From positions 1,070,726 through 1,134,725 of the forward strand of contig OZ223197.1 of assembly GCA_965140345.1 (NCBI GenBank): a stretch of 64,000 bases of DNA, in the 5' to 3' direction. Position numbers and translations under genes: made by a program. The notes under the pieces were generated by a model. That model worked only from the letters and a program-made list of their open reading frames with translations. It did no database searches and had not been told where the DNA came from. Positions within the stretch are counted from its first letter, which is position 1. Each line of letters begins with the position of its first letter. This DNA is from Candidatus Kapaibacterium sp. Lineage in GTDB: Bacteria; Bacteroidota; Ignavibacteria; Kapaibacteriales; UBA2268. This document shows, one piece after another, positions 1 to 64,000 of the stretch.

Positions 1-2
1 CG

Positions 3-728
3 GCAAATCCTCAAGATGGGTTTCAGGATGTAGATGTATCAATAGATTCAATAAATTATAAATTTACTGACGGCAAGGTAACTAAAGTATTCAATACTAT
101 GGATATGACACCTTCCCCGCTTAGCTTTCAAGATTACTTGATGATTGGCCCTACTATCAGCCAGAAATATAAGTTGACTTATTCGCCTTACGGGGAAGTA
201 TCAAAAATAACCGGTAGGAGTTTGCAAGATGCAATAAAAATGCTCGACCATGATGTATTTGGTGTTAAAGATCCTGTGAAAAAACAAATTTGGCAAAACG
301 CCTATTCTTTTGCACATCTAATATTTCTTTCTGATGTAACAAAAAATTATTTTCCGCAGGGAAAGATTACAAGAGATTCTGTTTGGAAGAAGCTAGTCTC
401 ATTAGATTTAAATAGAGTTTATTTTCAGGATACAGTTAAAGCCACTATTGATGATATTAAGCCATCTAGATATATTTTAAAAGGTAGTATGGATTCACTT
501 AAAGCAATTTCAAATACAGCTATGCTTTATGATATTAAAGAACCAGTCCAAATAAAGGATGCTAAAGGTAATGGTATATTAGACATTGACTTTACTCCTG
601 CTGGTGTTATTGAATTTGTTAACGGTGATTTTATTACTAATGTAGAGTATGACTATAAAGGTAAGAAAATACGAGAAATAGCAGAAACAAAGTTAAAATG
701 GGAACTTCTCAATAGGCTTACTTATTAA
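3..728 (+). CDS. hypothetical protein, 5'-truncated at window edge (the frame of the 99..728 ORF stays open back to position 3)
   Basis: No stop codon between position 3 and the Met at 99 in the same frame (..ANPQDGFQDVDVSIDSINYKF..). No recognisable domain. Confidence 0.45.
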   Translation, partial: ANPQDGFQDVDVSIDSINYKFTDGKVTKVFNTMDMTPSPLSFQDYLMIGPTISQKYKLTYSPYGEVSKITGRSLQDAIKMLDHDVFGVKDPVKKQIWQNAYSFAHLIFLSDVTKNYFPQGKITRDSVWKKLVSLDLNRVYFQDTVKATIDDIKPSRYILKGSMDSLKAISNTAMLYDIKEPVQIKDAKGNGILDIDFTPAGVIEFVNGDFITNVEYDYKGKKIREIAETKLKWELLNRLTY

Positions 729-804
729 ACCTACAATCAAAAAATAATCTAATAAAAGGTATTCTAATATTCTAGAATACCTTTTTTTGATTTACCTAAA
801 ATAT

Positions 805-1266
805 CTAGTAATCATTCAATTTTGAAGGATAATCAATTCGTTTCCCATCCTCTGTTGAGTATTCTTCCAAAGAATTTTCCTTTGACTGGATACACATATA
901 AACCATATTTTCATCAGAAGTGTTTTTCAGTGATCTTACACCATTAGGAGCAACTCTTATTATACTACCTTCCTTAATAGGAAAGCAATTCTCATCTACT
1001 TGGTATAAGCCTGAGCCTTTTAGAATAATATAAGTTTCTTCATCTTTATAGTGAATGTGAAAATATCCCAGTTCTGAATGAGGCGGGATTGAATTAAAAG
1101 AAATTTCAGTTCCGGTAGCACCAGTCTGCTCTTTTAAAAACACTTTACCTTTAATCTCAGTTCCAAGTTTCGGATGAATCATAGAATAATTTTTTATATC
1201 ATCTATGTTCCCTATATTGACCGAAGTATAATTACGATCCGCTGATATTTTCTCTATTTTTTTCAT
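805..1266 (-). CDS. cupin-domain protein
   Basis: 153 aa. The motif YFHIHYKDEETYIILKGSGLY is typical of the cupin beta-barrel fold. Confidence 0.5.
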   Translation of the reverse strand: MKKIEKISADRNYTSVNIGNIDDIKNYSMIHPKLGTEIKGKVFLKEQTGATGTEISFNSIPPHSELGYFHIHYKDEETYIILKGSGLYQVDENCFPIKEGSIIRVAPNGVRSLKNTSDENMVYMCIQSKENSLEEYSTEDGKRIDYPSKLNDY

Positions 1267-1277
1267 ATATTTCTTCT

Positions 1278-1805
1278 CTATTTAGAGTTATACAATGCAA
1301 TTACTTTATTAAGATCTAACAAATTATCTAATTCATAGAAATATTTTAACTGCCAAAGCTGACTTTTCTCTGCATTTTTATTGCCTGGATTATCCCACGA
1401 AGGATACACTCTTAGAGCAAGTTTACCCAATTTATCGTTGGTTGAAATTATTCCTTTTTCAATCAATACAGATTTAGGAAAAACAAACTGCCCCATTTTA
1501 GATTCAGTTATTACATTTATAGCGATAAAGTCTATTATATCTGATTCGTTGATTGGTTCAATGTTATTATTTATTCTTTTCCAGCATGTTACAAATTGAC
1601 CAGTTTTTTTGGGAGTTATTTTGGAAGTTCTGGACATTACTTGATAACTATTAAGTTGGAATTTGCATGCTTCGTATTCATGACTTCCTGGTTCTTCTTT
1701 ATAATCAGATAAAACCCAACCACATTTATCATAAATCTCAGACTTGATTCTTCTCAAAGCATCGAACATCTTTTCCTCTAAGTAATAATTTATGTTGTTT
1801 AACAA
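1278..1805 (-). CDS. hypothetical protein, possibly MepB-like
   Basis: 175 aa. The segment EACKFQLNSYQVMSRTSKITPKKTGQFVTCW..RVYPSWDN resembles the MepB-like family from memory; not verified. Confidence 0.35.
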   Translation of the reverse strand: MLNNINYYLEEKMFDALRRIKSEIYDKCGWVLSDYKEEPGSHEYEACKFQLNSYQVMSRTSKITPKKTGQFVTCWKRINNNIEPINESDIIDFIAINVITESKMGQFVFPKSVLIEKGIISTNDKLGKLALRVYPSWDNPGNKNAEKSQLWQLKYFYELDNLLDLNKVIALYNSK

Positions 1806-1930
1806 CTAATATCTTAGAACAAAATTGTAAATGTATTTTATTTTACGAGATACAAAAGAAAAAGTTAGTTCAGTTTTATTTGAAGCTAAAAAGAATGTAC
1901 TTGAAACTTATTAAATCAGGGAAGCTAAAT

Positions 1931-1976
1931 ATGAAAAAAAACAGGCTACCTAATATTTGAATTAGATAGCCCGTTT
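1931..1976 (-). terminator. rho-independent terminator downstream of the mmd/oad decarboxylase operon
   Basis: Read on the minus strand: hairpin gggctatctaat..attaggtagcc followed by a U-run (A-run 1933-1940 on the plus strand). Confidence 0.5.
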
Positions 1977-2010
1977 AGAGTTGTGATTTATATCAAACTA
2001 AATATCGATA

Positions 2011-3153
2011 TTATGCTCCTAGCAAGAAGCTAAGCAAGATACCTGCAGCTACTGCAGAACCGATTACACCGGCTACGTTTGGAGCCATTGCATGCATCAA
2101 TAAGTAGTTAGAAGAATCTTCTTCCTGTCCCATAGAATGAACTACACGTGCACTATCAGGCACAGCAGATACACCTGCAGCACCAATCATTGGGTTCAGC
2201 TTGTTTCCATCTTTCAAGAATAAATTCATAATTTTTGCAAAGATAAGACCACCAGCTGTTGCAATCATAAATGATACCGCACCTAGTACGAAGATCAAAA
2301 TAGATTGAGGAGTCAAGAAAGTAGTTGCTTGAGTTGAAGCACCCACAGTCACACCCAGCAAGATCGTTACTGTATCAATCAATGGTTTGCTGGCAGTATC
2401 AGCCAAACGTTTAGTTACACCTGATTCTTTAAGCAAGTTACCGAAGAACAACATACCTAGTAGCGGTAAAGCACCAGGAGAGATAAATGTTGTTAAAACC
2501 ATACCAAAGATTGGGAAGATAATTTTTTCAACTTTAGAAACCGCGCGAGGAGGTTTCATTTTGATTTTTCTTTCTTCTTTAGAGCAAAGAAGTTTAATAA
2601 TTGGCGGTTGGATAACCGGTACAAGAGCCATATAAGAATATGCAGCAATTGCAATAGAACCAATTAAGTGTGGTGCAAGTTTAGAAGAAATAAAGATTGC
2701 TGTAGGACCATCAGCACCACCGATAATACCGATTGCTGCTGCTTCATCTACAGAAAATCCTAAAACTAATGCAGCCAAGAAAGTAAGGAAAATACCAACC
2801 TGAGCTGCTGCACCCAGTAACATTAGTTTAGGATTGGAGAGCAAGGCAGAAAAATCTGTCATCGCCCCTATTCCTAAGAATATTAAAGGAGGATAAATAC
2901 CTTTGGTAACCCCCATATAAAGGTAGTTAAGAACACTACCACTTTCATATATACCTAATTGTAAGCCTATATTTTCTACAAAAGGAATATTACCGATTAA
3001 TATACCAAACCCGATAGGAACAAGAAGTAATGGTTCATAGTCTTTTACAATAGCTAATGTAATAAAGATTAGCCCGACTACAATCATTACAACGTGTCCA
3101 AGAGTCATGTTATAAAAACCGGAAAACTCCCAGAATTGCATTAAACCTTCCAT
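2011..3153 (-). CDS. oadB: Na+-translocating decarboxylase beta subunit (OadB/MmdB family)
   Basis: 380 aa polytopic membrane protein with the characteristic OadB-like sequence. It sits in an operon with a biotin carrier, an OadG-like gene and a carboxyltransferase. Confidence 0.88.
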   Translation of the reverse strand: MEGLMQFWEFSGFYNMTLGHVVMIVVGLIFITLAIVKDYEPLLLVPIGFGILIGNIPFVENIGLQLGIYESGSVLNYLYMGVTKGIYPPLIFLGIGAMTDFSALLSNPKLMLLGAAAQVGIFLTFLAALVLGFSVDEAAAIGIIGGADGPTAIFISSKLAPHLIGSIAIAAYSYMALVPVIQPPIIKLLCSKEERKIKMKPPRAVSKVEKIIFPIFGMVLTTFISPGALPLLGMLFFGNLLKESGVTKRLADTASKPLIDTVTILLGVTVGASTQATTFLTPQSILIFVLGAVSFMIATAGGLIFAKIMNLFLKDGNKLNPMIGAAGVSAVPDSARVVHSMGQEEDSSNYLLMHAMAPNVAGVIGSAVAAGILLSFLLGA

Positions 3154-3159
3154 GTTAAA

Positions 3160-3594
3160 TTAGCCCCCGATTTCCATTAGAACATCACCTTCAAGAACTG
3201 ACTGCTCTATACTTACTTTAATAGAAGTTACTTTACCTGCTCTGTCAGCTTTGATTTCATTTTCCATTTTCATGGCTTCCATAATCATTACAGTTTGTCC
3301 AGCTTCAACAGTATCGCCTTCTTTAACTTTAAGAGCCATAATTAGACCCGGTAATGGAGCTTTAAGCTGTCCTGTACCTTTTGCACCGCTAGGATTGCTT
3401 GTTCTTGCAGTAGAGCTGTTGTTAGGAGTAGCTTGAGATCTAACCAATTTAGGAGTTTTTGAAACTTTTTTCTCTCTGTGAATAGTTACTTCATAAGTAG
3501 TACCATTTACCTCGAGAGTAGCAATATCATCTTCGATATTTTGAATTTCAACATCGTAGTTATTACCACGGATTGTAAATTTATACTGCTTCAT
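3160..3594 (-). CDS. biotin carboxyl carrier subunit of the decarboxylase (MmdC/BCCP-like)
   Basis: C-terminal biotinyl domain with the EAMKM motif (IMEAMKMENEIKA). Confidence 0.8.
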   Translation of the reverse strand: MKQYKFTIRGNNYDVEIQNIEDDIATLEVNGTTYEVTIHREKKVSKTPKLVRSQATPNNSSTARTSNPSGAKGTGQLKAPLPGLIMALKVKEGDTVEAGQTVMIMEAMKMENEIKADRAGKVTSIKVSIEQSVLEGDVLMEIGG

Positions 3595-3607
3595 CTTATG
3601 TTCCTGA

Positions 3608-4042
3608 TTAATTTTGACGAGGATTTCTAGTCATTGAATAAATTTTAGAACTCCATGGGGAGTAACGTTTTTTCACTTTTTCGATAGTCAATACAGTGCT
3701 TTCGAAATCGTGTGCTTCATCAAAATGCATGTGCAATGCTAAAGCGATAGCAGCATTTACATCACCTGTCATTTCAATGTCTTCTCTTTTTGCAGTTGGC
3801 TTACCTGTAGCTTCCATTTTTTTCTTCTGGTTGCTCATTAATACATTAGTTAATAATGTAATACTAGCAAACAGCACTATCAAAGCTACAAACACTACAA
3901 GGTAACCAACAAATGTAACTGACATTGCCTGGTCAGTTGTAGCAGCATCAAGATTAAAACTTACTTCACCCATCTCAGAAGCTTGTGAAGCACCTGCAAT
4001 AAGAAATTTTATAATACTGTTCTGAACTAATGATTCAAACAT
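3608..4042 (-). CDS. OadG/MmdD-like small membrane subunit of the Na+ pump decarboxylase
   Basis: 144 aa with a single TM helix (VGYLVVFVALIVLFASITLL), positioned between the carboxyltransferase and the BCCP gene. Confidence 0.55.
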   Translation of the reverse strand: MFESLVQNSIIKFLIAGASQASEMGEVSFNLDAATTDQAMSVTFVGYLVVFVALIVLFASITLLTNVLMSNQKKKMEATGKPTAKREDIEMTGDVNAAIALALHMHFDEAHDFESTVLTIEKVKKRYSPWSSKIYSMTRNPRQN

Positions 4043-4060
4043 TTTTTATCCCAATTTTTA

Positions 4061-5620
4061 TTATAACGGTAAGTTTGAATGTTTACGAGGTAAATTAAGA
4101 TCCTTTTTAGTTGCAAGCATTTGCATAGCTCTGATAATACGGAAACGAGTGTTTCTTGGTTCGATAACATCATCGATATAACCATATTTTGCAGCAACAT
4201 AAGGATTAGCAAACTTCTGTTTGTACTCTTCTTCTTTTTTCATGATTAATTTCACTTTTTCAGTTTCATCGTTAATTGCGCTTAATTCACGAGAAAGAAG
4301 TACTTCAATAGCTCCTTTAGGCCCCATAACAGCGATTTCTGAATTTGGCCATGCATAGTTGATGTCACCACGAAGGTGTTTAGAGCTCATCACATCATAA
4401 GCACCACCATAAGCTTTACGCAAGATACAAGTGATTTTTGGTACTGTAGCTTCGCCATAAGCAAATAGAAGTTTTGCACCATGAAGGATAATTCCACCAT
4501 ATTCCTGAGCAGTACCAGGTAAGAAACCGGGAACGTCTACTAAAGTAACGATAGGGATATTAAATGCATCACAGAAACGTACAAAACGAGCAGCTTTTCT
4601 TGAAGCATTAATATCTAGCACACCGGCCAAATAGTTAGGCTGATTAGCTACGATACCTGCAGCCATACCATTAAATCTAGCAAAACCAATAACAATATTT
4701 TGTGCATAGTGTCTATGAACTTCTAAGAATTCACCATTATCTGCGATAGAATGGATAATATCTTTTACGTTGTAAGGTTTGTTAGGATTTTCAGGTACGA
4801 TTTCATTCAATTCGTCATCCAATCTATCAATCGGATCATCACAAACTACAGCAGGTGGTTCTTCTAAGTTATTAGAAGGTAAGTAAGACAATAATTTTCT
4901 TACTAACAATAAACCTTCATCTTCGTTTTCTGCTACGAAGTGAGTAACACCTGATTTAGTTGCGTGAACCATAGCACCACCAAGTTCATCAGAAGTAACT
5001 GTTTCATTTGTAACAGTTTTTACTACTTTTGGACCAGTCACAAACATATAAGATGTGTCTTTTGTCATGATGATAAAGTCAGTTAATGCAGGAGAGTAAA
5101 CAGCACCACCGGCACATGGACCAAAAATTGCAGAAATTTGAGGTACAACACCTGATGCATTAATGTTTCTTTGGAAAATATCAGCATAACCGCCCAGAGA
5201 TTTTACACCTTCCTGGATACGAGCACCACCACTATCGTTAATACCGATAATTGGAGCACCAACTTTTAAAGCTTGATCCATAACTTTACAGATTTTTTGT
5301 GCGAACATTTCAGAAAGTGAACCACCAAAAACTGTAAAGTCCTGAGAAAATAAATACACTAAGCGACCGTCGATAGTACCGTAACCAGTAACTACACCGT
5401 CAGACAAATAACTTTCTTTGTCCAAACCGAAGTCTACTGTACGATGACTTACGAACATGTCAAATTCTTCGAAAGAACCTTCATCTAAAAGCATGTCAAT
5501 TCTTTCGCGAGCAGTATATTTGCCCTTTTTGTGTTGAGATTCAATTCTTTTAACCCCACCACCAAGACGCGCTTTCTCACGCATCTCCATCAATTCTTTA
5601 ATCTTATCTTGTATTGCCAT
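4061..5620 (-). CDS. mmdA: methylmalonyl-CoA decarboxylase alpha subunit / acyl-CoA carboxyltransferase (PccB family)
   Basis: 519 aa carboxyl transferase domain (..[13 protein letters not shown].., ..[15 protein letters not shown]..). First gene of the four-gene operon. Confidence 0.85.
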
Positions 5621-5689
5621 TTCCTCTCCTCAAGAGAAATTGTATTTAAAAAGGAATATATTTCCTATCGATGTTTCTATGTTTGACTG

Positions 5690-5697
5690 CAAATTTA
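5690..5697 (-). promoter_or_regulatory. TAaaTTTG (-7-like) motif upstream of mmdA
   Basis: Plus-strand CAAATTTA; about 70 nt upstream of the mmdA start. Confidence 0.2.
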
Positions 5698-5962
5698 CCA
5701 ATCAAATGGAATAAATAATAACCCTATTGGTGATATTTTAACACTTTTTGTATATTTTTCGCCCTATTACCACGTTTTAATTTTTATGCAACTAGTAATT
5801 CAACTACACTTGAAGTGACATTAACCCGTTATACCCTTAAAGTTTATTGTTTTGTGTTGCCAAAGATTTACAATCTTCTTTCTTTACAATTTGGCTAATA
5901 ATACGCAAGAAATACAATTATTTTTATCTTAGTCATGTACATTTAATCTATATGGAATAAAT

Positions 5963-6445
5963 ATGACAAAATCACGTTTACACGATATACTTTTAATTAC
6001 AGGGGTTGTACTTGTTACCGGTATTATGGGTTTTATCGGCTATTTGCAGACAAAAGATCTGCAAAATAACACAACTCCACAACTTGTAGAAGATTTATTT
6101 GCGCCTTATGCAAAATGTTTAAATCAAGGTGACTATGAATCTGCTTATAAATCTTATTTATCAGAATCATATCAATCTAAATTTGACTTCGAAGAATATG
6201 TCAAGTCGCAGAAATTAAATAGAGAAAAATACGGAAAACTTGTTTCTCTTGAACCACTCTCAGGTATTTTTATTTCTGAAAAGTCTAAAGGTAAGTGGAT
6301 TTATAAAGGTACACTTGTTTATAAAGGCGAAACTTCAACTCAGAGAATTACAGCTGCGATTGAAATTGAAAATGGTAAGTATAAATTCTTCAGGACTTAC
6401 CCATCTACAGTTACAATGCGAGATAATGTTCCTTTGGTATACTAA
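5963..6445 (+). CDS. hypothetical membrane-anchored protein
   Basis: 160 aa with an N-terminal TM helix (ILLITGVVLVTGIMGFIGYL). Confidence 0.4.
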   Translation: MTKSRLHDILLITGVVLVTGIMGFIGYLQTKDLQNNTTPQLVEDLFAPYAKCLNQGDYESAYKSYLSESYQSKFDFEEYVKSQKLNREKYGKLVSLEPLSGIFISEKSKGKWIYKGTLVYKGETSTQRITAAIEIENGKYKFFRTYPSTVTMRDNVPLVY

Positions 6446-6502
6446 TAACGAAAAAGAGCTATCAAAATATTTTGAATAGCTCTTTTTTTAGATATTATAT
6501 TT

Positions 6503-7015
6503 TTAGTCTTCCCAACCACGTGGCCTATCATCATTGCCTCCTCTTCTTCCACCTCTATGCTTTTTCATAAGAAGTCTATGTACTTGCTTTTCGAAAGAGA
6601 ATTCAAACAAGATGAATTTTGCATATTGTTTAGTATCTAGCAATTTTTTTGCATCTTCCATAAATGTTTTTCTGATATTAAACATTTCCTTCATCTTAGA
6701 ATCAATTTTTTCAAGTGCTTCTTCTAAAGTTTTATCATCTGCATTCTGTTGAACTAATTTTTTCAAATTATTGTTCAAGTCATCTATTTCATCACGAACT
6801 TGAGCTAAATCTTTTTCCATTTTAGTAAATTTAAAAAGGAAAGCATTAGCAGTCTGCTCATTCATGTCTAAAGTTTCGAGCAATTTTATTTTCTTTAGCT
6901 GCATAAATCTTTCTTTTGAATTTAAAGCTACATCTTGTGCATATAAATTCAAGTCAGTAAATAAAACAAGCAGCAGTAAAACCGGGATTATTTTAAAAAT
7001 CAATTTCATTTTCAA
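6503..7015 (-). CDS. periplasmic coiled-coil protein (Spy/CpxP/LTXXQ-like) encoded after the ECF sigma/anti-sigma pair
   Basis: Signal peptide, helical and charged repeats, and an Arg/Gly-rich tail. Overlaps the upstream gene by 23 nt. Confidence 0.35.
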   Translation of the reverse strand: MKMKLIFKIIPVLLLLVLFTDLNLYAQDVALNSKERFMQLKKIKLLETLDMNEQTANAFLFKFTKMEKDLAQVRDEIDDLNNNLKKLVQQNADDKTLEEALEKIDSKMKEMFNIRKTFMEDAKKLLDTKQYAKFILFEFSFEKQVHRLLMKKHRGGRRGGNDDRPRGWED

Positions 7016-7688
7016 GGTCCTCTATTATAGATTGAAAATCATCTTCACTAAGCATAGATAAATCATCTTGAATTGATGTATAATTTCCAACAGAATTAAG
7101 TAATACATTAGTCTTTGTAGCTGCAATTGCTTCTTCAATACTCTCTTCTATATAATCAGATAGAGAGGCATATTCTGATTCCACAATTGTTTCATTACCT
7201 GTTACCGCTTCATATACACTTTCCATGTCACCATTATCAGAAATAGCAAGTAAATCAGCATATTTAACAAATTCTAAAGGCTTCTCTGCAGCAACTTCTA
7301 CTTTTGGTTCAACCGAAGTATGAGAATCTTTTAAAAACATGTCTTTACCTACATCTGTAAACATTAGAATCGCAACTAATGCTAAAGAAACTGAAGGAGC
7401 AATAAATTTTGCAAAAAAACTAGTACGTCTTTGCCTTTCTGTCATTTGTCCTCTGCGTCTCTGATTGACTTTAACAGATAAATTTCTAGTTCTGTCAGAA
7501 ACAACTTTTTTTACTTCTAATTTATCTAGTTTATCAAAAACAGCTGTTGCTTGATCAACTTCTTCGATTAAATCAGGAAATTCTTTATAATGAGATAAAA
7601 AGAACTCATGATCATCTGTATTCAAATCTCCGAAAACAAAATCCGGCAACATTTCCTGAAGTTTTTTATATAAATCTTGACTAGTCAT
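6993..7688 (-). CDS. putative anti-sigma factor (single-pass membrane protein)
   Basis: Its start codon abuts the ECF sigma stop codon. One central TM helix (FIAPSVSLALVAILMF). Confidence 0.4.
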   Translation of the reverse strand: MTSQDLYKKLQEMLPDFVFGDLNTDDHEFFLSHYKEFPDLIEEVDQATAVFDKLDKLEVKKVVSDRTRNLSVKVNQRRRGQMTERQRRTSFFAKFIAPSVSLALVAILMFTDVGKDMFLKDSHTSVEPKVEVAAEKPLEFVKYADLLAISDNGDMESVYEAVTGNETIVESEYASLSDYIEESIEEAIAATKTNVLLNSVGNYTSIQDDLSMLSEDDFQSIIEDLENEIDF

Positions 7689-8279
7689 TTATGCATCCTC
7701 CTTAGCGAAGATAACAGATAATTTTTTTACTGCCTGGTGATAGTTTGCTTTTAATCCTCCAATACTCGTGCCAAGTAAGTTTGAAATTTCTTCATAACTC
7801 ATTTCATCAAAATATCTAAGGGCAAATGTTTCTCTTTGTTTTTTAGGTAATTCTGAAAGAGCATCCAGAAACTGTTCTTCAAATTCTTTGATTTGAATAT
7901 CTCTATCGGGTAAATGTTTTTCTAGAGGAACATCTCGTGGATCTTTATCGTCAAATATTTTAAATATTGATCTGACTTTTTTCTTTCTCTGCTGATTAAG
8001 ACAAACATTTACAGTTATCCTATAGAGCCAGGTTTTTACTCCTGATTCTGCTTTGAACTTATGTAGATTATCAAGGGCTCTGATAAAAGCTTCCTGAGCG
8101 GCATCATCAGCATCATCATGGCTCTGTAAGTATCTATAGGCAGTGGAATATACAAAATTTTGATATTTTCTCACAAAAGCTGTAGCAGCCCGGTCACTGC
8201 TGTTTTCGCAGTAATCTTTTATTATATCCGCATCTGTATTGTATGTTAAAGCCAAATCTTGCATCACCTTTATCTCCAT
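7689..8279 (-). CDS. RNA polymerase ECF-type sigma-70 factor
   Basis: Sigma-70 region 2 (FIRALDNLHKF..WLYRITVN) and region 4 (EEISNLLGTSIGGLKANYHQAVKKL). Confidence 0.85.
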   Translation of the reverse strand: MEIKVMQDLALTYNTDADIIKDYCENSSDRAATAFVRKYQNFVYSTAYRYLQSHDDADDAAQEAFIRALDNLHKFKAESGVKTWLYRITVNVCLNQQRKKKVRSIFKIFDDKDPRDVPLEKHLPDRDIQIKEFEEQFLDALSELPKKQRETFALRYFDEMSYEEISNLLGTSIGGLKANYHQAVKKLSVIFAKEDA

Positions 8280-8351
8280 CGATTATCTACCTTTTAGATT
8301 GCATGAAATTCTAAAAGGTTTAATCCGAGGAGAAAAAACTTTTACTACACA

Positions 8352-8380
8352 TAAAAAACGTCCACCTAAAGATGGACGTT
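8352..8380 (-). terminator. rho-independent terminator of greA
   Basis: Hairpin acgtcca-cctaaaga-tggacgt with a U-run on the minus strand. Confidence 0.55.
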
Positions 8381-8391
8381 GGTAAAAGCAA

Positions 8392-8865
8392 TTATTTGCC
8401 GATTTTTATTACTTCGTATTGAGTTGTTCCAGCAGGGACAACAACTTCAGCTATGTCGCCAAGTTCTTTTCCCATTAATGATTTACCTAAAGGAGAAGTA
8501 ACCGCGATTTTATTTTGTTCGAAGTCCGCTTCTTCTGCACTGACAAGCTGATATTCAAATTCTTCTTCAGTGATAACATTTTTTAGAGTAACTCTAGTCA
8601 AGATATAAACTTTATCATCAGGAAATTCATCTGCTCTAATTACTTGAGATTTTGAAAGAATCTGAGATAGTTTAGCTATTCTCATTTCTAATAATCCTTG
8701 CTCATCTTTCGCAGCATCGTAATCAGCATTTTCAGATAAATCACCGTGAGAGCGAGCTTCTGCTATTTTTTGAGCAATTTCTCTTCTTCCTCTCCCTTTC
8801 AAGTCATTCAATTCTTCTTCTATTTCTCTTACTCTTTCTTTTGTCATGTAAATGATTTCAGACAT
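8392..8865 (-). CDS. greA: transcription elongation factor GreA
   Basis: 157 aa. Motif GDLSENADYDAAKDEQ plus a C-terminal FKBP-like domain. Confidence 0.9.
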   Translation of the reverse strand: MSEIIYMTKERVREIEEELNDLKGRGRREIAQKIAEARSHGDLSENADYDAAKDEQGLLEMRIAKLSQILSKSQVIRADEFPDDKVYILTRVTLKNVITEEEFEYQLVSAEEADFEQNKIAVTSPLGKSLMGKELGDIAEVVVPAGTTQYEVIKIGK

Positions 8866-8898
8866 AACATTTACCCCTTCAATATTTTTAATAGTTAT

Positions 8899-10098
8899 TT
8901 ACAAATTTGATAACAGATGCCCCATTTTTATCTTTTTTGTTTCCAAATAGTGATGATTACAAGAATTTGGTTCAATCTCCACAGGAACACGTTCTGTAAC
9001 GTTTAGACCGTAAGATTCCAAGCCTACTCTTTTTTTAGGATTATTTGTAATCAATCTCATCTTTTTCACACCTAGATTCATTAGTATCTGAGCACCAATA
9101 CCGTAATCTCTGGCATCTGCAGCAAAACCTAATTCAAGATTTGCTTCGACAGTGTCTCTGCCTTGTTCCTGAAGAGCATATGCTTTGACTTTATTGATCA
9201 AGCCAATACCTCTGCCCTCCTGTCTCATATATAATAAAACGCCTTTACCGTCTTTTTCGATCATTCTTAGTGCAGCATGAAGCTGAGAGCCACAATCGCA
9301 TCTAAGTGAACTAAAAACATCTCCGGTCAGGCATTCCGAGTGAACTCTAACCAGAACATTATCTTCTTCAGTCAAATCACCTTTCACTATAGCTACATGT
9401 TCTTTGCCATCAACTACATTTTCATATACTTTTATTTTGAAATGTCCATGATCAGTTGGCATGTCTGCTTCCGCAACACATTCAACCAAAGATTCTTTTT
9501 TTAGCCTATATGCAATTAAGTCTTTAACTGTTATAACTTTTAAGTCATGCTCTTTTGCAAATTCGATCAATTCAGGCATTCTTGCCATTTGACCATCTTC
9601 TCGAATAATTTCGCAAAGAACACCACTTGGCTTAAGCCCGGCAAGTCTCATTAGATCTACCGTAGCCTCAGTGTGTCCTGCTCTTCGAAGTACACCTTCT
9701 TTAACTGCTATTAGCGGAAAGATATGCCCGGGTCTTAATAAGTCTCCAGGTTTTGTATCTTTATTTGCAATAGCTCTTATTGTAGCAGCTCTGTCGTTTG
9801 CAGAAATGCCGGTAGTTGTGCCATGAGCATAATCTACAGAAACAGTGAACTTAGTTTCGTGCAGAGCAGAATTATCTCTTACCATTACATCAAGCTCCAG
9901 CTCTTTGGCTCTCTCAGGTGTAATTGAAACACAAATCAACCCTTTGCCCTTTGAAGACATGAAGTTAACTGTTTGCGGAGTTATAAGCTCAGACGCACAA
10001 ATCAAATCGCCTTCATTCTCTCTATCTTCATCGTCCATGACCACAATCATTTTTCCGGAGACTAAATCCTGCAAGGCTTCTTCTATTGTATTTATCAT
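8899..10098 (-). CDS. ribBA: bifunctional 3,4-dihydroxy-2-butanone-4-phosphate synthase / GTP cyclohydrolase II
   Basis: DHBP synthase motifs RENEGDL and GHTEATVDL; cyclohydrolase II motif [20 protein letters not shown]. Confidence 0.92.
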
Positions 10099-10140
10099 TT
10101 CCGTACCCGGTTATATTATAACTACCCTATATAATAAACA

Positions 10141-10170
10141 AATCTTTCACCGTTTGTGCGGTGAAAGATT
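10141..10170 (-). terminator. hairpin (12-bp perfect stem) downstream of yajC; probable terminator
   Basis: aatctttcaccg-tttgtg-cggtgaaagatt, followed on the minus strand by the U-rich stretch tgtttatt. Confidence 0.4.
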
Positions 10171-10230
10171 TATAGTCATTTCTTTTGAACTACGCTATCA
10201 AGTTACAAAATTTTTCTTTAATAAAAAAAA

Positions 10231-10539
10231 TTATGACTTAGATGAGATAGCAACTTTTTCAAATTTTATTTTAACATTTTCAGCAACTTCTACTACTGCG
10301 GTTTTTTCATCAACTTCTACAACTTTACCATGCATACCTGATGAAGTTACTACTTTATCGCCTTTTTTAATACCATTAAGCATAGCCTGATGTTCTTTCT
10401 GACGTTTTTGTTGCGGGCGAATCATCATGAAGTACATGATAAGAATTACACCACCAAACATTACTAATGTGCCGACCATATTACCGCCGCCTTGTTCTCC
10501 ACCCTGAGGTGCCATAGCTAGTAGATTTAAGAAATCCAT
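10231..10539 (-). CDS. yajC: preprotein translocase subunit YajC
   Basis: 102 aa with a TM helix and the IRPQQKRQKEHQAML..GDKVVTSSGMHGKVVEV signature. Confidence 0.85.
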   Translation of the reverse strand: MDFLNLLAMAPQGGEQGGGNMVGTLVMFGGVILIMYFMMIRPQQKRQKEHQAMLNGIKKGDKVVTSSGMHGKVVEVDEKTAVVEVAENVKIKFEKVAISSKS

Positions 10540-10556
10540 TACAGTTCTCCTCTATA

Positions 10557-11690
10557 TTACATATTTGAATTAAATTTTTCCAGCATTTCTTTCTTCCATT
10601 GCACAAAATCACCTGCTGCTATATGCTCTCTGGCATTTTTTACAAGCCATAAATAAAATGCAATATTGTGCATTGAAGCAAGCTGCAAAGCCAATATTTC
10701 ATTAGCAACAAATAAATGTCTTAAGTAGCCTAAAGAGAAATTATTGCTTGCATAAGAATCTATATTTTCATCTATCACATCATCGGATAGCTTATATTTT
10801 GCATTTTTGATATTTATCTTTCCACGTGTAGTGAAAAGCTGGGCATTTCTGGCATTTCTTGTGGGCATTACGCAATCAAACATATCAATACCACGTTCAA
10901 TCCCTTCTAATATATTTTCAGGAGTACCGACGCCCATTAGGTATCTTGGCTTATCCTGAGGTAAGATATCAGTGCAGACGTCAGTAAGTTCATACATTAT
11001 TTCAGCAGGCTCGCCAACTGAAAGTCCACCGATTGCATAGCCATCAAAATCCAAATCTATCATTTGAGTTGTATATTGCTTTCTCAGATCAGCATACATG
11101 CCACCCTGACCTATACCGAACAGGAATTGACGGTGTCCGTATTTAGGTTCTGTTCTGTCAAATTCTTTTTTGCATCTTTCAGCCCAGCGAAGAGACATCT
11201 GCATAGATTTTATTACATAAGACTCTTCTGCGGGATACGGAGCGCATTCATCTAAAACCATAACGATATCAGAACCTAGTGACTTCTGAATACCTACTAC
11301 GCTTTCAGGTGAAAAAAAGTGTTTAGAACCATCTATATGAGAACGAAATTCAGCACCTTTTTCTGTGATTTTTCTTAATTCTTTCAAAGAAAATATCTGA
11401 TAACCACCGCTATCTGTCAATATTGGTCTGTTCCATCCCATAAATTTGTGCAAGCCACCGAAATGTTCCATTATTTCAGTGCCGGGGCGTAAATATAAGT
11501 GGTAAGTATTACCCAATATAATTTTAGCGTCTAACTCGTAAAGTTCTCTTTGTTGCAATGCCTTCACAGATCCCTGAGTTCCTACCGGCATAAATATCGG
11601 AGTAGGAATTTCGCCATGATCTGTATATAATCTGCCTAATCTAGCCTTACTTTCGGTATCAGTTTTTTCTAATTTAAAAAAGTTGCTCAT
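10557..11690 (-). CDS. tgt: queuine tRNA-ribosyltransferase
   Basis: Motifs FMPVGTQGSVK, LGGLSVGE and CVMPTRNARN. Confidence 0.92.
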   Translation of the reverse strand: MSNFFKLEKTDTESKARLGRLYTDHGEIPTPIFMPVGTQGSVKALQQRELYELDAKIILGNTYHLYLRPGTEIMEHFGGLHKFMGWNRPILTDSGGYQIFSLKELRKITEKGAEFRSHIDGSKHFFSPESVVGIQKSLGSDIVMVLDECAPYPAEESYVIKSMQMSLRWAERCKKEFDRTEPKYGHRQFLFGIGQGGMYADLRKQYTTQMIDLDFDGYAIGGLSVGEPAEIMYELTDVCTDILPQDKPRYLMGVGTPENILEGIERGIDMFDCVMPTRNARNAQLFTTRGKINIKNAKYKLSDDVIDENIDSYASNNFSLGYLRHLFVANEILALQLASMHNIAFYLWLVKNAREHIAAGDFVQWKKEMLEKFNSNM

Positions 11691-12076
11691 GTAAATTTTC
11701 TTTCTACTATCTGTTTGATTCGACTATATAATAACAATGATGTCAAAGCCCCAAACAAGTCAGCTAAGACATCGAAAATATCAGCATCTCTTCCCGGCAC
11801 AAAGCTTTGATGTATTTCATCGCTAACTGCATAAAGAGAGCTTAACAAAATTACGATAAATATTTGATTTTTCTGAGTTTTTTTACTTGCCGCTCCTATC
11901 ACAGCAATCTGCATCAATATTCCATAGATAAAATATGCAGAGAAATGCAGTAGTTTATCCCAGCTAAAAATTCCCAAATCCGGCATTGGCAACCTAGACT
12001 GATTTGATAAGTAATAAATAACACCGGAATAGAGAAGTATCGGCAAAATAAATACTGATTTATATTTAGTATACAT
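11687..12076 (-). CDS. VanZ-like small membrane protein
   Basis: 129 aa with four predicted TM helices. Overlaps the tgt start by 4 nt. Confidence 0.4.
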   Translation of the reverse strand: MYTKYKSVFILPILLYSGVIYYLSNQSRLPMPDLGIFSWDKLLHFSAYFIYGILMQIAVIGAASKKTQKNQIFIVILLSSLYAVSDEIHQSFVPGRDADIFDVLADLFGALTSLLLYSRIKQIVERKFT

Positions 12077-12114
12077 AATTATTATTATTTGATTGTTTTA
12101 TTATAAGTTTTTAT

Positions 12115-12122
12115 TATCTTTG
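12115..12122 (+). promoter_or_regulatory. TAtcTTTG (-7-like) motif 27 nt upstream of the first paralog
   Basis: Matches the TAnnTTTG consensus recurring upstream of start codons in this window. Confidence 0.25.
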
Positions 12123-12148
12123 CTTTTTTATCATGAATTGAGTAATTA

Positions 12149-12826
12149 ATGAGAACAAATTTAAAACATTACTTATTAACAATCCTAATATTTTTTTGTC
12201 TATTAACGCCCGCAGCTCTTTTAAGTCAGGAAACTACATATCGTTCTCTATCAAAAAAGGAAGTCGATAGTTTTAAAAAAGAACAATTTTTTAGATTTGG
12301 ATTTGCTTATTCACCTTTCCAAGTATTTTCATTTGAGTATGATAAAAACAAAGAGAATTTTCTAAGTTTATTCAACATGACTTATAATATGGATTATTTT
12401 ATCAATAAAAATATGTTTTTGTCTACACACTTTGGATATCTATTTGGCACAAACATTTTAAATAATTCAAATAATTATGATTTTCAAGAGAGAAGATCGC
12501 ATTTATATTTTGCTGATCTGAGTTATGGCATCAAAAATGATTTTTTATTTGCATCTTTAGGCTTAGGCTACAGCTACTGTTATTATTACAACGAGATTGA
12601 TGACTATAATACTCTTAGGAACAATAAACATTACTACGATTTTGCTAAAAACATCAACTCATCAATCAATTTAGTTTCTAGAGTAGGGGTAGACTTTAGA
12701 TTTGTTAATATCCATCTGAGATATGATTTAGGTCTAAGTAATTTGCGTGACCAAGAGATTGACATAAGCAACAGATCTGTTTTCGGGCTCATTTTCGCTA
12801 TTAATTTCGGTCAGTTTTTGGATTAA
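12149..12826 (+). CDS. secreted small beta-barrel-like outer membrane protein, paralog A1
   Basis: Signal peptide. Shared motifs FRFGFAYSPF, GLGLGYSY and LRYDLGLSNLRDQE. Confidence 0.6.
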   Translation: MRTNLKHYLLTILIFFCLLTPAALLSQETTYRSLSKKEVDSFKKEQFFRFGFAYSPFQVFSFEYDKNKENFLSLFNMTYNMDYFINKNMFLSTHFGYLFGTNILNNSNNYDFQERRSHLYFADLSYGIKNDFLFASLGLGYSYCYYYNEIDDYNTLRNNKHYYDFAKNINSSINLVSRVGVDFRFVNIHLRYDLGLSNLRDQEIDISNRSVFGLIFAINFGQFLD

Positions 12827-12881
12827 AGCCTTTCTTTTAGCTACTAAGAATTTTTAATATTGATAAATTTCCGGGAAGAAT

Positions 12882-13622
12882 ATGCTACTCAAAAAAATAT
12901 TATTGCTATCTCTTCTATTATTTTTTTCGTTGATTACTCTTAATGCTCAGGAAAATAACAATCAAAGTTATAGAAGTGATAATTTGCAAGAAGCAAAAAC
13001 TGATGATCTGATATACAGGAGTGCCACGTCTTCTGACATAATTGATACAAATAATATAATCAACCATTTGGGTTTTACCATCTTTTATACTCCGCTAAAT
13101 ACAATGTTTTTTGGCAATGAGTACAGAGAAGACAATCATCAGGTAAGTATTTTAAATTTTGGTTTGGGTTTAGACTACTATCTATCTAAAGCTGATGAAT
13201 ATATAAGCTTCAATTTTGGATACCAGCATTACTTCATTGGAGATGGATTAGACTTGAATATAACTATCAATACAGAGTATATGAACCATTATTTTACAAA
13301 TTTGACTTATACACAAGTTTTCAATAAATTTTACATCGGCTTAGGCCTAGGCTACAGCTATACATATTACAAAAGAGAATTTGAAGTAAAAGAATACAAG
13401 TACGAATATGATCCGAACAAAGAACCTGAATACTATTATTATTATTATTATGATCAGCCAAGTGCTTCATTAGATTTAATAGTAAATTTTGGGATGGAAG
13501 TTGCCAAATATCTGCAAATAGGTTTTAATTCTCATGTAGCCATGCTGTTTTTGCGCGATCAGGAAACAGATTTTTCACACAAAGCAAGCATGGGACTTAC
13601 ATTCAGACTAAAGATACATTAA
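12882..13622 (+). CDS. secreted small beta-barrel-like outer membrane protein, paralog B1
   Basis: Signal peptide. Motifs GLGLGYSY and LFLRDQETDFSHKASMG. Contains a run of seven Tyr encoded by (TAT)6. Confidence 0.6.
   Translation: MLLKKILLLSLLLFFSLITLNAQENNNQSYRSDNLQEAKTDDLIYRSATSSDIIDTNNIINHLGFTIFYTPLNTMFFGNEYREDNHQVSILNFGLGLDYYLSKADEYISFNFGYQHYFIGDGLDLNITINTEYMNHYFTNLTYTQVFNKFYIGLGLGYSYTYYKREFEVKEYKYEYDPNKEPEYYYYYYYDQPSASLDLIVNFGMEVAKYLQIGFNSHVAMLFLRDQETDFSHKASMGLTFRLKIH
13434..13451 (+). repeat. (TAT)6 trinucleotide microsatellite inside paralog B1, encoding a poly-Tyr stretch
   Basis: tattattattattattat seen directly in the sequence. Confidence 0.9.
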
Positions 13623-13690
13623 TCAATTTCACTTATACTTTACGAAAAACAAAAATATTTTTTGACCCTTTTTATAGTTAAGAATTCAAT

Positions 13691-14416
13691 ATGAAATTAC
13701 ATAATATCAAAATCTTTATCTTTGTAATATGCATTCTAAGCATTGGAATGAATTATGTATCCTATAGTCAATACGAATCACTTAATCAGACTAAAGATAC
13801 TTTAATAAACAATGACATACCCAGCTTGCGTTTTGGTGTGTTCTACTCTCCATTGAGATTTTATAGTTTTGGAAATGATGAAATCAGCAAGACTTGCTGG
13901 GCTCCCGGAAATATGTCTTACAATGTAGATTACGTTTTTAATAATTACTCTTTTTTGAGCTTAAACTTTGGTTTTCTAATAGAGGCCACCTTATCAGATT
14001 ATTATGAAGCTAATTACCATTACTCAGATTCACATCTCTATTATGTTGATCTAAGTTATTTCATTCAAAAAGAATTTTTCCATTTAGGTTTAGGATTAGG
14101 ATACTCTTATTTTGATTACTACGAAGAATATGAATATCCGGACGATCCGCCATATAGTGATTATGAATATTTTTATTTAAATCATAAAAATTCTTCTCTG
14201 GACTTCAGTTTAAGATTTGGTGCCGAGCTTTTTGGCACTATAAATTTAGACCTAAGATATAGCATTGGACTACTAAACTTAAAAGATCAAGAAGTAAATT
14301 TTAGTAGAAGATCTATATTTGGTCTTGTCCTGGGTATTAAACTTCCAAGTTTTGATAGCTTTAATAAATACAAGCAAATCAAATACTTAGACGGTAAAAT
14401 TAGAAAATCAATATAA
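13691..14416 (+). CDS. secreted small beta-barrel-like outer membrane protein, paralog A2
   Basis: Motifs LRFGVFYSPL, GLGLGYSY and LRYSIGLLNLKDQE. Closest to A1. Confidence 0.6.
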   Translation: MKLHNIKIFIFVICILSIGMNYVSYSQYESLNQTKDTLINNDIPSLRFGVFYSPLRFYSFGNDEISKTCWAPGNMSYNVDYVFNNYSFLSLNFGFLIEATLSDYYEANYHYSDSHLYYVDLSYFIQKEFFHLGLGLGYSYFDYYEEYEYPDDPPYSDYEYFYLNHKNSSLDFSLRFGAELFGTINLDLRYSIGLLNLKDQEVNFSRRSIFGLVLGIKLPSFDSFNKYKQIKYLDGKIRKSI

Positions 14417-14434
14417 CTATTATTTGGAAAGCAA

Positions 14435-15121
14435 ATGCATAAGGTCTATAAATACTTATTAACAATCATAATATTACTTTCTCTATTTGGCAATACTTTT
14501 GCACAAAATATAGAAATTGAAGAAGCAAAAAGCGATACCACTGCCACTATTTCAGAAAATACTCTAAGATTTGGTTTATCTTATTCTTTATTCAACTTCC
14601 TCTTCTTTGGCAATGATCACAAAAAAGATAATATGAATGTTTCTTTTAGAAATATTTCTCCAAATTTGGATTATTATATAAATCAAAATACTTTTTTGAG
14701 TCTTAAACTAGGTTATGACTTTTATAGGTATGGAGGAGATGATTATTTATATTATCATGAGCATATAGATAACTTTTATGTAAACCTCTTATTTTCTAAA
14801 TATCTAACAGATGTTTATTACGGAATTGGATTAGGATTTAGTTACACTTACCATATTTGCGAATATGAGTATGAAATGTACCAATATATACCAATCATAG
14901 GTGAAACTCTTTATATTGGAAATAAATATTATTTATTTGAACAGAGGAATTCGTCTCTTGATCTTGCTTTTCAAATAGGTACAGAATTTTTGGATTATAT
15001 AAATTTTGGATTGGATTTTAAAATTGCTTTGCTAAATCTAAGAGATCAGACCAATGATTTTACACATAAAGCAACAATGGGAATAACCATTGGCCTGAAA
15101 TATCCTAAATATAAAAAATGA
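14435..15121 (+). CDS. secreted small beta-barrel-like outer membrane protein, paralog B2
   Basis: Motifs LRFGLSYSLF, GIGLGFSY and LLNLRDQTNDFTHKATMG. Closest to B1. Confidence 0.6.
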   Translation: MHKVYKYLLTIIILLSLFGNTFAQNIEIEEAKSDTTATISENTLRFGLSYSLFNFLFFGNDHKKDNMNVSFRNISPNLDYYINQNTFLSLKLGYDFYRYGGDDYLYYHEHIDNFYVNLLFSKYLTDVYYGIGLGFSYTYHICEYEYEMYQYIPIIGETLYIGNKYYLFEQRNSSLDLAFQIGTEFLDYINFGLDFKIALLNLRDQTNDFTHKATMGITIGLKYPKYKK

Positions 15122-15162
15122 AAACAGTAACTCAAACTAAATAAGTTAACTGTTGGATATAC

Positions 15163-16692
15163 TTATTCTTGGCTCGCGAGCTGAGAAATCAATGTTTTAA
15201 AAGAAGCAATAATATCACTGGCTGACATTGTCATTTCTGACATTCTATCTTTTGCCAGATCGCCTGCAACTGCATGCATTAAAGAACCGAGATATGCGGC
15301 TTCTGTTGTAGGTAGATTTTGTGACACCATAATACCACCAATAATACCTGACAATACGTCACCACTTCCGGCTGTGGACAATCCGGGATTGCCACATCTG
15401 TTAATATAAGTCAGCTTACCATTTGTGATACAAGTAGGATAATATTTCAGAAGAACTACCGCGCCAGTTTCGTTAGCCAAATATTTTGCTTTTCCTATAT
15501 AGTCTGATTCTATTTCAAATCTATCTGCGCCTGTTATTGCAGAGAATTCTCCTGTATGAGGAGTTAGGATTGTGTTTTCACCCAAGTCATCTATATCTAT
15601 AATAGCTTTTAATGCATCTGCATCTATAAGAAGGCGTTTTGTGTCTTTGTATTGCTTAATAATCTGTTTTACATTATTCAGCGTAACTGGATCATTTCCT
15701 AAACCGGGACCTATTACAATACCATCTGCTTTTTGAAATAGATCTTCTAAAGTATAAAGTTTAAAATTTAAGCTGGAAAGATCTCTTTGGTATACAATAA
15801 CTTCAGGTAAAATAGAAGGATGAGGATTTGGTGTTATAAGGTGAACAAATCCGGCACCTGAGCTAATTGCCGCATTAGAACTTAAAGCTGCAGCACCAGG
15901 CATATCTTTAGAACCAGCTATAATAATCAGTCTTCCGTAATCGAATTTTGAACTAACTTTTTTGCGGCTATTAAAGTTTAAAATCTCAAGATCATATTTT
16001 TCAAGTAAAAACGTATCCACTTCATTTGTAGCTTCTATTTCAGGGAAACCAAGTGAAACAGGCACAACCTCACCGCAATGATCTATTCCTTCCTGAATAT
16101 GCAAACCAATTTTTGGAGCAAACATTGTTATTGTAAGGTCAGCATGGAAACATAGATCATGAGCTTTGCCTGTGTTGGAATTTAATCCTGTCGGAGCATC
16201 TATAGCAATCTTAAGTGCTTCTGAGTTAGAAACCCAATCTAAAACATCAAGAACATTACCTCTTAAATTATCTGATCCGCCAATGCCAATCATTGCATCA
16301 ATAATACAATCATAGTCAATTTCAGTATATGAGCTTAGGAACTCAGTAAAAGTTAAAACAGGAATATCCATTTTTTTACAAATTTCAAAATTTTGTTTGG
16401 TCTCCGGAGACATTTTGTCTTCGTTACCAATATGCAATACATAAACATCAGCTAATTCTGATAAGTGTCTAGCGATAGCAAACCCGTCTCCCCCGTTATT
16501 TCCGGAGCCACATAGTATCAAAATATTGGAAATATAATGTGGATAATCTTCGTCCCTCAATAAGATTGACTTTATTATATTCGCTGAGTTACTTGCAGCG
16601 TTTTCCATAAGTAGAGCAGACGGAATCCCTAATTTTTCCATTGCATACTGATCTATACTGGTCATTTGCTCTTTCGTAAGTAAATATTGCAT
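15163..16692 (-). CDS. nnr: bifunctional NAD(P)H-hydrate repair enzyme Nnr (epimerase and ADP-dependent dehydratase)
   Basis: N-terminal YjeF_N motif LCGSGNNGGDGF; C-terminal carbohydrate-kinase-like domain with GSGDVLSGIIGG. Confidence 0.9.
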   Translation of the reverse strand: MQYLLTKEQMTSIDQYAMEKLGIPSALLMENAASNSANIIKSILLRDEDYPHYISNILILCGSGNNGGDGFAIARHLSELADVYVLHIGNEDKMSPETKQNFEICKKMDIPVLTFTEFLSSYTEIDYDCIIDAMIGIGGSDNLRGNVLDVLDWVSNSEALKIAIDAPTGLNSNTGKAHDLCFHADLTITMFAPKIGLHIQEGIDHCGEVVPVSLGFPEIEATNEVDTFLLEKYDLEILNFNSRKKVSSKFDYGRLIIIAGSKDMPGAAALSSNAAISSGAGFVHLITPNPHPSILPEVIVYQRDLSSLNFKLYTLEDLFQKADGIVIGPGLGNDPVTLNNVKQIIKQYKDTKRLLIDADALKAIIDIDDLGENTILTPHTGEFSAITGADRFEIESDYIGKAKYLANETGAVVLLKYYPTCITNGKLTYINRCGNPGLSTAGSGDVLSGIIGGIMVSQNLPTTEAAYLGSLMHAVAGDLAKDRMSEMTMSASDIIASFKTLISQLASQE

Positions 16693-16721
16693 ATTTCCAC
16701 CTAAAATTAACTATATTTGTA

Positions 16722-16729
16722 AATTCTAA
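16722..16729 (+). promoter_or_regulatory. TAtaTTTG (-7-like) motif 23 nt upstream of the PP2C phosphatase gene
   Basis: Matches the TAnnTTTG consensus. Confidence 0.25.
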
Positions 16730-16751
16730 TATATAAAAAGCTACTCAATTA

Positions 16752-18875
16752 ATGCTTGAATATTTTAAAAATAGGGTATCAAATCTAAAAAGCAACTACT
16801 CTTCCTATAGAATAGTAACATTCTTTGCTTTATTGCTTTTTTCTTTTACAAAAATGGCTTTAGATACCACATTCTTCTCTATCAATGAGAATTTCTTTTT
16901 AACATTTGATTCCTGGCATTACAGCTCTGAGATTGTACTTTTTATTACTTTTGTTGCCTATTATTTCACTCTTCCGAAAATAAACAGAAATATTGAACAC
17001 GAACAAATAAATGCTGTATTTTTCAAACGACTGAAAAGTATGTTGTTTCATTTTGGAGTTTATTGGATATTTTCTGTTCTTCTGGGGATTATATCTGATA
17101 TTACACGAGATCCTGATTTATCAATCATCCTACTCTACGATATAAAACTAATATACTCTCTTTTTGTATTGGGAATCCTATGCAAATTTGTTTTAGATTG
17201 GGTTTTATATTTTAGAACATCTTCAACTAAAAAACACCTGGTTTTTATTACTATCAATTTGGTATTAACTTCAATAGGTCTTTTTCTGTCTGAGATAATA
17301 AAATCAGAAAATCTCGATTATATCAATCTAATAAGCTCTTTATTATTAACTGTTTTGCTGATTTCAATATTTGTATTGCCTAAAAAAAATGCGTGGGTAG
17401 CTGCCTTATCTTATAAAAATAAACTTTTACTGATATTTATAATCCTTGCTATTTCATTTTTTATAATACCTGAATTTATGCTGGGAATTATAGGAATGGA
17501 TTTTGGAAGAACAATTTTGTACTTCAAAGCTCCAATATCTAACAGTATGTTAGATATTATCGCAGTATCAGTGCTTGCTTTCTTTTTACGAATAATTGTG
17601 TCTACTCTTGCTGCTTGGCCTACAACAAAAATTGTTGCTAAAAAAAATATAGAATTAGAATCACTTTCAACTTTAAATCGGTTTGTAGTTGAAACTTTAA
17701 ATAAGTCCCCTGATAAAATTATAGGGACAGCTTCCCAAATTGCGCGACAAATGACTAATGCTCATTCGGCTTGGACTGAGATTTATACAGAGAGCTCTAA
17801 AGATATTTCTTATTCTTTCAACATATCTCAAAAGAATCTTGGATATATTAAATTCTATACTCACTTTTCAGAATTTTTTAAATCTTGTAATGATACCACA
17901 TTAGTTGATTCGATTCCTGAGCATGACTATTTATATCCAATAGCAGATACAATTACTTATGCAAAATCGATGATTATTCTGCCTTTATATACGGCACAGG
18001 ATAGACTTGGTACATGTATTCTTTTAAAAGATTCACTTTATGGATTTGATGCAGAAGATATAACTATCTTGAATACTCTCTCTCAGAATCTTTCAATTGC
18101 ATTGCATAATGCAAGTCTAGTCCAGGACTCAATTGAAAAAGAAAAGTATAAAAATGAGATGCTTCTTGCGCAGACTATTCAAAGAAATCTACTACCTAAA
18201 GAAGATCTCTCTACACAAGACTATTCAATAGCAGCTTTTACAGAGCCTGCACAGGAAGTCGGGGGTGATTATTACGATTTAGTATATTTAAAAGATAAAA
18301 CGCCGTGTTTGTTGATTGCTGATGTATCCGGCAAAGGTATGTCTGCAGCTATTATTATGTCTCAGATGAAAGGAGCGGTACAGGCATTAAGTCCACTAAG
18401 CAGTTCAGTCTCTGAGTTACTAAAAAAACTAAATAGTACTCTGTTTGGAACAATTGGCAGAAAGAATTTTATCACTATGGCAGGTTTAGCTTTAAAACCA
18501 GATGGCACTATCTTTTTTGTGAGAGCAGGTCATGCTCCAGTTTTTGTAACGCGTGAAAACAAGACAGTCAAATATATGCCCAAAGGTCTGGGAATAGGCT
18601 TGGTAGGCGCATCTATGTTTGACAAAAATTTAGAAGAAGTAGAGTTGAAACTTAATAAAAACGACAACGTATTACTGATAACTGATGGAATTAACGAAAT
18701 AAGTAACGAAAAAAATCAACAGTTTGGCTACGAACATTTGATTAATATTTTAGAAGAAAAAGAATTGACTTTGGCGAACGATATTAATCGCAAAATTAAA
18801 AAGAAAATTGATTCTTTTTCCACTGATGACGCTTATATTGACGATATGACTGTTATCAGTCTTATATACTGCTAA
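16752..18875 (+). CDS. polytopic membrane sensor with a C-terminal PP2C (SpoIIE/RsbU-family) serine phosphatase
   Basis: About 280 aa of multi-TM N-terminus, a GAF-like middle region, and a C-terminal domain with DVSGKGMSAAIIMSQMKGAV that is typical of SpoIIE-type PP2C. Confidence 0.8.
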   Translation: MLEYFKNRVSNLKSNYSSYRIVTFFALLLFSFTKMALDTTFFSINENFFLTFDSWHYSSEIVLFITFVAYYFTLPKINRNIEHEQINAVFFKRLKSMLFHFGVYWIFSVLLGIISDITRDPDLSIILLYDIKLIYSLFVLGILCKFVLDWVLYFRTSSTKKHLVFITINLVLTSIGLFLSEIIKSENLDYINLISSLLLTVLLISIFVLPKKNAWVAALSYKNKLLLIFIILAISFFIIPEFMLGIIGMDFGRTILYFKAPISNSMLDIIAVSVLAFFLRIIVSTLAAWPTTKIVAKKNIELESLSTLNRFVVETLNKSPDKIIGTASQIARQMTNAHSAWTEIYTESSKDISYSFNISQKNLGYIKFYTHFSEFFKSCNDTTLVDSIPEHDYLYPIADTITYAKSMIILPLYTAQDRLGTCILLKDSLYGFDAEDITILNTLSQNLSIALHNASLVQDSIEKEKYKNEMLLAQTIQRNLLPKEDLSTQDYSIAAFTEPAQEVGGDYYDLVYLKDKTPCLLIADVSGKGMSAAIIMSQMKGAVQALSPLSSSVSELLKKLNSTLFGTIGRKNFITMAGLALKPDGTIFFVRAGHAPVFVTRENKTVKYMPKGLGIGLVGASMFDKNLEEVELKLNKNDNVLLITDGINEISNEKNQQFGYEHLINILEEKELTLANDINRKIKKKIDSFSTDDAYIDDMTVISLIYC

Positions 18876-18960
18876 AAATCGGTATGCTTCTTGATAGAAT
18901 ATAAATTAGATTATGATATTCAATGCTGAAGATCACAATAGTTAACAAAGGAAAAAAAAT

Positions 18961-19341
18961 ATGCCTGCTAATAACAAATTTGGTATTACTAAAAAACAAA
19001 ACGATGGCATAGACTGCTTTTATCTAGAAGGTTATTTAGATGCTCACACTGCGCCACAGCTTGAATCTGCTTTCCAGGAAAGTATAGACAAAGAAAACTA
19101 TAAGATTCTTGTAAATTTCAAAGATCTGGATTACATCAGTAGTGCAGGGTTGGGTGTTTTTATGGCTTTTATTGAAGATATAAGGAATAAAGGCGGAGAC
19201 ATCAAGCTTTCTTCTATGCAGGAAAAAGTTTTTTCCGTGTTCGATTTATTAGGTTTCCCAATGCTTTTTGATATTGAAACGAGTGAAACAGATGCTATTG
19301 ACAAATTCTTATCTCCAAACACACATGACATCAATAAATAA
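18961..19341 (+). CDS. STAS-domain anti-sigma factor antagonist
   Basis: 126 aa with LDYISSAGLGVFMAF, the SpoIIAA/RsbV signature. Confidence 0.8.
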   Translation: MPANNKFGITKKQNDGIDCFYLEGYLDAHTAPQLESAFQESIDKENYKILVNFKDLDYISSAGLGVFMAFIEDIRNKGGDIKLSSMQEKVFSVFDLLGFPMLFDIETSETDAIDKFLSPNTHDINK

Positions 19342-19768
19342 ACATATAGATAATATCTGCGTTAAAGCTGATTTTTCTGAACTTGAAAAGATCAGGGATT
19401 TTGTCTTTATGCATGCTAAAGAATACTATTTTTCTGAAATAGATGCTCAGAAAATCACTTTGGCTGTTGATGAAGCGTGTACAAATCTGATGCGTTATTC
19501 TTATAACTGCAAATGTAACTTCTCTATTTCTATAGAGATTATGATTTCCAACAATGAATTCGTTGTTCAAATTATTGATGAAGGAGAACCTTTTGATCCG
19601 CTTTCAGTCGAATCTCCCGACATGAAGAAATATTTTGCTGAATTTAGAAAGGGCGGTTTAGGTATTCATATTATGCGTAGCGTTATGGATAACATTAATT
19701 ACCAGCCTTCTGAAAAATCCGAAAGAAAAAACGTATTAAAACTAACAAAATTCCTTCCTAACTCTTAA
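19325..19768 (+). CDS. anti-sigma regulatory factor (RsbW/SpoIIAB-type Ser/Thr kinase, HATPase_c)
   Basis: N-box AVDEACTNLMRYSY and G-box GGLGIHIM. The ATG at 19325 was chosen because it gives only a 17-nt overlap with the STAS gene. Confidence 0.72.
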   Translation: MTSINKHIDNICVKADFSELEKIRDFVFMHAKEYYFSEIDAQKITLAVDEACTNLMRYSYNCKCNFSISIEIMISNNEFVVQIIDEGEPFDPLSVESPDMKKYFAEFRKGGLGIHIMRSVMDNINYQPSEKSERKNVLKLTKFLPNS

Positions 19769-19833
19769 TATTTGCAAAATAATTATTATATTATTCCTTC
19801 ATATATCACAATGTAAATTTTGAAGGAAAAACT

Positions 19834-20829
19834 ATGAAAGGTCTTGTTATAGCCGTTTCAGTGACACTGTCATTTATTCTGGGATTTATTCCCAATATAA
19901 ATAAACCTAAACCACTGTGGTGGAAACTACTTACAATTACTACTATTACACTTGCCATTATACTTACTCTTTTTCCTCCTATCGCAGGAAATTTTGCAGA
20001 TTTGAAATTTGTATCAGGATGGGAAGATGGAAAGCATATAAATTTACTTGTAAGTTATGACCGGGCTGAAGATGGGACAGCTATTTTCACAGATGATTAT
20101 GGAGAATCATTCCCTATCGCAAACACAGATAGTTATGGGCTTGAAAAGGGTAATAAATATATTATTAATACCACTTTGGCAGATAATAATTATAAAGCTG
20201 TTGAACTTGTTTCTACTAATCCAATAATGACATATCCTTATATCCCTAACCTGGAAGATAGAACCAAGATTCTAAATTTCCATGTACCTATGGCTTGGAT
20301 TTCTGTTTTGGCTTATTTAATTTCTATGATTTATGCCATTCAGTACCTTAGAACAAAAGATTTAAAATATGATGTACCACTGAGTGCTTCAGCTGCACTT
20401 GGTACTTTGTTTGCTATCTTAGCTACTGTAACAGGTATGCTTTGGGCCAAATTCAACTGGGGAAGCTTTTGGAACTGGGATCCCCGTCAAACATCAATAC
20501 TTATACTTCTATTGATTTACGCAGCGTTCTTCGCTTTGCGTTCTTCTATTGATGTAGCAGAATCAAAAGCGCGACTAAGCTCTGTTTATTCAATTCTAGC
20601 TTTCGTGACAGTTCCGTTTCTTGTGTTCATTTTGCCGCGAATGTCAACCGGACTTCATCCTGGCTCAGCGGATGACACAAATGCCGGACCTCTTGTCAGC
20701 AATCAGGCAGGTATGCTTGATTCCAGTATGCTTTTCAGCTTTGGATTGGCAATGTTCGGATTTTCAATGTTTTTCTTTTGGCTATTAAATTTACAGATAA
20801 GAATTACGAAAAATAGAGGAGAAATATAG
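19834..20829 (+). CDS. ccmC: heme exporter protein CcmC with an unusual N-terminal extension of roughly 120 aa
   Basis: WWD motif WGSFWNWDPRQTS and an HVP motif (NFHVPMAW). The extra N-terminus has two TM helices plus a periplasmic segment. Confidence 0.78.
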   Translation: MKGLVIAVSVTLSFILGFIPNINKPKPLWWKLLTITTITLAIILTLFPPIAGNFADLKFVSGWEDGKHINLLVSYDRAEDGTAIFTDDYGESFPIANTDSYGLEKGNKYIINTTLADNNYKAVELVSTNPIMTYPYIPNLEDRTKILNFHVPMAWISVLAYLISMIYAIQYLRTKDLKYDVPLSASAALGTLFAILATVTGMLWAKFNWGSFWNWDPRQTSILILLLIYAAFFALRSSIDVAESKARLSSVYSILAFVTVPFLVFILPRMSTGLHPGSADDTNAGPLVSNQAGMLDSSMLFSFGLAMFGFSMFFFWLLNLQIRITKNRGEI

Positions 20830-20964
20830 ATGCTGGACTTTTTGCATGATAATTCAATTTTTGTAGTGCTTGGCATTACATTGATAATCTGGACAGGTAT
20901 AGTAACTTATATGATGTCCTTAGATAAAAAAGTAAAGAAGCTTGAAGAGCTTAATGAAGAATAA
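20830..20964 (+). CDS. ccmD: CcmD-like small single-TM protein (44 aa), not in the supplied ORF track
   Basis: ATG directly follows the ccmC stop. Sequence MLDFLHDNSIFVVLGITLIIWTGIVTYMMSLDKKVKKLEELNEE is a TM helix followed by a charged tail. Confidence 0.4.
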   Translation: MLDFLHDNSIFVVLGITLIIWTGIVTYMMSLDKKVKKLEELNEE

Positions 20965-21007
20965 AAAAGAAAGCCGGTGTCATTTTGATGTGATACCGGC
21001 TTTTTTC
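20963..21007. terminator. bidirectional rho-independent terminator between convergent ccmCD and the TlpA-like lipoprotein gene
   Basis: Hairpin agccggtgtca..tgataccggct flanked by an A-run and a T-run. Confidence 0.6.
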
Positions 21008-21013
21008 ATATGC

Positions 21014-22198
21014 TTATTGATTTTCTTTTATTAGTTTAATTAGAGTTTTGTCTAATTCTTTATCGTATCCAGCATGTTTATGTAAAAGTTTACCTTCTTT
21101 ATCAATCACTAATAAAGAAGGATATCCTTCAATATTTAAAAGCTTAGCAACTTCATCTCCATCTACTAAAGTTGGATAACTAACGCCTTTTTCTTTCAAA
21201 AATGCTTTTGGATCAGCACTTTCTTTTTCCCTGCAACTAATACCATAAATATAAGCATTCTCTTTCATATCTTGATAAACGGCTTCCATTTTAGGCATAG
21301 CAACAACACACCAAATACACCAAGTTCCCCAAAAATCTAAAACAACAGGTTTTCCTCTAAGACTTTCTAAACTAACTTCTTTGCCATCGGCATCTTTTAG
21401 AGTAAAGTTAGGAACTACATCTCCAATATTTAATTCGGTGCTTTTTACTTCTTGTTGTTGTTTCTTGTCGTCTTTAGCAAAAAACTCTTCTACTGTTATA
21501 TAATCTTGAGGAATATTTATAACAAAATTAGCGTCATCTATGTCAGGAACAGATTCAATTTTATTTACATATAGATTTTTTTTCTGTACAAGGTGGTCAC
21601 CATTTTTAATAGTAGACCATTCTTCTAATGGGAAACCAGTTTTTTTGGAAATAAACTGATCAGTATAAAAATCCAAATCTAGTTCATCATCATGAGATTT
21701 GTTAGAAATGTGATACACTTCTTCATTGTTGATAGTTGTATCAATTCCCCAAACATAATCATCAAATTTGTCGCTGGAATCAACTGTGGACGAAAAATCT
21801 TCGAAAGTTGCAAAAGGTAGGAAGTTTTTTATTTCTTCTGAATTACGCTGTATCTCCATATTATATTCTTGCGGATTAGTCATCACTTTAAACCACTTAT
21901 CTTTATGATTGACTATTGTAAATTTTTCTCCGTTAAATGCCGCCTCAAGTTCATTATCAATAATTACAAACTTAAAGTCTTTTCCATTTTCTTCCATTTC
22001 AGCTTTTATGGTTTTTGTTTCCGGTTTAGCAGTATTTTCAGAAAAACCTTTAGCCTTTGTGATCTCAGCTTTAATCGCTTTTACAGTTGATCTTGTTTTG
22101 TAAGTAGTTTTTAGCATATCTTTCATTGTAGCAGGTCTCTGCTCAGAACAAGCTGCAAATGCTAGAACCAATAATAGAGTAGCAGTAATTTTTTTCAT
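21014..22198 (-). CDS. lipoprotein with a C-terminal TlpA-like thiol:disulfide oxidoreductase (redoxin) domain
   Basis: Lipobox LAFAAC and a thioredoxin motif FWGTWCIWC. Confidence 0.7.
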   Translation of the reverse strand: MKKITATLLLVLAFAACSEQRPATMKDMLKTTYKTRSTVKAIKAEITKAKGFSENTAKPETKTIKAEMEENGKDFKFVIIDNELEAAFNGEKFTIVNHKDKWFKVMTNPQEYNMEIQRNSEEIKNFLPFATFEDFSSTVDSSDKFDDYVWGIDTTINNEEVYHISNKSHDDELDLDFYTDQFISKKTGFPLEEWSTIKNGDHLVQKKNLYVNKIESVPDIDDANFVINIPQDYITVEEFFAKDDKKQQQEVKSTELNIGDVVPNFTLKDADGKEVSLESLRGKPVVLDFWGTWCIWCVVAMPKMEAVYQDMKENAYIYGISCREKESADPKAFLKEKGVSYPTLVDGDEVAKLLNIEGYPSLLVIDKEGKLLHKHAGYDKELDKTLIKLIKENQ

Positions 22199-22229
22199 TT
22201 TGATCTCAAATATTATATATTAATGTATA

Positions 22230-23543
22230 TTATTTCTTTTTTTGTGCGTTTTCAGCTTTTTTTAGGAACTCTGCAGCCTTCTCTTGATTGCCGGCGAAAC
22301 TATACACAGCAGAAATATTCTTCAGAGTTTTGACAGTCATATCCGACTTAGCTCCAAGTTTCTTTTCAAAGATTGATAATGCTTTATTTAAATAAGTCAA
22401 AGCATAATCGTATTTATGAGTTTTTGCCAGTATGGTTGCTAAATTATTCATAATATAAGCAATTTCAACATCATCATTGCCTAAAGCTTTTTGTTTTGTT
22501 TCGAGTACTTTTAAATAAATCCTTTCAGCTGAAGCTAAGTCCCCTTTTTCCTGGTAAACAGCAGCAAGGTTATTAAACACAGTCGCAATCTTTATGTCAT
22601 TTGTATCACTTACAGCTTGGAATTGCGCAGCTGATTTAACAAAATATTCTTCAGCTTTGTCATATAGCTTTCTTGTTCTGTAAAAATCACCAATATTATT
22701 GAACAGTACAGCAATAGGTTCGTATTTTTCGCCGTGATTTTCTTTATAAATTTTTACAATTGAAAGCATAATACTTTCAAATTTTTTCAAGCTATCCATT
22801 CTTACATAGATTTCACCCACTCTATGCAAATCTTCCACAGTATTCTGGCTGTACTGTCCAAAGTTTTTTACTTTTATCTCAATATTTCTTTCAATCAAAG
22901 CTTTAGCAGCAAACAGTGAATCCTGCTGCATGTAAATATTCGATAAATATGATATAGGTGCTATTAGTGACTGATGCTCTCCGCCATAAGACATACCGCG
23001 GATTCTTATGCAATAAAACAGCATTATTTTTGATTTTTCAACTTCACCTAATTCCTGCAGTAGCATGGCATAATTGAAATAAGTATCAGCAAGACTCAAA
23101 TCTGCCTCTCCCAGAATAACTTTTTTGATACCTATAGATTTTTTGAATAGCTTTTCTGCTTCCTTATACTTACCAAGACCTGTTTTAGTTTTAGCAAGAT
23201 TATCCATAGCAGTTGTGGCTTCACGTGTAGAGTCTTTTTTATTCTGATTGAATGATTCTACTGCCTTTTCAAAGTGTTTTTCAGCATCATTCAGCTCTTC
23301 AATATTTAGATAAGCAACACCTGCCATATTATGTGAACTTCCGGCTCTAATACTCATTATGCCATACTTTTCTTCTGCATATTTTGCAGCTTTTGAAGCG
23401 GCTTGAGACGCGCCTTGAAAGTCCTGATTTCTGAGCATTTCTAAAACATTTTTCATTGACTTTTCCCAAGGATCATCTTCAGCATGTAGATTTACAAAGC
23501 TTAGAAAGCAGGTTAGCAGCAAAATTCCAATCAATTTATTCAT
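22230..23543 (-). CDS. secreted tetratricopeptide-repeat protein
   Basis: Signal peptide and multiple TPR-like repeats (AxxYxxLG..Y..A). Adjacent to the ccm genes, so a CcmI/CycH-like role is possible. Confidence 0.65.
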   Translation of the reverse strand: MNKLIGILLLTCFLSFVNLHAEDDPWEKSMKNVLEMLRNQDFQGASQAASKAAKYAEEKYGIMSIRAGSSHNMAGVAYLNIEELNDAEKHFEKAVESFNQNKKDSTREATTAMDNLAKTKTGLGKYKEAEKLFKKSIGIKKVILGEADLSLADTYFNYAMLLQELGEVEKSKIMLFYCIRIRGMSYGGEHQSLIAPISYLSNIYMQQDSLFAAKALIERNIEIKVKNFGQYSQNTVEDLHRVGEIYVRMDSLKKFESIMLSIVKIYKENHGEKYEPIAVLFNNIGDFYRTRKLYDKAEEYFVKSAAQFQAVSDTNDIKIATVFNNLAAVYQEKGDLASAERIYLKVLETKQKALGNDDVEIAYIMNNLATILAKTHKYDYALTYLNKALSIFEKKLGAKSDMTVKTLKNISAVYSFAGNQEKAAEFLKKAENAQKKK

Positions 23544-23660
23544 CTTATATCCGTTCCTCTGTTAAATTTGCCTAAGTTTAGGCGAAATTGTTTGTTAATG
23601 TATAATTTTTTTTCTTATATTATAACATATTACCCTCTAACAATATAAAAGGTTCTTGTT

Positions 23661-24056
23661 ATGAAAGCCAAATATATTATCACGGCAATAATTGCGCTCG
23701 CATTTGTAGCGCTTGCTTATTCTGCTTTTGACAGCAGTAAAATTGAATATACGGATTTTACTTATGCAAAAAAAACAGGTAATACCGTTCAGGTTACAGG
23801 CTCGTGGGATAAATCTGAAAATTACGATTACAATGCCGAAACCAACACATTCACTTTTACTATGATTGATGAGCAAGCAAATAGCTCAAAAGTAGTTTAC
23901 CACGGTGCAAAACCAAATAACTTTGATATTGCGCCTATGGTAGTAATTAAAGGACAGTTTGAAGATGGTATTTTTATGGCATCAGATATTCTGACTAAGT
24001 GTCCATCAAAGTACGAAGCTGATTTCGAAGAAATCAAGAAAAACGCAAAAGTATAA
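23661..24056 (+). CDS. ccmE: cytochrome c maturation heme chaperone CcmE, CxxxY variant
   Basis: N-terminal TM anchor, OB-fold region VVYHGAKPNNFDIAPMVVIKGQF, and the C-terminal motif TKCPSKY where canonical CcmE has HxxxY. Confidence 0.72.
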   Translation: MKAKYIITAIIALAFVALAYSAFDSSKIEYTDFTYAKKTGNTVQVTGSWDKSENYDYNAETNTFTFTMIDEQANSSKVVYHGAKPNNFDIAPMVVIKGQFEDGIFMASDILTKCPSKYEADFEEIKKNAKV

Positions 24057-24071
24057 CACTAACAGAAAGGA

Positions 24072-26234
24072 ATGCCTATGTTTGGCTCTATACTTATACA
24101 CGGTCTCCTTGGGCTGTCTATAATCACAACTATAATGTACTTCTTAGCTTACAAGAGAGAGAATATTGTTAAAACAGCAAGTGCTTTTTATCATGTTATA
24201 ACTCTGGGAATGATAGTTGCTTCTGCGTATCTTCTTTACAATGTTATGACTCACAATTTCTCTTTTACATATATATGGAGATATTCTTCTACAGAGCTTC
24301 CTAATTTCCTACTTGCAACTACATTTTATGCAGGACAGGAAGGTTCATTTACTCTATGGGCTTTGATGCTCTCAATTATTGGTAGTTTGGTGATTCCTTA
24401 TGTAAGAAAGCATAACTACGAAGCTCCTGTGATGAGTATGTACTCTCTGATACTGGTATTTATATTTCTGATTATGATAAATAAAAGTCCATTTGAATAT
24501 ATTTGGAATTCATTCCCTGACCAAAATATAGAAGTAGGCTTTATGCCTGCAAATGGTAATGGTTTGAATCCTATATTGCAAAACTATTGGAATGTTATTC
24601 ACCCTCCTATTTTATTCTTAGGATTTTCTGCAATGTCTGTGCCTTTTGCTTTTGCATTTGCAGGACTAATTAAACGCGATTATTCTAACTGGATAAAAGT
24701 TTCTATGCCCTGGACTTTATTTGCCACAGGCTTACTTTCTTTAGGTATTATGCTTGGTGGTTTCTGGGCTTATGAAACTCTTGGCTGGGGCGGTTTCTGG
24801 GGATGGGATCCTGTTGAAAATGCATCACTTATTCCTTTGCTAACTGCGATTGCTCTTGTTCACACTATGCTTGTACAAAAACGTACAGGCGGTCTAATAC
24901 GTACTAACTTTATTCTTGCCATAACAAGTTTTGTATTAGTAATTTACTCTACGTTCTTAACTCGAAGTGGAGTATTAGGCGATTCTTCTGTTCACTCTTT
25001 TGGTGATCCGGGGCAGCTTACTTATACTTTGCTTTTAGCATTTTTAGCTTTCTTTACTTTGATCGGTGTTGTTGCATTGCTTATGAGATATTCTGATATA
25101 AGTAAAGTTGCTGGAAAAATGGACTTCCAGATGAGCTCCAGAGAATTTATGCTTTCATTGGGATCTCTGGTAATTCTAGCAATTGCAGCTTTTGTTCTTG
25201 TCGGAACAAGCTGGCCAATAATTCAGGAAATTCTCGGTCAGTCAAAAACTGGTGTTCAGATTTCTATCTATGACAAAGGCTCATTACCACTTACTGCAAT
25301 TGGATTAGTACTTATGGTATTCTCAGTTTTCTTAAACTGGAAAGTGACACCTGCAGAAATCTTAGTGAAAAAAACATGGCTAAGCATAATATTAGCTGCT
25401 GTATTTACTAATATTTTTATTTTGATTGGCTTCAATGAATTCCGTCATATTGCGTTAGGTTTTGCTGCTTTCTTTGCATTATTTACTAACCTGCAATACT
25501 TATTCAAAACAGTAAAAAAATATCCTAGATTAATTGGAGGATATTTATCACACTTTGGATTTGCGCTTTTGATTTTGGGTGTAATTGCTACAGGTGGCTA
25601 TACTGAATCTAAACAAATGACTTTGAAAAAAGATCAAGTTCAGGAATTTGCAGGCTACGAATTTAAATTTATCGGTAAAAATCAAATTGAAAAAGAATTT
25701 AAAGATAGAGAAAAATTCCAATATTTAGTTCAAGTTACAAAGAATGGTGAAAGTGATGTAGCTAAACCAATAATCTACTATTCTGACTTCAATCAGAGAC
25801 AACAGCCTTTCTTGGAACCTGGAATTTTGGAATCATTTTCTGCTGATATTTATCTTTCTCCAAATGTAGCTGACTATAAATACGATATTCCTATTATATC
25901 ATTAGGTAAAGATGACAAAATCGAAGTACCTCTTACAGATAATCTTGAGATGAAGGTGACAGGTTTCGATATGCAGTCAATGATGTCAGGTGATTCCAAT
26001 AATGGTTTACTTCCTTTTGGCGCAATAGTAGAATTTTCAGATGGAGACAATACATTCGTTGATACTCTATATTCAAATTTAGATGCGCAGTCTTTTGTTG
26101 GCGATCCGAACTGGAAAACAATGGAAAAATATGGTGCTGATATTGCTTTAGTACAATTTATTCCTAATATGCAAGAAATGGGCAAATCCCGCGTCGCTTT
26201 TATTTTTGAAGCAAGCCGGGGCAGAAATGCCTGA
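24072..26234 (+). CDS. ccmF: cytochrome c-type biogenesis protein CcmF; the reading frame ends prematurely (apparent +1 frameshift) and the C-terminus continues in 26206..26448
   Basis: WWD motif GWGGFWGWDPVENASL and a polytopic N-terminus. The frame stops at 26234 shortly after a T5 run. Confidence 0.8.
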   Translation: MPMFGSILIHGLLGLSIITTIMYFLAYKRENIVKTASAFYHVITLGMIVASAYLLYNVMTHNFSFTYIWRYSSTELPNFLLATTFYAGQEGSFTLWALMLSIIGSLVIPYVRKHNYEAPVMSMYSLILVFIFLIMINKSPFEYIWNSFPDQNIEVGFMPANGNGLNPILQNYWNVIHPPILFLGFSAMSVPFAFAFAGLIKRDYSNWIKVSMPWTLFATGLLSLGIMLGGFWAYETLGWGGFWGWDPVENASLIPLLTAIALVHTMLVQKRTGGLIRTNFILAITSFVLVIYSTFLTRSGVLGDSSVHSFGDPGQLTYTLLLAFLAFFTLIGVVALLMRYSDISKVAGKMDFQMSSREFMLSLGSLVILAIAAFVLVGTSWPIIQEILGQSKTGVQISIYDKGSLPLTAIGLVLMVFSVFLNWKVTPAEILVKKTWLSIILAAVFTNIFILIGFNEFRHIALGFAAFFALFTNLQYLFKTVKKYPRLIGGYLSHFGFALLILGVIATGGYTESKQMTLKKDQVQEFAGYEFKFIGKNQIEKEFKDREKFQYLVQVTKNGESDVAKPIIYYSDFNQRQQPFLEPGILESFSADIYLSPNVADYKYDIPIISLGKDDKIEVPLTDNLEMKVTGFDMQSMMSGDSNNGLLPFGAIVEFSDGDNTFVDTLYSNLDAQSFVGDPNWKTMEKYGADIALVQFIPNMQEMGKSRVAFIFEASRGRNA

Positions 26235-26448
26235 ACCTGTAGAATACTTTAGCTTTGAAGCTTCAGTAAAACCGCTAATAAATTTGGTTTGGGCAGGTAC
26301 GCTTGCAATCGTGGCAGGTTTCTTCATTGCTATTGGCAAATACACAAAAAATAAAGAAACAAATTTTGAAAAAACAAACTCAAAAGATGTAGAAATCGAA
26401 AATAATAGCAATAATTTAGAAGAAAAGCCGTATATTGCTAGTAAGTAA
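26206..26448 (+). CDS. ccmF: C-terminal fragment of CcmF in the +1 frame (final TM helix)
   Basis: VKPLINLVWAGTLAIVAGFFIAIGKY resembles the conserved CcmF C-terminal helix. The TTG 'start' here is probably not a real initiation site. Confidence 0.5.
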   Translation: MKQAGAEMPEPVEYFSFEASVKPLINLVWAGTLAIVAGFFIAIGKYTKNKETNFEKTNSKDVEIENNSNNLEEKPYIASK

Positions 26449-26471
26449 TATATTATATATCAGGAGAAATC

Positions 26472-27080
26472 ATGTTTTACAAACAACTAATAGCAATTAT
26501 TTTTGCGATGACTTTGGCATTTACCACTGCTTGTAGCAGCGATGCAGATAAAACTCAAACTAAAGATGTAGCAGCTAACTTGAGCGCAGAAGCTCCGGCT
26601 GCAAATACCTCCGTTTTTGTTATGGAAAATTTAAGTACCGGAGAAAATCCTTTACCTGATTTTACATGGCATCAGGACGGCAAAACAATTAAATTTTCTG
26701 ACTATATCAAAGGTAAAACTGTTTTTCTTAACTTCTGGGGAACCTGGTGTCCTCCTTGTAGAGCAGAAATTCCTCATATAGTTGAATTGCAAAAAGAGTA
26801 TAAAGATAAAGATTTTGTAGTGGTTGGCTTTGCATTAGAACGTAACCAAACGGTTTCAGGTGTTCAAAAATTTGTGGACGCTAAAGGAATCAATTACATT
26901 AACTTTTTTGCTTTAGGTTCACTACAAAATACAGCGAAACTTGTTGAGCATTTTGGCGGAGTGCAGGCTGTTCCGACTACTTTCATCTTCAACAGTAAAG
27001 GCGAAAAAGTAGAAACTATAGTTGGCGGAAGAGACTACAAATCGTTTAAAGCATCAATTGAAAAAGCACTGAAAAGCTAA
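26472..27080 (+). CDS. thiol:disulfide interchange protein (CcmG/ResA/TlpA family) with a lipoprotein signal
   Basis: FLNFWGTWCPPCRAEIPH thioredoxin motif; signal peptide with TTAC. Confidence 0.8.
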   Translation: MFYKQLIAIIFAMTLAFTTACSSDADKTQTKDVAANLSAEAPAANTSVFVMENLSTGENPLPDFTWHQDGKTIKFSDYIKGKTVFLNFWGTWCPPCRAEIPHIVELQKEYKDKDFVVVGFALERNQTVSGVQKFVDAKGINYINFFALGSLQNTAKLVEHFGGVQAVPTTFIFNSKGEKVETIVGGRDYKSFKASIEKALKS

Positions 27081-27103
27081 TCAATTTAAAAATACAAAGA
27101 TGT

Positions 27104-27139
27104 AAAAAGGGAGACTTTAGAGTTTCCCTTTTTTTTTTG
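27104..27139. terminator. rho-independent terminator (bidirectional) after the ccmG-like gene
   Basis: Hairpin gggagact-ttag-agtttccc followed by T10. Confidence 0.6.
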
Positions 27140-27171
27140 TGAATGTCAAATATATTATTAGATATATTGAA

Positions 27172-27349
27172 TAGGCTGTCTTGGAAAGTAGAGTAATCTT
27201 TTAAAAAGCCAGACAAAGTGATAAACTTAATCTAAGACAAGTGCAACCGCAAAGGTCACTGAGCTAGCAAAGCGAGTTGAAGTGTAGCTTGCGGTTATTA
27301 TCACAGGTTTTAGTTAGATTATAGTCTAAATATGACTCATAAGACAGCC
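27172..27349. ncRNA. candidate structured ncRNA or structured 3'UTR (GC-rich, nested inverted repeats); identity unknown
   Basis: Perfect 10-bp closing stem (aggctgtctt at 27172-27181 pairing with aagacagcct at 27340-27349). Internal pairs taatctaa/ttagatta and aaccgcaa/ttgcggtt. Local GC is well above the surrounding intergenic DNA. Confidence 0.25.
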
Positions 27350-27373
27350 TCTCTACAGATATGATATTTGTTT

Positions 27374-27886
27374 CTACACTAACATCAGTGCCAGAGTTGT
27401 ACCAAGCCCCGCAATGAGCGAAGTAACAAAGATTATACTTAATGTAGCCATTTTGCTTTCGTAGAGATGCATATATGCATAAAGTCCTATTGTAGGAAGC
27501 AATTCATCACTGTGCTCAGATTCTAACTCGCCAACATTTTTAGTGCTTCTTTTCGCTTTTATCATCGGTCCTTTTCCATTTTGCAGAGTCCATTCCTTTG
27601 CAATCATCCTACCATCTGTCTTGAAATTGTACCTTGTATCCTGATACCAGATTTCTGCATTTTTAAAATTTTGATCAAAACAAATATCTGCAATTATATC
27701 GCCATTTCCGCTCTTGAGTTTTAACTTTTTGCTGAGTAAACCATCTGACTTGAAGAAATAGCTGCTATTCTGAGCTTCGCAGATGCAGCGATAACGATTT
27801 GACATACGGAGAAGTGCAACTTGCTTTTTGGATTGCCCTAGTGAAAGAGTTCTGTCATCGGAATTATAATCCCAGTGATATTTCAT
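27374..27886 (-). CDS. hypothetical protein with a C-terminal TM anchor
   Basis: 170 aa. C-terminal hydrophobic helix LSIIFVTSLIAGLGTTLALMLV. Confidence 0.4.
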   Translation of the reverse strand: MKYHWDYNSDDRTLSLGQSKKQVALLRMSNRYRCICEAQNSSYFFKSDGLLSKKLKLKSGNGDIIADICFDQNFKNAEIWYQDTRYNFKTDGRMIAKEWTLQNGKGPMIKAKRSTKNVGELESEHSDELLPTIGLYAYMHLYESKMATLSIIFVTSLIAGLGTTLALMLV

Positions 27887-28025
27887 TTCTATACTCCCAC
27901 ATTTAATATACTGGAATGTATATATTTTTTATTTCCCCGACAAGTCATTTTTTGTTTATTATATAAAAAAACCACAAGTATTACTACCTGTGGTTCGAAA
28001 GATATATTTTAATAGTCTTTGTTTT

Positions 28026-28676
28026 TTATTCGCCAAATTTCATTAAGTTTTCCATACTGGGAACTTTATTAGGATCAACAAATTTAATCCCTTTAGGTGC
28101 TTCAAATTTTGAATCCGGCACTGATACATCCAATTTGATACTAGTAGCTTCCATTTTAGATTTCATTCCCCAACCGCTACTCTCTGATTTCAAAGTCAGA
28201 TTTTTCCAAACCCAAATTTTGATATCCATACCCATTGTATTCCCTTTCCATATCTCACATTTCTTTCCTGCAACTGTTCCTGTTTCACTTAGTTTTGTAT
28301 ATTCCATTGCTTTTAACATTTCTTTACCAAATTCTGCAGGGTCTATATTTTCTTCAGCCATGGCTACTGCAACTTCATTTTTCATCTTAATACCAGTCTT
28401 TTTATCAAAATCCACAGAAATCATATCATAACCATCTAGTATAACAACTTCATTTTTTTCAGAAGAAAACCCCATAGCTTCTGCACTTGATTTTTCATAA
28501 GTTGCTTCTTTAAAACCATATTCCTTGATGTACTTTGTTTTAGTACCTTTAGAACTACCTGAAAGTTTATATTCTACAATAGCAGATTTAAATTCATATA
28601 ACTTGAATTTATTAGAACCGGCAAACGCTACTGAGAATACAGCAAGCAACAAAAACAACTTTAGCACATTTTTCAT
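28026..28676 (-). CDS. hypothetical secreted protein
   Basis: Signal peptide MKNVLKLFLLLAVFSVAFA. No known domain. Confidence 0.45.
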   Translation of the reverse strand: MKNVLKLFLLLAVFSVAFAGSNKFKLYEFKSAIVEYKLSGSSKGTKTKYIKEYGFKEATYEKSSAEAMGFSSEKNEVVILDGYDMISVDFDKKTGIKMKNEVAVAMAEENIDPAEFGKEMLKAMEYTKLSETGTVAGKKCEIWKGNTMGMDIKIWVWKNLTLKSESSGWGMKSKMEATSIKLDVSVPDSKFEAPKGIKFVDPNKVPSMENLMKFGE

Positions 28677-28746
28677 TTTACTTTAAACTATTTAGTTAAA
28701 CAAATATGATACAATATAATAGAATTTTTATTAATATTTGTTTTTT

Positions 28747-29502
28747 TTACTTCAAACTAAACTTAAATACAAAGAAAAGTTGCTCTTTTTCAGGTTGCAA
28801 ATATAATGCTGTACCAATTGGAAGACTGAAACTATCGGATAGTTTTAAATCCTGATCCAGGGAAATACCGAGATTCACTACCGCCCATTTATCTTCCGGT
28901 ACATCGTAGGTTCTTGTTTTACCTTTAGTAAAGCCGGCATGTACTTTCAATTTGTGACTATCTATAAGAAAAGGATACGCTAATTCGAAATAGACAGATT
29001 TATCCGGATCATTATAGAAGCAATGATCAAATAAAAACTGAATTGGAAATTCTTCAGGTCCTTTGTATTGCAGAGAAATATTATACCAGTGCCCTCCCTG
29101 TTCTACAAATTCTCCTTCTTCATTTTCTCTGCCTTTATCAAAATTGAAATATCCTTTGCCTTCACAAGGATAAAAGAAATCTGTTATAAAAGGAGAAAAT
29201 GTACCAATTGATGTTTCCCAATTATATTTGAGAACCAAATCTACTTCATTGAATTTTACTGTTTCATCATTATAATCATAACCTGATGCAAATGCCTGAG
29301 AGCCCCAAAATTCAAATTCAAAATTATATCCTTTGAAGTTAAATTTGGGCTGGATTGCCGGAGAGTCTCCAACATCCATTGCGCGCCAGTTATAGGCACT
29401 TACAAAATCAACAGCGGAATTTACTTCTACAGCAAAAAGATTAGCAGAAGAGCAGAAAAGAATCGCCAACGCGGCAAGAAGTCTTGTCATGTCAGTACTC
29501 AA
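28747..29502 (-). CDS. hypothetical secreted or outer-membrane protein
   Basis: Signal peptide. Aromatic-rich, beta-rich composition. Confidence 0.45.
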   Translation of the reverse strand: MSTDMTRLLAALAILFCSSANLFAVEVNSAVDFVSAYNWRAMDVGDSPAIQPKFNFKGYNFEFEFWGSQAFASGYDYNDETVKFNEVDLVLKYNWETSIGTFSPFITDFFYPCEGKGYFNFDKGRENEEGEFVEQGGHWYNISLQYKGPEEFPIQFLFDHCFYNDPDKSVYFELAYPFLIDSHKLKVHAGFTKGKTRTYDVPEDKWAVVNLGISLDQDLKLSDSFSLPIGTALYLQPEKEQLFFVFKFSLK

Positions 29503-29641
29503 ATAATATATGGATAAGTTTAAACTATCGAATGCAAATTAGCTCTTTAATTAATACCAAGCTCTTAACAAGATATTAAACCTTTGTAAAGCAATAGCTT
29601 CGAATTATTTAGAAAAATGACTAAGTAAATAATACATTCTA

Positions 29642-29670
29642 TTGACAATTGTGTTATATGTGAATTTATA
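29642..29670 (+). promoter_or_regulatory. sigma-70-like promoter candidate, TTGACA-17-TTTATA
   Basis: TTGACA at 29642-29647 and TTTATA at 29665-29670, about 75 nt upstream of the 29749 gene. Confidence 0.3.
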
Positions 29671-29748
29671 GATACTTGCTAATATACTTTAAATTTTGTG
29701 CTGAAAGTTGTATATTGGCTATAAGAATTAATCAATAAAAGGTGCAAA

Positions 29749-30219
29749 ATGAAAAGAATCATAGTACTTGTAGTAATTGCATTCTCTATAATATTTTCCG
29801 GTAATTTATCCGCTAAAAAGCTAAAAGAGGCTGAAGTGCCTGCCGTTGTAGTTAAAAAATTTAAAAGTATGCACGGTTCAGCAGACAAAATAGAGTACAA
29901 TATTAAAGAAGAAAATGGCAAAGATATGTACCGAATCCGTTTTGAAGAAGAAGAATATGACTACGAATATTTCTTCGAAAAGGACGGAACAATTTATAGA
30001 ATGGATGGCGAAATGCCTATTAATGAGCTTCCTGAAAGAATAAAAAAAATCATAGACAAAAAGTTTGAAGGCGAACAAATCGTAGAAGTAGAAAAAATAA
30101 TTCGCAATTACGATGAAAAAGGCTATCAAATTAAGCTTGTAAAAGGAAATAAAGAGACTAAAGTTGAGTTTGACAGCAAAGACAGAGTTGTAGAAATAAA
30201 CATGAAGTTTAAATACTAG
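29749..30219 (+). CDS. secreted PepSY-like repeat protein
   Basis: Signal peptide and two repeats of the PepSY-like beta-lactamase-inhibitor-like fold (..YEYFFEKDGTIY.. and ..YQIKLVKGNKETKVEFD..). Confidence 0.45.
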   Translation: MKRIIVLVVIAFSIIFSGNLSAKKLKEAEVPAVVVKKFKSMHGSADKIEYNIKEENGKDMYRIRFEEEEYDYEYFFEKDGTIYRMDGEMPINELPERIKKIIDKKFEGEQIVEVEKIIRNYDEKGYQIKLVKGNKETKVEFDSKDRVVEINMKFKY

Positions 30220-30222
30220 AAT

Positions 30223-32448
30223 ATGTCCGAACAAAAAATAGATATTGCAAATAACGAGCTTCAGTTTATCAAAGGCATTGGCCCCAGACGAGCTGAAGCT
30301 TTTATAAAAGAAGGTATTCTTACACCTTTGGATTTGTTATATTATTTTCCTAGAACTTATATAGACAGATCCGGTACCAAGACTTTACAACAACTTAAAA
30401 ATGACCTCAAAAATATCAATAATTTCACTGCTGAAAAAAATCTCTATTTTAATTCTGAATCAACCGCGGTTGCTAAAATAGTTTCAAAAGAGATAAGGGA
30501 ATTCGGCAAAAAAAGGCAAATGCTTTCACTTACAATCAGTGATAATTCCGGTGCAAATGCTAAGATAATATTTTGGAATAGTGTTAAATATTTTGATAAA
30601 ATGTATCAAAGAGGTCAACTTCTTGCAGTAAGCGGAAAGGCAGAATTGGACAGATATAATTTCATTAGTTTTACGCATCCTGATATTGATATAATTGATG
30701 AAGAAGATTCCAAGCTTTATTCAGACGGCGCGATATTACCAAAATATAAGCTTTCTGAGCCACTCAGGAAAGCCGGCATAACGATGAAATTGATGCGTAA
30801 CATCATCGCTACTTGCTTAAAAAAATATGCTTCAAGTGTGGTAGAATCTTTTCCTCCTGCACTGATGAGCGAGTTTCAATTTCCGCCAAAAGCACATGCT
30901 ATATTTAACCTTCATTTCCCTAGAAATAAAGATCTACTCGAACGCTCCAAGTTAAGGATTAAGTTTGAAGAACTCTTCCTATTTCAGCTCTTTTTGAATC
31001 TAAAAAGAGATAAGATTCGATCTGAAGAACAAGGTGTTAAAGTAAAACCTAAAAGCCAGTCCGCAAGAAAATTATATGATATTTTACCTTTTGATTTAAC
31101 ACCAGATCAGAAAAAAGTTTTACGTGAAATTGCGTCCGACATGGAAGCCGGTGTTGCAATGAATAGACTTTTGCAGGGAGATGTTGGATCCGGAAAAACT
31201 ATTGTTGCGATTTTAAGTATGCTTATGGCAATTGATTCCGGTTTACAAGTTGCTTTTATGGCTCCTACTGAAATTCTTGCAGAACAACACTTCCATAGTA
31301 TAAAAAACTTTCTTCAGGATTTAGATTTAAATGTAGTTCAGCTTGTAGGCGGGCAAAAAGCACGAATGCGCAGAGATGTGTTGGAAAAAATAGAAACCGG
31401 ATATGCAAATATTATAGTTGGAACTCACGCATTATTTCAAAGCGAAATCAATTATAATAAACTGGGCTTGGTGATAATAGATGAGCAGCATAGATTTGGA
31501 GTTATGCAAAGAGCCGATCTGATAAAATTAGCTAAAAAATCATTTAATGACAACTCCATTGCTCCTCATATATTAGTGATGACAGCCACCCCTATCCCCA
31601 GAACTTTGACTATGACGGCTTATGGAGATTTGGACGTCTCAATTATAAAATCTAAGCCAAAAAATAGAAAACCAATCTTGACTAAAGTAGAATTTGAAAG
31701 TAATCACGATAAAGTTTTTGATTTTGTAAGAAGTGAAGTTAAACAAGGACGACAAGCTTTTATAGTTTTTCCATTTGTAGAAAAGTCTGAAAAAATTGAA
31801 GAAGTGAAATCTGCAACTGAGTACTATGAACCGCTTCAGGCAGTCTTCCCTGAATTTAAATTGGGACTACTTCATGGCCAGATGTTCTGGTACGAAAAAG
31901 AAGAAGCAATGCAAAACTTTCTAAATAAAGAATATGATATTTTAGTTGCTACAACAGTGATAGAAGTGGGTATTGATATACCAAATGCCAGTGTTATGGT
32001 TATAGAAAATGCAGAAAGATTTGGTTTGTCTCAATTGCATCAGCTGAGAGGCAGAGTTGGCAGAGGCGGTGAACAGTCATATTGTATTCTTATGACAAAA
32101 GACAATTACAAGTTTCAGCTAAATAAAAAAGAGCAGGCTGAAAACGCAAAATCTGCTGCTATAATCAGATTGAAAACTATGGCAGAAACTACGGACGGTT
32201 TTAAAATATCAGAAGTTGATCTGCAGCTCAGAGGTCCGGGTGATATTCTAGGAACAAAACAGGCAGGTCTCCCCGACTTTAAATATGCTGATTTAGTAAA
32301 TGACGGCGACATTATGGAGATAGCAAAAAAGATGGCAATTAAAATAATTGCAGAAGATCCACATCTTAGAAGCCAGGATAATAGACTTTTAAGAGCAGAG
32401 ATGTCCAGAAATTACTTCTCTGATTCTAACTTTTTTGATATTGCTTAA
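30223..32448 (+). CDS. recG: ATP-dependent DNA helicase RecG
   Basis: Walker A DVGSGKT, DEQH box, and motifs VMTATPIPRTL and HQLRGRVGRG; N-terminal wedge domain. Confidence 0.92.
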   Translation: MSEQKIDIANNELQFIKGIGPRRAEAFIKEGILTPLDLLYYFPRTYIDRSGTKTLQQLKNDLKNINNFTAEKNLYFNSESTAVAKIVSKEIREFGKKRQMLSLTISDNSGANAKIIFWNSVKYFDKMYQRGQLLAVSGKAELDRYNFISFTHPDIDIIDEEDSKLYSDGAILPKYKLSEPLRKAGITMKLMRNIIATCLKKYASSVVESFPPALMSEFQFPPKAHAIFNLHFPRNKDLLERSKLRIKFEELFLFQLFLNLKRDKIRSEEQGVKVKPKSQSARKLYDILPFDLTPDQKKVLREIASDMEAGVAMNRLLQGDVGSGKTIVAILSMLMAIDSGLQVAFMAPTEILAEQHFHSIKNFLQDLDLNVVQLVGGQKARMRRDVLEKIETGYANIIVGTHALFQSEINYNKLGLVIIDEQHRFGVMQRADLIKLAKKSFNDNSIAPHILVMTATPIPRTLTMTAYGDLDVSIIKSKPKNRKPILTKVEFESNHDKVFDFVRSEVKQGRQAFIVFPFVEKSEKIEEVKSATEYYEPLQAVFPEFKLGLLHGQMFWYEKEEAMQNFLNKEYDILVATTVIEVGIDIPNASVMVIENAERFGLSQLHQLRGRVGRGGEQSYCILMTKDNYKFQLNKKEQAENAKSAAIIRLKTMAETTDGFKISEVDLQLRGPGDILGTKQAGLPDFKYADLVNDGDIMEIAKKMAIKIIAEDPHLRSQDNRLLRAEMSRNYFSDSNFFDIA

Positions 32449-32468
32449 TTTGATTTATAGGATATATT

Positions 32469-33059
32469 ATGAGAAACTTCTGGGACGAAAGGTTTGATAC
32501 AGAAGAATTAATTTACGGAACTAATCCAAATAAGTTCTTGAAATTATATATAGATCACAACTCTCCTTCAAACATTCTACTTCCGGGCGAAGGCGAAGGA
32601 CGAAACGCAATTTACGCTGCCAAACAAGGATGGAATGTTACTGCACATGATGGTAGCGAAGTGGCAAAAAACAAAGCCCTATCACTGGCAAAAAAAGAAG
32701 GTCTAAATTTTAATTACATAGTTAGTGATATTCTTGACTTAAAACTATCTCAACAATTCGATGCTATTGGATTGATATTTATGCACTTACCTTCTTCAAT
32801 ACGAAGGGATGCGCACAGACTATTGATTGATTACTTAGCACCCGGAGGAAGTATTTTCATGGAAATGTTTTCTAAAGAACAAATCAACAACGAAACTGGC
32901 GGACCTAAAAATATTGATATGCTATACAGTCTGGATGATTTAAAAGAAGATTTCAAATCACTAAATATAGTTTCAGCAGAAGAGATAATTACAACTCTTG
33001 ATGAAGGTGATCATCACCAGGGTAAAGCGAATATCATCAGATTGATAGCTACAAAATAA
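32469..33059 (+). CDS. class I SAM-dependent methyltransferase
   Basis: LLPGEGEGRNAIYAAKQGWNVTAHDGS is a SAM-binding motif I. Confidence 0.7.
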   Translation: MRNFWDERFDTEELIYGTNPNKFLKLYIDHNSPSNILLPGEGEGRNAIYAAKQGWNVTAHDGSEVAKNKALSLAKKEGLNFNYIVSDILDLKLSQQFDAIGLIFMHLPSSIRRDAHRLLIDYLAPGGSIFMEMFSKEQINNETGGPKNIDMLYSLDDLKEDFKSLNIVSAEEIITTLDEGDHHQGKANIIRLIATK

Positions 33060-34230
33060 TTCTGAATGTAGAACCATTATTTTCTTTAGAATCTAATTCA
33101 ATTTTGCCTCCATGCTTTTCTATAAACTCGCGGCACAAGATTAAGCCCAGACCGGTACCTTTTTCCATATTGGTTCCGGGACGTGTAAATTGTTTATCAA
33201 ACTTAAATAGATTATCAATTTGATTCTGAGACATGCCAATTCCTGTATCCTTAACTTCAATTATAGCTTTGTCAACATCATTAAAGGCTCTTATAAAGAC
33301 TTTTCCGTTTTCAGGTGTAAACTTAAGAGCATTAGAGACAAAATTCCTTAGAACTGTGTGTATCATGTTATAGTCAGCAAGAATAACTACGTCCTCTTTG
33401 ATTTCGCAACTTAGCTCAATATTTTTATTCTTCGCGACCTGTTTATTAAGATCAACCATGCTTTTTAAAACTTCCTTCAAGAACACATTTTGCTTCTCAA
33501 AAGGGATTTGCCCCATCTGAGCTCTTGACCAAAACAGTAGATTTTCCAACAAGTTATACAGATTCTTTGAAGAATCTTTCATTTCAGTTATAAATTCAGT
33601 TATCTCGCGTAAAGTTAAATCTTCAAAGGTATCTACGAGGACTTGAGTTAATTGTCTGAATGCTCCAAGCGGATTCTTTAAATCATGAGCAATAATAGAA
33701 AAGAACTTATCTTTTGCGGCATTAGATTCTTGCAGCTTCTTTTCCTTTTCTATCAGTAGTGCTTCAGCTTTCTTTCTTTCTGCGATTTCTAGTTGAAGCT
33801 GTTCATTCTTTTCTTTAATTGACTTGTTTATCTTTTTTTCGTGTGAAATGAATCTGATATAAAGTTGAAGTAATCTTATTAACTCCTGGTCTTTGAATGG
33901 CTTAGTCAGATAGTCCATAGCGCCTACATCTAATCCTGCCTGCATCAATTCTTTTTTTGGATCAGATCCGGTCATTAAAATAATTGGTATAGTCGAAGTT
34001 AATTCCTGCTGTTTCATAAGCTTTGCAGTCTTAAATCCATCAATTTCAGGCATAAAGATATCCATAAGTACTATATCAATTTTGTGGTTCCCCAACAAAC
34101 GAATAGCATCTTTGCTGGAAGGTGCTTCAAAAACTATAACGTCCATGTTCTTATTTATAATACTCGCTACTTTTTTTATGAGAGTAGGAGAATCATCAAC
34201 CACTAAAACTGTATATTTCCCGTTTTCCAT
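33049..34230 (-). CDS. response-regulator receiver / histidine kinase fusion (REC-HisKA-HATPase)
   Basis: N-terminal REC (VLVVDD..DIFMPEIDGF), H-box FFSIIAHDLKNPL, G-box KGTGLGL. Paralog of 58383..59522. Confidence 0.8.
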   Translation of the reverse strand: MENGKYTVLVVDDSPTLIKKVASIINKNMDVIVFEAPSSKDAIRLLGNHKIDIVLMDIFMPEIDGFKTAKLMKQQELTSTIPIILMTGSDPKKELMQAGLDVGAMDYLTKPFKDQELIRLLQLYIRFISHEKKINKSIKEKNEQLQLEIAERKKAEALLIEKEKKLQESNAAKDKFFSIIAHDLKNPLGAFRQLTQVLVDTFEDLTLREITEFITEMKDSSKNLYNLLENLLFWSRAQMGQIPFEKQNVFLKEVLKSMVDLNKQVAKNKNIELSCEIKEDVVILADYNMIHTVLRNFVSNALKFTPENGKVFIRAFNDVDKAIIEVKDTGIGMSQNQIDNLFKFDKQFTRPGTNMEKGTGLGLILCREFIEKHGGKIELDSKENNGSTFRIIL

Positions 34231-34287
34231 CTTTCAAAGCCTTACGATAATAAAATTTAATGTTGGCACTATATATCAATATTTGTA

Positions 34288-34295
34288 TATCTTTG
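34288..34295 (+). promoter_or_regulatory. TAtcTTTG (-7-like) motif 30 nt upstream of uvrA
   Basis: Matches the TAnnTTTG consensus. Confidence 0.25.
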
Positions 34296-34324
34296 TAGTT
34301 TGTTTTTTGTTTCGGAAAGTAAAA

Positions 34325-37204
34325 ATGAGAGATACACTAAAAGCACCTTTGCAAAAATACATAGATCAGGAATTAAAAGAAATAGTTATCACCGGTGCAA
34401 GGGAAAATAATTTAAAAAACTTGAATATTACTATCCCGCGTGACAAATTAGTCGTGATAACCGGACTTTCCGGGTCAGGTAAATCAAGCTTAGCATTCGA
34501 CACTCTCTATGCTGAAGGTCAGCGCAGATATGTTGAATGTTTATCAGCTTATGCTCGCCAATATCTCGGAATGATGAAAAAACCGGATGTTGACCGCATC
34601 GAAGGACTCTCTCCTGCTATTTCCATAGAACAAAAAACCATAAGCCACAACCCGCGCTCTACAGTAGGCACGACTACTGAAATTTACGATTATATTAGGC
34701 TTTTATTTGCAAAAATCGGCACTCAGTACTGCACTACCTGCAATATACCAGTAGAGAAAAAGAGCATTGATCAGATTGTAAATGATATTTTTGCTCACTA
34801 CCCTGAAGAAAAAATTCAAATTCTTACTCCTTTAGTAAAAGGCCGTAAAGGTCATTATCGTGAGTTTTTTGAACAACTTATGAAGCAGGGCTTTACAAAA
34901 GTAAGAATTGATGGAGAGCTAACTGAACTTGTACCGGGATTAAAAGTAAACAGATATAAAATCCACAACATAGAATTAGTTGTAGATAGATGCATTGTAG
35001 AGAACTCTCAAATGAGTCGCATTGCAGAAAGTGTTGAACTTGCTTTGCAAAAAGGCGAAGGTACAATGATGCTTCTGGCAGGCAAAGATAATACTGAACA
35101 ATTATTTAGTACCAATTATTCATGTCCTTCTTGTAGTAAAGCGTATCCTCAATTGTCGCCTTATAGATTTTCTTTTAACTCTCCATTTGGATCCTGCCCT
35201 TCATGCCAGGGCCTTGGAGAAAAAGTAGATTTCAGCAGATCTTTAGTAATACCTGATGATTCACTTTCAATTGCAGAAGGCGGAATTGCAATTCTAGGTA
35301 AAAAACGAGATATGTGGATTTGGACTCAGCTAAATGCTTTTGTTGAAGAACACAACATTGATTTAGATAAAGCTATTAAAGATTTGAAAACTGAGGAACT
35401 TAACTTAGTTCTCTATGGTTCTAAAACAGAAATTACTGTAGAATATCAATTTTCAAATACTAAGAAAATAAATTACAAACACAAGTTTGCGGGTGTACTT
35501 CCTACATTCAGATCACAATATGAAACTACTAATTCAGGACTTATCAAGAGAAAAATTGAAGAATTTATGTCCTCTCAAATATGTGAAGTATGTAATGGTG
35601 GAAGATTGAAACCAGAAAATTTGGCAGTACTAATAGACAAACATTCAGTAGCTGACATTTCAAGTTATGACATTACAGCTAGTTTAGAGTTCTTTGAAAA
35701 TGTATCTTCCAAACTTACAGACAAACAAAACGCAATAGCAAAACTTATTTTAAAAGAAATAGTTGAACGTCTTAAGTTTCTGGAAGATGTGGGATTAACA
35801 TATTTGAATATTGGAAGATCAGTGAAAACACTTTCAGGTGGTGAATCCCAGCGCATCAGACTTGCATCACAGATTGGCTCCAAATTGGTTGGTATCATGT
35901 ATATTTTGGATGAACCAAGCATCGGTTTACATCAGCATGACAACTATAAGCTAATTCAATCACTTAAAGATCTACGCGATTTAGGAAATACTGTTATTGT
36001 TGTTGAACATGATAAAGCAATGATAGAAGAGTCTGATTATCTTATAGATGTAGGGCCCGGAGCTGGTATTCATGGTGGAAATATTATTGTTTCTACAAAC
36101 CCTGGTAACATAAAACACCTGAATAAAGATACACTATCTAGATCTTATACTGCCCAGTATTTATCCGGAGATAAAAGTATTCCAACACCTGTTTCCAGAA
36201 GAGAAGGTAACGGTAGCTTTTTAGAATTACTTGGTGCAACAGGTAATAATTTGCAGAATGTTGATTTGAGAATACCTCTTGGAACATTTACTTGCGTTAC
36301 CGGCATGAGCGGCTCCGGGAAGTCTTCATTGATAAATGACACACTGTATCCGATTCTTTCAAGGCATTTCTACAGATCTACTAAAATTCCTTTACCATAC
36401 AAAACCATCAATGGTTTAGAACATATAGATAAAGTAATAGAAATTGACCAGTCTCCAATCGGCAGGACGCCTAGATCAAACCCGGCTACCTACACAGGGC
36501 TTTTTACTTTAATTAGAGATTTTTATGCTTTATTGCCGGAATCTAAGATTAGAGGATATCAATCAGGCAGATTCTCCTTCAACGTTAAAGGTGGTCGATG
36601 CGAGGAATGTGAAGGTGCAGGTCTGAAAAAAATAGAAATGAACTTCCTTCCTGAAGTATATGTAGAATGTGAAGTATGTAACGGCAAACGTTATAACATG
36701 GAAACACTTTCAGTAACTTTTAAAAATAAATCAATTGCTGATGTGCTTGATATGACTGTAGAAGAGGCTACTATATTCTTCAAAGATATACCAAAAATAC
36801 ACCACAAATTACAGACTTTGATGGATGTTGGTTTGACTTATATCAAACTTGGCCAGCAGGCTCCAACTCTTTCCGGTGGAGAGGCTCAGCGTGTTAAATT
36901 AGCAACAGAACTTTCTAAACGCAGCACTGGTAAGACTTTATATTTACTTGATGAACCTACAACAGGATTGCACTTTGAAGACATCAATATCCTTCTTAAA
37001 CTGATACATAAGCTGGTAGATAAAGGCAATACTGCGATAATAATAGAGCATAATCTAGATGTAATCAAATGTGCAGACAGAATAATTGACCTTGGACCTG
37101 AAGGCGGCAGGAATGGTGGAAAAATTATTGAAGAAGGTACACCTGAAGAAATTGCTAAATCTAAAATAAGTTTAACGGGTAAATACCTAAAAGATGAGCT
37201 TTAA
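34325..37204 (+). CDS. uvrA: excinuclease ABC subunit A
   Basis: Two ABC ATPase modules (GLSGSGKSSLAF, GMSGSGKSSLIN), zinc-finger cysteines, LSGGE signatures. The start is taken at ATG 34325, not the 34082 ORF extension. Confidence 0.95.
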   Translation: MRDTLKAPLQKYIDQELKEIVITGARENNLKNLNITIPRDKLVVITGLSGSGKSSLAFDTLYAEGQRRYVECLSAYARQYLGMMKKPDVDRIEGLSPAISIEQKTISHNPRSTVGTTTEIYDYIRLLFAKIGTQYCTTCNIPVEKKSIDQIVNDIFAHYPEEKIQILTPLVKGRKGHYREFFEQLMKQGFTKVRIDGELTELVPGLKVNRYKIHNIELVVDRCIVENSQMSRIAESVELALQKGEGTMMLLAGKDNTEQLFSTNYSCPSCSKAYPQLSPYRFSFNSPFGSCPSCQGLGEKVDFSRSLVIPDDSLSIAEGGIAILGKKRDMWIWTQLNAFVEEHNIDLDKAIKDLKTEELNLVLYGSKTEITVEYQFSNTKKINYKHKFAGVLPTFRSQYETTNSGLIKRKIEEFMSSQICEVCNGGRLKPENLAVLIDKHSVADISSYDITASLEFFENVSSKLTDKQNAIAKLILKEIVERLKFLEDVGLTYLNIGRSVKTLSGGESQRIRLASQIGSKLVGIMYILDEPSIGLHQHDNYKLIQSLKDLRDLGNTVIVVEHDKAMIEESDYLIDVGPGAGIHGGNIIVSTNPGNIKHLNKDTLSRSYTAQYLSGDKSIPTPVSRREGNGSFLELLGATGNNLQNVDLRIPLGTFTCVTGMSGSGKSSLINDTLYPILSRHFYRSTKIPLPYKTINGLEHIDKVIEIDQSPIGRTPRSNPATYTGLFTLIRDFYALLPESKIRGYQSGRFSFNVKGGRCEECEGAGLKKIEMNFLPEVYVECEVCNGKRYNMETLSVTFKNKSIADVLDMTVEEATIFFKDIPKIHHKLQTLMDVGLTYIKLGQQAPTLSGGEAQRVKLATELSKRSTGKTLYLLDEPTTGLHFEDINILLKLIHKLVDKGNTAIIIEHNLDVIKCADRIIDLGPEGGRNGGKIIEEGTPEEIAKSKISLTGKYLKDEL

Positions 37205-37242
37205 GAAATATTTAAACAATATTTATGCTTTAGACTAGTGTA

Positions 37243-37250
37243 TATCTTTG
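37243..37250 (+). promoter_or_regulatory. TAtcTTTG (-7-like) motif 27 nt upstream of the 37277 ORF
   Basis: Matches the TAnnTTTG consensus. Confidence 0.2.
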
Positions 37251-37276
37251 TATACTAAGTACCAAAAGGACATCAA

Positions 37277-37690
37277 TTGAAGAAAGATGTAGTAAGATAT
37301 TGCATAATTAATTCCAAAGCCGGTGACATCTATGTCAGATTTTCAGTAGATGAAGATATTATGGCTGGTGTGGAGTTTCGATTATATCATAAAGAGACCC
37401 AGGAAGCCTTAACATACTGGAAAATGGCTGCAGGCAATGGTGACACAGTGTCGAAACAAATTCGTATCGCACCTGAGAAATTAAATCACTTAATTCTTAC
37501 TTGGCAAGTTATATGCTGCTCTCAAAATGTTGATACTTATGAGGGTAATATTTCAATTGAAGTTATTCAAGATAGAAAAATATGCAAAATGACTATTCCA
37601 GCTTCTTGGTACATAGATAACATACCTCCTTGCGCTATAAAGCGTTCCGTAGAATTCAGCGAGAGTTTTACTTTTCTCTGCAAAGATTAA
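37277..37690 (+). CDS. hypothetical small Cys-containing protein (TTG start)
   Basis: 137 aa with no known domain. Has its own upstream TAnnTTTG motif. Confidence 0.3.
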   Translation: MKKDVVRYCIINSKAGDIYVRFSVDEDIMAGVEFRLYHKETQEALTYWKMAAGNGDTVSKQIRIAPEKLNHLILTWQVICCSQNVDTYEGNISIEVIQDRKICKMTIPASWYIDNIPPCAIKRSVEFSESFTFLCKD

Positions 37691-37761
37691 CTTTCCTCAA
37701 AAAAGAACATTTTTATCACATTTTCTCCGATTTTTGATATATTGTAATTCAGATATTTGTT

Positions 37762-37769
37762 TATATTTG
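37762..37769 (+). promoter_or_regulatory. TAtaTTTG (-7-like) motif 37 nt upstream of etfB
   Basis: Matches the TAnnTTTG consensus. Confidence 0.25.
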
Positions 37770-37805
37770 CAATGATTGTTCTGAATTATATTAACCGGAG
37801 TTAAG

Positions 37806-38552
37806 ATGAATATTTTGGTATGTATATCCAGAGTACCGGACACAGCTACAAGAGTAGCTATTGGTGCAGACAAAAAAAACATAGAAACCAAAGGCGTTAA
37901 ATATATCGTCAACCCATATGATGAGTTTGCTATTGAAGAAGCTCTTCAATTGAAACAAAAAAATGGTGGCACGGTAACAACGCTGACAATAGGCACAGAC
38001 CAGGCAGTAGATGTATTACGTACTGCTTTGGCTATGGGCTCAGACAAGGCTATCCTTGTTAAAGGCGACACAACTAAAGATTCTTACTATATCGCAGAAA
38101 ATATTGCTGCTATAGCAAAAGAAGTAAACCCAGATTTAATTTTAATGGGTAAACAAAGTGTTGACTTTGACTCACTTCAAATGCCTTCTATGCTTGCAGA
38201 AATGCTTGAAATGCCTTCAATTTCTGTAGTTTCTAAACTTGACATCGCTGATGGAAAAGTTACTGCAGAAAGAGATATCGAAGGCGGTAAAGAAGTAGTT
38301 GAAGCTTCTCTCCCATGCATCCTTAGCGCACAAAAAGGTTTGAACGAACCTCGCTATCCAAAACTTCCTGATATCATGAAAGCTAAATCTAAACCAATTG
38401 AACAGAAAGATGCAATTGATGCAGCAGAAAGAGTTAGCATTTTATCTATGGAATTGCCTGATAAACAACGCGTTGGTAAAATTCTTACTGACAGTGATGC
38501 AGACATTGCAGAATTGGTTCGCCTTCTACGCGAAGAAGCAAAAGTTATTTAA
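37806..38552 (+). CDS. etfB: electron transfer flavoprotein beta subunit
   Basis: MNILVCISRVPDTATRV.. is typical of EtfB/FixA. Confidence 0.9.
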   Translation: MNILVCISRVPDTATRVAIGADKKNIETKGVKYIVNPYDEFAIEEALQLKQKNGGTVTTLTIGTDQAVDVLRTALAMGSDKAILVKGDTTKDSYYIAENIAAIAKEVNPDLILMGKQSVDFDSLQMPSMLAEMLEMPSISVVSKLDIADGKVTAERDIEGGKEVVEASLPCILSAQKGLNEPRYPKLPDIMKAKSKPIEQKDAIDAAERVSILSMELPDKQRVGKILTDSDADIAELVRLLREEAKVI

Positions 38553-38575
38553 TGCGAAATTTGGGAGAAATATAA

Positions 38576-39511
38576 ATGAAAATATTAGTATACTTAGAAG
38601 CTCAAGGCGCTGAACTCAAAAGAGTATCATACGAAATGATAACAGCTGCTCGCAATATTTCAGATGATATCGTAGGCGTTATTGCTAATGCTGATGATGC
38701 TGCTATTAAAACTGCAGGCGAATACGGATTAGGAAAAGTAGTAAAATTAGATGATCCGTTTTTTGCAACACATTCTTCTTCTGCTGTTGCAGCCGGAGTT
38801 GCACAAGTTGCTGAAAAAGAAGCATGTAATGTAGCTATCTTCCCTGCTAATGCAGCCGGTCAGGAAATTGCTCCAAGAGTATCAGTAAAATGCAAAGCAG
38901 GATATATCTCTGATATTATCAGCTTAGATAAAGATCTTACTGCTAAAAAACCCGTATATGCAGGTAAAGCAAATATCAATATTAAAGTTGATACTGATTT
39001 CAAAGTATTTTCTTTACGTCCTAACGTATTTACTGCATCTAAAGCTGGTGCTAAAGATGTTTCAATTGAAGCTTTTACTCCTGCTTTAACAGATAAAGAT
39101 AAAGCTGTAAAAGTTACAAAATTGGCTAAAAACGAAGGTAAATTAGACGTACTTGAAGCTGATAGAATCGTATCCGGTGGACGCGGCTTGAAAGAAGCAG
39201 ATAACTTCAAATTAGTAGAAGATTTGGCAGGCAAATTAGGTGCTGCTGTTGGTGCTTCCCGTGCTGTCGTAGATGCAGGCTGGAGACCACACAGCGAACA
39301 GGTAGGCCAAACCGGTAAAACTGTTTCTCCTTCACTTTACGTAGCATGCGCTATCTCAGGTGCTGTTCAGCACTTGGCAGGCATGTCTGGCTCTAAAGTG
39401 ATCGTAGCAGTTAATAAAGATAAAGATGCACCAATTTTTAAAGTTGCAGATTATGGTATTGTGGGCGATGTATTCGATGTTTTACCAAAATTAACTGAAA
39501 AAATTGGATAA
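38576..39511 (+). CDS. etfA: electron transfer flavoprotein alpha subunit
   Basis: FAD-binding C-terminal domain (..VSGGRGL..PELYVACAISGAVQHLAGM..). Confidence 0.9.
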   Translation: MKILVYLEAQGAELKRVSYEMITAARNISDDIVGVIANADDAAIKTAGEYGLGKVVKLDDPFFATHSSSAVAAGVAQVAEKEACNVAIFPANAAGQEIAPRVSVKCKAGYISDIISLDKDLTAKKPVYAGKANINIKVDTDFKVFSLRPNVFTASKAGAKDVSIEAFTPALTDKDKAVKVTKLAKNEGKLDVLEADRIVSGGRGLKEADNFKLVEDLAGKLGAAVGASRAVVDAGWRPHSEQVGQTGKTVSPSLYVACAISGAVQHLAGMSGSKVIVAVNKDKDAPIFKVADYGIVGDVFDVLPKLTEKIG

Positions 39512-39611
39512 TTTTTTGACCTGCAATAATTATATTTAAATAAAGTCTTTGAAAACAGGAGCATTTTACTGCTCCTGTTTATTTTCTGTAACAATTAGAA
39601 AAGTAGTGAAC

Positions 39612-40214
39612 ATGGATGATAAAGTACAAGTTGTAGTTTTGGGATTATCAGCTAGTCCGGCAAGTAATAACGCTTACGCTTTAATATTAAAAGAGTTAGA
39701 CGGAGATAAAAGATTACCGATAATAATCGGAGCTTTTGAAGCACAGGCAATAGCACTTGAAATGGAAGGTGTGGTACCTCCTCGCCCTATGACTCATGAT
39801 TTATTAAAAAAGATAATTGAAGCATTCGGTGGCAATTTGAGCGAAGTGCACATTAATGATTTGAAAGAGGGAACCTTTTTTGCTACTTTAAGATTTGAAC
39901 TTATGGATTTAAATATTGATGCGCGCCCAAGCGATGCAATTGCTCTTGCAGTTAGATTCAGCGCACCAATATTTATCAACAGAGACATTTTGGAAGAGAC
40001 TGGCCACGTACCCGAAGGTAGCGAACATATTGAAGATGATGAGTTGGATGACACTTTAGAACCAACTAGCGTTCCCGCTACTCCTAAAGAACCTGTAAAT
40101 GAATCTCCTATCGAAGCTTTAAATAGAAAGTTAGATAAAGCAGTCGAAGATGAAGATTATGAAACAGCTGCAAAATATCGAGATGAAATAAAAAAACTTT
40201 TGGATAATCAATAA
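39612..40214 (+). CDS. bifunctional nuclease (BFN/DUF151) family protein with a C-terminal UVR motif
   Basis: VVLGLSASPASNNAYALILKE..RPMTHDLL (BFN domain) and a C-terminal ..AVEDEDYETAAKYRDEIKKL (UvrB/C-type UVR). The ATG at 39612 is preferred. Confidence 0.7.
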   Translation: MDDKVQVVVLGLSASPASNNAYALILKELDGDKRLPIIIGAFEAQAIALEMEGVVPPRPMTHDLLKKIIEAFGGNLSEVHINDLKEGTFFATLRFELMDLNIDARPSDAIALAVRFSAPIFINRDILEETGHVPEGSEHIEDDELDDTLEPTSVPATPKEPVNESPIEALNRKLDKAVEDEDYETAAKYRDEIKKLLDNQ

Positions 40215-40222
40215 AATCTCCT

Positions 40223-40230
40223 TATATTTG
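40223..40230 (+). promoter_or_regulatory. TAtaTTTG (-7-like) motif 15 nt upstream of the first tRNA
   Basis: Matches the TAnnTTTG consensus. Confidence 0.25.
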
Positions 40231-40244
40231 TACTCTCTTTTGGA

Positions 40245-40318
40245 GCCGGGGTAGCTCAGTTGGTTAGAGCATCGGAATCATAATCCGAGTGTCGGGGGTT
40301 CAAATCCCTCCCCCGGTA
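40245..40318 (+). tRNA. tRNA-Met (anticodon CAT), elongator-type; tRNA-Ile2 (lysidine) cannot be excluded
   Basis: Manual cloverleaf fold: acceptor gccgggg/ccccggt, D-arm tagctcagttggttagagca, anticodon loop atCATaa, T-loop ttcaaat. CCA is not encoded. Confidence 0.88.
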
Positions 40319-40377
40319 CATAACTTCACAAAAGTTATGTATCGAGAAAAATCTCACTCCAGAAGAAAAATATTGTT

Positions 40378-40451
40378 GCCGGGGTAGCTCAGTTGGTTAG
40401 AGCATCGGAATCATAATCCGAGTGTCGGGGGTTCAAATCCCTCCCCCGGTA
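40378..40451 (+). tRNA. tRNA-Met (anticodon CAT), identical second copy
   Basis: 74/74 identical to the copy at 40245..40318; the 59-nt spacer contains a small hairpin. Confidence 0.88.
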
Positions 40452-40464
40452 CAATAACAAATTT

Positions 40465-40493
40465 AAGCTTTGCATTACGCAAAGCTTTTTTTG
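40465..40493 (+). terminator. rho-independent terminator after the tRNA pair
   Basis: Hairpin aagctttgc-attac-gcaaagctt followed by T7. Confidence 0.6.
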
Positions 40494-40654
40494 TATCTGC
40501 TCGATTTAATCTCCGGATTATTGAGATTTGTTTTTATTGTATTGTTTGAATATAATTTACAAGTCTATTGAAATATCATTCGACTCTTTTAGTCTTATAG
40601 TTTGATAGGTAATTATTTAAAATGTCAACAATTCTCTTTATCCGTAATTCCATC

Positions 40655-40760
40655 AATGGATATTCATTACCTTTTCCATTTCTTTTTCTTTTTTTTGCGA
40701 CAAAAAAGCAAAAGAAACGGAAACCAAAGAAAAAGAAAAAAAACGCTTCACCTCCACTTC
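40655..40760. repeat. polypyrimidine tract followed by a polypurine tract (imperfect long inverted repeat, low complexity)
   Basis: ccttttccatttctttttcttttttttgcgac followed by aaaaaagcaaaagaaacggaaaccaaagaaaaagaaaaaaaacg. Confidence 0.5.
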
Positions 40761-41007
40761 TCATTCTGTGATTTATAAATGTTTTTCTATCCAATTAAGA
40801 ATCTGATAGTCAATGTTAGTTACTATATTCGCAGTTATGTTTGTTTAATCAAATACTGAATTTTCCATATAGATTCAGTGTGAAAGCAACTATATCTCAT
40901 AAATATAAGAGTTTTTGATTCTATATTTAAATACCGAAAAATATTTTGCTAAATTGTGTCTCTATTCAGATGATAAAAATAAGAAACTTAAATAAAGGAG
41001 AAATTTG

Positions 41008-42522
41008 ATGAAAAAAACTCTTCTAATGATATTAGATGGTTGGGGAATTGGTGATAAATCCAAATCTGATGCTATATATAATGGCGATACACCTTATTGG
41101 GATAAATTAGTTGCAGAAAACCCTCACTCTGAACTTTTGACTTGTGGGGAAAATGTTGGCTTACCTGATGGCCAGATGGGCAATTCTGAAGTTGGTCACT
41201 TGAATATTGGTGCTGGAAGAATTATATACCAGGATCTGGTAAAGATAAATAAAGCAATAAAAGATAAAACTTTCTTTGAAAATCCTGAGTTGAAAGCAGC
41301 TTTTGAATATGCTAAGACTAATAATAAAAAAGTACACTTGTTAGGTCTTCTTTCTGATGGTGGTGTACACTCTTCTAACGAACATCTTTATGCTCTTTGC
41401 GATATGGCCAAATCAATGGATTTTGATGATCTTTATATCCATGCTCTCATGGATGGAAGAGACTGTGACCCTAAAAGCGGCAAAGGTTTTATGGAAGAAC
41501 TTCAAAATCATCTAAAAAGCTCAAATGGAAAAGTAGCAAGCGTTTGTGGCAGATATTATACTATGGACAGAGATAAACGCTGGGAACGCATAAAACTTGG
41601 ATATGACCTCATTGTTTTAGGTGAAGGTGCTAAATATACAGATCCTGTAAAGGCAGTTTCAGATTCTTACGAGAATGGTGTAACTGATGAGTTTATTAAA
41701 CCCGTGGTTATTACTAATGACAAAGACGCTCCTCTTGCTACGATAGAAAAAGATGATGTTGTAATCTGTTTCAACTTTAGAACTGACAGATTAAGAGAAA
41801 TTACTATAACTCTTACTCAGCAGGATATGCAGGAATTAGGCATGAACAAGCTTGACTTATATTATGTAACAATGACTCGCTATGATGATACATTCAAAAA
41901 TGTAAAAATTGCTTACGACAAAGACAATGTAACTATGACTTTGGGTGAAGTTGTTGCCAATGCCGGTAAAAAACAAATTAGAATAGCTGAAACTGAAAAA
42001 TATGCTCATGTTACATTTTTCTTTAGCGGCGGACGTGAAAAAGAATTTGAGAACGAAAAGCGCATTCTTATTCCATCACCAAAAGTTGCGACTTATGATC
42101 TTCAACCTGAAATGAGTGCATTTCTTGTAAGAGATGCAATTGTTGAAGAGCTAAAAAAACAGGAAACTGATTTTGTATGTCTTAACTTCGCAAATGGCGA
42201 TATGGTTGGTCATACAGGAATAATGGAAGCAATTTTAAAAGCAGTAAATGCAGTAGATCAATGCTTAGAATCAGTTGTCGAAACGGCTAAAGCAAATGGA
42301 TATTCTGTTGTAATCATTGCAGATCACGGGAATGCCGATAATGCAGTTAACAGTGACGACAGCCCTAACACAGCACACTCTTTAAATCCTGTACCTATAG
42401 TAGTTGTAGATCCAGATGTAAAAGCCGTTCAAAAAGGGGTTTTAGCAGATGTAGCTCCTACTATATTAAGCATTTTGGGAATTGAAAAACCTGCTGAAAT
42501 GACCGGGAAAGTTTTGATATAA
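41008..42522 (+). CDS. gpmI: 2,3-bisphosphoglycerate-independent phosphoglycerate mutase
   Basis: Motifs [22 protein letters not shown] and ADHGNAD. ATG at 41008 has a GGAG ribosome-binding site 8 nt upstream. Confidence 0.92.
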
Positions 42523-42599
42523 TATTATTATTTTATATTTAACCAAACCTTTTTTCACTTATTCCGTATAATCTAAAAACAATCATAACGTCTTTATTT

Positions 42600-42824
42600 A
42601 TGAAAAGATTATACAACATAAGCGCAAGTCTGACTTTAGGTATTCTATGGGTACTTATGGTACTATATTTAAGGGATGGCACGGAGGATAGTGAAATGGA
42701 TGAATGGACTTTATTAGCGACTGGTTTTATTGGACTTTTTATGGCAGTATCGATGACTGTTGTTTTTGAAAAACTCAAAAAGGTCAAAGTTAGAAGCAAT
42801 AGAAATTATATAAAACGCAGATAA
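42600..42824 (+). CDS. small hypothetical membrane protein
   Basis: 74 aa with two hydrophobic helices. Weak support. Confidence 0.3.
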   Translation: MKRLYNISASLTLGILWVLMVLYLRDGTEDSEMDEWTLLATGFIGLFMAVSMTVVFEKLKKVKVRSNRNYIKRR

Positions 42825-42825
42825 A

Positions 42826-42862
42826 CAAAAAGCCGGATTTAATTCAAATCCGGCTTTTCTAT
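42826..42862. terminator. bidirectional terminator between convergent genes
   Basis: Hairpin agccggattt-aattc-aaatccggct flanked by an A-run and a T-run. Confidence 0.55.
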
Positions 42863-42891
42863 TTCTTTGAGCAATTAATTTATGTCAATCT

Positions 42892-44763
42892 TTATTCTAC
42901 AATAATTTTGGTGCCAAGATAAGTTGAATTGTTACTTAATTTCAAGAAATAAGATCCTGCAGAAAGATCCAAATTCAAATCAGTAGTTATCTCGCCTTGA
43001 GTAAACTGTTTTGTTACTTCAAAAACTTTTTCACCACTTATAGAATAAATACTAATTGTATAGTCTCCTGCATCTTTGATATTTGCTTTCAAAGTAGCTT
43101 TATTGGCTATTGGCATAGGACTGACAAGTAAGTTAGATATTCCACTGTTTAGATGACCGAAAGTTTGATTTTCTTCTACTCCTGTGAAAGTTTCTTTCGC
43201 AAACATAATATTTACATTGCCATCATTATTTCTACCATCTGCCCAGATCGGCATAAAGAAGTCTTCTGTGATGATTAGCTGATTATATTCACCAATTCCA
43301 AAGTCAGCATTTTTAGAGTCAATAACTGAAAAATCACTTGGTAAAGTAGTTACGGCTTTATTTTTAGAGAATGTTTCTCCTCCATCTTTTGAAATTGCAT
43401 AATAATAGTGGGTATTTACATTATTGATGTCATCTCTGCGATCATACCATGCAACTGCATATTTACCGTCAGGGCTAACCATTTGTGCTGTGTAGAACTG
43501 ATCAGTATTTAAATTTTCAGTATTATCATTTAGAACTACAGCATCAGACCAAGTTTCACCACCATCTGACGATTTAGAGAAATAAACATCAAGTCCATTT
43601 CCTAAATCGGAATTAATTCCAGTAGCAGTCCATGTAGCATATAAATAACCATCAAACTGACCACCTGATTTATCAATAGTGATGTTTGGAGCAGGGTAAA
43701 TTCTGGATAATCCCTCAGGAGTTGGAATGCCTTGCTGCTCATTTATTTGAATCTTAATTGGATCTGTTCCGTAAAAACCGGAAATCCTGGTTACTTTATC
43801 AATACTTTTACCACCGTCTTTTGATACAGCATGATACATAGATGGATCAGAACCTGTATCTCCAAAGAACATAACATGAACCCATCCATTATTATCAACA
43901 TCAAGAGTACCAAATTGAACAATCTGCAATCCCGGAGGCGATACAATCACCGGCTCATAGTTAAAGTTTGAATTATCAGCTTCTTTAGTAAACAACTGCA
44001 TTTGATATCCTGAAGTTTGAGAAATAGATACCAATGAAGCGTATACATTATTTCTATAATGAGAGCTACTTAAGTCTGCAGCTAACCATTGCTTATCATG
44101 CATGTCCTCCAAACCACTGGTTGCAGGCGCAGCACCTCTGGCATTACCAATGATAGGATCATCTTCTGCCTGAAAAGTCACACCACCATCAGTAGAGCGA
44201 ACTACAAAAATGCCCCAGCGAATAGAATCAATTGACATACCTTTTATCTCTCCATACAAATAAATCCAGGAGAAATACAAATCACCTTTCGCATCAAAAG
44301 TAAACATTGGATCCCCACCACCAAGAGGAATACTGTTTTCTCCAAGAGTAAACGTCTCGAAGTTACTTTCATTCCAGGAAGTCCCACCGTCTTTGGTGTA
44401 AAACACAGGACATGTCAATGATTTCAACATATTGTTCGGATTTTGTCTAATAGGACTTACTACAATATTATTGTGATCTGTTGGATTTACTGCTGCATGC
44501 AACTCTGATTCAGGAAGAGAATTATTTGAAATATAACCTGACTCAGCTTCCAGTACTTTATCCTGATATTTTTTACTCTTTTTATCCAAATATTCAGCCG
44601 CAGCATCATTACTTTTCAAAAAACCTTCAACCTGCTGAGGAGTCACACGCATTTTTTCTTTATAGCGAAAATCTTTTAAAGCATCTTTTCCATCCGTTTG
44701 AGCGTATACGCCTGCATTGCAAACTAAAACTAACAGAATTATTAGTTTTACTACTTTAGTCAT
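42892..44763 (-). CDS. secreted BNR/Asp-box repeat protein (sialidase-like beta-propeller) with a T9SS C-terminal sorting domain
   Basis: Signal peptide. Asp-boxes TKDGGTSW, STDGGVTF, SKDGGKSI, SSDGGETW and SKDGGETF. C-terminal ~80 aa (..LVSPMPIANKATL...GSYFLKLSNN...KIIVE) matches the T9SS type-A C-terminal-domain pattern. Confidence 0.7.
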   Translation of the reverse strand: MTKVVKLIILLVLVCNAGVYAQTDGKDALKDFRYKEKMRVTPQQVEGFLKSNDAAAEYLDKKSKKYQDKVLEAESGYISNNSLPESELHAAVNPTDHNNIVVSPIRQNPNNMLKSLTCPVFYTKDGGTSWNESNFETFTLGENSIPLGGGDPMFTFDAKGDLYFSWIYLYGEIKGMSIDSIRWGIFVVRSTDGGVTFQAEDDPIIGNARGAAPATSGLEDMHDKQWLAADLSSSHYRNNVYASLVSISQTSGYQMQLFTKEADNSNFNYEPVIVSPPGLQIVQFGTLDVDNNGWVHVMFFGDTGSDPSMYHAVSKDGGKSIDKVTRISGFYGTDPIKIQINEQQGIPTPEGLSRIYPAPNITIDKSGGQFDGYLYATWTATGINSDLGNGLDVYFSKSSDGGETWSDAVVLNDNTENLNTDQFYTAQMVSPDGKYAVAWYDRRDDINNVNTHYYYAISKDGGETFSKNKAVTTLPSDFSVIDSKNADFGIGEYNQLIITEDFFMPIWADGRNNDGNVNIMFAKETFTGVEENQTFGHLNSGISNLLVSPMPIANKATLKANIKDAGDYTISIYSISGEKVFEVTKQFTQGEITTDLNLDLSAGSYFLKLSNNSTYLGTKIIVE

Positions 44764-44940
44764 AACACAACCTTATAATTAATAGATAAACCTTGTTTTC
44801 CAGTAAGTGCTTCTTCTTTAGAAAAAGTCTCTTAATTTTTGGCATAAAATTAGATTTCATTTTATCTCATATACTCTGAATTGCTGCATTCGTTGCAAGA
44901 TGAGCATAGTTTCAATCATAATTTAGTTTCGAGAAATACA

Positions 44941-45630
44941 ATGAAGAATAAAAATATAATATGGATCATCGGTCTGACTATTTTCACGATAATAGCCTGG
45001 CAGTTTAACGAAACCAGGACTATTCTACTACCATTTACAGTACTTGGAACATGGTTTCATGAAATGGCGCATGGAATTATGGCATTTGCTTTAGGTGGCA
45101 ATTTTCATACCCTTGAACTTTTCCCTGATGGCTCAGGTGTAGCACATTATAGTGGTAATTTATACTTTGGTAATATCGGGAAAGCACTAGTTGCAGGAGC
45201 AGGTCCTTTCGGACCGACAATAGCAGCAAGTATTTTCTTTGCAATATCAAAACATAAAGATGCCACAAAAGTATTACTGCTATTTATGAGTATTATTTTG
45301 CTACTCTCTGTACTAATTTGGATAAGGTCGGCTTACGGTTTTATCATTATTATTGCTTTTTCTGTAGCAATTGGTTTTATAGCGTTGAAAGCGAAAGAAA
45401 AAATTCAAAAAATAAGCCTCCAATTTTTAGGAGTTCAGGCAGCAGCAAGTGTTTATTTAAGTATATCTTATCTATTTTCTGCTTATGCTGAAATGGCAGT
45501 TGGTCAGTTTGCATCTGATACAGCAATAATGGCAGAAAATCTATTTCTGCCACATTGGGTATGGGGATTTTTAATTTTGTTATTTTCAGTTATTATAATA
45601 GGTGAAAGTTTGAAATATCTATCGAAATAG
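44941..45630 (+). CDS. polytopic membrane protein with HEXXH in a TM segment (M50B-like putative metalloprotease)
   Basis: WFHEMAHGIMAF motif; about 6 TM helices. The start could alternatively be at 44881. Confidence 0.4.
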   Translation: MKNKNIIWIIGLTIFTIIAWQFNETRTILLPFTVLGTWFHEMAHGIMAFALGGNFHTLELFPDGSGVAHYSGNLYFGNIGKALVAGAGPFGPTIAASIFFAISKHKDATKVLLLFMSIILLLSVLIWIRSAYGFIIIIAFSVAIGFIALKAKEKIQKISLQFLGVQAAASVYLSISYLFSAYAEMAVGQFASDTAIMAENLFLPHWVWGFLILLFSVIIIGESLKYLSK

Positions 45631-46866
45631 CTATTTAAAGATTACTTTCAAAATAGAGAAATCATCATCAAGTTGCGGGCTTCCGTTGACTTCAACCTGA
45701 TGATTATAGAGTTCTTTTAACTCATCAGTGCCTTTCGCATTATTATTTTCCAGGAACCTATGTAATGCATCTACATCCCAGGGTACAGTATTTGACTTAA
45801 ATACTTCATATGTCCCATCAGAGAAAATATATAGTATTGCTTCTTTTTTTACATCTACTTCTTTTTCTTCATAGCCCATAATTGCCTCAGCACCAATTAC
45901 ATAATTTCTAGTGAATAGACTTTGCGCTTTCCCATATTTATTTATCAGTAATGCTGGTGGATGACCTGCCGAAGCATATTTTAGTTTATGTGTTTGTTTG
46001 TTATATACACCATACCACATTGTAAAGTAAATGTTATTATGGTGCTTCATCTGGAAGATATTATTTAGATTTGTGATTACATCTTTCGGACTTGTGAAGT
46101 CTGTATCGGGAAGTAGCTGATTTCTTAAATTATTTAAGACAGAAACTGAATGCAATGCAGGCCCAACACCGTGTCCGCAGACATCAAGTAGATACATAGC
46201 TATATGATTTTCATCCAGATTATGCAAACCGAATGAGTCTCCTCCCAAAGTAGCTGCAGGGATAAACATCCAGTCAATTTTTAACGTATCATCATTTATA
46301 CGTTTAGGCAATAAGGATTCAATATATTCAGAAGCAATTTTTAAATCTTCTTCTATTGTATTCAATAATTCCTGTTTTTCTTCATTGATTGCAGATAATT
46401 TGGCATTAATTGCGATCATTTCTTTCGCATGTTTTTCACTGGCATCTCTGCTTCGTTTCAAATCCACATGCGTTTTAACGCGAACTAAGAGCTCTTCCCT
46501 ATTAAAAGGTTTAGTCAGGTAATCGACTCCCCCACAGCGAAAAGCTTCAACAATGTCCTCTGTTTCAGATTTTGCTGTTATAAAAATAATAGGAATATCT
46601 GCAGTATCTTCATTGGATTTAATTCTTCTACAAGCTTCATATCCATCCATTTCCGGCATCATAATATCAAGAAGTATCAAATCAGGTTTGTCATCTTTTA
46701 AAGACTCAATTGCTTCAAATCCATTAGAAACAAGAGATATTTCATATCCGTTTTCAAGCAAAATATTTCCGATGATCTTTAAATTTTTCAAAACATCATC
46801 AACGACAAGAACATAAGGCTTGAAATTAGTATTGGTATCGATCATAATAAAATTTTTATATGGCAA
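45631..46866 (-). CDS. response regulator with a PP2C (SpoIIE-type) phosphatase output domain
   Basis: REC domain (VLVVDD..DIMMPEMDGYE); C-terminal PP2C domain with LDVCGHGVGPALHS. Confidence 0.8.
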   Translation of the reverse strand: MPYKNFIMIDTNTNFKPYVLVVDDVLKNLKIIGNILLENGYEISLVSNGFEAIESLKDDKPDLILLDIMMPEMDGYEACRRIKSNEDTADIPIIFITAKSETEDIVEAFRCGGVDYLTKPFNREELLVRVKTHVDLKRSRDASEKHAKEMIAINAKLSAINEEKQELLNTIEEDLKIASEYIESLLPKRINDDTLKIDWMFIPAATLGGDSFGLHNLDENHIAMYLLDVCGHGVGPALHSVSVLNNLRNQLLPDTDFTSPKDVITNLNNIFQMKHHNNIYFTMWYGVYNKQTHKLKYASAGHPPALLINKYGKAQSLFTRNYVIGAEAIMGYEEKEVDVKKEAILYIFSDGTYEVFKSNTVPWDVDALHRFLENNNAKGTDELKELYNHQVEVNGSPQLDDDFSILKVIFK

Positions 46867-46952
46867 TGTATTTTTTCAAATATTATAACAAAAATACTAA
46901 TAATTTCCTTATATTTTAAAGAGTATTTGGAATCTAATTTTAGGAAGAAGAA

Positions 46953-47993
46953 ATGCGATTTTATTATTTGATTATTTGTGCAATTTTGTTTGCCGGTACT
47001 TCGGATCTTATGGCACAAAAAAAGTTTAAAACAGACGATAAATTTGATAAATCAGGCTTAAATGTCATGTTCTATTACGAAGATCACTCATATGCCTCGT
47101 TTTTTGATAATAACAGTGATAAAATTGGGAATATTGATATTGATATAGAAAAAGTAAGAGGCAGAATAAAAAGCGACTCTACTGTAACAATTTTAAACCC
47201 TGCTAACTGGACTTTTGATATTAAAAGAAAACGTTATGGTCTTCATTTAGAATATTTTTTCGACAATGATAACTTTATATACCTAACAATGCCTTTTGAA
47301 AGTCAGTCACTAACAGACCAAATTTCTTTTCGTCTTGATAACGGAAATCAACTTCAACAAGACGTTAACAAACAAAAATTTCCTGAAAGGACGAAAAGTT
47401 TCCTGGCTTTTGTGGGACTAGGTGGTGAGTATTGCACTTATAATAATAAATTCTTCCATTCAGTTATGGGTGAATTGAGAATTCCAGGTGGTTCGCAAGA
47501 CTTTATTCCTGGATCTGAAGTAGTTAAAGAAACTTATGAAGACAGTAAAGGTAATGAAGCAGTTCGTTACTCTCCGCCATGGCCTGACTCAGCAGCCTAC
47601 TTTTTAAGTGATGGAGCCTTCGAAATGCATCTAGGAACTAGTGTTGGTGTCAATTTCAGAAAATCTTATATTAGGTCTACTGCTAAATATATTCTAAGAG
47701 GAGAAGAACTATCAGATCAAATATTTGGTTCTGCTGGTTTCTTTTATAACGGAATGGAAGAAGCAACACTTAAAATAGGTCTGAACTACTACCACAGTAT
47801 TAATGAAGCTCCAGCAGATTATTATTTTGATTATTCCAAAACTCCAATCTACGATAGAACTCTTAATGGAGACATAGGTTTTCAATTGTATTTAAAAAAG
47901 GTCATTATAGATTTAAATATGCAAATACCTGTATGGGGTAAAAATGCAGCCTCCAATTCTATATTTACTATGAAATTTGGATGGCACTTTTAA
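46953..47993 (+). CDS. hypothetical outer-membrane (beta-barrel-like) protein
   Basis: Signal peptide, beta-rich composition, C-terminal aromatic residues (..KFGWHF). Confidence 0.45.
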   Translation: MRFYYLIICAILFAGTSDLMAQKKFKTDDKFDKSGLNVMFYYEDHSYASFFDNNSDKIGNIDIDIEKVRGRIKSDSTVTILNPANWTFDIKRKRYGLHLEYFFDNDNFIYLTMPFESQSLTDQISFRLDNGNQLQQDVNKQKFPERTKSFLAFVGLGGEYCTYNNKFFHSVMGELRIPGGSQDFIPGSEVVKETYEDSKGNEAVRYSPPWPDSAAYFLSDGAFEMHLGTSVGVNFRKSYIRSTAKYILRGEELSDQIFGSAGFFYNGMEEATLKIGLNYYHSINEAPADYYFDYSKTPIYDRTLNGDIGFQLYLKKVIIDLNMQIPVWGKNAASNSIFTMKFGWHF

Positions 47994-48026
47994 TCCAATC
48001 TATTAATATTACCTATTTACTTTTAT

Positions 48027-48058
48027 GAAAATGCAGCTTAAAGCTGCATTTTTATTTT
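48027..48058 (+). terminator. rho-independent terminator
   Basis: aaatgcagc-ttaa-agctgcattt followed by a T-run. Confidence 0.6.
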
Positions 48059-48229
48059 GTATTTACAATTTATGTATTATCTTTGCCGTCCAATATAATC
48101 CAAGTTTGTGCAACAAGCGGTAAATAAATGAAACATATATACTTAAGTTTATTAATCGGTCAATTTCAGCTTTAGGGTAAAAAGCTTGCCGACTAATTGT
48201 TATGTTTCACAATATGAGGTTACCCCCTA

Positions 48230-49027
48230 ATGGGTATATCTAACACAAGTAAAATCAAAGCCGCATCAATTTATTATTTTTTAATACCGGCTGTACTTGT
48301 CTCACTACTAATAATCTCATTGCAATTGATTGCAAACGCTGAAGAAAGAGTTGAAATCAACTCAACATTGGAACAAAGCAGGGATGCTATTAGCGAAGAA
48401 GATATTCTTAAGCAGATAGACATCAGTAACGAATTACTTTACGATACCAGTGGCATTGCCTCACACTATGCCAGAAGGTTTCACAAACGAAGAACTGCAA
48501 ATGGTGAAAGATTTAATATGTATAAATTTTCTGCTGCCCACAGAAATTTGCCATTTGGGACTATACTTAGAGTCACTAACATTGCAACAAATAAAAAAGT
48601 CCTTGTAAGAATTAATGACAGAGGGCCTTATATAGGCAAAAGGATTCTTGATTTATCTTACCAGTCTGCCAAATACATTGGTGGCATGGGACTACCAAAA
48701 GTAAAAATTGAAGGCTTTCTTGATAATAAGTTCTTAGTGAAAGATATCAAAGACACCGCACAGAGCTATTTCTATGCTTATTCTTTTGACAAAGAATTGA
48801 GATGTATACCTGAAAACTTTGTAGCAGTCACTGATACACTAAATAATTTCAATAAAGCTGTCAAACGATTCTCAGAAATAAATGACTCTGATACATACTT
48901 ATTTGTACATGCCGGAAGAAAGGTTAAAAAACAAACCCGAAAGAGTGATTCGATTTACTATATCGGCAAAATTGATAAAAGTAAACTTGCAGAATTCAAA
49001 GACGAAGTACTACTGGCAGGCATATAA
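48230..49027 (+). CDS. RlpA-like lytic transglycosylase (double-psi beta-barrel) protein
   Basis: ASHYARRFHKRRTANGERFNMYKFSAAHRNLPFGTILRVTN..RINDRGPY is the RlpA DPBB signature. Confidence 0.75.
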   Translation: MGISNTSKIKAASIYYFLIPAVLVSLLIISLQLIANAEERVEINSTLEQSRDAISEEDILKQIDISNELLYDTSGIASHYARRFHKRRTANGERFNMYKFSAAHRNLPFGTILRVTNIATNKKVLVRINDRGPYIGKRILDLSYQSAKYIGGMGLPKVKIEGFLDNKFLVKDIKDTAQSYFYAYSFDKELRCIPENFVAVTDTLNNFNKAVKRFSEINDSDTYLFVHAGRKVKKQTRKSDSIYYIGKIDKSKLAEFKDEVLLAGI

Positions 49028-49042
49028 TTAACACTAAGCTAA

Positions 49043-49083
49043 AAGAAGAAAGACATTCTGAGTCTTTCTTCTTTTTTTTTCTG
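49043..49083 (+). terminator. rho-independent terminator
   Basis: aagaagaaagac-attctg-agtctttcttctt followed by T10. Confidence 0.6.
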
Positions 49084-49214
49084 TTTTTTTATTGTCTTAT
49101 CATTAATTTGCTATAAGTAGTTTATACTTGACTTAAAATCTTTTGTTCACATCCAAACCTTTCTTATCTTAGTAGAAGTTGCAAAATCTATATTAAACAT
49201 TAGGAGTTTTCAAA

Positions 49215-50717
49215 GTGCGTAAGTATTTGATTTATTTACTCGTCCTTTTTGGTGGTGCAATCTTAACTCAAAGTTTCCAATGCGCCTCTATGAATGTATC
49301 TTCTGCAAAAAACAAAATTAAGCAGGGAAAATACGATGAAGCGATTACGCTCTTAAACAAAGAGCTAACTGTTAACCCAGGCAGTGAAGATGCACTAAAC
49401 ATGCTATTTGACGTTTATGGTCAAAATAACCAGCCGGAAAAACAGTTTGAAACACTGGAAAAATTAGAAAAAGTAGCAAAAGATCCTAAGGTAAAAAAAC
49501 AGTTACCTTATAAAAAATATCAATTCTGGTTCTCTTGCTATCAAAATTCGATTGATTTTTATAAAAACAGAGATAAAAATCCGAAGTCTTTAGATACGGC
49601 TCTGACTTATGCGAATATGGGTATTAAATTAAAACCTTACAGCAATGTATTATACCCTGTAAAATCAACTATTTATTCAGCTAAAGGTGATGAAAAACAA
49701 GCTGCTAAAGTTTATGAAGCATACGTTGAAACTATTAAGCCTAGCCTTAATTTTATGGAAGAAAATAAAATCTATTTAAAATCTACAAGATCACACAATA
49801 TTGATATCTTAGGTCAACCTAAAGACACAAAATCTAGTTTGAAAAACGGTACTCAAGATACTATGATTACTGATTTATATGTAATAGATGGAAAAGAAAT
49901 ATACTTAGGTTATGATAAAGATAGAAATGCAGATAATGCTTATTTCTCTTCTTTAAAATATGACATACCAAAAGACTTCCCTGAAGAAGACAGATACAGT
50001 TTAGAGCCATTTAATATTGATCCTTTAACTTCTTTAGCTTTTAATAATTACCAAGATAAAAATTATGACCAAGCTATCAAATATGTAGAACTTGCACTGA
50101 AAGCAAACCCTAATGATGAAAAATTAAATACTATGGTTATTTCTTTTTATCAAAGTGCGGGTAAAACTGACGTAGTGATAAACAAGCTTAAAGACAGAAT
50201 TAAAGAAAATCCGCAGGACTATAAAGCACGCACAACTTATGCAGGCTTTATCTTAAATGCAGGTAAGACTGAAGAAGCAATTTATAATTACAAACAAGCT
50301 TTATCTATTAAGCCAGACTACGATTTTGCTCTTAGAAATCTTGGATCTGCGTATAAAAATTTAGCTGCTGATTTGCAAAAGAAAGAAACTGATAAAGCTG
50401 ATGCCGATCCTAACTATAAAATGGATTTAACTGAAACATTAGAAATGTTAGAGCAATCTGCAGAGTATCTTGAAAAAGCATTGAAGTCTGACAAGTATAA
50501 AGATGACTATAATCTTTTATCTGATCTTTTAAATATCTATGATATTCAAGGGAAACAGGATAAAATAAATACTTATCTTTCGAAATTAGAAAAAATGGAA
50601 AGTGATATTTCAGATCCTACAGAAAAAGAACAATACTATTTACAGCTTTACAAAATTTACACTAGTGTAGGTGAAAAAGAAAAAGCTAAAGAAATTCAAA
50701 AGAAATTAGGTTACTAA
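49215..50717 (+). CDS. TPR-repeat lipoprotein
   Basis: Signal/lipobox region and multiple TPR-like helical repeats. Confidence 0.6.
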   Translation: MRKYLIYLLVLFGGAILTQSFQCASMNVSSAKNKIKQGKYDEAITLLNKELTVNPGSEDALNMLFDVYGQNNQPEKQFETLEKLEKVAKDPKVKKQLPYKKYQFWFSCYQNSIDFYKNRDKNPKSLDTALTYANMGIKLKPYSNVLYPVKSTIYSAKGDEKQAAKVYEAYVETIKPSLNFMEENKIYLKSTRSHNIDILGQPKDTKSSLKNGTQDTMITDLYVIDGKEIYLGYDKDRNADNAYFSSLKYDIPKDFPEEDRYSLEPFNIDPLTSLAFNNYQDKNYDQAIKYVELALKANPNDEKLNTMVISFYQSAGKTDVVINKLKDRIKENPQDYKARTTYAGFILNAGKTEEAIYNYKQALSIKPDYDFALRNLGSAYKNLAADLQKKETDKADADPNYKMDLTETLEMLEQSAEYLEKALKSDKYKDDYNLLSDLLNIYDIQGKQDKINTYLSKLEKMESDISDPTEKEQYYLQLYKIYTSVGEKEKAKEIQKKLGY

Positions 50718-50763
50718 TATTTTTAGTATATTTTTGTTACATATAAACATAAGAGAAAATACA

Positions 50764-51093
50764 ATGGCAGACAAAAAGAACACTCCAGAACAAGGACAAC
50801 AAATCAAAATAGAATTAAGTGGACCTGAAGCTCAGGGTATATATTCAAATTTGGCAATTATTTCGCATTCTGATGCAGAATTCGTAATGGATTTCACTAG
50901 GATTCTACCTGGTGTACCAACTGCTAAAGTTCATGCTAGAGTTATCATGACTCCTCAACATGCAAAAATGATGGCTAAAGCTTTGACTGAAAACATTGCT
51001 AAATACGAAGCAAACCACGGCGAAATCAAAGCAAATCTTCCACAACCTGAAGATATGCCTGAATTTGCAGGTAAAACATCAAAAGTAAATTAG
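50764..51093 (+). CDS. DUF3467-family protein
   Basis: IKIELSGPEAQGIYSNLAIISHSDAEFVMDFTRILPGVPTAKVHARVIMTPQHAK matches the conserved DUF3467 core from memory. Confidence 0.6.
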   Translation: MADKKNTPEQGQQIKIELSGPEAQGIYSNLAIISHSDAEFVMDFTRILPGVPTAKVHARVIMTPQHAKMMAKALTENIAKYEANHGEIKANLPQPEDMPEFAGKTSKVN

Positions 51094-51123
51094 TTTGAAA
51101 ATTTATTTAATTTTCTTACGTTA

Positions 51124-51151
51124 GAAGGGGCATGTAATGCCCCTTTTTTTA
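51124..51151 (+). terminator. rho-independent terminator
   Basis: aaggggcat-gtaa-tgcccctt followed by T7. Confidence 0.6.
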
Positions 51152-51169
51152 TTTATTCAAGAGAAATAT

Positions 51170-52888
51170 ATGTTTGCCGGTAATTATGTTCTAATTCTTC
51201 ATACTCACCTTCCCTGGGTTCTTAATCATGGTACCTGGCCACATGGTGAAGATTGGCTTACTGAAGCAGTAGCAGAGTGCTACATCCCTCTTCTTAATGT
51301 GTTTAATGATTTAGTAAATAAAGGCATACTGCCTAAAGTAAGCTTAGATATATCACCTGTCTTATGTGAGCAGTTGGAACACCCTGATTTTAAATCCAAG
51401 TTTGTTAATTATTGCAATGAAAAAATTGATTCTGCAAAACAAGATTATAAAGATTTTAAAAGTTGGGGGAATGACCCTCACCAGATTTATTTGACAGAAT
51501 TCTGGCAAAGATGGTATGCAGACCGTAGAGACGATTTTATTCATAGATATGACTCATCTGTAGTAAAATCTTTAAAAGCTCTACAGGATAAGGGAGCTAT
51601 CGAAATTATGACATGTGGAGCTACTCATGGCTATTTCCCGCTTCTTGGAAATGATGAAAGCATTCATCTACAGGTAAAACTGGCTGTAGAAAATTATAAA
51701 AAACATTTTGGCAGAGAACCAAGAGGTATGTGGCTACCTGAATGTGCTTACAGACCAAGTTATGAATGGAAATCATTTATTCCGGTTGCACCATATAACC
51801 AGCCACATCTGAGACAGGGTATTGAAAATATTATAGCACAATATGGAATAAAATATTTTGTATCTGATCAAAAACTTTTAGAAGACTCTTATCCTCTTGG
51901 TAGATTTACCGATGACAGAAAAGAATCTTTCATATCTTTGAAAGATGATGGTTTTCAGCATACACCTCGCTCTTTTGAAAGAAACCCTCTCAGAGTTTAT
52001 GAAGTCTGCTCTTCTGAAGAAATTCAATATGGGACTTCCGCTGTTTTCACCAGACACAAAGATATAGCTATGCAGGTTTGGAGCGCAGAAGTCGGGTATC
52101 CCGGTGAACCTAGCTATCTAGACTTTCATAAAAAGCACCTGGGCTCCATGTTAAGATATTGGAGAATAACTGATATTAAAGCTGATATGATGTACAAGCA
52201 ACACTATTATCCTGATTGGATACATGAAAAAATTGATCTTCAGGCAAATCACTTTATTCATCAGATTGAAAATACCTTAAATCACTATAAAAATAAAACA
52301 GGTATACAGGGAGCAGTCTGCACACCTTTCGATACTGAATTATTTGGGCATTGGTGGTTCGAAGGACCGGAATTTTTACGAAAAGTGATTGAAGGTATAT
52401 CTCATTCACCTTATGTAAATACTGCTACTGCTAACGAACAATATATCAAAGAAAACAGTAAAGAAGTCATTCATCTTCCTGAAGGTTCATGGGGTGAAAA
52501 CAATACGCATGAAGTTTGGGTAAATGAAGAAACTAAATGGACTTGGGAGCAGATTTACAACTGTGAACTTAGATTTTCAAAAATAATAAGCAGCGTAGAT
52601 CTTGATAAGTTGAATAAACTGGAAGAAAGAATTTTAAAGCAGGCACTTAGAGAAATGCTATTGATGCAGGCAAGTGACTGGCAGTTCCTAATTCATACTA
52701 AAGGTGCTACAGACTATGCTGAGCAAAGATTCTTTTATCATAACTCAGATTTTAATAAGCTATGTGACCTATTTGAGCATATTGTCAAGGAGAAGGTGCT
52801 CTCTCCTACTGAACTTTCTTATTTACTAAATGTAGAAAATAGAAATTCTTTATTCGAAGAACTTAATCTAAAATGGTGGGCTAAGTAA
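51170..52888 (+). CDS. glycoside hydrolase family 57 alpha-glucan branching enzyme
   Basis: N-terminal ILHTHLPWVLNHGTWPHGEDWLTEAVAECYIPLL is typical of GH57 GlgB-type enzymes; C-terminal helical DUF1957-like domain. Confidence 0.8.
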   Translation: MFAGNYVLILHTHLPWVLNHGTWPHGEDWLTEAVAECYIPLLNVFNDLVNKGILPKVSLDISPVLCEQLEHPDFKSKFVNYCNEKIDSAKQDYKDFKSWGNDPHQIYLTEFWQRWYADRRDDFIHRYDSSVVKSLKALQDKGAIEIMTCGATHGYFPLLGNDESIHLQVKLAVENYKKHFGREPRGMWLPECAYRPSYEWKSFIPVAPYNQPHLRQGIENIIAQYGIKYFVSDQKLLEDSYPLGRFTDDRKESFISLKDDGFQHTPRSFERNPLRVYEVCSSEEIQYGTSAVFTRHKDIAMQVWSAEVGYPGEPSYLDFHKKHLGSMLRYWRITDIKADMMYKQHYYPDWIHEKIDLQANHFIHQIENTLNHYKNKTGIQGAVCTPFDTELFGHWWFEGPEFLRKVIEGISHSPYVNTATANEQYIKENSKEVIHLPEGSWGENNTHEVWVNEETKWTWEQIYNCELRFSKIISSVDLDKLNKLEERILKQALREMLLMQASDWQFLIHTKGATDYAEQRFFYHNSDFNKLCDLFEHIVKEKVLSPTELSYLLNVENRNSLFEELNLKWWAK

Positions 52889-52914
52889 TTTTTTTACTAA
52901 ATTTGCCTGCCCTA

Positions 52915-52922
52915 TTTATCTA
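52915..52922 (+). promoter_or_regulatory. TAaaTTTG (-7-like) motif 18 nt upstream of the flippase gene
   Basis: Matches the TAnnTTTG consensus. Confidence 0.2.
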
Positions 52923-52939
52923 CATCAGATTGGAAACTA

Positions 52940-54349
52940 ATGATTTCGTCTCGTAAAATTTTAAAAAACATACTCTCTTTGTCTGTAGCGGAAGCTGCAA
53001 GCAAAGGGATTATGTTTCTTACAGGTGTGTACTTAGCAAGAACATTACTTTCAAACAATTATGGAATTATTGCTTTTTCGAATGGAATTATTGTTTACTT
53101 CTGGATGATTGTTAATCTTGGTTTTAATACTTTAGGCACAAGAGAGGTTGCAAGCACTGAAAGTAAAGATGAAAGATCCAGATTAGTCAACGGTATACTC
53201 ACCATCCGATCTTTGTTATCTATACTCGCTGCGATTAGTATTTTTATTTTCCCGTTTTTTTTAGACAAACCTGATATTTTTAAATATGCAATTTGGATGA
53301 CCGGTTTAACTTTATTTTCGCAGGCTACCATGTTAGACTGGTACTATCAGGGAATAGAAAAAATGGAAGTTTTAGCGATTAGACAATTAGTAACCGGTGT
53401 TATTAATTTAACCGGTGTAATAATTTTGGTACATAGTCCGGAAGATGTAGTTCTTGCAATATTTATTAATAGTCTTGCTGCTATTATAAATGCCTTATGG
53501 ATGATACTTTATTATATTAAGACAACTGACAAAATAAAAATATCTTTTGATATTCCACTTTGGAAAAAGCTTATAAAACCGGCTATTCCCATTACGTTTT
53601 CCAATTTTTTTGTAACATTGTTAAATACATTCAATGTTGTAATACTTGGTTTTATTGATGTCTCTATGGCAGGACAATATCAAATCGGTTTTAAAATTTT
53701 ACAATTTGTAATTCTCCCAACAGCGATAATACAGGGAGCTTTTTTTCCGGTTCTCTCTAAAACTTTTGGTACAAATGACTATATCAGAGCAGCCAGGAAG
53801 TATTCCGTATTAATTTTTATCTCCGGTGCTATAATTACAGCTGGCTTTTATACTTTTTCAGAGTATATTATTCTGACTGCATTTAGTGATGAATATACTC
53901 CGGCTATTGAGATAACACAAATATTGATGTTGACTTCATTTATTGTGTATGTAAATACTTCTCTTTCTCCGCAGCTTATCGCTATTAAAAAAGAAAAATC
54001 TATGATGTATGCAATGGGCATTGGTGCAATTTTGAGTGTTGCTCTTAATATTATTATAGTTCCAAAACATGGCGCGATAGGAGCTGCTTGGGTCACAGTT
54101 ATTTCAGAGCTTGCACTGATGATTGGATTAGGCATAGCATATTATGCTGCTATCAAAAAAATATTTATATTAGAAATGTTTAAAGCTATTATCTTAGCAG
54201 TGCTTTCGTGTGTTCCTGGTTATTATTTACATAAGGCGGGACTTCACGAAATTGCTTCCGGCATAATCAGCTTTGTTATTTTTATAGCTTTGAATCTGAT
54301 TACTAAAACTTTTACTATTGCTGAAGTTAAAGGATATTTTATAAAATGA
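52940..54349 (+). CDS. polysaccharide biosynthesis protein / oligosaccharide flippase (Wzx-like, MOP superfamily)
   Basis: 469 aa with about 12-14 TM helices. Coupled by a 4-nt overlap to glf. Confidence 0.7.
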   Translation: MISSRKILKNILSLSVAEAASKGIMFLTGVYLARTLLSNNYGIIAFSNGIIVYFWMIVNLGFNTLGTREVASTESKDERSRLVNGILTIRSLLSILAAISIFIFPFFLDKPDIFKYAIWMTGLTLFSQATMLDWYYQGIEKMEVLAIRQLVTGVINLTGVIILVHSPEDVVLAIFINSLAAIINALWMILYYIKTTDKIKISFDIPLWKKLIKPAIPITFSNFFVTLLNTFNVVILGFIDVSMAGQYQIGFKILQFVILPTAIIQGAFFPVLSKTFGTNDYIRAARKYSVLIFISGAIITAGFYTFSEYIILTAFSDEYTPAIEITQILMLTSFIVYVNTSLSPQLIAIKKEKSMMYAMGIGAILSVALNIIIVPKHGAIGAAWVTVISELALMIGLGIAYYAAIKKIFILEMFKAIILAVLSCVPGYYLHKAGLHEIASGIISFVIFIALNLITKTFTIAEVKGYFIK

Positions 54350-55464
54350 GATTTGATTACTTAATAGTTGGTGCAGGATTTGCAGGCAGTATTCTTGCAG
54401 AAAGAATAGCAACTCAACTTAATAAAAAAGTATTAGTTGTAGACAAACGCTTCCATATAGGAGGCAATTGTTATGATTATCCAAACGAACATGGTATTTT
54501 GATACATAAATACGGCCCTCACATTTTCCATACACAAGCTAAGAAAGTGTGGGATTACTTATCACAATTTACTGAATGGTATCCTTATTATCATAGAGTA
54601 TTAGCTGACGTTGAAGGTATAAAAGTTCCTGTTCCATTCAATTTTAATTCAATTTATTCTGTATTCCCAAAAAAATATGCTTCAAAACTGGAAGCTTTAT
54701 TACTTGAAAAATATGGATATGGAATCAAAGTTCCAATTTTGAAATTGATGGAAAATGATAATAAAGACTTAAAGTTTTTAGCTGATTATATTTATAAACA
54801 TGTTTTTGTCGGCTACACTATGAAGCAGTGGGGACTGAAACCGGAGGAAATAGACTTCAGTGTTACAGCAAGAGTTCCTGTTTATACCAGTCGCGACGAT
54901 AGATATTTTCAGGATCAGTACCAGGGAATTCCAAAACATGGCTATACAAAAGTTTTTGAAAAACTCTTAGCGCATCCTAATATCCATGTTCTACTGAAAA
55001 CTGACTACAAAGATATTATTGATGATATTAAATTCGATAAAATGATTTATACCGGTGCACTGGATCATTTCTTTGATAAAATGCACGGAGATTTACCTTA
55101 CAGATCTTTGGAATTTGATTTACAGTCTTATAGCAAGACAAAATTCCAGGATGTTGCACAAGTAAACTATCCGAACAGCCAGGACTATACACGAATAACT
55201 GAATTCAGTCATTTCCTGCCTTCTAAGAGTGAAAATACAACAGTTGCGTATGAGTATCCAAAAGCTTATAAAGAAGGCTTAAATGACCCGTATTATCCAA
55301 TTCCGCACGAAGATAATCACAAAGTCTTTCAAAAATATAAAGAAGAAGCTGATAAACTAAAGAATGTCTATTTTGTGGGAAGATTAGCTGATTACAAATA
55401 TTATAATATGGATCAGATTGTCGGAGTGGCTTTAATGCAGTTTGAAAAAAATATCGCAAAATAG
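54346..55464 (+). CDS. glf: UDP-galactopyranose mutase
   Basis: YLIVGAGFAGSILAERIA is a Rossmann FAD motif; GGNCYDY; characteristic length and C-terminus. Confidence 0.88.
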   Translation: MRFDYLIVGAGFAGSILAERIATQLNKKVLVVDKRFHIGGNCYDYPNEHGILIHKYGPHIFHTQAKKVWDYLSQFTEWYPYYHRVLADVEGIKVPVPFNFNSIYSVFPKKYASKLEALLLEKYGYGIKVPILKLMENDNKDLKFLADYIYKHVFVGYTMKQWGLKPEEIDFSVTARVPVYTSRDDRYFQDQYQGIPKHGYTKVFEKLLAHPNIHVLLKTDYKDIIDDIKFDKMIYTGALDHFFDKMHGDLPYRSLEFDLQSYSKTKFQDVAQVNYPNSQDYTRITEFSHFLPSKSENTTVAYEYPKAYKEGLNDPYYPIPHEDNHKVFQKYKEEADKLKNVYFVGRLADYKYYNMDQIVGVALMQFEKNIAK

Positions 55465-55467
55465 ATA

Positions 55468-55498
55468 TAAAAAAGGGTGCATTTAGCACCCTTTTTTA
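55468..55498. terminator. bidirectional rho-independent terminator
   Basis: aaagggtgc-attt-agcacccttt flanked by an A-run and a T-run. Confidence 0.6.
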
Positions 55499-55499
55499 T

Positions 55500-55889
55500 T
55501 TATTTCAAATTTATTTTCTCTTCTTTGACCTTATCATCTACTTTGACTACACAAACGTACTCTCCTGATGAAACTAATTCTCCATTTTTATCATCACAGT
55601 CCCATGCAACGTGTAATTCTCCTGCGTCAGCTTTTCCATCGAAAAGAACTTTAATATCTTTACCTTCTTTACTTTGAATTGTAACTTTTACTTGCGAAGT
55701 TTTTTCTAAGGTCTGGGATATTTTATAGTAATAATTATCCTCTGAATCCTCTGAATTATCAGGTGCACTTGGCATATCCAGGACTTTTTTCACAGATAAA
55801 TCCACAGCAATTCTAGAATGATTGACATCTGCAGCATCACTGATTTGAGATAAACTCAAAAATGCAATTAAAAGAAGAATATATTTCAT
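55500..55889 (-). CDS. small exported protein (Ig-like/FlgD-like beta-sandwich tail)
   Basis: Signal peptide MKYILLLIAFLSLSQISDA; C-terminal ..GEYVCVVKVDDK.. beta-rich segment. Confidence 0.4.
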   Translation of the reverse strand: MKYILLLIAFLSLSQISDAADVNHSRIAVDLSVKKVLDMPSAPDNSEDSEDNYYYKISQTLEKTSQVKVTIQSKEGKDIKVLFDGKADAGELHVAWDCDDKNGELVSSGEYVCVVKVDDKVKEEKINLK

Positions 55890-55964
55890 GTTTTATAACT
55901 CCTAATTATCATTGATACAAATTTAAGGAGTTCTATATTAATAAACATCAGTACTATTACCTAA

Positions 55965-56393
55965 TTATAGAGGCTTATACTTCTTAAGGATAAGTACATT
56001 TTCACCTTTTACGTAATTATAGGTAACTGCATCCATTAATTGCTTCACTAAAAATATACCTAATCCTCCTATTTCTCTTTCTTCAGCCGGTAATAACATA
56101 TTAGAGCCAACAGCTTCTAAAGGATTAAAAGGCTTAGCGTCATCTTTTATCGTAATAATAGTTACTTTCTCGTCTATTTCGAAATAAATATCAATTTTAT
56201 TTGTAACGCATTGATCGCAACCATGAGTCACAATGTTTGTAAATATCTCTTCAAGTACCAAATTTATGTTAAAGAACTGTTCCTTTAGTACCAGCCCTTT
56301 TGCAAGCATAAGTTCAATTTCAGAATTAAGTTTTTCAATTTCACTTATATCACTGCTTAATTCAATTTTGTGTTTTTCAGTCATTGTAGCCAT
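55965..56393 (-). CDS. anti-sigma regulatory factor-like Ser/Thr kinase (HATPase_c, RsbW/SpoIIAB family), orphan
   Basis: LEEIFTNIVTHG (N-box) and REIGGLGIFLVKQLMD (G-box). Confidence 0.65.
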   Translation of the reverse strand: MATMTEKHKIELSSDISEIEKLNSEIELMLAKGLVLKEQFFNINLVLEEIFTNIVTHGCDQCVTNKIDIYFEIDEKVTIITIKDDAKPFNPLEAVGSNMLLPAEEREIGGLGIFLVKQLMDAVTYNYVKGENVLILKKYKPL

Positions 56394-56592
56394 AAATATT
56401 GAATTAGAGAATAATACAAAATAAAAAATTTTGAATCTCCGAAAACATTTTTTTTACTTATTCTTTAAGATTTGACTATAATCAATATTATTTAGATTTC
56501 TTTATAATAGCGGAATTTCAGTAGGCCTGATGTCTCCTTTGGAATTAGTCGATATTTAACACATTGCTTATCTGCTCTTTACCTTAAGGGTG

Positions 56593-56600
56593 TATTTTTG
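56593..56600 (+). promoter_or_regulatory. TAttTTTG (-7-like) motif 29 nt upstream of the OlsF-like gene
   Basis: Matches the TAnnTTTG consensus. Confidence 0.25.
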
Positions 56601-56628
56601 AATATTACTACTACTTTTGGAGAAAAAG

Positions 56629-58386
56629 ATGCAGATACATATTAACGAACTACTGGAAAAATTCGCAGGAGATGCTTTGGAAAAGCACCCTGTTTTGAAA
56701 TCAAAACCTTTTTTAAAATCTCTGAACGCTATTCTTAAAATAGATAAAATCAATGCCTTTTTAAGAGAGCATGATGATAAAACTGAGTTTGATTTTATAG
56801 ATGCTGTATTGCATCATTTAAATTTCAGTTATTATATGTCCAATAAGCACCGTTACAATATCCCTTCTGAAGGTAGACTTATTATTGTTGCCAATCATCC
56901 GCTTGGCGGACTGGACGGGCTTGCTCTACTAAGAGCAATATCTGAGGTTAGAAAAGATGTTAAAATTGTAGCAAATCAGGTTTTGTCAGAAATTCCAAAC
57001 CTGGCAAATCTGCTCCTGCCTTTTAATGTTTTTTCAATCCAGAATCAAAAGAACAATATAAAACGTATAGAAGAAGCTCTAGACAACGAAGAAGCGGTTA
57101 TTTTCTTTCCGGCCGGTGAAGTATCCAGGCTTCAAACTAATGGAATAAGAGATAAAAAGTGGATGAAAGGGGCTGTTTCATTTGCTGCCAGAATGAAAGC
57201 GCCTGTCCTACCAATATATATTGATGGTAAAAACTCAGCAGGTTTTTATACAAGCTCTATGCTTAATAAGCATTTTTCAACTTTCCTGTTGCCAGGAGAG
57301 CTCTTCAAAAGTAAAGATAAGCACATTACTCTTAACATTGGCAACATAATTCCTGCTGAAACTTTTTCACACAGCGCTCTTACTGATAAAATTCAATCTA
57401 AGTTACTTAGAAAACATGTTTATAGGCTTGCTAAAAACAAACAGGATATCTTTAAAACAGAAAATACTATTATACATCCGGTATCAAGTAAACTTCTTAA
57501 AAAAGAATTAACTACTTCAAAATTACTTGGAAACTCCGGAGGCGATAAGTTTATATATTCTGTTGATTATAATACTGCACCAAATGTGGTAAAAGAAATT
57601 GCCAGACTCAGAGAAATAACTTTCAGAAAAGTTGGTGAAGGAACGGGCAAATCAATGGATTTTGACACATTTGATAAGTACTATAAACACATTGTTGTAT
57701 GGGATGACAAACAGCTTGAAATAATGGGATCTTACCGATTGGGAATTAGCAGTGAAATTCTGCAGCAATATGGAAAAGACGGCTTATATAACTCAGGACA
57801 ATTTGAAATATCTGATGATTTTATGCCAATTTTAGAGCATTCTATTGAATTAGGCAGAAGTTTTATACAGGAAAAATATTGGAAAACGAGAGCTTTAGAT
57901 TATTTATGGCAGGGAATTGCTACCTTATTTCAGGAATACCCTGAAGTTAAATATCTTTACGGAGCAGTAAGTATAAGCGATTCTTATTCGGATATTGCAA
58001 AAGAGATGATAATCTTTTACTATAAAAAATGGTATTCAGGCTATGAACATATGGCAAAACCATTTGACAGATTCTCAATATCACATAAAAAACTAGAAGA
58101 ATTAGATAGCACTTTTACAGGTCGTGATCATATAGAAGATTTTCACATACTCAAACAGAGCTTGAAAAATCTAGGTCATTCTATTCCGGTACTATTCAGA
58201 AAATATACAGAACTTTGCGATTTTGGTGGTGTAAAATTTATAGATTTCTCAGTAGATGCTGATTTCAATAACTCAGTTGACGGATTTATAGTTATAGATT
58301 TAAGTAAACTAAGACTTTTAATCAGAGACAGATATTATAAAAAAGAAAAACCAGAACAAAATAAATTAGAAAGAGTCATAGCTTAA
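56629..58386 (+). CDS. bifunctional acyltransferase, OlsF-like (N-terminal PlsC-type lysophospholipid acyltransferase plus C-terminal GNAT/OlsB-like N-acyltransferase); putative aminolipid (ornithine/glycine lipid) synthase
   Basis: N-terminus VANHPLGGLDGLAL and FFPAGEVSR (PlsC-like blocks); a ~290-aa C-terminal region resembles the OlsB/hemolysin-like GNAT family. ATG at 56629 has a GGAG ribosome-binding site. Confidence 0.45.
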   Translation: MQIHINELLEKFAGDALEKHPVLKSKPFLKSLNAILKIDKINAFLREHDDKTEFDFIDAVLHHLNFSYYMSNKHRYNIPSEGRLIIVANHPLGGLDGLALLRAISEVRKDVKIVANQVLSEIPNLANLLLPFNVFSIQNQKNNIKRIEEALDNEEAVIFFPAGEVSRLQTNGIRDKKWMKGAVSFAARMKAPVLPIYIDGKNSAGFYTSSMLNKHFSTFLLPGELFKSKDKHITLNIGNIIPAETFSHSALTDKIQSKLLRKHVYRLAKNKQDIFKTENTIIHPVSSKLLKKELTTSKLLGNSGGDKFIYSVDYNTAPNVVKEIARLREITFRKVGEGTGKSMDFDTFDKYYKHIVVWDDKQLEIMGSYRLGISSEILQQYGKDGLYNSGQFEISDDFMPILEHSIELGRSFIQEKYWKTRALDYLWQGIATLFQEYPEVKYLYGAVSISDSYSDIAKEMIIFYYKKWYSGYEHMAKPFDRFSISHKKLEELDSTFTGRDHIEDFHILKQSLKNLGHSIPVLFRKYTELCDFGGVKFIDFSVDADFNNSVDGFIVIDLSKLRLLIRDRYYKKEKPEQNKLERVIA

Positions 58387-59522
58387 CTCTCAGGCACAGG
58401 TAAAGTGAAGGTGAAAGTAGTGCCTTTTCCTAAGGTACTACTTACACTAATTGTGCCACCCAGTCTTTCAATCAACTCTCTACATAAAATCAGACCTAAG
58501 CCTGTTCCTTTTTCAGCATTTGTACCGGGAGTTGTATATTTTGAATCTATTTGAAATATTTTTTCCATGGCATCTTCAGACATTCCCACTCCTGTATCTG
58601 TTACGGAGACATATTGCATATTATCCTTCAGTAAGGAATTAATAGTTATTTGTCCTCCTTCTTCAGTAAACTTCAGCGCATTAGATACAATATTCCTCAA
58701 AATAGTATTTATCATATTAGAATCTGCAAAAACATAAGTATTTGCCTTTACTTCATTAATTAGTTGAATTGATTTTTCTTTTGCTTTTGCTTCCAGCAAT
58801 GAATTAATTTTGACTACTAATTCGTATAAGTCTAAATTTATAGCATGATATTCAATTTTACCCATCTGTGAGCGGGACCATTCCAGCAGATTTTCCAGTA
58901 ACTCATATAGCTGCTTTGCGGAATTATTTAGAGAGCTGGAAATATCAATCACATCTTCTTTTCCAAGTTCTTCATAATCTTCCATAAGCATTGCACTTAA
59001 ACCAATGAAACCACTAAATGGACCTCTTAAGTCATGCGCAATTATAGAGAAAAATTTATCTTTTGCATTTATGGTCTGCTCTAATTCTTTTCTATATTCC
59101 TCCAATTTTAGATTGGATTCAATTATTCTGTCTTTAGATAATTTAAGCTCCAAATGATTATGTATTCTGCTCACCATTTCTATCGTATTAAATGGTTTAG
59201 TTACATAATCTACTGCTCCAGCCTTAAAACCCTCGATAATATCTTCGCTCTGAGAGCGACCGGTGATAAAAATAATAGGAATATCTTTAGTTTTTTCAGT
59301 GCTTTTTAGAATTTTACAAGCTTCAAAGCCGTCCATTTCAGGCATCATAACATCTAATAATATCAAATCGGGGGAAGCACTATTAGCAACTTCTATCGCT
59401 TGTCTTCCGTTATTTGCAAAAGTGATATCATATCCTTCATTGTCAAGGATTGTACTTAATATTTGTAGATTCCTGGGCATGTCATCTACAACTAAAACTA
59501 ATGGTTTTCTTTCTTCTGTCAT
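58383..59522 (-). CDS. response-regulator receiver / histidine kinase fusion (REC-HisKA-HATPase)
   Basis: REC (LVLVVDD..DVMMPEMDGFE), H-box FFSIIAHDLRGP, G-box KGTGLGL. Paralog of 33049..34230. Confidence 0.8.
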   Translation of the reverse strand: MTEERKPLVLVVDDMPRNLQILSTILDNEGYDITFANNGRQAIEVANSASPDLILLDVMMPEMDGFEACKILKSTEKTKDIPIIFITGRSQSEDIIEGFKAGAVDYVTKPFNTIEMVSRIHNHLELKLSKDRIIESNLKLEEYRKELEQTINAKDKFFSIIAHDLRGPFSGFIGLSAMLMEDYEELGKEDVIDISSSLNNSAKQLYELLENLLEWSRSQMGKIEYHAINLDLYELVVKINSLLEAKAKEKSIQLINEVKANTYVFADSNMINTILRNIVSNALKFTEEGGQITINSLLKDNMQYVSVTDTGVGMSEDAMEKIFQIDSKYTTPGTNAEKGTGLGLILCRELIERLGGTISVSSTLGKGTTFTFTLPVPES

Positions 59523-62500
59523 TTTTCACCTGAACTGAGTTTGATACGCTCTAATAACAATGGGAATTTGGCTATTTCTTCCGGAATTTGTTCGAAATCA
59601 AAATCTTCAAGACACTCATTAAGATATTTACAATAGTTGACTAATTCGGAGCATTCATATTGCTTTGCGACATCCTGCAATACATTAGACCAGTTCTTTA
59701 TATCGCTTAGCTTATTATTTTTACGAATTACATTCCAGATAGTTTTAGCTTCTTCAAGTTTCTCGATGAAAGACTTAGCATCTTTGATTTTATTAAACTC
59801 AATCTTTCTTCCGTCTGATTGTGTTAACGATTTCTTATCTATAGACTTTAGATTCAAATTTGTAATAATGGATTGAATTATTTCATGTTGCTCTAGAGGC
59901 TTCGTGATAAAATCATCAAAACCATATCCTCTAAATTCGGACGACGAATAGCTAACTGAAGCAGTAATAGCAATAATAGTTAAATCCGGGTACATATCTC
60001 TTAATTTTTTTGTAGTCTCTACACCTGTCATTTTTGGCATTTGAATATCCATAAAAACAATATCCGGTCTATCAAATTTACAAATTTCCAAAGCATCATC
60101 ACCTGATTTAGCTTCGTAGATTTTGCAATTTTTTTGATTTAAAAACTCCACGATAAGCTTTCTATTTAAAAGGATATCATCAACTACAAGTACTTTTATT
60201 ACATCTTCAAATTGTTTGATGCTTTGTTGTTTAAACGGTCTGGTTTGAGAATTCCCATCTGTATATCTAACATTTTTTAACCTTAGGCAAAATTCGGATC
60301 CTACACCAACTTCTGATTTAAGACTGATATTACCATCCATCAAATGAGCCAGTTTATTACTAATAGCTAAACCAAGACCTGTCCCCTTAACCTGATTTTG
60401 AATATGTTCCGGTTTTTGATAAAAAATATCAAAAATTGTTTTTTGTAATTCTTCTTCTATACCTATACCGGAATCAGAAACTGTTATAAGTAAATCAGCA
60501 ACATCATCTTTAATTTTATCGACTGCGAATGCCACTTTAATATAGCCTTCTTTGGTAAATTTAATAGCATTGCCCAGTAGATTGAAAAGTATCTGGCGAA
60601 CTCTGATTTCATCAATATAAACTGAATGAGGTAAACCATCTTCAAAATCTACTTTCAAGTCTAAATTCTTGTTTTTAGCTTCTAAACCAAAAATGTTATT
60701 TATCTCTTTAGATAATTTAAAAAATGGCACTAGCTGTACGTTGATAAGCATTTTGCCTGCTTCAATCTTTGATAAATCCAATAAATCGTTTAAAAGGATC
60801 ATCAGGTTATTTCCACTACTCTCTACTGCATCAAGAAATGATTTATGTTTTACTTCAGAAATCTGATTTTTAAGAATTTGAGTAAAACCTAAAATTGAAT
60901 TCATCGGTGTCCGAATTTCATGACTAATATTTGTCAAAAACTCATTTTTAGCTTTTATAGCAGACTCTGCTATATTTTTTTGAAGTTCTAATTCTTTGAC
61001 TGTGCTTTGTAATGTTTTAGTTTTCGAATCCAATTTTCGATTTATAGTTTTTAAATCTTTATTATTTTCTATAAGCTTATTCTGAATGTATTGGATAGTA
61101 GTATAATCATTAAATGCCCAAATGCTGCCAAACACTTTATTGTAAGAATATTGAGGACTAATAGCAAAATCGTAAAACTTATTATTTCTTAGTTTAAATA
61201 GCTTTGTATGCAATTCTTCCGGATGTTTAGTAGATTCCTCTACAAAATCTCTAAACTCTTTTCCTTTTTCAAATTGATTTTGTAAAATATTAATGAGCTC
61301 TGATTTTCTGATATTTTCAATATCGTGTTTATCTATTTCAAATAAATCAGTAAAACGATGATTAAAAATACTAACTCTGTCAGTAACATCAAATGCTACA
61401 ATACCCTCTGAAATGGAGTTAAATACAGTTTCCAATAGTGCATTGTTAGATTCCAGAATATGTTCTGTCTTTTTTAAATGAGTAATATCTTCTTTTATAG
61501 CTATATAACTGTTTATTTTTCCGTTAAAGTCTTTAACAGGTGCAATAGATGCAAATTCCCAATAAATCTGTCCGTTTTTCTTTTTATTGCAAAACTGTCC
61601 GTGCCAAACCTTTCCCCGCCTGATCGTTTTCCATAACAGCTCATATTCATCATCCGGAGTATATCCTGATTTCAGGAAACTGGACGTTTTTCCAACTATT
61701 TCAGAAAGTGTATACCCGGAAATTTTTTCAAAATAAGGATTAACATATTGTAGTTTACCTCTTTCATCAGTAATCATTATCGAAACAGGCGTCTGTTCAA
61801 ACACTTGAGTCAATAATAATAAGTCGTTTTCTGATTTTTTAAGAGTTGTAACTTCAGTACTTAATACGATATAAGAGTAAGGTATATCAGGGTCGTTAGG
61901 AACAGGCATAATGGTTTTGCTTAGCCAAATATCTTCTTTATTCCTAGAATAAATTCGATTTAGACCTTTCCAAACTGTACCTGATGTAACTGTATTTATC
62001 AAATCCCTGTGATACTCATTAGAATGATATCCGGCATCATTAAAATTATAAGATTTACCAATAAGCTCACCAATAGAATAGCCTAATCTATCGCAGTACA
62101 ATTGATTAGCATATTTAATTTTCAAATCTTCATCGTAATATTCTATAAAGAAAGTACTATCTACAGCAAAATGCTGAAATTCTAAATCTTTTACAGTGCT
62201 CAGTAATGTTTTTTCTTCATTACTCTGATCATAATCCAAAAATACTAATAATACCAGAAGTCTGTTTTTGTCTTCAATAAATTTGTATTTAAATTTTATC
62301 TGCAGAAAATCACAAATTTCTTCAATTTCATCTCCATTTTGCAGTACGATATCATTTGAGTTTAGTGGGCATTTATCACAAAAGCGTAAAAAATTTCTAT
62401 CCGGACTACAATGTAGGGTATCTTGTTTCCCTATGTTTAATTTTTCGTATAATTCATTTTTTAGAATAACTTTTTTAGATTCATAATCAATCAAAGCAGC

Positions 62501-62791
62501 CGGTAAAGGTGTATTAGTAATAGCAGTGTTAAAGTGATTTAAAGTATAATTTTCAAGTATTTTCTTACTTATTGTGCTGATAATGTCAAGATCATTCTGA
62601 GTAAAAGAATCTGAAGATAGGAAATACTTCTTTTTACCAAACTCTATAGCTTCTCCTTTGTCTGAATCGAATGAAACTTCAATCTCATATTCCTCGAACA
62701 AAGTAAATAGACTGTTGTGAAAAATAAAAATATTTTCCGACTCTTTTTCCAAGTCATATATTGCATTTATAATATTAAGTATTTCTTCCAT
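59519..62791 (-). CDS. large hybrid sensor histidine kinase with multiple PAS domains, HisKA, HATPase_c, a receiver and a C-terminal HPt-like domain
   Basis: 1090 aa. PAS-like repeats around aa 330-560, H-box ISHEIRTPMN, G-box GTGLGLAIS, REC VLVVDD..DIQMPKMTG. 4-nt overlap with the downstream REC-histidine kinase gene. Confidence 0.8.
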   Translation of the reverse strand: MEEILNIINAIYDLEKESENIFIFHNSLFTLFEEYEIEVSFDSDKGEAIEFGKKKYFLSSDSFTQNDLDIISTISKKILENYTLNHFNTAITNTPLPAALIDYESKKVILKNELYEKLNIGKQDTLHCSPDRNFLRFCDKCPLNSNDIVLQNGDEIEEICDFLQIKFKYKFIEDKNRLLVLLVFLDYDQSNEEKTLLSTVKDLEFQHFAVDSTFFIEYYDEDLKIKYANQLYCDRLGYSIGELIGKSYNFNDAGYHSNEYHRDLINTVTSGTVWKGLNRIYSRNKEDIWLSKTIMPVPNDPDIPYSYIVLSTEVTTLKKSENDLLLLTQVFEQTPVSIMITDERGKLQYVNPYFEKISGYTLSEIVGKTSSFLKSGYTPDDEYELLWKTIRRGKVWHGQFCNKKKNGQIYWEFASIAPVKDFNGKINSYIAIKEDITHLKKTEHILESNNALLETVFNSISEGIVAFDVTDRVSIFNHRFTDLFEIDKHDIENIRKSELINILQNQFEKGKEFRDFVEESTKHPEELHTKLFKLRNNKFYDFAISPQYSYNKVFGSIWAFNDYTTIQYIQNKLIENNKDLKTINRKLDSKTKTLQSTVKELELQKNIAESAIKAKNEFLTNISHEIRTPMNSILGFTQILKNQISEVKHKSFLDAVESSGNNLMILLNDLLDLSKIEAGKMLINVQLVPFFKLSKEINNIFGLEAKNKNLDLKVDFEDGLPHSVYIDEIRVRQILFNLLGNAIKFTKEGYIKVAFAVDKIKDDVADLLITVSDSGIGIEEELQKTIFDIFYQKPEHIQNQVKGTGLGLAISNKLAHLMDGNISLKSEVGVGSEFCLRLKNVRYTDGNSQTRPFKQQSIKQFEDVIKVLVVDDILLNRKLIVEFLNQKNCKIYEAKSGDDALEICKFDRPDIVFMDIQMPKMTGVETTKKLRDMYPDLTIIAITASVSYSSSEFRGYGFDDFITKPLEQHEIIQSIITNLNLKSIDKKSLTQSDGRKIEFNKIKDAKSFIEKLEEAKTIWNVIRKNNKLSDIKNWSNVLQDVAKQYECSELVNYCKYLNECLEDFDFEQIPEEIAKFPLLLERIKLSSGEK

Positions 62792-62863
62792 TCCAACAGA
62801 ATTAATTTTGACATATAAATATTATCACTATTATTACACCAAAATATTTTATTTTATTAAGAA

Positions 62864-63181
62864 TTACTTTGAAAAAATCTTTAGTCCAATTATTCCAGAA
62901 ACAATTAACAGTATACATATTATCCTTGCGATATCCTTTGATTCATCAAATAATATCATTCCTAATACAGCAGTACCTACTGCCCCTATTCCGGTCCAAA
63001 CTGCATAGCCTGTTCCTATTGGGATCTCTTTTAATGCTACAGAAAGCAAGTAAACACTAATAGCCATACTAACGGCAGTAAGAATAGAAGGAACCAATTT
63101 TGTAAAACCTTCGGTATACTTTATGCCTATAGCCCAACCTGTTTCAAATAATCCTGCAATTACCAATATAATCCAATGCAT
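62864..63181 (-). CDS. sugE: SMR-family efflux protein (SugE/Gdx-like)
   Basis: 105 aa with four TM helices and the conserved Glu in TM1 ([13 protein letters not shown]); typical SugE/Gdx sequence. Confidence 0.85.
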
Positions 63182-63199
63182 TTAACCAAATCTCCTAAA

Positions 63200-63233
63200 T
63201 AAAAAAGGTGTGCTCCCGTAAGGAAACACACCT
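63200..63233 (-). terminator. rho-independent terminator of the M3 peptidase gene, only 18 nt upstream of the sugE start
   Basis: Read on the minus strand: ggtgtg-tttccttacgggag-cacacc followed by a U6 run. Confidence 0.5.
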
Positions 63234-63253
63234 CAAATCTAAGCATTTATAGC

Positions 63254-64000
63254 TTATAATAAGCCACGTTTTTTCAGTAAAGGTTCAACTTGTGGTTCGC
63301 GACCACGGAATGCTTTAAACATTTCCATAGCGTCTTCGGTTCCACCTTTTTCTAAGATATTTTTTCTAAATGATGTTGCAGTTGCTTGATCAAATAAGCT
63401 TGTTTCTTTAAAAGCTGCAAACACATCTGAATCAAGAACACCACACCAGATATATCCGTAGTAGCCTGCAGAATATCCAATTGGATCGCTGAAAATGTGA
63501 CGGAAATAAGTTGATCTGTAACGAACAACGATTTCATCAATCATATTATGTTTAGCTAAAGATTCTTTTTCGAATGCATTACATTCAACTTCTTTAGGTT
63601 CAGTCCAAGTGTGCCAATCCATGTCTAAAAGAGCAGCTGACATGTATTCTGTAGTTACAAATCCCATATTGAATTTGCCTGCATCCTGGATTTTTTTGAT
63701 TAATTCATCAGGGATTACTTCACCTGTTTCATAATGTTTAGCGTACAGTTTCAACATTTCAGGCTCGCCGCACCAGTTTTCCATCACCTGAGAAGGAAGT
63801 TCAACGAAGTCACGAGATACAGCAGTACCAGTCACTGAAGGATAGTTAGCTTTAGTAAGCAATCCGTGCAATGCATGACCAAATTCGTGGAATAAAGTAG
63901 TTACTTCTTCAAAAGTTAGCAATGAAGGTTTGTCACCTGCAGGTTTAGTAAAGTTACAAACATTACAAACGATTGGAGTTTTAAGGTTACCGTCTAAGTT
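63254..64000 (-). CDS. M3-family zinc metallopeptidase (oligopeptidase A / Dcp-like), N-terminus beyond the window
   Basis: HEFGHALHG zinc-binding HEXXH. The frame stays open to the window edge. Confidence 0.8.
   Translation of the reverse strand, partial: NLDGNLKTPIVCNVCNFTKPAGDKPSLLTFEEVTTLFHEFGHALHGLLTKANYPSVTGTAVSRDFVELPSQVMENWCGEPEMLKLYAKHYETGEVIPDELIKKIQDAGKFNMGFVTTEYMSAALLDMDWHTWTEPKEVECNAFEKESLAKHNMIDEIVVRYRSTYFRHIFSDPIGYSAGYYGYIWCGVLDSDVFAAFKETSLFDQATATSFRKNILEKGGTEDAMEMFKAFRGREPQVEPLLKKRGLL

Follow-up and report, generated by a model that had tools for sequence, protein, structure and literature searches.

The window analysed here, a 64-kb stretch of an uncultured Kapabacteria genome, carries at 12149-15121 four consecutive ORFs on the plus strand, which encode proteins of 225, 246, 241 and 228 aa. 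They are preceded by genes on the minus strand coding for VanZ-like, TGT, YajC and RibBA proteins, and followed by a convergent YjeF_N+Carb_kinase (Nnr) gene, these labels being the Pfam hits of the 99%-identical locus L001. The ORF list and the flanks agree with the initial annotation, which had placed four same-strand genes of these lengths between vanZ-like/tgt and nnr. The first gene, A1 (12149-12826, +), codes for an A-type barrel protein with a signal peptide at about residues 1-26, a disordered linker at about 27-46 and eight strands at 47-223. It is followed by B1 (12882-13622, +), the most divergent B copy, which is B-type over the whole barrel in a sliding-window comparison and whose long N-terminal linker contains an indel of 15 aa when strains are compared; by A2 (13691-14416, +), an A-type protein with a Lys-rich C-terminal tail extending ~20 aa beyond strand 8; and by B2 (14435-15121, +), a B-type protein orthologous to the B gene of other species, which starts 18 nt past the stop codon of A2. 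The internal spacers thus measure 55, 68 and 18 nt. No further paralogs were found elsewhere in the window. These four ORFs are real genes and not chance ORFs, since dN/dS between strains is 0.13-0.28 and orthologs are present in three other species.

Concerning expression, vanZ and A1 diverge from an intergenic region of 72 nt (12077-12148), which contains a TAnnTTTG motif, resembling the Bacteroidota -7 element, at 12115-12122. It is the only one in the array, none of the three internal spacers carrying it, which is a weak signal; a scan of the locus for sigma-70 promoters and terminators gave nothing above chance. The two pairs of the window species are probably co-transcribed. Most family members also carry one O-glycosylation-type motif, D(S/T)(A/I/L/V/M/T) as defined in PMC8550257. 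The sole instance in A2 is D36-T-L (13796-13804, +), in the N-terminal linker, and the sole instance in B2 is D34-T-T (14534-14542, +), in the same linker.

All four N-termini display a basic n-region and a hydrophobic stretch, judged by eye, consistent with a Sec signal peptide. AF2 models, for which the alignments were shallow (4 and 11 sequences), give an N-terminal helix and then eight strands forming a closed antiparallel barrel, and a strand-by-strand listing shows one hydrophobic and one small or polar face in every strand. This bears out the signal peptide and the approximately eight amphipathic strands initially proposed, as well as the beta-barrel topology expected from them, and the modelled fold class is that of the eight-stranded NspA/OmpA-TM/OmpW barrels, to which OmpX and PagL belong as well. 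Strand 8 closes with ...AINF, ...RLKIH, ...GIKLP and ...GLKY, and 0-23 residues come after it; none of the four proteins has the aromatic end (Phe, Tyr or Trp) of a canonical C-terminal beta-signal. The proteins are predicted to lie in the outer membrane. As a general rule, OMPs with an even number of strands have their termini in the periplasm, and by this rule we assume that the termini are periplasmic here too, with the hairpin described below lying outside. The Bacteroidetes Q-rule, a Gln after the signal-peptide cleavage site, apparently fits all four window proteins and fails in the orthologs, and according to its source paper the rule is not general within the FCB group; we did not use it as evidence.

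The initial annotation had also considered a porin module. General porins have 16-18 strands around an open water-filled pore and are trimeric, whereas members of this family have eight strands in ~180 mature residues; the inward-facing residues of the membrane part are Gly, Ser and Thr plus charged residues (Asp/Lys/Glu), as in non-porin barrels. A porin role is therefore unlikely.

No curated family in Pfam or NCBIfam covers the four proteins, and scans of these and their orthologs gave sub-threshold or spurious matches only, in keeping with the earlier view that the family could not be placed beyond a generic OMP barrel. The closest approach is Pfam PF13505 (OMP_b-brl), which matches A2 with an E-value of 7e-4 and 20.2 bits, below the gathering cut-off of 28.7 bits, and the orthologs P0011 and L5_A with 15.6 and 18.0 bits, also under the cut-off; A1, B1 and B2 have no match. 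There is nonetheless some likeness, as three family members match PF13505 near full length (profile positions ~33-173 of 175) and the farthest sequence that the family profile reaches genuinely belongs to PF13505. When the family profile was aligned by hhalign with two genuine OMP_b-brl proteins, the probabilities were 1% and 24%, and sequence homology to OMP_b-brl is therefore not demonstrable. A sequence search of the PDB with the same profile returned nothing meaningful. In Pfam, neither the OmpW family (PF03922) in the four proteins and orthologs nor the C-terminal OmpA peptidoglycan-binding domain (PF00691) in the four proteins was matched. As a sequence family the four proteins are new; the class to which they belong is well known, a familiar type of protein and not a new kind of system.

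Invariant columns in the family alignment include G-x-G-x-SY, L-[RK]-D-Q and DY, which corroborates the sequence blocks reported as shared by all four copies. The alternation A-B-A-B holds as well: BLASTP scores are 106 bits for A1-A2 and 108 bits for B1-B2, while the cross pairs reach 49-86 bits, and the split between A and B has 100% NJ bootstrap with orthologs included. In the gene tree the orthology of B2 has 98% bootstrap, and A2 groups with the A gene of the two-gene species with 56-68%, so it is probably the ortholog of that gene. B1 and B2 as sisters obtain 0%, and the extra pair A1-B1 is therefore not a recent duplicate; a DNA repeat search of the locus found only short repeats reflecting conserved motifs, hence nothing that points to a recent duplication or to gene conversion. 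The gene tree thus indicates that the A/B split predates duplication of the pair, with A2-B2 being the conserved pair and A1-B1 an old and divergent extra pair. 

Relatives are very rare. An exhaustive HMM search of 1.84 billion representative proteins gave nine matches at E<=0.001, seven of which are family members; a word-indexed search of proteins gave nothing beyond self-matches and near-identical clusters, and two scans of metagenome contigs, one with the whole-family and one with the B-clade alignment, found zero relatives. A genome-locus search recovered five loci, 3/5 of them real. The family is known from a few Kapabacteria genomes only, always at the same syntenic locus between vanZ and nnr in the genomes examined. 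Copy number differs between species: four genes in the three strains of the window species (including L001 and L009, the latter on a partial contig), two (A+B) in each of two species (L002 and L005), and a single B-type gene in one (L003). The gap between A and B is 18 nt for A2-B2, 9 nt in L002 and 11 nt in L005. The idea of a duplicated two-gene module is therefore right in one respect, since a single A followed by B at 9-11 nt occupies the same locus in two other species and the A/B split came before duplication of the pair, so that A-B is an evolutionary unit; as noted, it is wrong if taken to mean a recent copy. The single gene of L003 was also considered as an A/B chimera, which was rejected because it is B-type across the barrel.

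In all four proteins the Tyr/Asp/Glu-rich segment connects strand 5 to strand 6, in line with the single loop position predicted in the initial annotation. In A1 (residues 151-167; 12599-12649, +) this connection is the shortest and least confident Tyr-rich version. B1 has a Tyr-rich hairpin at residues 161-196 (13362-13469, +; TYYKREFEVKEYKYEYDPNKEPEYYYYYYYDQPSAS), in which a perfect (TAT)6 repeat at 13434-13451 encodes the Tyr run, and A2 has a Tyr/Asp/Glu-rich hairpin at residues 141-165 (14111-14185, +; FDYYEEYEYPDDPPYSDYEYFYLNH), which aligns with the others. The protruding hairpin of B2 (14846-14947, +) comprises the distal halves of strands 5 (127-152) and 6 (157-185); in the AF2 model these strands of 26 and 29 residues are joined by a 4-residue turn, PIIG, and the block has a pLDDT of 85-93. 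Its sequence is conserved in L2_B, L5_B and the single gene of L3, and hydrophobic and aromatic residues are present on both faces of the hairpin.

Variation between strains is concentrated in the first pair. A mosaic tract of high divergence spans 12300-13200, from the middle of A1 to the start of the B1 barrel, where nucleotide identity to L001 is 42-95% as against 99-100% in the flanks; in A1 strands 1-4, dS reaches up to 1.15 versus ~0.02 in flanking genes, dS being saturated in the mosaic tracts. The divergent A1/B1 alleles are mosaic, recombinant among the three strains. Replacements are densest in the hairpin: dN is 0.25 in the strand 5-6 connection of A1 versus 0.066 in strands 1-4, and 0.29 in the B1 hairpin versus 0.06 in strands 1-4 (against strain L009), that is, four to five times the dN of the barrel core. 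However, omega is 0.13-0.28 for whole genes and 0.25-0.49 for the hairpin, and classic diversifying selection is therefore not shown. The one exception to omega <1 is the signal-peptide/linker segment of B1, with 1 synonymous and 8 non-synonymous changes only. We found no phase-variation repeat in the signal-peptide region and saw no variation in the length of the Tyr run among the three strains. The proposal of a diversifying surface loop thus stands for the place where A1/B1 replacements gather and falls for its nature, the segment being a structured hairpin of 26+29 residues that is conserved in B2 orthologs and has omega <1.

Considering this gene order, paralogy, fold class, rarity, copy-number variation and selection pattern together, we think it probable that the four genes encode lineage-restricted, Sec-exported, eight-stranded outer-membrane barrels with a surface hairpin, having a structural or recognition role and not acting as diffusion pores. 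An ancestral gene at the vanZ-nnr locus would have duplicated to give an A type and a B type, and the tightly spaced A-B pair would then have become the unit of inheritance, of which the window species holds two diverged copies. Each protein would consist of a signal peptide, a disordered N-terminal linker of 20-40 residues, expected in the periplasm, and a narrow barrel with Gly, Ser, Thr and charged residues facing the lumen, from which strands 5-6 would extend far past the rim as an aromatic/acidic (Tyr/Asp/Glu) hairpin, presumably projecting outwards from the cell surface. By analogy, the hairpin may be the working part of an adhesion-type function. A2-B2 may carry out the core job, and A1-B1 may be a variable pair whose old alleles are shuffled between strains by recombination.

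It is less likely that the paralogs are independent and redundant, each barrel working alone in a variable surface repertoire, with the array being kept because several divergent, recombining copies are an advantage for surface-exposed targets of phages, predators or bacteriocins. In its favour, copy number changes with the species (4, 2 or 1). Pure redundancy, on the other hand, would not call for the conserved A/B distinction and gene order. Also in favour are the deep mosaic A1/B1 alleles of the three strains, two of which are 99-100% identical in the flanking genes; against it stands the B2-type hairpin, strongly conserved from species to species. The concentration of replacements in the hairpin and the (TAT)6 microsatellite behind the B1 Tyr run are further points in favour; omega <1 outside the B1 signal-peptide/linker segment and the constant length of the Tyr run in the three strains count against it.

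An obligate heteromer, an idea that goes back to the initial annotation, in which A and B barrels associate, for example edge-to-edge through their hairpins, and only the pair is functional, is unlikely, even if A-B hetero-association as such is possible. Three species-level lineages retain the A-B order, their gaps of 9-18 nt point to equal co-expression, and the two types have been distinct since before the species diverged; yet one species has a B-type gene alone, with a 96-nt spacer that leaves no room for a remnant of A, and as this gene is B-type along its entire barrel, the A partner is not strictly needed by the B type. Most eight-stranded barrels of this class are monomers. A hairpin of two long strands whose faces both carry hydrophobic and aromatic residues would be more stable if packed on a partner, and the heterotrimers of Pgm6 and Pgm7 in Porphyromonas gingivalis provide a precedent in the same bacterial group (PMC6112661). 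Quite unlikely is the more elaborate version of an obligate A-B hetero-oligomer, whose Tyr-rich hairpins would zip into a shared aromatic beta-sheet or stalk outside the cell, with an O-glycosylated periplasmic tail and a second version, A1-B1, that recombines rapidly and alters surface specificity, an undescribed surface structure of eight-stranded barrels.

We also regard as improbable an OmpW/AlkL-like uptake channel, with a hydrophobic path, formed by the barrel and its extracellular extension, and a lateral opening through which small hydrophobic compounds would enter the outer membrane, and with different substrate ranges for A and B: none of the four proteins matches OmpW in Pfam, the inward residues of the membrane part are Gly/Ser/Thr/Asp/Lys/Glu instead of hydrophobic ones, and no genes for hydrocarbon or lipid metabolism lie near the locus. 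Finally, a lipid A-modifying enzyme of the PagL/PagP type can be dismissed as extremely unlikely, given that no invariant His exists in alignments of 10-13 members and that the catalytic triad of PagL, His-x-Ser...Glu, is absent, the residue two before the invariant Ser (GxGxSY) being Gly or Leu and not His.

Under the favoured reading of structural or recognition barrels, the "hypothetical proteins" of a handful of uncultured Kapabacteria genomes gain a structural class. The array is a lineage-specific expansion of a familiar protein type, and the locus offers a compact case of OMP expansion at a fixed site, from one gene to an A-B pair to two pairs, where one pair stays conserved and the extra pair gathers recombining alleles. 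If A-B pairing or the Tyr-rich hairpin turned out to underlie a specific interaction, small heteromeric barrels could be studied on this locus as a compact and tractable model; at present it extends the list of small OMPs, raises no new question and is of modest interest.

Among known systems, NspA (PDB 1P4T) and the N-terminal membrane domains of OmpA and OprF (3NB3, 4RLC) are also eight-stranded barrels, with an identity to the family of 8-14% and no sequence-family match. The family differs from these in its strands 5-6 of 26-29 residues, which form the protruding hairpin, in an extra N-terminal linker of 20-40 residues, and in lacking the peptidoglycan-binding domain that OmpA has at its C-terminus. 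P. gingivalis Pgm6 and Pgm7 are paralogous OmpA-like OMPs that form heterotrimers and are O-glycosylated (PMC6112661). The likeness lies in the same bacterial super-group and a paralogous OMP pair, as the A and B genes are adjacent here and most members have one candidate O-glycosylation motif; Pgm6 and Pgm7 are, however, larger proteins of the OmpA family, whereas the four proteins described here are bare barrels. With respect to OmpW (PDB 2F1T) and AlkL (6QWR), the family lacks an OmpW sequence match and its lumen-facing residues look polar. Neisseria Opa, Brucella Omp25/Omp31 and Anaplasma Msp2/P44 are multi-copy families of small surface barrels with variable loops, which resemble the present family in having several small-barrel paralogs per genome, variation concentrated in surface-exposed segments and allelic mosaicism by recombination. 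In contrast to these, the family described here has no phase-variation repeat in the signal-peptide region and has omega <1, and its hosts are environmental uncultured bacteria in which the genes stand together in a single tandem array, the A-B order being fixed.

Four consecutive genes on the forward strand of the ORF list, A1 (12149-12826, 225 aa), B1 (12882-13622, 246 aa), A2 (13691-14416, 241 aa) and B2 (14435-15121, 228 aa), encode proteins that align over their full length with 26-35% identity and share, among others, the invariant motifs G-x-G-x-S-Y, D-Y and L-[RK]-D-Q. BLASTP gives 106 bits for A1-A2 and 108 for B1-B2 versus 49-86 for the four cross pairs, and the split between types A and B has 100% bootstrap support in a neighbour-joining tree that includes orthologs, bearing out the alternating A-B-A-B paralogs of the initial annotation. 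Nucleotide repeats in the array are short, 14-44-nt matches that fall on conserved motifs, and long ones are absent, which indicates that its duplications are old. Two short DNA stretches of A1 and B2, 12170-12204 versus 14453-14487 (signal peptide) and 12386-12421 versus 14663-14698 (strands 2-3), share 83-89% identity, above what the A/B divergence as a whole would predict; this may reflect old micro gene conversion or simple chance.

Upstream, on the minus strand, lie a 129-aa VanZ-like gene, tgt, yajC and ribBA, and downstream a convergent 509-aa YjeF_N+Carb_kinase gene (nnr), the gene labels following Pfam hits at the 99%-identical locus of a sister strain (L001). G+C content is 0.24-0.31 in the four genes versus 0.34-0.41 in the flanks, which fits the Tyr/Asn/Phe/Lys/Ile-rich composition of the proteins. 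Spacers are 55 nt (A1-B1), 68 nt (B1-A2) and 18 nt (A2-B2), and the sole copy of a TAnnTTTG motif (12115-12122) lies 27 nt upstream of the A1 start; co-transcription of the four genes is plausible, and sigma-70 promoter and terminator scans of the array gave results at chance level. The 181-aa GTG ORF at 9845-10390 (+), which runs antisense to both ribBA and yajC, can almost certainly be discounted as a gene, given its Ser-rich composition and its overlap with two conserved genes. Just downstream of nnr, and kept in all related loci, is an RsbU-like module (16752-19768) consisting of a 707-aa multi-pass membrane SpoIIE/PP2C phosphatase protein, a 126-aa STAS protein and a HATPase_c_2 anti-sigma-type kinase. 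The window also carries two tandem tRNA-Met(CAT) genes (40245-40319 and 40378-40452) with equal Rfam scores and starts 133 nt apart, and, near its end, a tRNA-SeC(TCA) at 63241-63316 predicted by ARAGORN alone and absent from the Rfam gathering-threshold scan.

The HMM search proposed in the initial annotation brought no curated family to threshold: the best match was A2 to PF13505 OMP_b-brl (20.2 bits, cut-off 28.7), two orthologs scored 15.6 and 18.0 bits against the same family, and the NCBIfam scan gave no useful match. The family profile matched no PDB sequence, and hhalign against two genuine OMP_b-brl proteins returned probabilities of 1% and 24%. Structure predictions for A1 (pLDDT 73.9, 4-sequence alignment) and B2 (80.9, 11-sequence alignment) do show the expected beta-barrel topology: after an N-terminal helix (signal peptide) and a linker of low confidence come eight long antiparallel strands. 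All strands are two-faced, one face hydrophobic (for example V-Y-I-L-F-Y-Y-I in B2 strand 5), the other small or polar (for example G-G-G-S-T-H-C). The four proteins are thus assigned with high confidence to the OmpA-TM/NspA/OmpW class, as predicted outer-membrane barrels of eight strands and not as 16-18-stranded porins, and the suggested porin module is unlikely.

The Tyr/Asp/Glu-rich "insert" is, in the B2 model, a beta-hairpin predicted to reach 10-15 residues per strand past the rest of the barrel, because strands 5 (residues 127-152) and 6 (157-185) are joined by a 4-residue turn (PIIG) in a block of pLDDT 85-93 and exceed the other strands, of 13-18 residues each. Even-stranded outer-membrane proteins usually have both termini in the periplasm; assuming this topology, the hairpin would be extracellular loop 3, and the conserved L-R-D-Q block, adjoining its base, would fall in loop 4. 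Hairpin sequences differ strongly among the four paralogs. The B2 type is near-identical across B orthologs from three further species (YTYH[IV]xEYE[YD]ExxYQY[IF]P...GNEYY[LF]F). The A-type hairpins are shorter, with 30-33 residues over the alignment window where the B type has 37-38, and show less conservation. In B1, a perfect (TAT)6 repeat (13434-13451) codes for most of the run of seven Tyr and could be prone to in-frame slippage; the run shows no length change among three strains, a third strain of the species (L009) having YYFYYYF.

The window and L001 show 99-100% identity in flanking genes (dS about 0.02) and 98.8% and 97.4% in A2 and B2, whereas identity falls to 42-95% over about 12300-13200, from the middle of A1 to where the B1 barrel begins. 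Within this tract the B1 linker has a 15-codon indel, bordered by YRS/YKS. Compared with L009, the first half of A1 is closer than background, and B1 codons ~110-210 (13211-13510, hairpin included) are 77-82% identical against a background of ~95%. Old, deeply diverged alleles thus form a recombinational mosaic inside A1-B1 among three strains with 95-100% identity in flanking genes, and this region looks like a recombination hot spot. Replacements cluster in the hairpin (dN 0.25-0.29 versus 0.06 in strands 1-4), where dS is saturated and omega is 0.25-0.49; whole-gene omega is 0.13-0.28 versus 0.01-0.05 for tgt. This pattern is typical of surface-exposed outer-membrane protein segments under relaxed or frequency-dependent selection and is no proof of positive selection. 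The idea of a diversifying loop holds insofar as sequences differ between paralogs and replacements concentrate there between strains, but the segment is modelled as a structured hairpin, near-identical in B2 orthologs, and omega there is 0.25-0.49 between strains. An independent variable surface repertoire, overlapping in part with the explanation favoured below, is a possible though doubtful reading of such variation.

The family is rare. Searched exhaustively with an HMM, 1.84 billion cluster representatives yielded nine proteins at E<=0.001, seven of them family members and two weak matches, one to an ordinary OMP_b-brl/OmpW-like protein; two JGI metagenome scans yielded no family members, and 185,579 species genomes gave three real loci plus two marginal Sphingobacterium matches. 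By record titles, the family occurs in "Candidatus Kapabacteria"/Chlorobiota MAGs, always in the vanZ-nnr interval, and we found no additional paralogs in the 64-kb window or fetched flanks. Copy number varies between species (four, two or one), but not between the window strain and its sister L001, at ~98% nucleotide identity, which has the same four genes; in L009, a 4.9-kb contig carries A1, B1 and the first part of A2. In two other species (L002 and L005) a single A gene is followed after 9-11 nt by a single B gene, so that the pair does recur as a unit at the same locus, and a third (L003) has one 240-aa gene, B-type over the whole barrel. In L002 (462-3217) the vanZ side is rearranged, with a transposase fragment beside vanZ and tgt absent, and a 653-aa OmpA-family protein and an ordinary 224-aa OMP_b-brl protein are encoded ~7 kb off.

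In the gene tree, B2 groups with the B genes of L002 and L005 (98%) and A2 with their A genes (56-68%), while B1+B2 and A1+A2 receive 0% and 17-39% as sisters. These values point to A2-B2 as the conserved pair and to A1-B1 as an older, divergent extra pair, either lost in other lineages or acquired from an unsampled relative. The A/B split preceded duplication of the pair, supporting the proposed duplicated two-gene module. Nnr identity to the window is 80% for L003, 75% for L002 and 70% for L005; since L005, the most distant genome, already carries both types, the single gene of L003 is most simply explained by loss of A. The tight, conserved pairing would suit an obligate form of the A-B heteromer suggested initially, but the single-gene species weakens the case, and on balance it seems unlikely.

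Every member of the conserved types, namely A2 (D36-T-L, 13796-13804, +), B2 (D34-T-T, 14534-14542, +), both genes of L002 and of L005 and the L003 gene, has exactly one D-(S/T)-(A/I/L/V/M/T) motif. Its place is the N-terminal linker in each of them, although two alignment positions are used; the extra copies A1 and B1 lack it, with DSF and DTN as the corresponding residues. Shuffling gives a chance of 0.03-0.04 per protein for one in the linker and none elsewhere. It is the sequon for O-glycosylation that the abstract of PMC8550257 gives for Bacteroidetes, and here may mark a putative O-glycosylation-type site. In P. gingivalis, the OmpA-like proteins Pgm6/7 carry O-glycans and form heterotrimers (PMC6112661).

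In the overall picture that we favour, and consider reasonably probable, A and B proteins would be exported by Sec and their barrels inserted by BAM, the aromatic/acidic hairpin projecting outward as the part of a non-porin barrel that serves recognition or contact, with A2-B2 as the core pair and A1-B1 as the variable one. That these barrels of the OmpA-TM/NspA/OmpW class serve as OmpW-like hydrophobic uptake channels seems improbable, and a PagL-like enzyme, which the proteins' lack of an invariant His speaks against, is very improbable indeed. What is new is the sequence family, undescribed and confined to one genus or family of bacteria, no source giving a name to any member protein. In fold, in architecture and in its genomic behaviour, that of tandem paralogs whose surface segments vary, it is of a very well-known kind, and only the conserved order of A and B and the long hairpin rich in Tyr set it apart.

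Follow-up and report, generated by a model that had tools for sequence, protein, structure and literature searches.

CcmF occurs naturally in split form in Methanosarcina acetivorans and in plant mitochondria. In M. acetivorans, deletion of the C-terminal piece leaves a faint holo-cytochrome c band, and this piece has been described as "important but not vital" (PMC9084895). The ccmF of plant mitochondria is divided into two or three genes, namely ccmFN1, ccmFN2, and ccmFC (PMC8321540, PMC7139807). A bacterial ccmF that likewise appears in two pieces is found in the window, by which we mean the whole 64-kb stretch of DNA analyzed here, where its reading frame changes at a run of five thymines. 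We favor a homopolymer error in the assembly consensus over a recent mutation in the strain as the origin of this break. Under either of these surviving explanations, the interruption is an ordinary homopolymer indel and not a new mechanism or system.

The 5′ part of ccmF is a forward-strand ORF of 720 aa (24072..26234) that starts at ATG 24072; gene callers begin at ATG 24078 and report a 718-aa protein (P0002). This ORF ends ..AFIFEASRGRNA, also written ..VAFIFEASRGRNA, at a premature TGA (26232..26234, +) that is met in frame 0 past an extra T. The frameshift site is the T5 homopolymer ATTTTTG (26203..26207, +), one T above the T4 run of six close relatives (L001 to L006). Frame 0 reads GCT TTT ATT TTT GAA GCA AGC CGG GGC AGA AAT GCC TGA across the break, and the last nine residues of the ORF, FEASRGRNA, are out-of-frame. 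The +1 frame is open from ~26150 to a TAA at 26446-26448 and encodes ..EYFSFEASVKPLINLVWAGTLAIVAGFFIAIGKY.. / ..LKQAGAEMPEPVEYFSFEASVKPLINLVWAGTLAIVAGFFIAIGKYTKNKE..; an open frame of ~100 codons in DNA of 33% GC has a chance probability of ~4e-4. The 3′ part of ccmF in this frame (26208..26448, +), called as an 80-aa ORF with a TTG start from 26206 (P0122), encodes the last periplasmic beta-strand, TM15, and the cytoplasmic tail, with the same protein sequence as in L004, a second genome of the species. Within it lies the last transmembrane helix, LINLVWAGTLAIVAGFFIAIG (26275..26337, +), in which V, W, G, and G positions are invariant across the family. Deleting a single T from the window gives ..AFILKQAGAEMPEPVEYFSFEAS.., identical to the 789-aa CcmF of L004. 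The original prediction, that the CcmF frame shifts by +1 at the T5 run and is restored by one T fewer, is thus borne out by a T4 genome that encodes the fused protein, and the sequence also agrees with its placement of the C-terminal helix just downstream in the +1 frame. Read from the sequence, the break comes down to a T4 run lengthened by one T, and it is known from this contig alone. An 87-aa ORF with a TTG start on the opposite strand (26148..26411, −) lies wholly within the ccmF coding sequence, over the frameshift region; it is without support and is to be treated as spurious.

A doubled FxFEAS sequence, the copies 49 nt apart, had also been noted at the break. The copies are FIFEAS in frame 0 (26199-26216) and FSFEAS in the +1 frame (26248-26265). 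Their spacing holds, and the first exists only by virtue of the shift: the same bases read FILKQA in L004, while FSFEAS is a genuine conserved strand. The two share the 8-mer TTTGAAGC and no more, and this 8-mer is present in the unshifted L004 and absent in more distant relatives. A duplication scar was considered and rejected on these grounds, and the doubling is a coincidence of out-of-frame reading.

Several features identify the gene as a member of the CcmF family. Firstly, the 720-aa ORF matches both Pfam domains of the family, PF01578 (Cytochrom_C_asm) at 2e-26 (93.4 bits, gathering cut-off 29.9) and PF16327 (CcmF_C) at 3.5e-27 (95.9 bits, gathering cut-off 28.7), the latter scoring 103 bits in the intact same-species form. 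Secondly, the ORF contains the WWD motif, WGGFWGWDPVEN. Thirdly, histidines 175, 262, 306, and 492 (P0121 numbering) are invariant across a 32-sequence alignment; judging by motif context, we take them to be P-His1, TM-His1, P-His2, and TM-His2 of the E. coli protein. Finally, the 80-aa +1 ORF, which matches the CcmF_C profile weakly on its own (E = 0.087), aligns through residues 15-43 with positions 292-320 of 323, the end of the profile. The C-terminal transmembrane helix (..KP...LVW.G..) and the WWD domain do not share one polypeptide in the window, the helix being in the +1 frame. The NCBIfam models TIGR00353 (264 bits vs a curated cut-off of 569) and TIGR03145 (285 bits vs 927) score below their cut-offs. 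The intact CcmF of L004 misses these cut-offs too; the low scores reflect a divergent subfamily, and the frameshift is not their cause. The gene belongs to a Kapabacteria/Ignavibacteria-like CcmF subfamily with an enlarged periplasmic domain.

Hydropathy analysis predicts 15 transmembrane segments, the last at residues 734-752, with a periplasmic domain of ~230 aa between TM14 and this segment. An AlphaFold2 model of P0003, a relative at 84% identity and not the broken product of the window, has a pLDDT of 84.9 and a pTM of 0.78. In this model, the periplasmic domain is all-beta; one strand spans 705-712 (..VAFILKEA..), the last spans 721-732 (..VEYFSFEASVKP..), and a helix follows at 734-756. 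Foldseek matches the model to Thermus thermophilus CcmF (PDB 6ZMQ) with E = 1e-21 and a TM-score of 0.85, normalised to the target. A sequence search of the PDB aligned 6ZMQ to residues 12-558 only, so the equivalence of the C-terminal helix rests on the end of the Pfam profile together with the fold match. Judged by the model, the extra T would sit inside beta-strand 705-712. The truncated product retains the first 14 transmembrane helices, the WWD motif, the four conserved histidines, and most of the beta domain in the periplasm. It is predicted to be missing half of one strand, all of the last one, TM15, and the cytoplasmic tail. The TM15 segment carries the invariant residues P732, V737, W738, G740, and G747.

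Relatives of the gene are uniformly unbroken at this position. The fused translation, used as a query, returned 7,985 homologs, the best 120 of which are 747-843 aa long except P0002 (718 aa, 99% identical), which is the truncated product of the window itself and lies on a 1.23-Mb contig. The C-terminal helix is in the same ORF in 119 of these best 120, the exception being again that product. The nearest species representatives are MAGs at 84-88% identity, and their proteins, P0001, P0003, and P0004, are encoded by single ORFs of 775-788 aa that read ..AFILKE(A/T)G..MP.PVEYFSFEAS(V/I)KPLIN.. across the site. Of 84 related loci, two run off their contigs; the WWD motif and the C-terminal helix share one ORF in all 82 evaluable loci. 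The possibility that relatives end where the 720-aa ORF does and supply the helix from a separate small gene had been raised with the original prediction, and none of the 82 loci has this arrangement. In a cluster look-up, the truncated form is on one contig only. The exact T4/T5 pattern gave no match in genome_contigs or metagenome_contigs, and neither the exact truncated CcmF nor the downstream TlpA-like product has a record in the contig index.

The same-species contig L004 (ENA ERZ21831251, ctg13067l, 3.65 Mb) was reached solely through its identical CcmE. Over a 20.4-kb alignment (window 13664..34066), the two genomes are 97.4% identical, or ~99.2% when two divergent patches are set aside, and they are 99.2% identical across ccmF. 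L004 has GCTTTTATTTTGAAGC (T4) at the site where the window has GCTTTTATTTTTGAAGC (T5), with no other difference for ~80 nt on each side, and its CcmF of 789 aa matches that of the window letter for letter after the one-T deletion. Within ccmF, 18 of 2370 nt differ, comprising 16 synonymous sites and one codon. The two substitutions that lie 3′ of the shift change no amino acid once the frame is restored, which means that the frameshift is either very recent or not real. ATTTTG (T4) is also found in five further close relatives (L001, L002, L003, L005, and L006), and each of the six T4 relatives encodes one uninterrupted CcmF of 775-789 aa. One of the five is a MAG with a contig name of the form k141_... 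(cov 12.87), a name that suggests a short-read MEGAHIT assembly.

The genes around ccmF are intact, including ccmC, ccmD-alt, ccmE, and two thioredoxin genes. Directly upstream is ccmE (131 aa, 23661..24056, +), and directly downstream is a gene for a TlpA/CcmG-like thioredoxin lipoprotein (202 aa, 26472..27080, +). The CcmE protein carries LTKCPSKYE, a CxxxY variant of the heme-binding motif vs the canonical HxxxY, and the variant is kept in all four relatives translated (L001-L004). This CxxxY form is known from archaea and from certain bacteria, Desulfovibrio among them (PMC9084895). A ccmH gene was not recognised in the ccm cluster, and together with the CxxxY CcmE this may indicate a streamlined System I variant in the Kapabacteria/Ignavibacteria-like lineage. 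The ccmC-like gene (19783..20829, +) is long, at about 331-349 aa, and the CcmC model covers residues 160-341 only, indicating an N-terminal extension of ~160 aa. A small ORF just 3′ of it ends at ~20965, where L004 has a 44-aa CcmD_alt (PF20077) gene. No CxxCH ORFs were found in the 64-kb window. The two hyper-divergent patches between the window and L004 (~21000..22200 and ~28000..28700) are 83-85% identical against the 99.2% background; they correspond to the non-thioredoxin part of a 394-aa TlpA-like lipoprotein and to a 216-aa secreted protein, and look like recombination or diversifying selection on exported proteins. Elsewhere in the window, a Na+-translocating decarboxylase cluster (2011..5629, −) is complete, with carboxyltransferase, OAD gamma, biotin carrier, and OAD beta genes; it is unrelated to the ccmF break and shows that neighboring genes are intact.

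The fifth T is probably a homopolymer error that arose when long metagenomic reads were assembled into a consensus. This preference weighs how often long-read assemblies typically retain indels against how often conserved single-copy genes acquire real frameshifts. The extra T at 26203-26207 would then be an error of homopolymer length that makes an intact gene look like a truncated CcmF of 720 aa and an orphan ORF of 80 aa; it would be absent from the DNA of the organism, and the real gene would, with the same modest probability, be an ordinary intact ccmF of ~789 aa. Several observations support this reading. T5 vs T4, a single-base homopolymer change, is the sole difference from L004 in its immediate surroundings; ccmF shows no sign of decay and lies in an intact ccm neighborhood; and the gene is uninterrupted in every evaluable locus. 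The gene is also of importance to the cell. In addition, ccmF is the sole CcmF-type heme lyase gene seen in the ccm cluster, which makes a dominant population lacking it seem unlikely a priori. The source contig is 1.23 Mb long, and sister contigs of 3.65 and 3.83 Mb have names such as ctg13067l and ctg38543c, a ctgNNNNNl/c pattern that we take to be that of metaMDBG. Metagenome contigs of megabase size with names of this kind point to long-read assembly, presumably for the window contig as well. Errors in metaMDBG contigs are "mostly homopolymers", and their identity to references is ">99.99% in most cases" (PMC11392814), a figure compatible with a single error in 64 kb.

Other observations weigh against a consensus error. 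T4 is a short homopolymer, among the least error-prone of runs. The coding sequence of the window contains 332 runs of five, 128 of six, 49 of seven, and nine of eight. None of the runs of six to eight breaks a gene, and this indicates that the assembly is generally accurate. No other broken gene was found in the 20.4-kb alignment with L004 or in the 40 ORFs outside it, and every ORF with a Pfam annotation elsewhere in the window spans its whole profile. The remaining simple indels that separate the window from L004 (18950, 20963, 27129, and 27185) are all intergenic, a pattern more in keeping with real variation that selection has sifted than with errors scattered at random in the consensus. 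These are G2/G3 at 18950, A6/A5 at 20963, T10/T8 at 27129, where a T tract resembling a terminator follows the tlpA-like gene, and A3/A2 at 27185; they could be either real polymorphisms or further consensus noise.

That the single-T insertion is genuine and very recent, a product of replication slippage in this strain or population, is possible but less probable. The resulting CcmF would lack TM15 and the last portion of the periplasmic beta domain. Cytochrome c maturation could then be impaired, with ccmF on its way to becoming a pseudogene, or the cell could tolerate the truncated or split protein. The intactness of every other gene in 64 kb, despite ~1,440 other coding homopolymer runs of at least four, and the confinement of indels relative to L004 to intergenic DNA are what a real mutation in an accurate assembly would predict. 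The known catalytic residues (WWD and the four histidines) all lie upstream of the break, and the natural splits of M. acetivorans and plant mitochondria offer a precedent for CcmF in pieces. Against this, the break is common to no relative, secondary decay is absent both from ccmF and from the rest of the ccm cluster, and the truncated protein would, according to the AlphaFold2 model, lack the edge of the beta domain and the invariant helix motif. A damaged heme lyase as the population consensus would also be unexpected in a lineage whose ccm cluster is under purifying selection.

In a special case of a genuine insertion, a C-terminal piece of 73-80 aa might be translated on its own, for instance through re-initiation at an ATG that overlaps the frame-0 stop. 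This +1-frame ATG (26227..26229, +) encodes a Met conserved in intact relatives and lies 3 nt 5′ of the frame-0 TGA in ATGCCTGA; should the frameshift be genuine, translation might restart here to give a 73-aa peptide. The re-initiation idea takes its sole argument from the ATGCCTGA overlap. It is quite unlikely that the insertion is both real and tolerated and gives a two-piece heme lyase, with a 720-aa catalytic core and a 73-aa strand/TM15 peptide made by termination-reinitiation at ATGCCTGA (26227-26234). If true, this would be a freshly born bacterial ccmF fission, like the fixed splits of Methanosarcina and plant mitochondria. Assignment to a naturally split type of ccmF was tried and rejected, no relative being split at the position seen in the window.

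Programmed recoding or phase variation, through ribosomal +1 frameshifting, transcriptional slippage, or an on/off T run, is very improbable. In favor of recoding, the sequence around the shift, TTTTATTTTTG, is rich in T, and the frame downstream of it has been preserved perfectly. However, a shift is seen in none of the 82 related loci, and the same-species L004 has T4. The site reads GCU UUU AUU UUU GAA, without an in-frame stop, a rare codon, or an upstream SD-like element, and re-pairing of the tRNA, from AUU to UUU or from UUU to UUG, would be unfavorable. RNA folding gives z = -1.19, with 24 of 200 shuffles folding as well, and an Rfam search of the site returned no match. Transcriptional slippage and phase variation are efficient at runs of ~7-9 or more, well above T5. 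Accordingly, the slippage-prone site that had been put forward as an option fares poorly: the run is only T5, it is not conserved, and it comes with no signals. Phase-variable homopolymer tracts are typically of seven or more bases and vary in length among strains, and a phase-variable contingency locus was dismissed, the tract (T5 in the window, T4 in six relatives) being too short.

The consequences of the break are mainly for annotation. The 718/720-aa and 80-aa ORFs are best annotated as one ccmF with a single-base homopolymer discrepancy; the pair represents neither a short CcmF next to a hypothetical protein nor evidence that cytochrome c maturation has been lost. If T5 is real, the locus would amount to a natural experiment on whether covalent attachment of the last strand and helix is required for CcmF, a question of modest interest to those who specialize in cytochrome c biogenesis.

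Comparison with known systems places the locus as follows. With System I CcmF (T. thermophilus CcmF, PDB 6ZMQ), the protein shares both Pfam domains, the WWD motif, the four histidines, 15 predicted transmembrane helices, and ccmE, ccmC, and thioredoxin neighbors. It differs in that its subfamily has an enlarged beta domain (~230 aa) in the periplasm, between TM14 and TM15, and in that the last strand and TM15 are out of frame in the window. The split CcmF proteins, M. acetivorans ccmF1/ccmF2 and plant ccmFN(1/2)/ccmFC, resemble the window in that function would be spread over more than one polypeptide and the catalytic residues are in the N-terminal piece (PMC9084895, PMC8321540, PMC7139807). 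Those splits are conserved, fall at other positions, and have their own expression signals for each piece, whereas the split in the window is on one contig only and would cut off just ~80 residues. A +1 shift would be needed for the full-length protein here as in the programmed frameshifting of prfB (RF2), but the window lacks the conserved shift, the CUU-UGA-like site, the upstream SD, and the regulatory logic of that system. The remaining comparison is with homopolymer errors in long-read assemblies: although the run here is short (4 to 5 bases) and has no second such event beside it in 64 kb, it shares with them a one-base length change in an otherwise perfectly conserved gene on a metagenome contig of megabase size.

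Follow-up and report, generated by a model that had tools for sequence, protein, structure and literature searches.

Prokaryotic MITEs are shorter than 500 bp and have terminal inverted repeats of about 4-30 bp (PMC10969869, section 2.1). AT-rich intergenic DNA is their preferred target; they often lie at the 3' end of a gene and are transcribed with it, and in RNA they form long stem-loops (PMC10969869; PMC3184786). The stability of an mRNA can be altered via RNase III in the case of Correia elements, and via RNase E in the case of ERIC (PMC10969869, section 4.1; PMC3184786). Target-site duplications wane with the age of the copy (PMC10969869).

The closest described systems are ERIC of enterobacteria, Correia (CREE) of Neisseria and Nezha of cyanobacteria. 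All are 100-250 bp in length, with terminal inverted repeats and no open reading frame, and the element described here, which lies in a 64,000-nt stretch of Candidatus Kapaibacterium DNA (the window), shares these features. Like them, it is intergenic, occupies the 3' end of a gene, is predicted to give a long imperfect stem-loop in RNA, and varies in presence between genomes (PMC3184786; PMC10969869). It is 178 bp long with 10-bp terminal repeats, has no coding capacity, and shows presence/absence polymorphism, all of which are features of MITEs. It differs from ERIC, Correia and Nezha in that its sequence resembles none of theirs, it lacks a target-site duplication (TA or other), it has only one copy in 64 kb, and no partner transposase is known for it. 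We consider it most likely to be a new, degenerate example of the small palindromic non-autonomous repeats. The more specific reading that we tentatively prefer is that of a decayed MITE-like palindromic insertion, carried passively in the 3'UTR of a gene that we call orf170; if so, it adds to the examples of small, palindromic mobile elements that have settled in 3'UTRs.

Results

Structure of the element and its surroundings

The element is located between the stop codon of orf170 and a bidirectional terminator, 23 nt past the stop. The features of the region, in window coordinates, are as follows.

20831-20965: CcmD-like membrane ORF, ~44 aa, upstream of the CcmE/CcmF/trx cluster
20967-21006: bidirectional terminator after the CcmD-like ORF
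23661-27080: system I cytochrome c maturation cluster (CcmE 23661-24056, CcmF 24072-26234, trx 26472-27080)
26472-27080, plus strand: trx, a TlpA/ResA/CcmG-like thiol:disulfide oxidoreductase, terminal gene of the ccmE-ccmF-trx cluster
27104-27139: bidirectional intrinsic terminator, common to trx (plus strand) and orf170 (minus strand)
27140-27373: extra DNA relative to the closest relatives, consisting of the element with 33 nt and 23 nt of AT-rich DNA on its two sides
27173-27350: palindromic element, 178 bp, bounded by perfect 10-bp terminal inverted repeats
27173-27182: left terminal inverted repeat, AGGCTGTCTT, at the trx-proximal end
27218-27224 and 27298-27304: inverted repeat GTGATAA/TTATCAC
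27228-27235 and 27314-27321: inverted repeat TAATCTAA/TTAGATTA
27218-27321: region of the crossing pairs, GTGATAA/TTATCAC and TAATCTAA/TTAGATTA
27245-27296: core hairpin, AACCGCAA (27245-27252) with TTGCGGTT (27289-27296), around a 36-nt interior
27341-27350: right terminal inverted repeat, AAGACAGCCT, at the orf170-proximal end
27374-27886, minus strand: orf170, a 170-aa conserved hypothetical protein with a hydrophobic C-terminus, stop at 27374

The terminator hairpin (27104-27133) has a 13-bp stem, followed by T10 on the plus strand and T5 on the minus strand; 293 nt separate the trx gene from the orf170 stop. The trx gene stops 5' of this terminator, and is unaffected by the element. The orf170 protein matches no protein family, and has only two homologues among 5.8 billion proteins, which leaves no intermediate relatives to compare; the trx protein has no exact match on record. 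The AT-rich flanks of the element contain a weak outer inverted repeat (27147-27158/27359-27370).

The element was originally predicted, from the sequence alone, as a candidate structured non-coding RNA between the CcmG-like terminator and the convergent stop at 27374. This placement is right (the terminator is the hairpin at 27104-27133 with its T-run), and all of the listed inverted repeats are present. The terminal stem exists as a perfect 10 bp, with 158 nt between AGGCTGTCTT and AAGACAGCCT, although its coordinates had been given one base too low. The TAATCTAA/TTAGATTA pair is an exact 8 bp rather than the predicted 10 bp, while GTGATAA/TTATCAC and AACCGCAA/TTGCGGTT are as described, with 36 nt between the arms of the latter. 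The second and third inverted repeats do cross, as had been noted, and because of their order along the sequence they must be either mutually exclusive or pseudoknotted. The element had also been called GC-rich; this holds only in comparison with the immediate flank (28% GC). The GC content is 37.6% in the element, 33.4% in the window as a whole and 34-41% in the coding sequences nearby.

That the element is highly self-complementary was an overstatement, even though the repeats are real, since it folds only moderately better than chance. The minimum free energy is -50.8 kcal/mol on the plus strand (z -2.65; 2 of 200 shuffled sequences fold as well) and -46.0 kcal/mol on the minus strand (z -3.10; 1 of 200). 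When 178-nt windows were scanned across the 64 kb with correction for GC content, the element ranked 11th of 1596 on the plus strand, where a tRNA pair and an ordinary terminator region were above it, and fell outside the top 12 on the minus strand. The plus strand folds 7-12 kcal/mol better than the minus strand in both of the strains described below, on account of G-U pairs (four on the plus strand); both strands have similar z-scores, so this advantage points to no functional strand. The terminal 10-mer has only two copies in the 64-kb window, namely the element's own ends. By an estimate from base composition, 64 kb of AT-rich DNA should contain a few tens of perfect 10-bp inverted repeats that fit within 200 nt, so that only the combination of repeats is unusual.

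The strongest-folding 178-nt window of the plus strand is at 20831-21012 (z -4.3). Its fold is explained by the CcmD-like ORF and the bidirectional terminator that follows it, and is ordinary.

The same locus in relatives and in a sister strain

The two closest syntenic relatives (CALNXW010000016.1, here L001, and JBFHIJ010000007.1, here L002) have the same gene order as the window; in these relatives trx is followed by convergent genes of 168/169, 223/212 and 251/247 aa. In both relatives the trx terminator hairpin directly adjoins the stop of the convergent gene, and the element is missing; trx and the convergent gene are 51 nt apart in L001 and 57 nt apart in L002, compared with 293 nt in the window. 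The extra bases in the window thus number ~234-240 (27134/27140-27373), and lie on the orf170 side of the terminator, which would place them in the 3'UTR of orf170. Identity to the orf170 protein is 71% for the L001 orthologue and 41% for that of L002, so L002 is the outgroup, and the extra DNA is most simply an insertion in the window's lineage. The extra DNA (~234 nt) exceeds the 178-bp unit in length, which leaves it uncertain where the inserted unit truly begins and ends. An nhmmer search of 80 loci, syntenic or otherwise related, gave nothing like the element.

A sister strain (L081; ena:ERZ21831251:ctg13067l, 3.65 Mb) was found through its identical orf170 protein. Over 4.5 kb its identity to the window is 95.7%, and it contains the element, so that at this conserved site the two strains of the window species have the element and L001 and L002 do not. 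The two copies of the element differ at 6 of 178 nt (3.4%) and the left spacers at 4 of 92 nt, while the divergence elsewhere (ccmF, trx, orf170 and three other intergenic regions) is 0.5-1.2%, or about 0.8%; two of the ten intergenic differences are changes in homopolymer length, and are possibly long-read assembly errors. Four of the six differences in the element are clustered at 27185-27203. None falls in a predicted pair, so that the terminal stem and core hairpin are intact and there are no compensatory changes. The L081 copy folds somewhat better than that of the window (z -4.07 and -3.33).

Two other observations were made in these comparisons. In an Ignavibacteria MAG (L018, 3475-3502), a hairpin of the form AGGCTGTTTT-loop-AAGGCAGCCT is found directly 3' of the orthologous trx; the likeness of its stem to the termini of the element is possibly a coincidence. 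In addition, the 216-aa orf216 and its following spacer (window 28026-28746) differ between the window and L081 at 22% and 14% of nucleotides, respectively, while the genes on either side differ by 0.5-2%. From its sequence this segment looks like one that has been replaced or is hypervariable; orf216 has no Pfam or NCBIfam family match.

The element as a possible RNA or protein gene

A dedicated non-coding RNA gene is not supported, given that there is no Rfam match, no convincing promoter, no terminator of its own, no counterpart at this locus in the two closest relatives, and a divergence between strains that exceeds that of the neighbouring DNA and is without compensation. With Rfam 15, only two tRNA-Met genes pass the gathering score in the whole window. 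At E <= 10, every weak match over 27050-27450 falls on the neighbouring terminator, and the element alone (27168-27356) gives a single match with E=5; in neither interval is there a match to 6S or 6S-Flavo. ARAGORN and Tandem Repeats Finder found nothing in the region. Hammerhead and other ribozyme cores, weighed by eye, found no backing in Rfam and were rejected. A small-protein gene was likewise rejected, as there is no ORF of at least 45 codons (the longest open frame that overlaps the element has 44), and no gene is called at the element in L081.

No promoter of Bacteroidetes type or sigma-70 type points into the element. What comes closest is TATATTG (27163-27169), an imperfect -7-like box that is one T short and has its nearest TTTG 23 nt further upstream. 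The same window contains two identical tRNA-Met (CAU) genes, 133 nt apart from start to start (40199-40452), and 14 nt before the first of these is a perfect Bacteroidetes-type promoter (40199-40230) of the form TTTG-N20-TATATTTG (TTTG-N20-TAtaTTTG), which suggests that sigma-A promoters of Bacteroidetes type are in use in this organism. On neither strand is the closing stem of the element followed by a T-run, while the real terminators in the window have clear T-runs. In its location the element resembles intrinsic terminators and terminator-like repeats of the SPRITE type, but differs from these in having no T-run, and the real terminator is a separate structure (27104-27133).

It is thus highly improbable that the element is an independent plus-strand small RNA, whether 6S-like or some other regulator, whose 5' and 3' ends form the 10-bp closing stem. 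Its length of ~178 nt and its predicted fold, in which a closing stem, a large asymmetric and mostly unpaired interior and an irregular apical hairpin follow one another, are loosely like those of 6S RNA (RF00013, RF01685). The plus-strand fold is the more stable one in both strains, with its four G-U pairs, and TATATTG at 27163-27169 would place the start near 27173. Against this, the covariance models give no 6S, 6S-Flavo or other Rfam match at E <= 10; the closing stem is only 11 bp; the box and its distant TTTG compare poorly with the perfect tRNA promoter; there is no T-run at the far end; and the element sits directly downstream of a strong terminator. It is also missing from the locus in relatives (L001, L002; 80 loci), and is less conserved than the flanking DNA. 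The stand-alone regulatory RNA of the original prediction is therefore not supported, for want of an Rfam match, promoter or terminator and of a counterpart at this locus in the two closest relatives. Of the checks it had proposed, the covariance-model search matched no family to the element, and covariation comes down to two strains with zero compensatory changes and to two relatives without the element. Its fallback, a structured 3'UTR of the minus-strand gene, does fit the anatomy, as the element lies between the orf170 stop and the terminator. Should the element indeed be an insertion of this kind, the case would mainly be a reminder that self-complementarity alone does not make an intergenic stretch an RNA gene.

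Search for further copies

No second copy of the element was detected in the 64-kb window by exact or 3-mismatch pattern, by blastn with a word size of 7, or by nhmmer with --max; nothing else in the window resembles it as a possible source, and no further copy is present in about 0.5 Mb of related loci. A relaxed search for the pair of terminal repeats in the window and related loci (up to two mismatches per arm) gave 38 matches, compared with 20-24 in shuffled sequences, none of them convincing. The exact 21-nt core has no match in metagenome or viral contigs. In viral contigs, the terminal-repeat pair was not found at all, and the nine matches to the extended end GAGGCTGTCTTAAAAG are all coding-sequence coincidences. 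The element and three related repeats gave nothing by blastn against phages and plasmids, and a literature search for the terminal sequence returned only unrelated primers.

There is no target-site duplication: the flanks are ...TTGAAT and CTCTAC..., with no adjacent direct repeat. Since such duplications fade with age, their lack is only weak evidence against a MITE. No cognate transposase was identified; none lies near the related repeats described below, and the plasmid, phage and viral collections gave no match to the element. The original prediction had named a degraded repeat or MITE as what would overturn its RNA; the evidence points that way, except that the element is single-copy in the 64-kb window.

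Dispersed hairpin repeats with the same termini

A scan of metagenome contigs with the pattern AGGCTGTCTT-N{145,172}-AAGACAGCCT matched 35 loci. By a rough estimate this is about the number expected by chance alone, so that the link to a family rests on additional shared bases and not on the count. Many of the matches fall in coding sequence by coincidence, are duplicates, or are long perfect palindromes. Two groups nevertheless have bases in common beyond those that the pattern demands:

Low-GC group: at least eight contigs (L085, L086, L095, L096, L100, L102, L106, L116), intergenic hairpins of 166-192 bp
High-GC group: L097 2317-2481, L097 8953-9135 and L114 1230-1407

The low-GC group has the consensus (T)AG-AGGCTGTCTT-AAAAGT ... 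ACTTTT-AAGACAGCCT-CT. Its arms are near-continuous over 45-55 nt, and the minimum free energies are -62 to -78 kcal/mol, with the exception of the weaker L096 (-43). The interiors are unrelated, but contain common modules (TCTCACCGAAGGTAA and AACCRCRAAGG) and are built of repeated words (CACGAA, CGCAGAT, CGCAAAG). These hairpins follow the stop codons of genes that are unrelated to one another, at a distance of 7-80 nt; among their sites are those between PPDK and PEPCK, between multihaem cytochrome genes, and at an acyltransferase; the L102 repeat is between convergent genes, as is the window element. T-runs follow the repeats of L085, L096 and L116.

In the high-GC group, L097 has two inverted copies 6.4 kb apart on a 12-kb contig, which are 75% identical, and L114 is a third copy (79%). 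These copies have unrelated flanks, and the two in L097 have no transposase between them. Three-base direct repeats flank GAGGC...GCCTC in L114 (CAA), and in L106 (TTA) and L096 (TTT) of the low-GC group.

Judged by their sequences, the AGGCTGTCTT/AAGACAGCCT-ended hairpins are genuine dispersed repeats of 165-192 nt, a size range that is imposed by the scan pattern. For repeats with AGAGGCTGTCTT...AAGACAGCCTCT ends we found no family in Rfam and no name in the literature. Separately, the scan matched near-perfect palindromes of 170-190 bp, with minimum free energies down to -176 kcal/mol (L083 3508-3683, L090 11267-11450, L109 2578-2768, L111 32-200); these may either be genuine long palindromes or have arisen by fold-back during assembly.

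Relationship of the element to the hairpin repeats

The window element shares with the AGAGGCTGTCTT...AAGACAGCCTCT repeats their identical outer 10-mers, their size class (178 bp, within a range set by the search), a site shortly after a stop codon (23 nt), and the ACCGCAAAG/CTTTGCGGT inner stem of L095 and L102. An end profile was built from the family ends with the imposed 10-mers excluded. The combined score is 6.3 for the window and 6.4 for L081, compared with -12.6 +/- 7.3 for the null (P about 0.006), and both are above all scan matches outside the family. The likeness beyond the 10-mer is confined to one end, that proximal to orf170, which reads GACTCAT-AAGACAGCCT-CT as against a family consensus of GACTTTT-AAGACAGCCT-CT. 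Here the window scores 4.7-5.0 and L081 8.9-9.1, with a family range of 5.2-13.9, so the L081 copy is the closer of the two to the consensus. The trx-proximal end (-6.7 ungapped, 1.3 with a gap) is not family-like beyond the 10-mer.

In the interior, the best matches are those of L102 and L095, which have the ACCGCAAAG inner stem in common with the window element; the AACCGCAAAGG word of the core hairpin also forms an inner stem of L102, in a 15-nt match. These similarities are weak (z 2.7 for L102 and 3.5 for L095, among 35 comparisons), and the remaining interiors are unrelated. Unlike the family, the element does not have near-continuous arms of 45-55 nt, and its free energy is about -50 kcal/mol compared with -62 to -78 kcal/mol. 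Its ungapped inward pairing, at 1 of 6 and 4 of 12 positions, is that of chance matches, while family members pair at 5-6 of 6. That the window element is a decayed copy of these repeats is therefore plausible but unproven.

Discussion

In the reading that we prefer, a non-autonomous palindromic DNA would have entered the lineage after its split from the closest sequenced relative, and would have landed in the very short spacer between the orf170 stop and the bidirectional terminator shared with trx. From its position, we infer that it would be transcribed only within the orf170 mRNA, which would have a long irregular hairpin ~23 nt past the stop and upstream of the terminator hairpin. The arms would have decayed, so that pairing is left only at the 10-bp termini and in three short inner repeats. 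The effect would most likely be neutral, in keeping with passive carriage, or else a modest change in 3'-end stability or processing, as with ERIC and Correia. The analysis demonstrates the structure of the element, the extra DNA relative to L001 and L002, the lack of Rfam matches and of signals, and the occurrence of dispersed repeats that end in the same way; the mobility of the window copy, its co-transcription and its lack of function are all inferred in this account.

The likeliest of the other explanations, though a doubtful one, is that the DNA is a functionless, lineage-specific spacer that was never mobile (the remnant of a deleted gene, a product of repair or slippage, or a local expansion of a palindrome), with complementarity that is partly chance and 10-mers shared by coincidence. 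A fold with z of only -2.65/-3.1 and a rank of 11 of 1596 speaks for such a spacer, as does an inverted repeat that, as in chance matches, goes no further than 10 bp without a gap. The raised divergence between strains, the excess of the extra DNA over the 178-bp unit, the lack of a target-site duplication and the single copy in all DNA compared are also in its favor. It does not readily account for the end-profile P of about 0.006 and the L081 end that is inside the family range, for a length of 178 bp and a site 23 nt past the stop that match the family, or for the ACCGCAAAG inner stem common to L102 and L095, and nothing elsewhere in the window could have been its source. Next in order of likelihood, and unlikely in our view, is a selected, cis-acting hairpin of the orf170 3'UTR, serving in protection from 3' exonucleases or as a site for RNase III or RNase E, and perhaps co-opted from a mobile element; the plus-strand small RNA discussed above comes last of these three. 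The minus-strand site of the hairpin, between the stop at 27374 and the terminator at 27104-27133, means that it should be co-transcribed, and ERIC and Correia are precedents (PMC3184786; PMC10969869, section 4.1). Both strains keep the element with all six differences outside the predicted pairs, and the L081 version folds better (z -4.07, -3.33). On the other hand, the L001 and L002 orthologues do without it, two sequences with zero compensatory changes are no sign of structural selection, it evolves faster than neighbouring intergenic DNA, and the minus-strand RNA, which is the one that orf170 would produce, folds 7-12 kcal/mol worse than the plus.

A broader interpretation, which we regard as decidedly unlikely, is that the AGAGGCTGTCTT...AAGACAGCCTCT hairpins are one undescribed, cross-phylum mobile class that targets gene 3' ends or terminators, and that the window copy is a domesticated 3'UTR structure of orf170. 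Such a class would combine conserved termini with an interior free to vary, would be mobilized by an enzyme yet to be identified, and would occur in low-GC Bacteroidota-like contigs, in high-GC contigs and, in degenerate form, in a Kapabacteria-like genome. The trx-proximal end of the window element, which is not family-like, its discontinuous arms and its otherwise unrelated interior set it apart from the AGAGGCTGTCTT repeats. Whatever the status of the window element, the AGAGGCTGTCTT-ended repeats are the more interesting of the two, as they span very different GC contents and are found directly after stops; they may be the trace of a widespread transposase/end pair, or of a portable 3'-end module, within the Bacteroidota-Chlorobiota group.

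Other features of the window

The AT-rich palindrome at 27145-27172, next to the left end of the element, was considered as a dif/Xer site and rejected, since by eye it matches at 8 of 11 positions in one arm and 4 of 11 in the other. The cumulative GC skew of the window has a shallow minimum at about 28000-32000, which follows gene orientation: it coincides with a switch in orientation (divergent genes at 29503-29748, then recG at 30223-32448).
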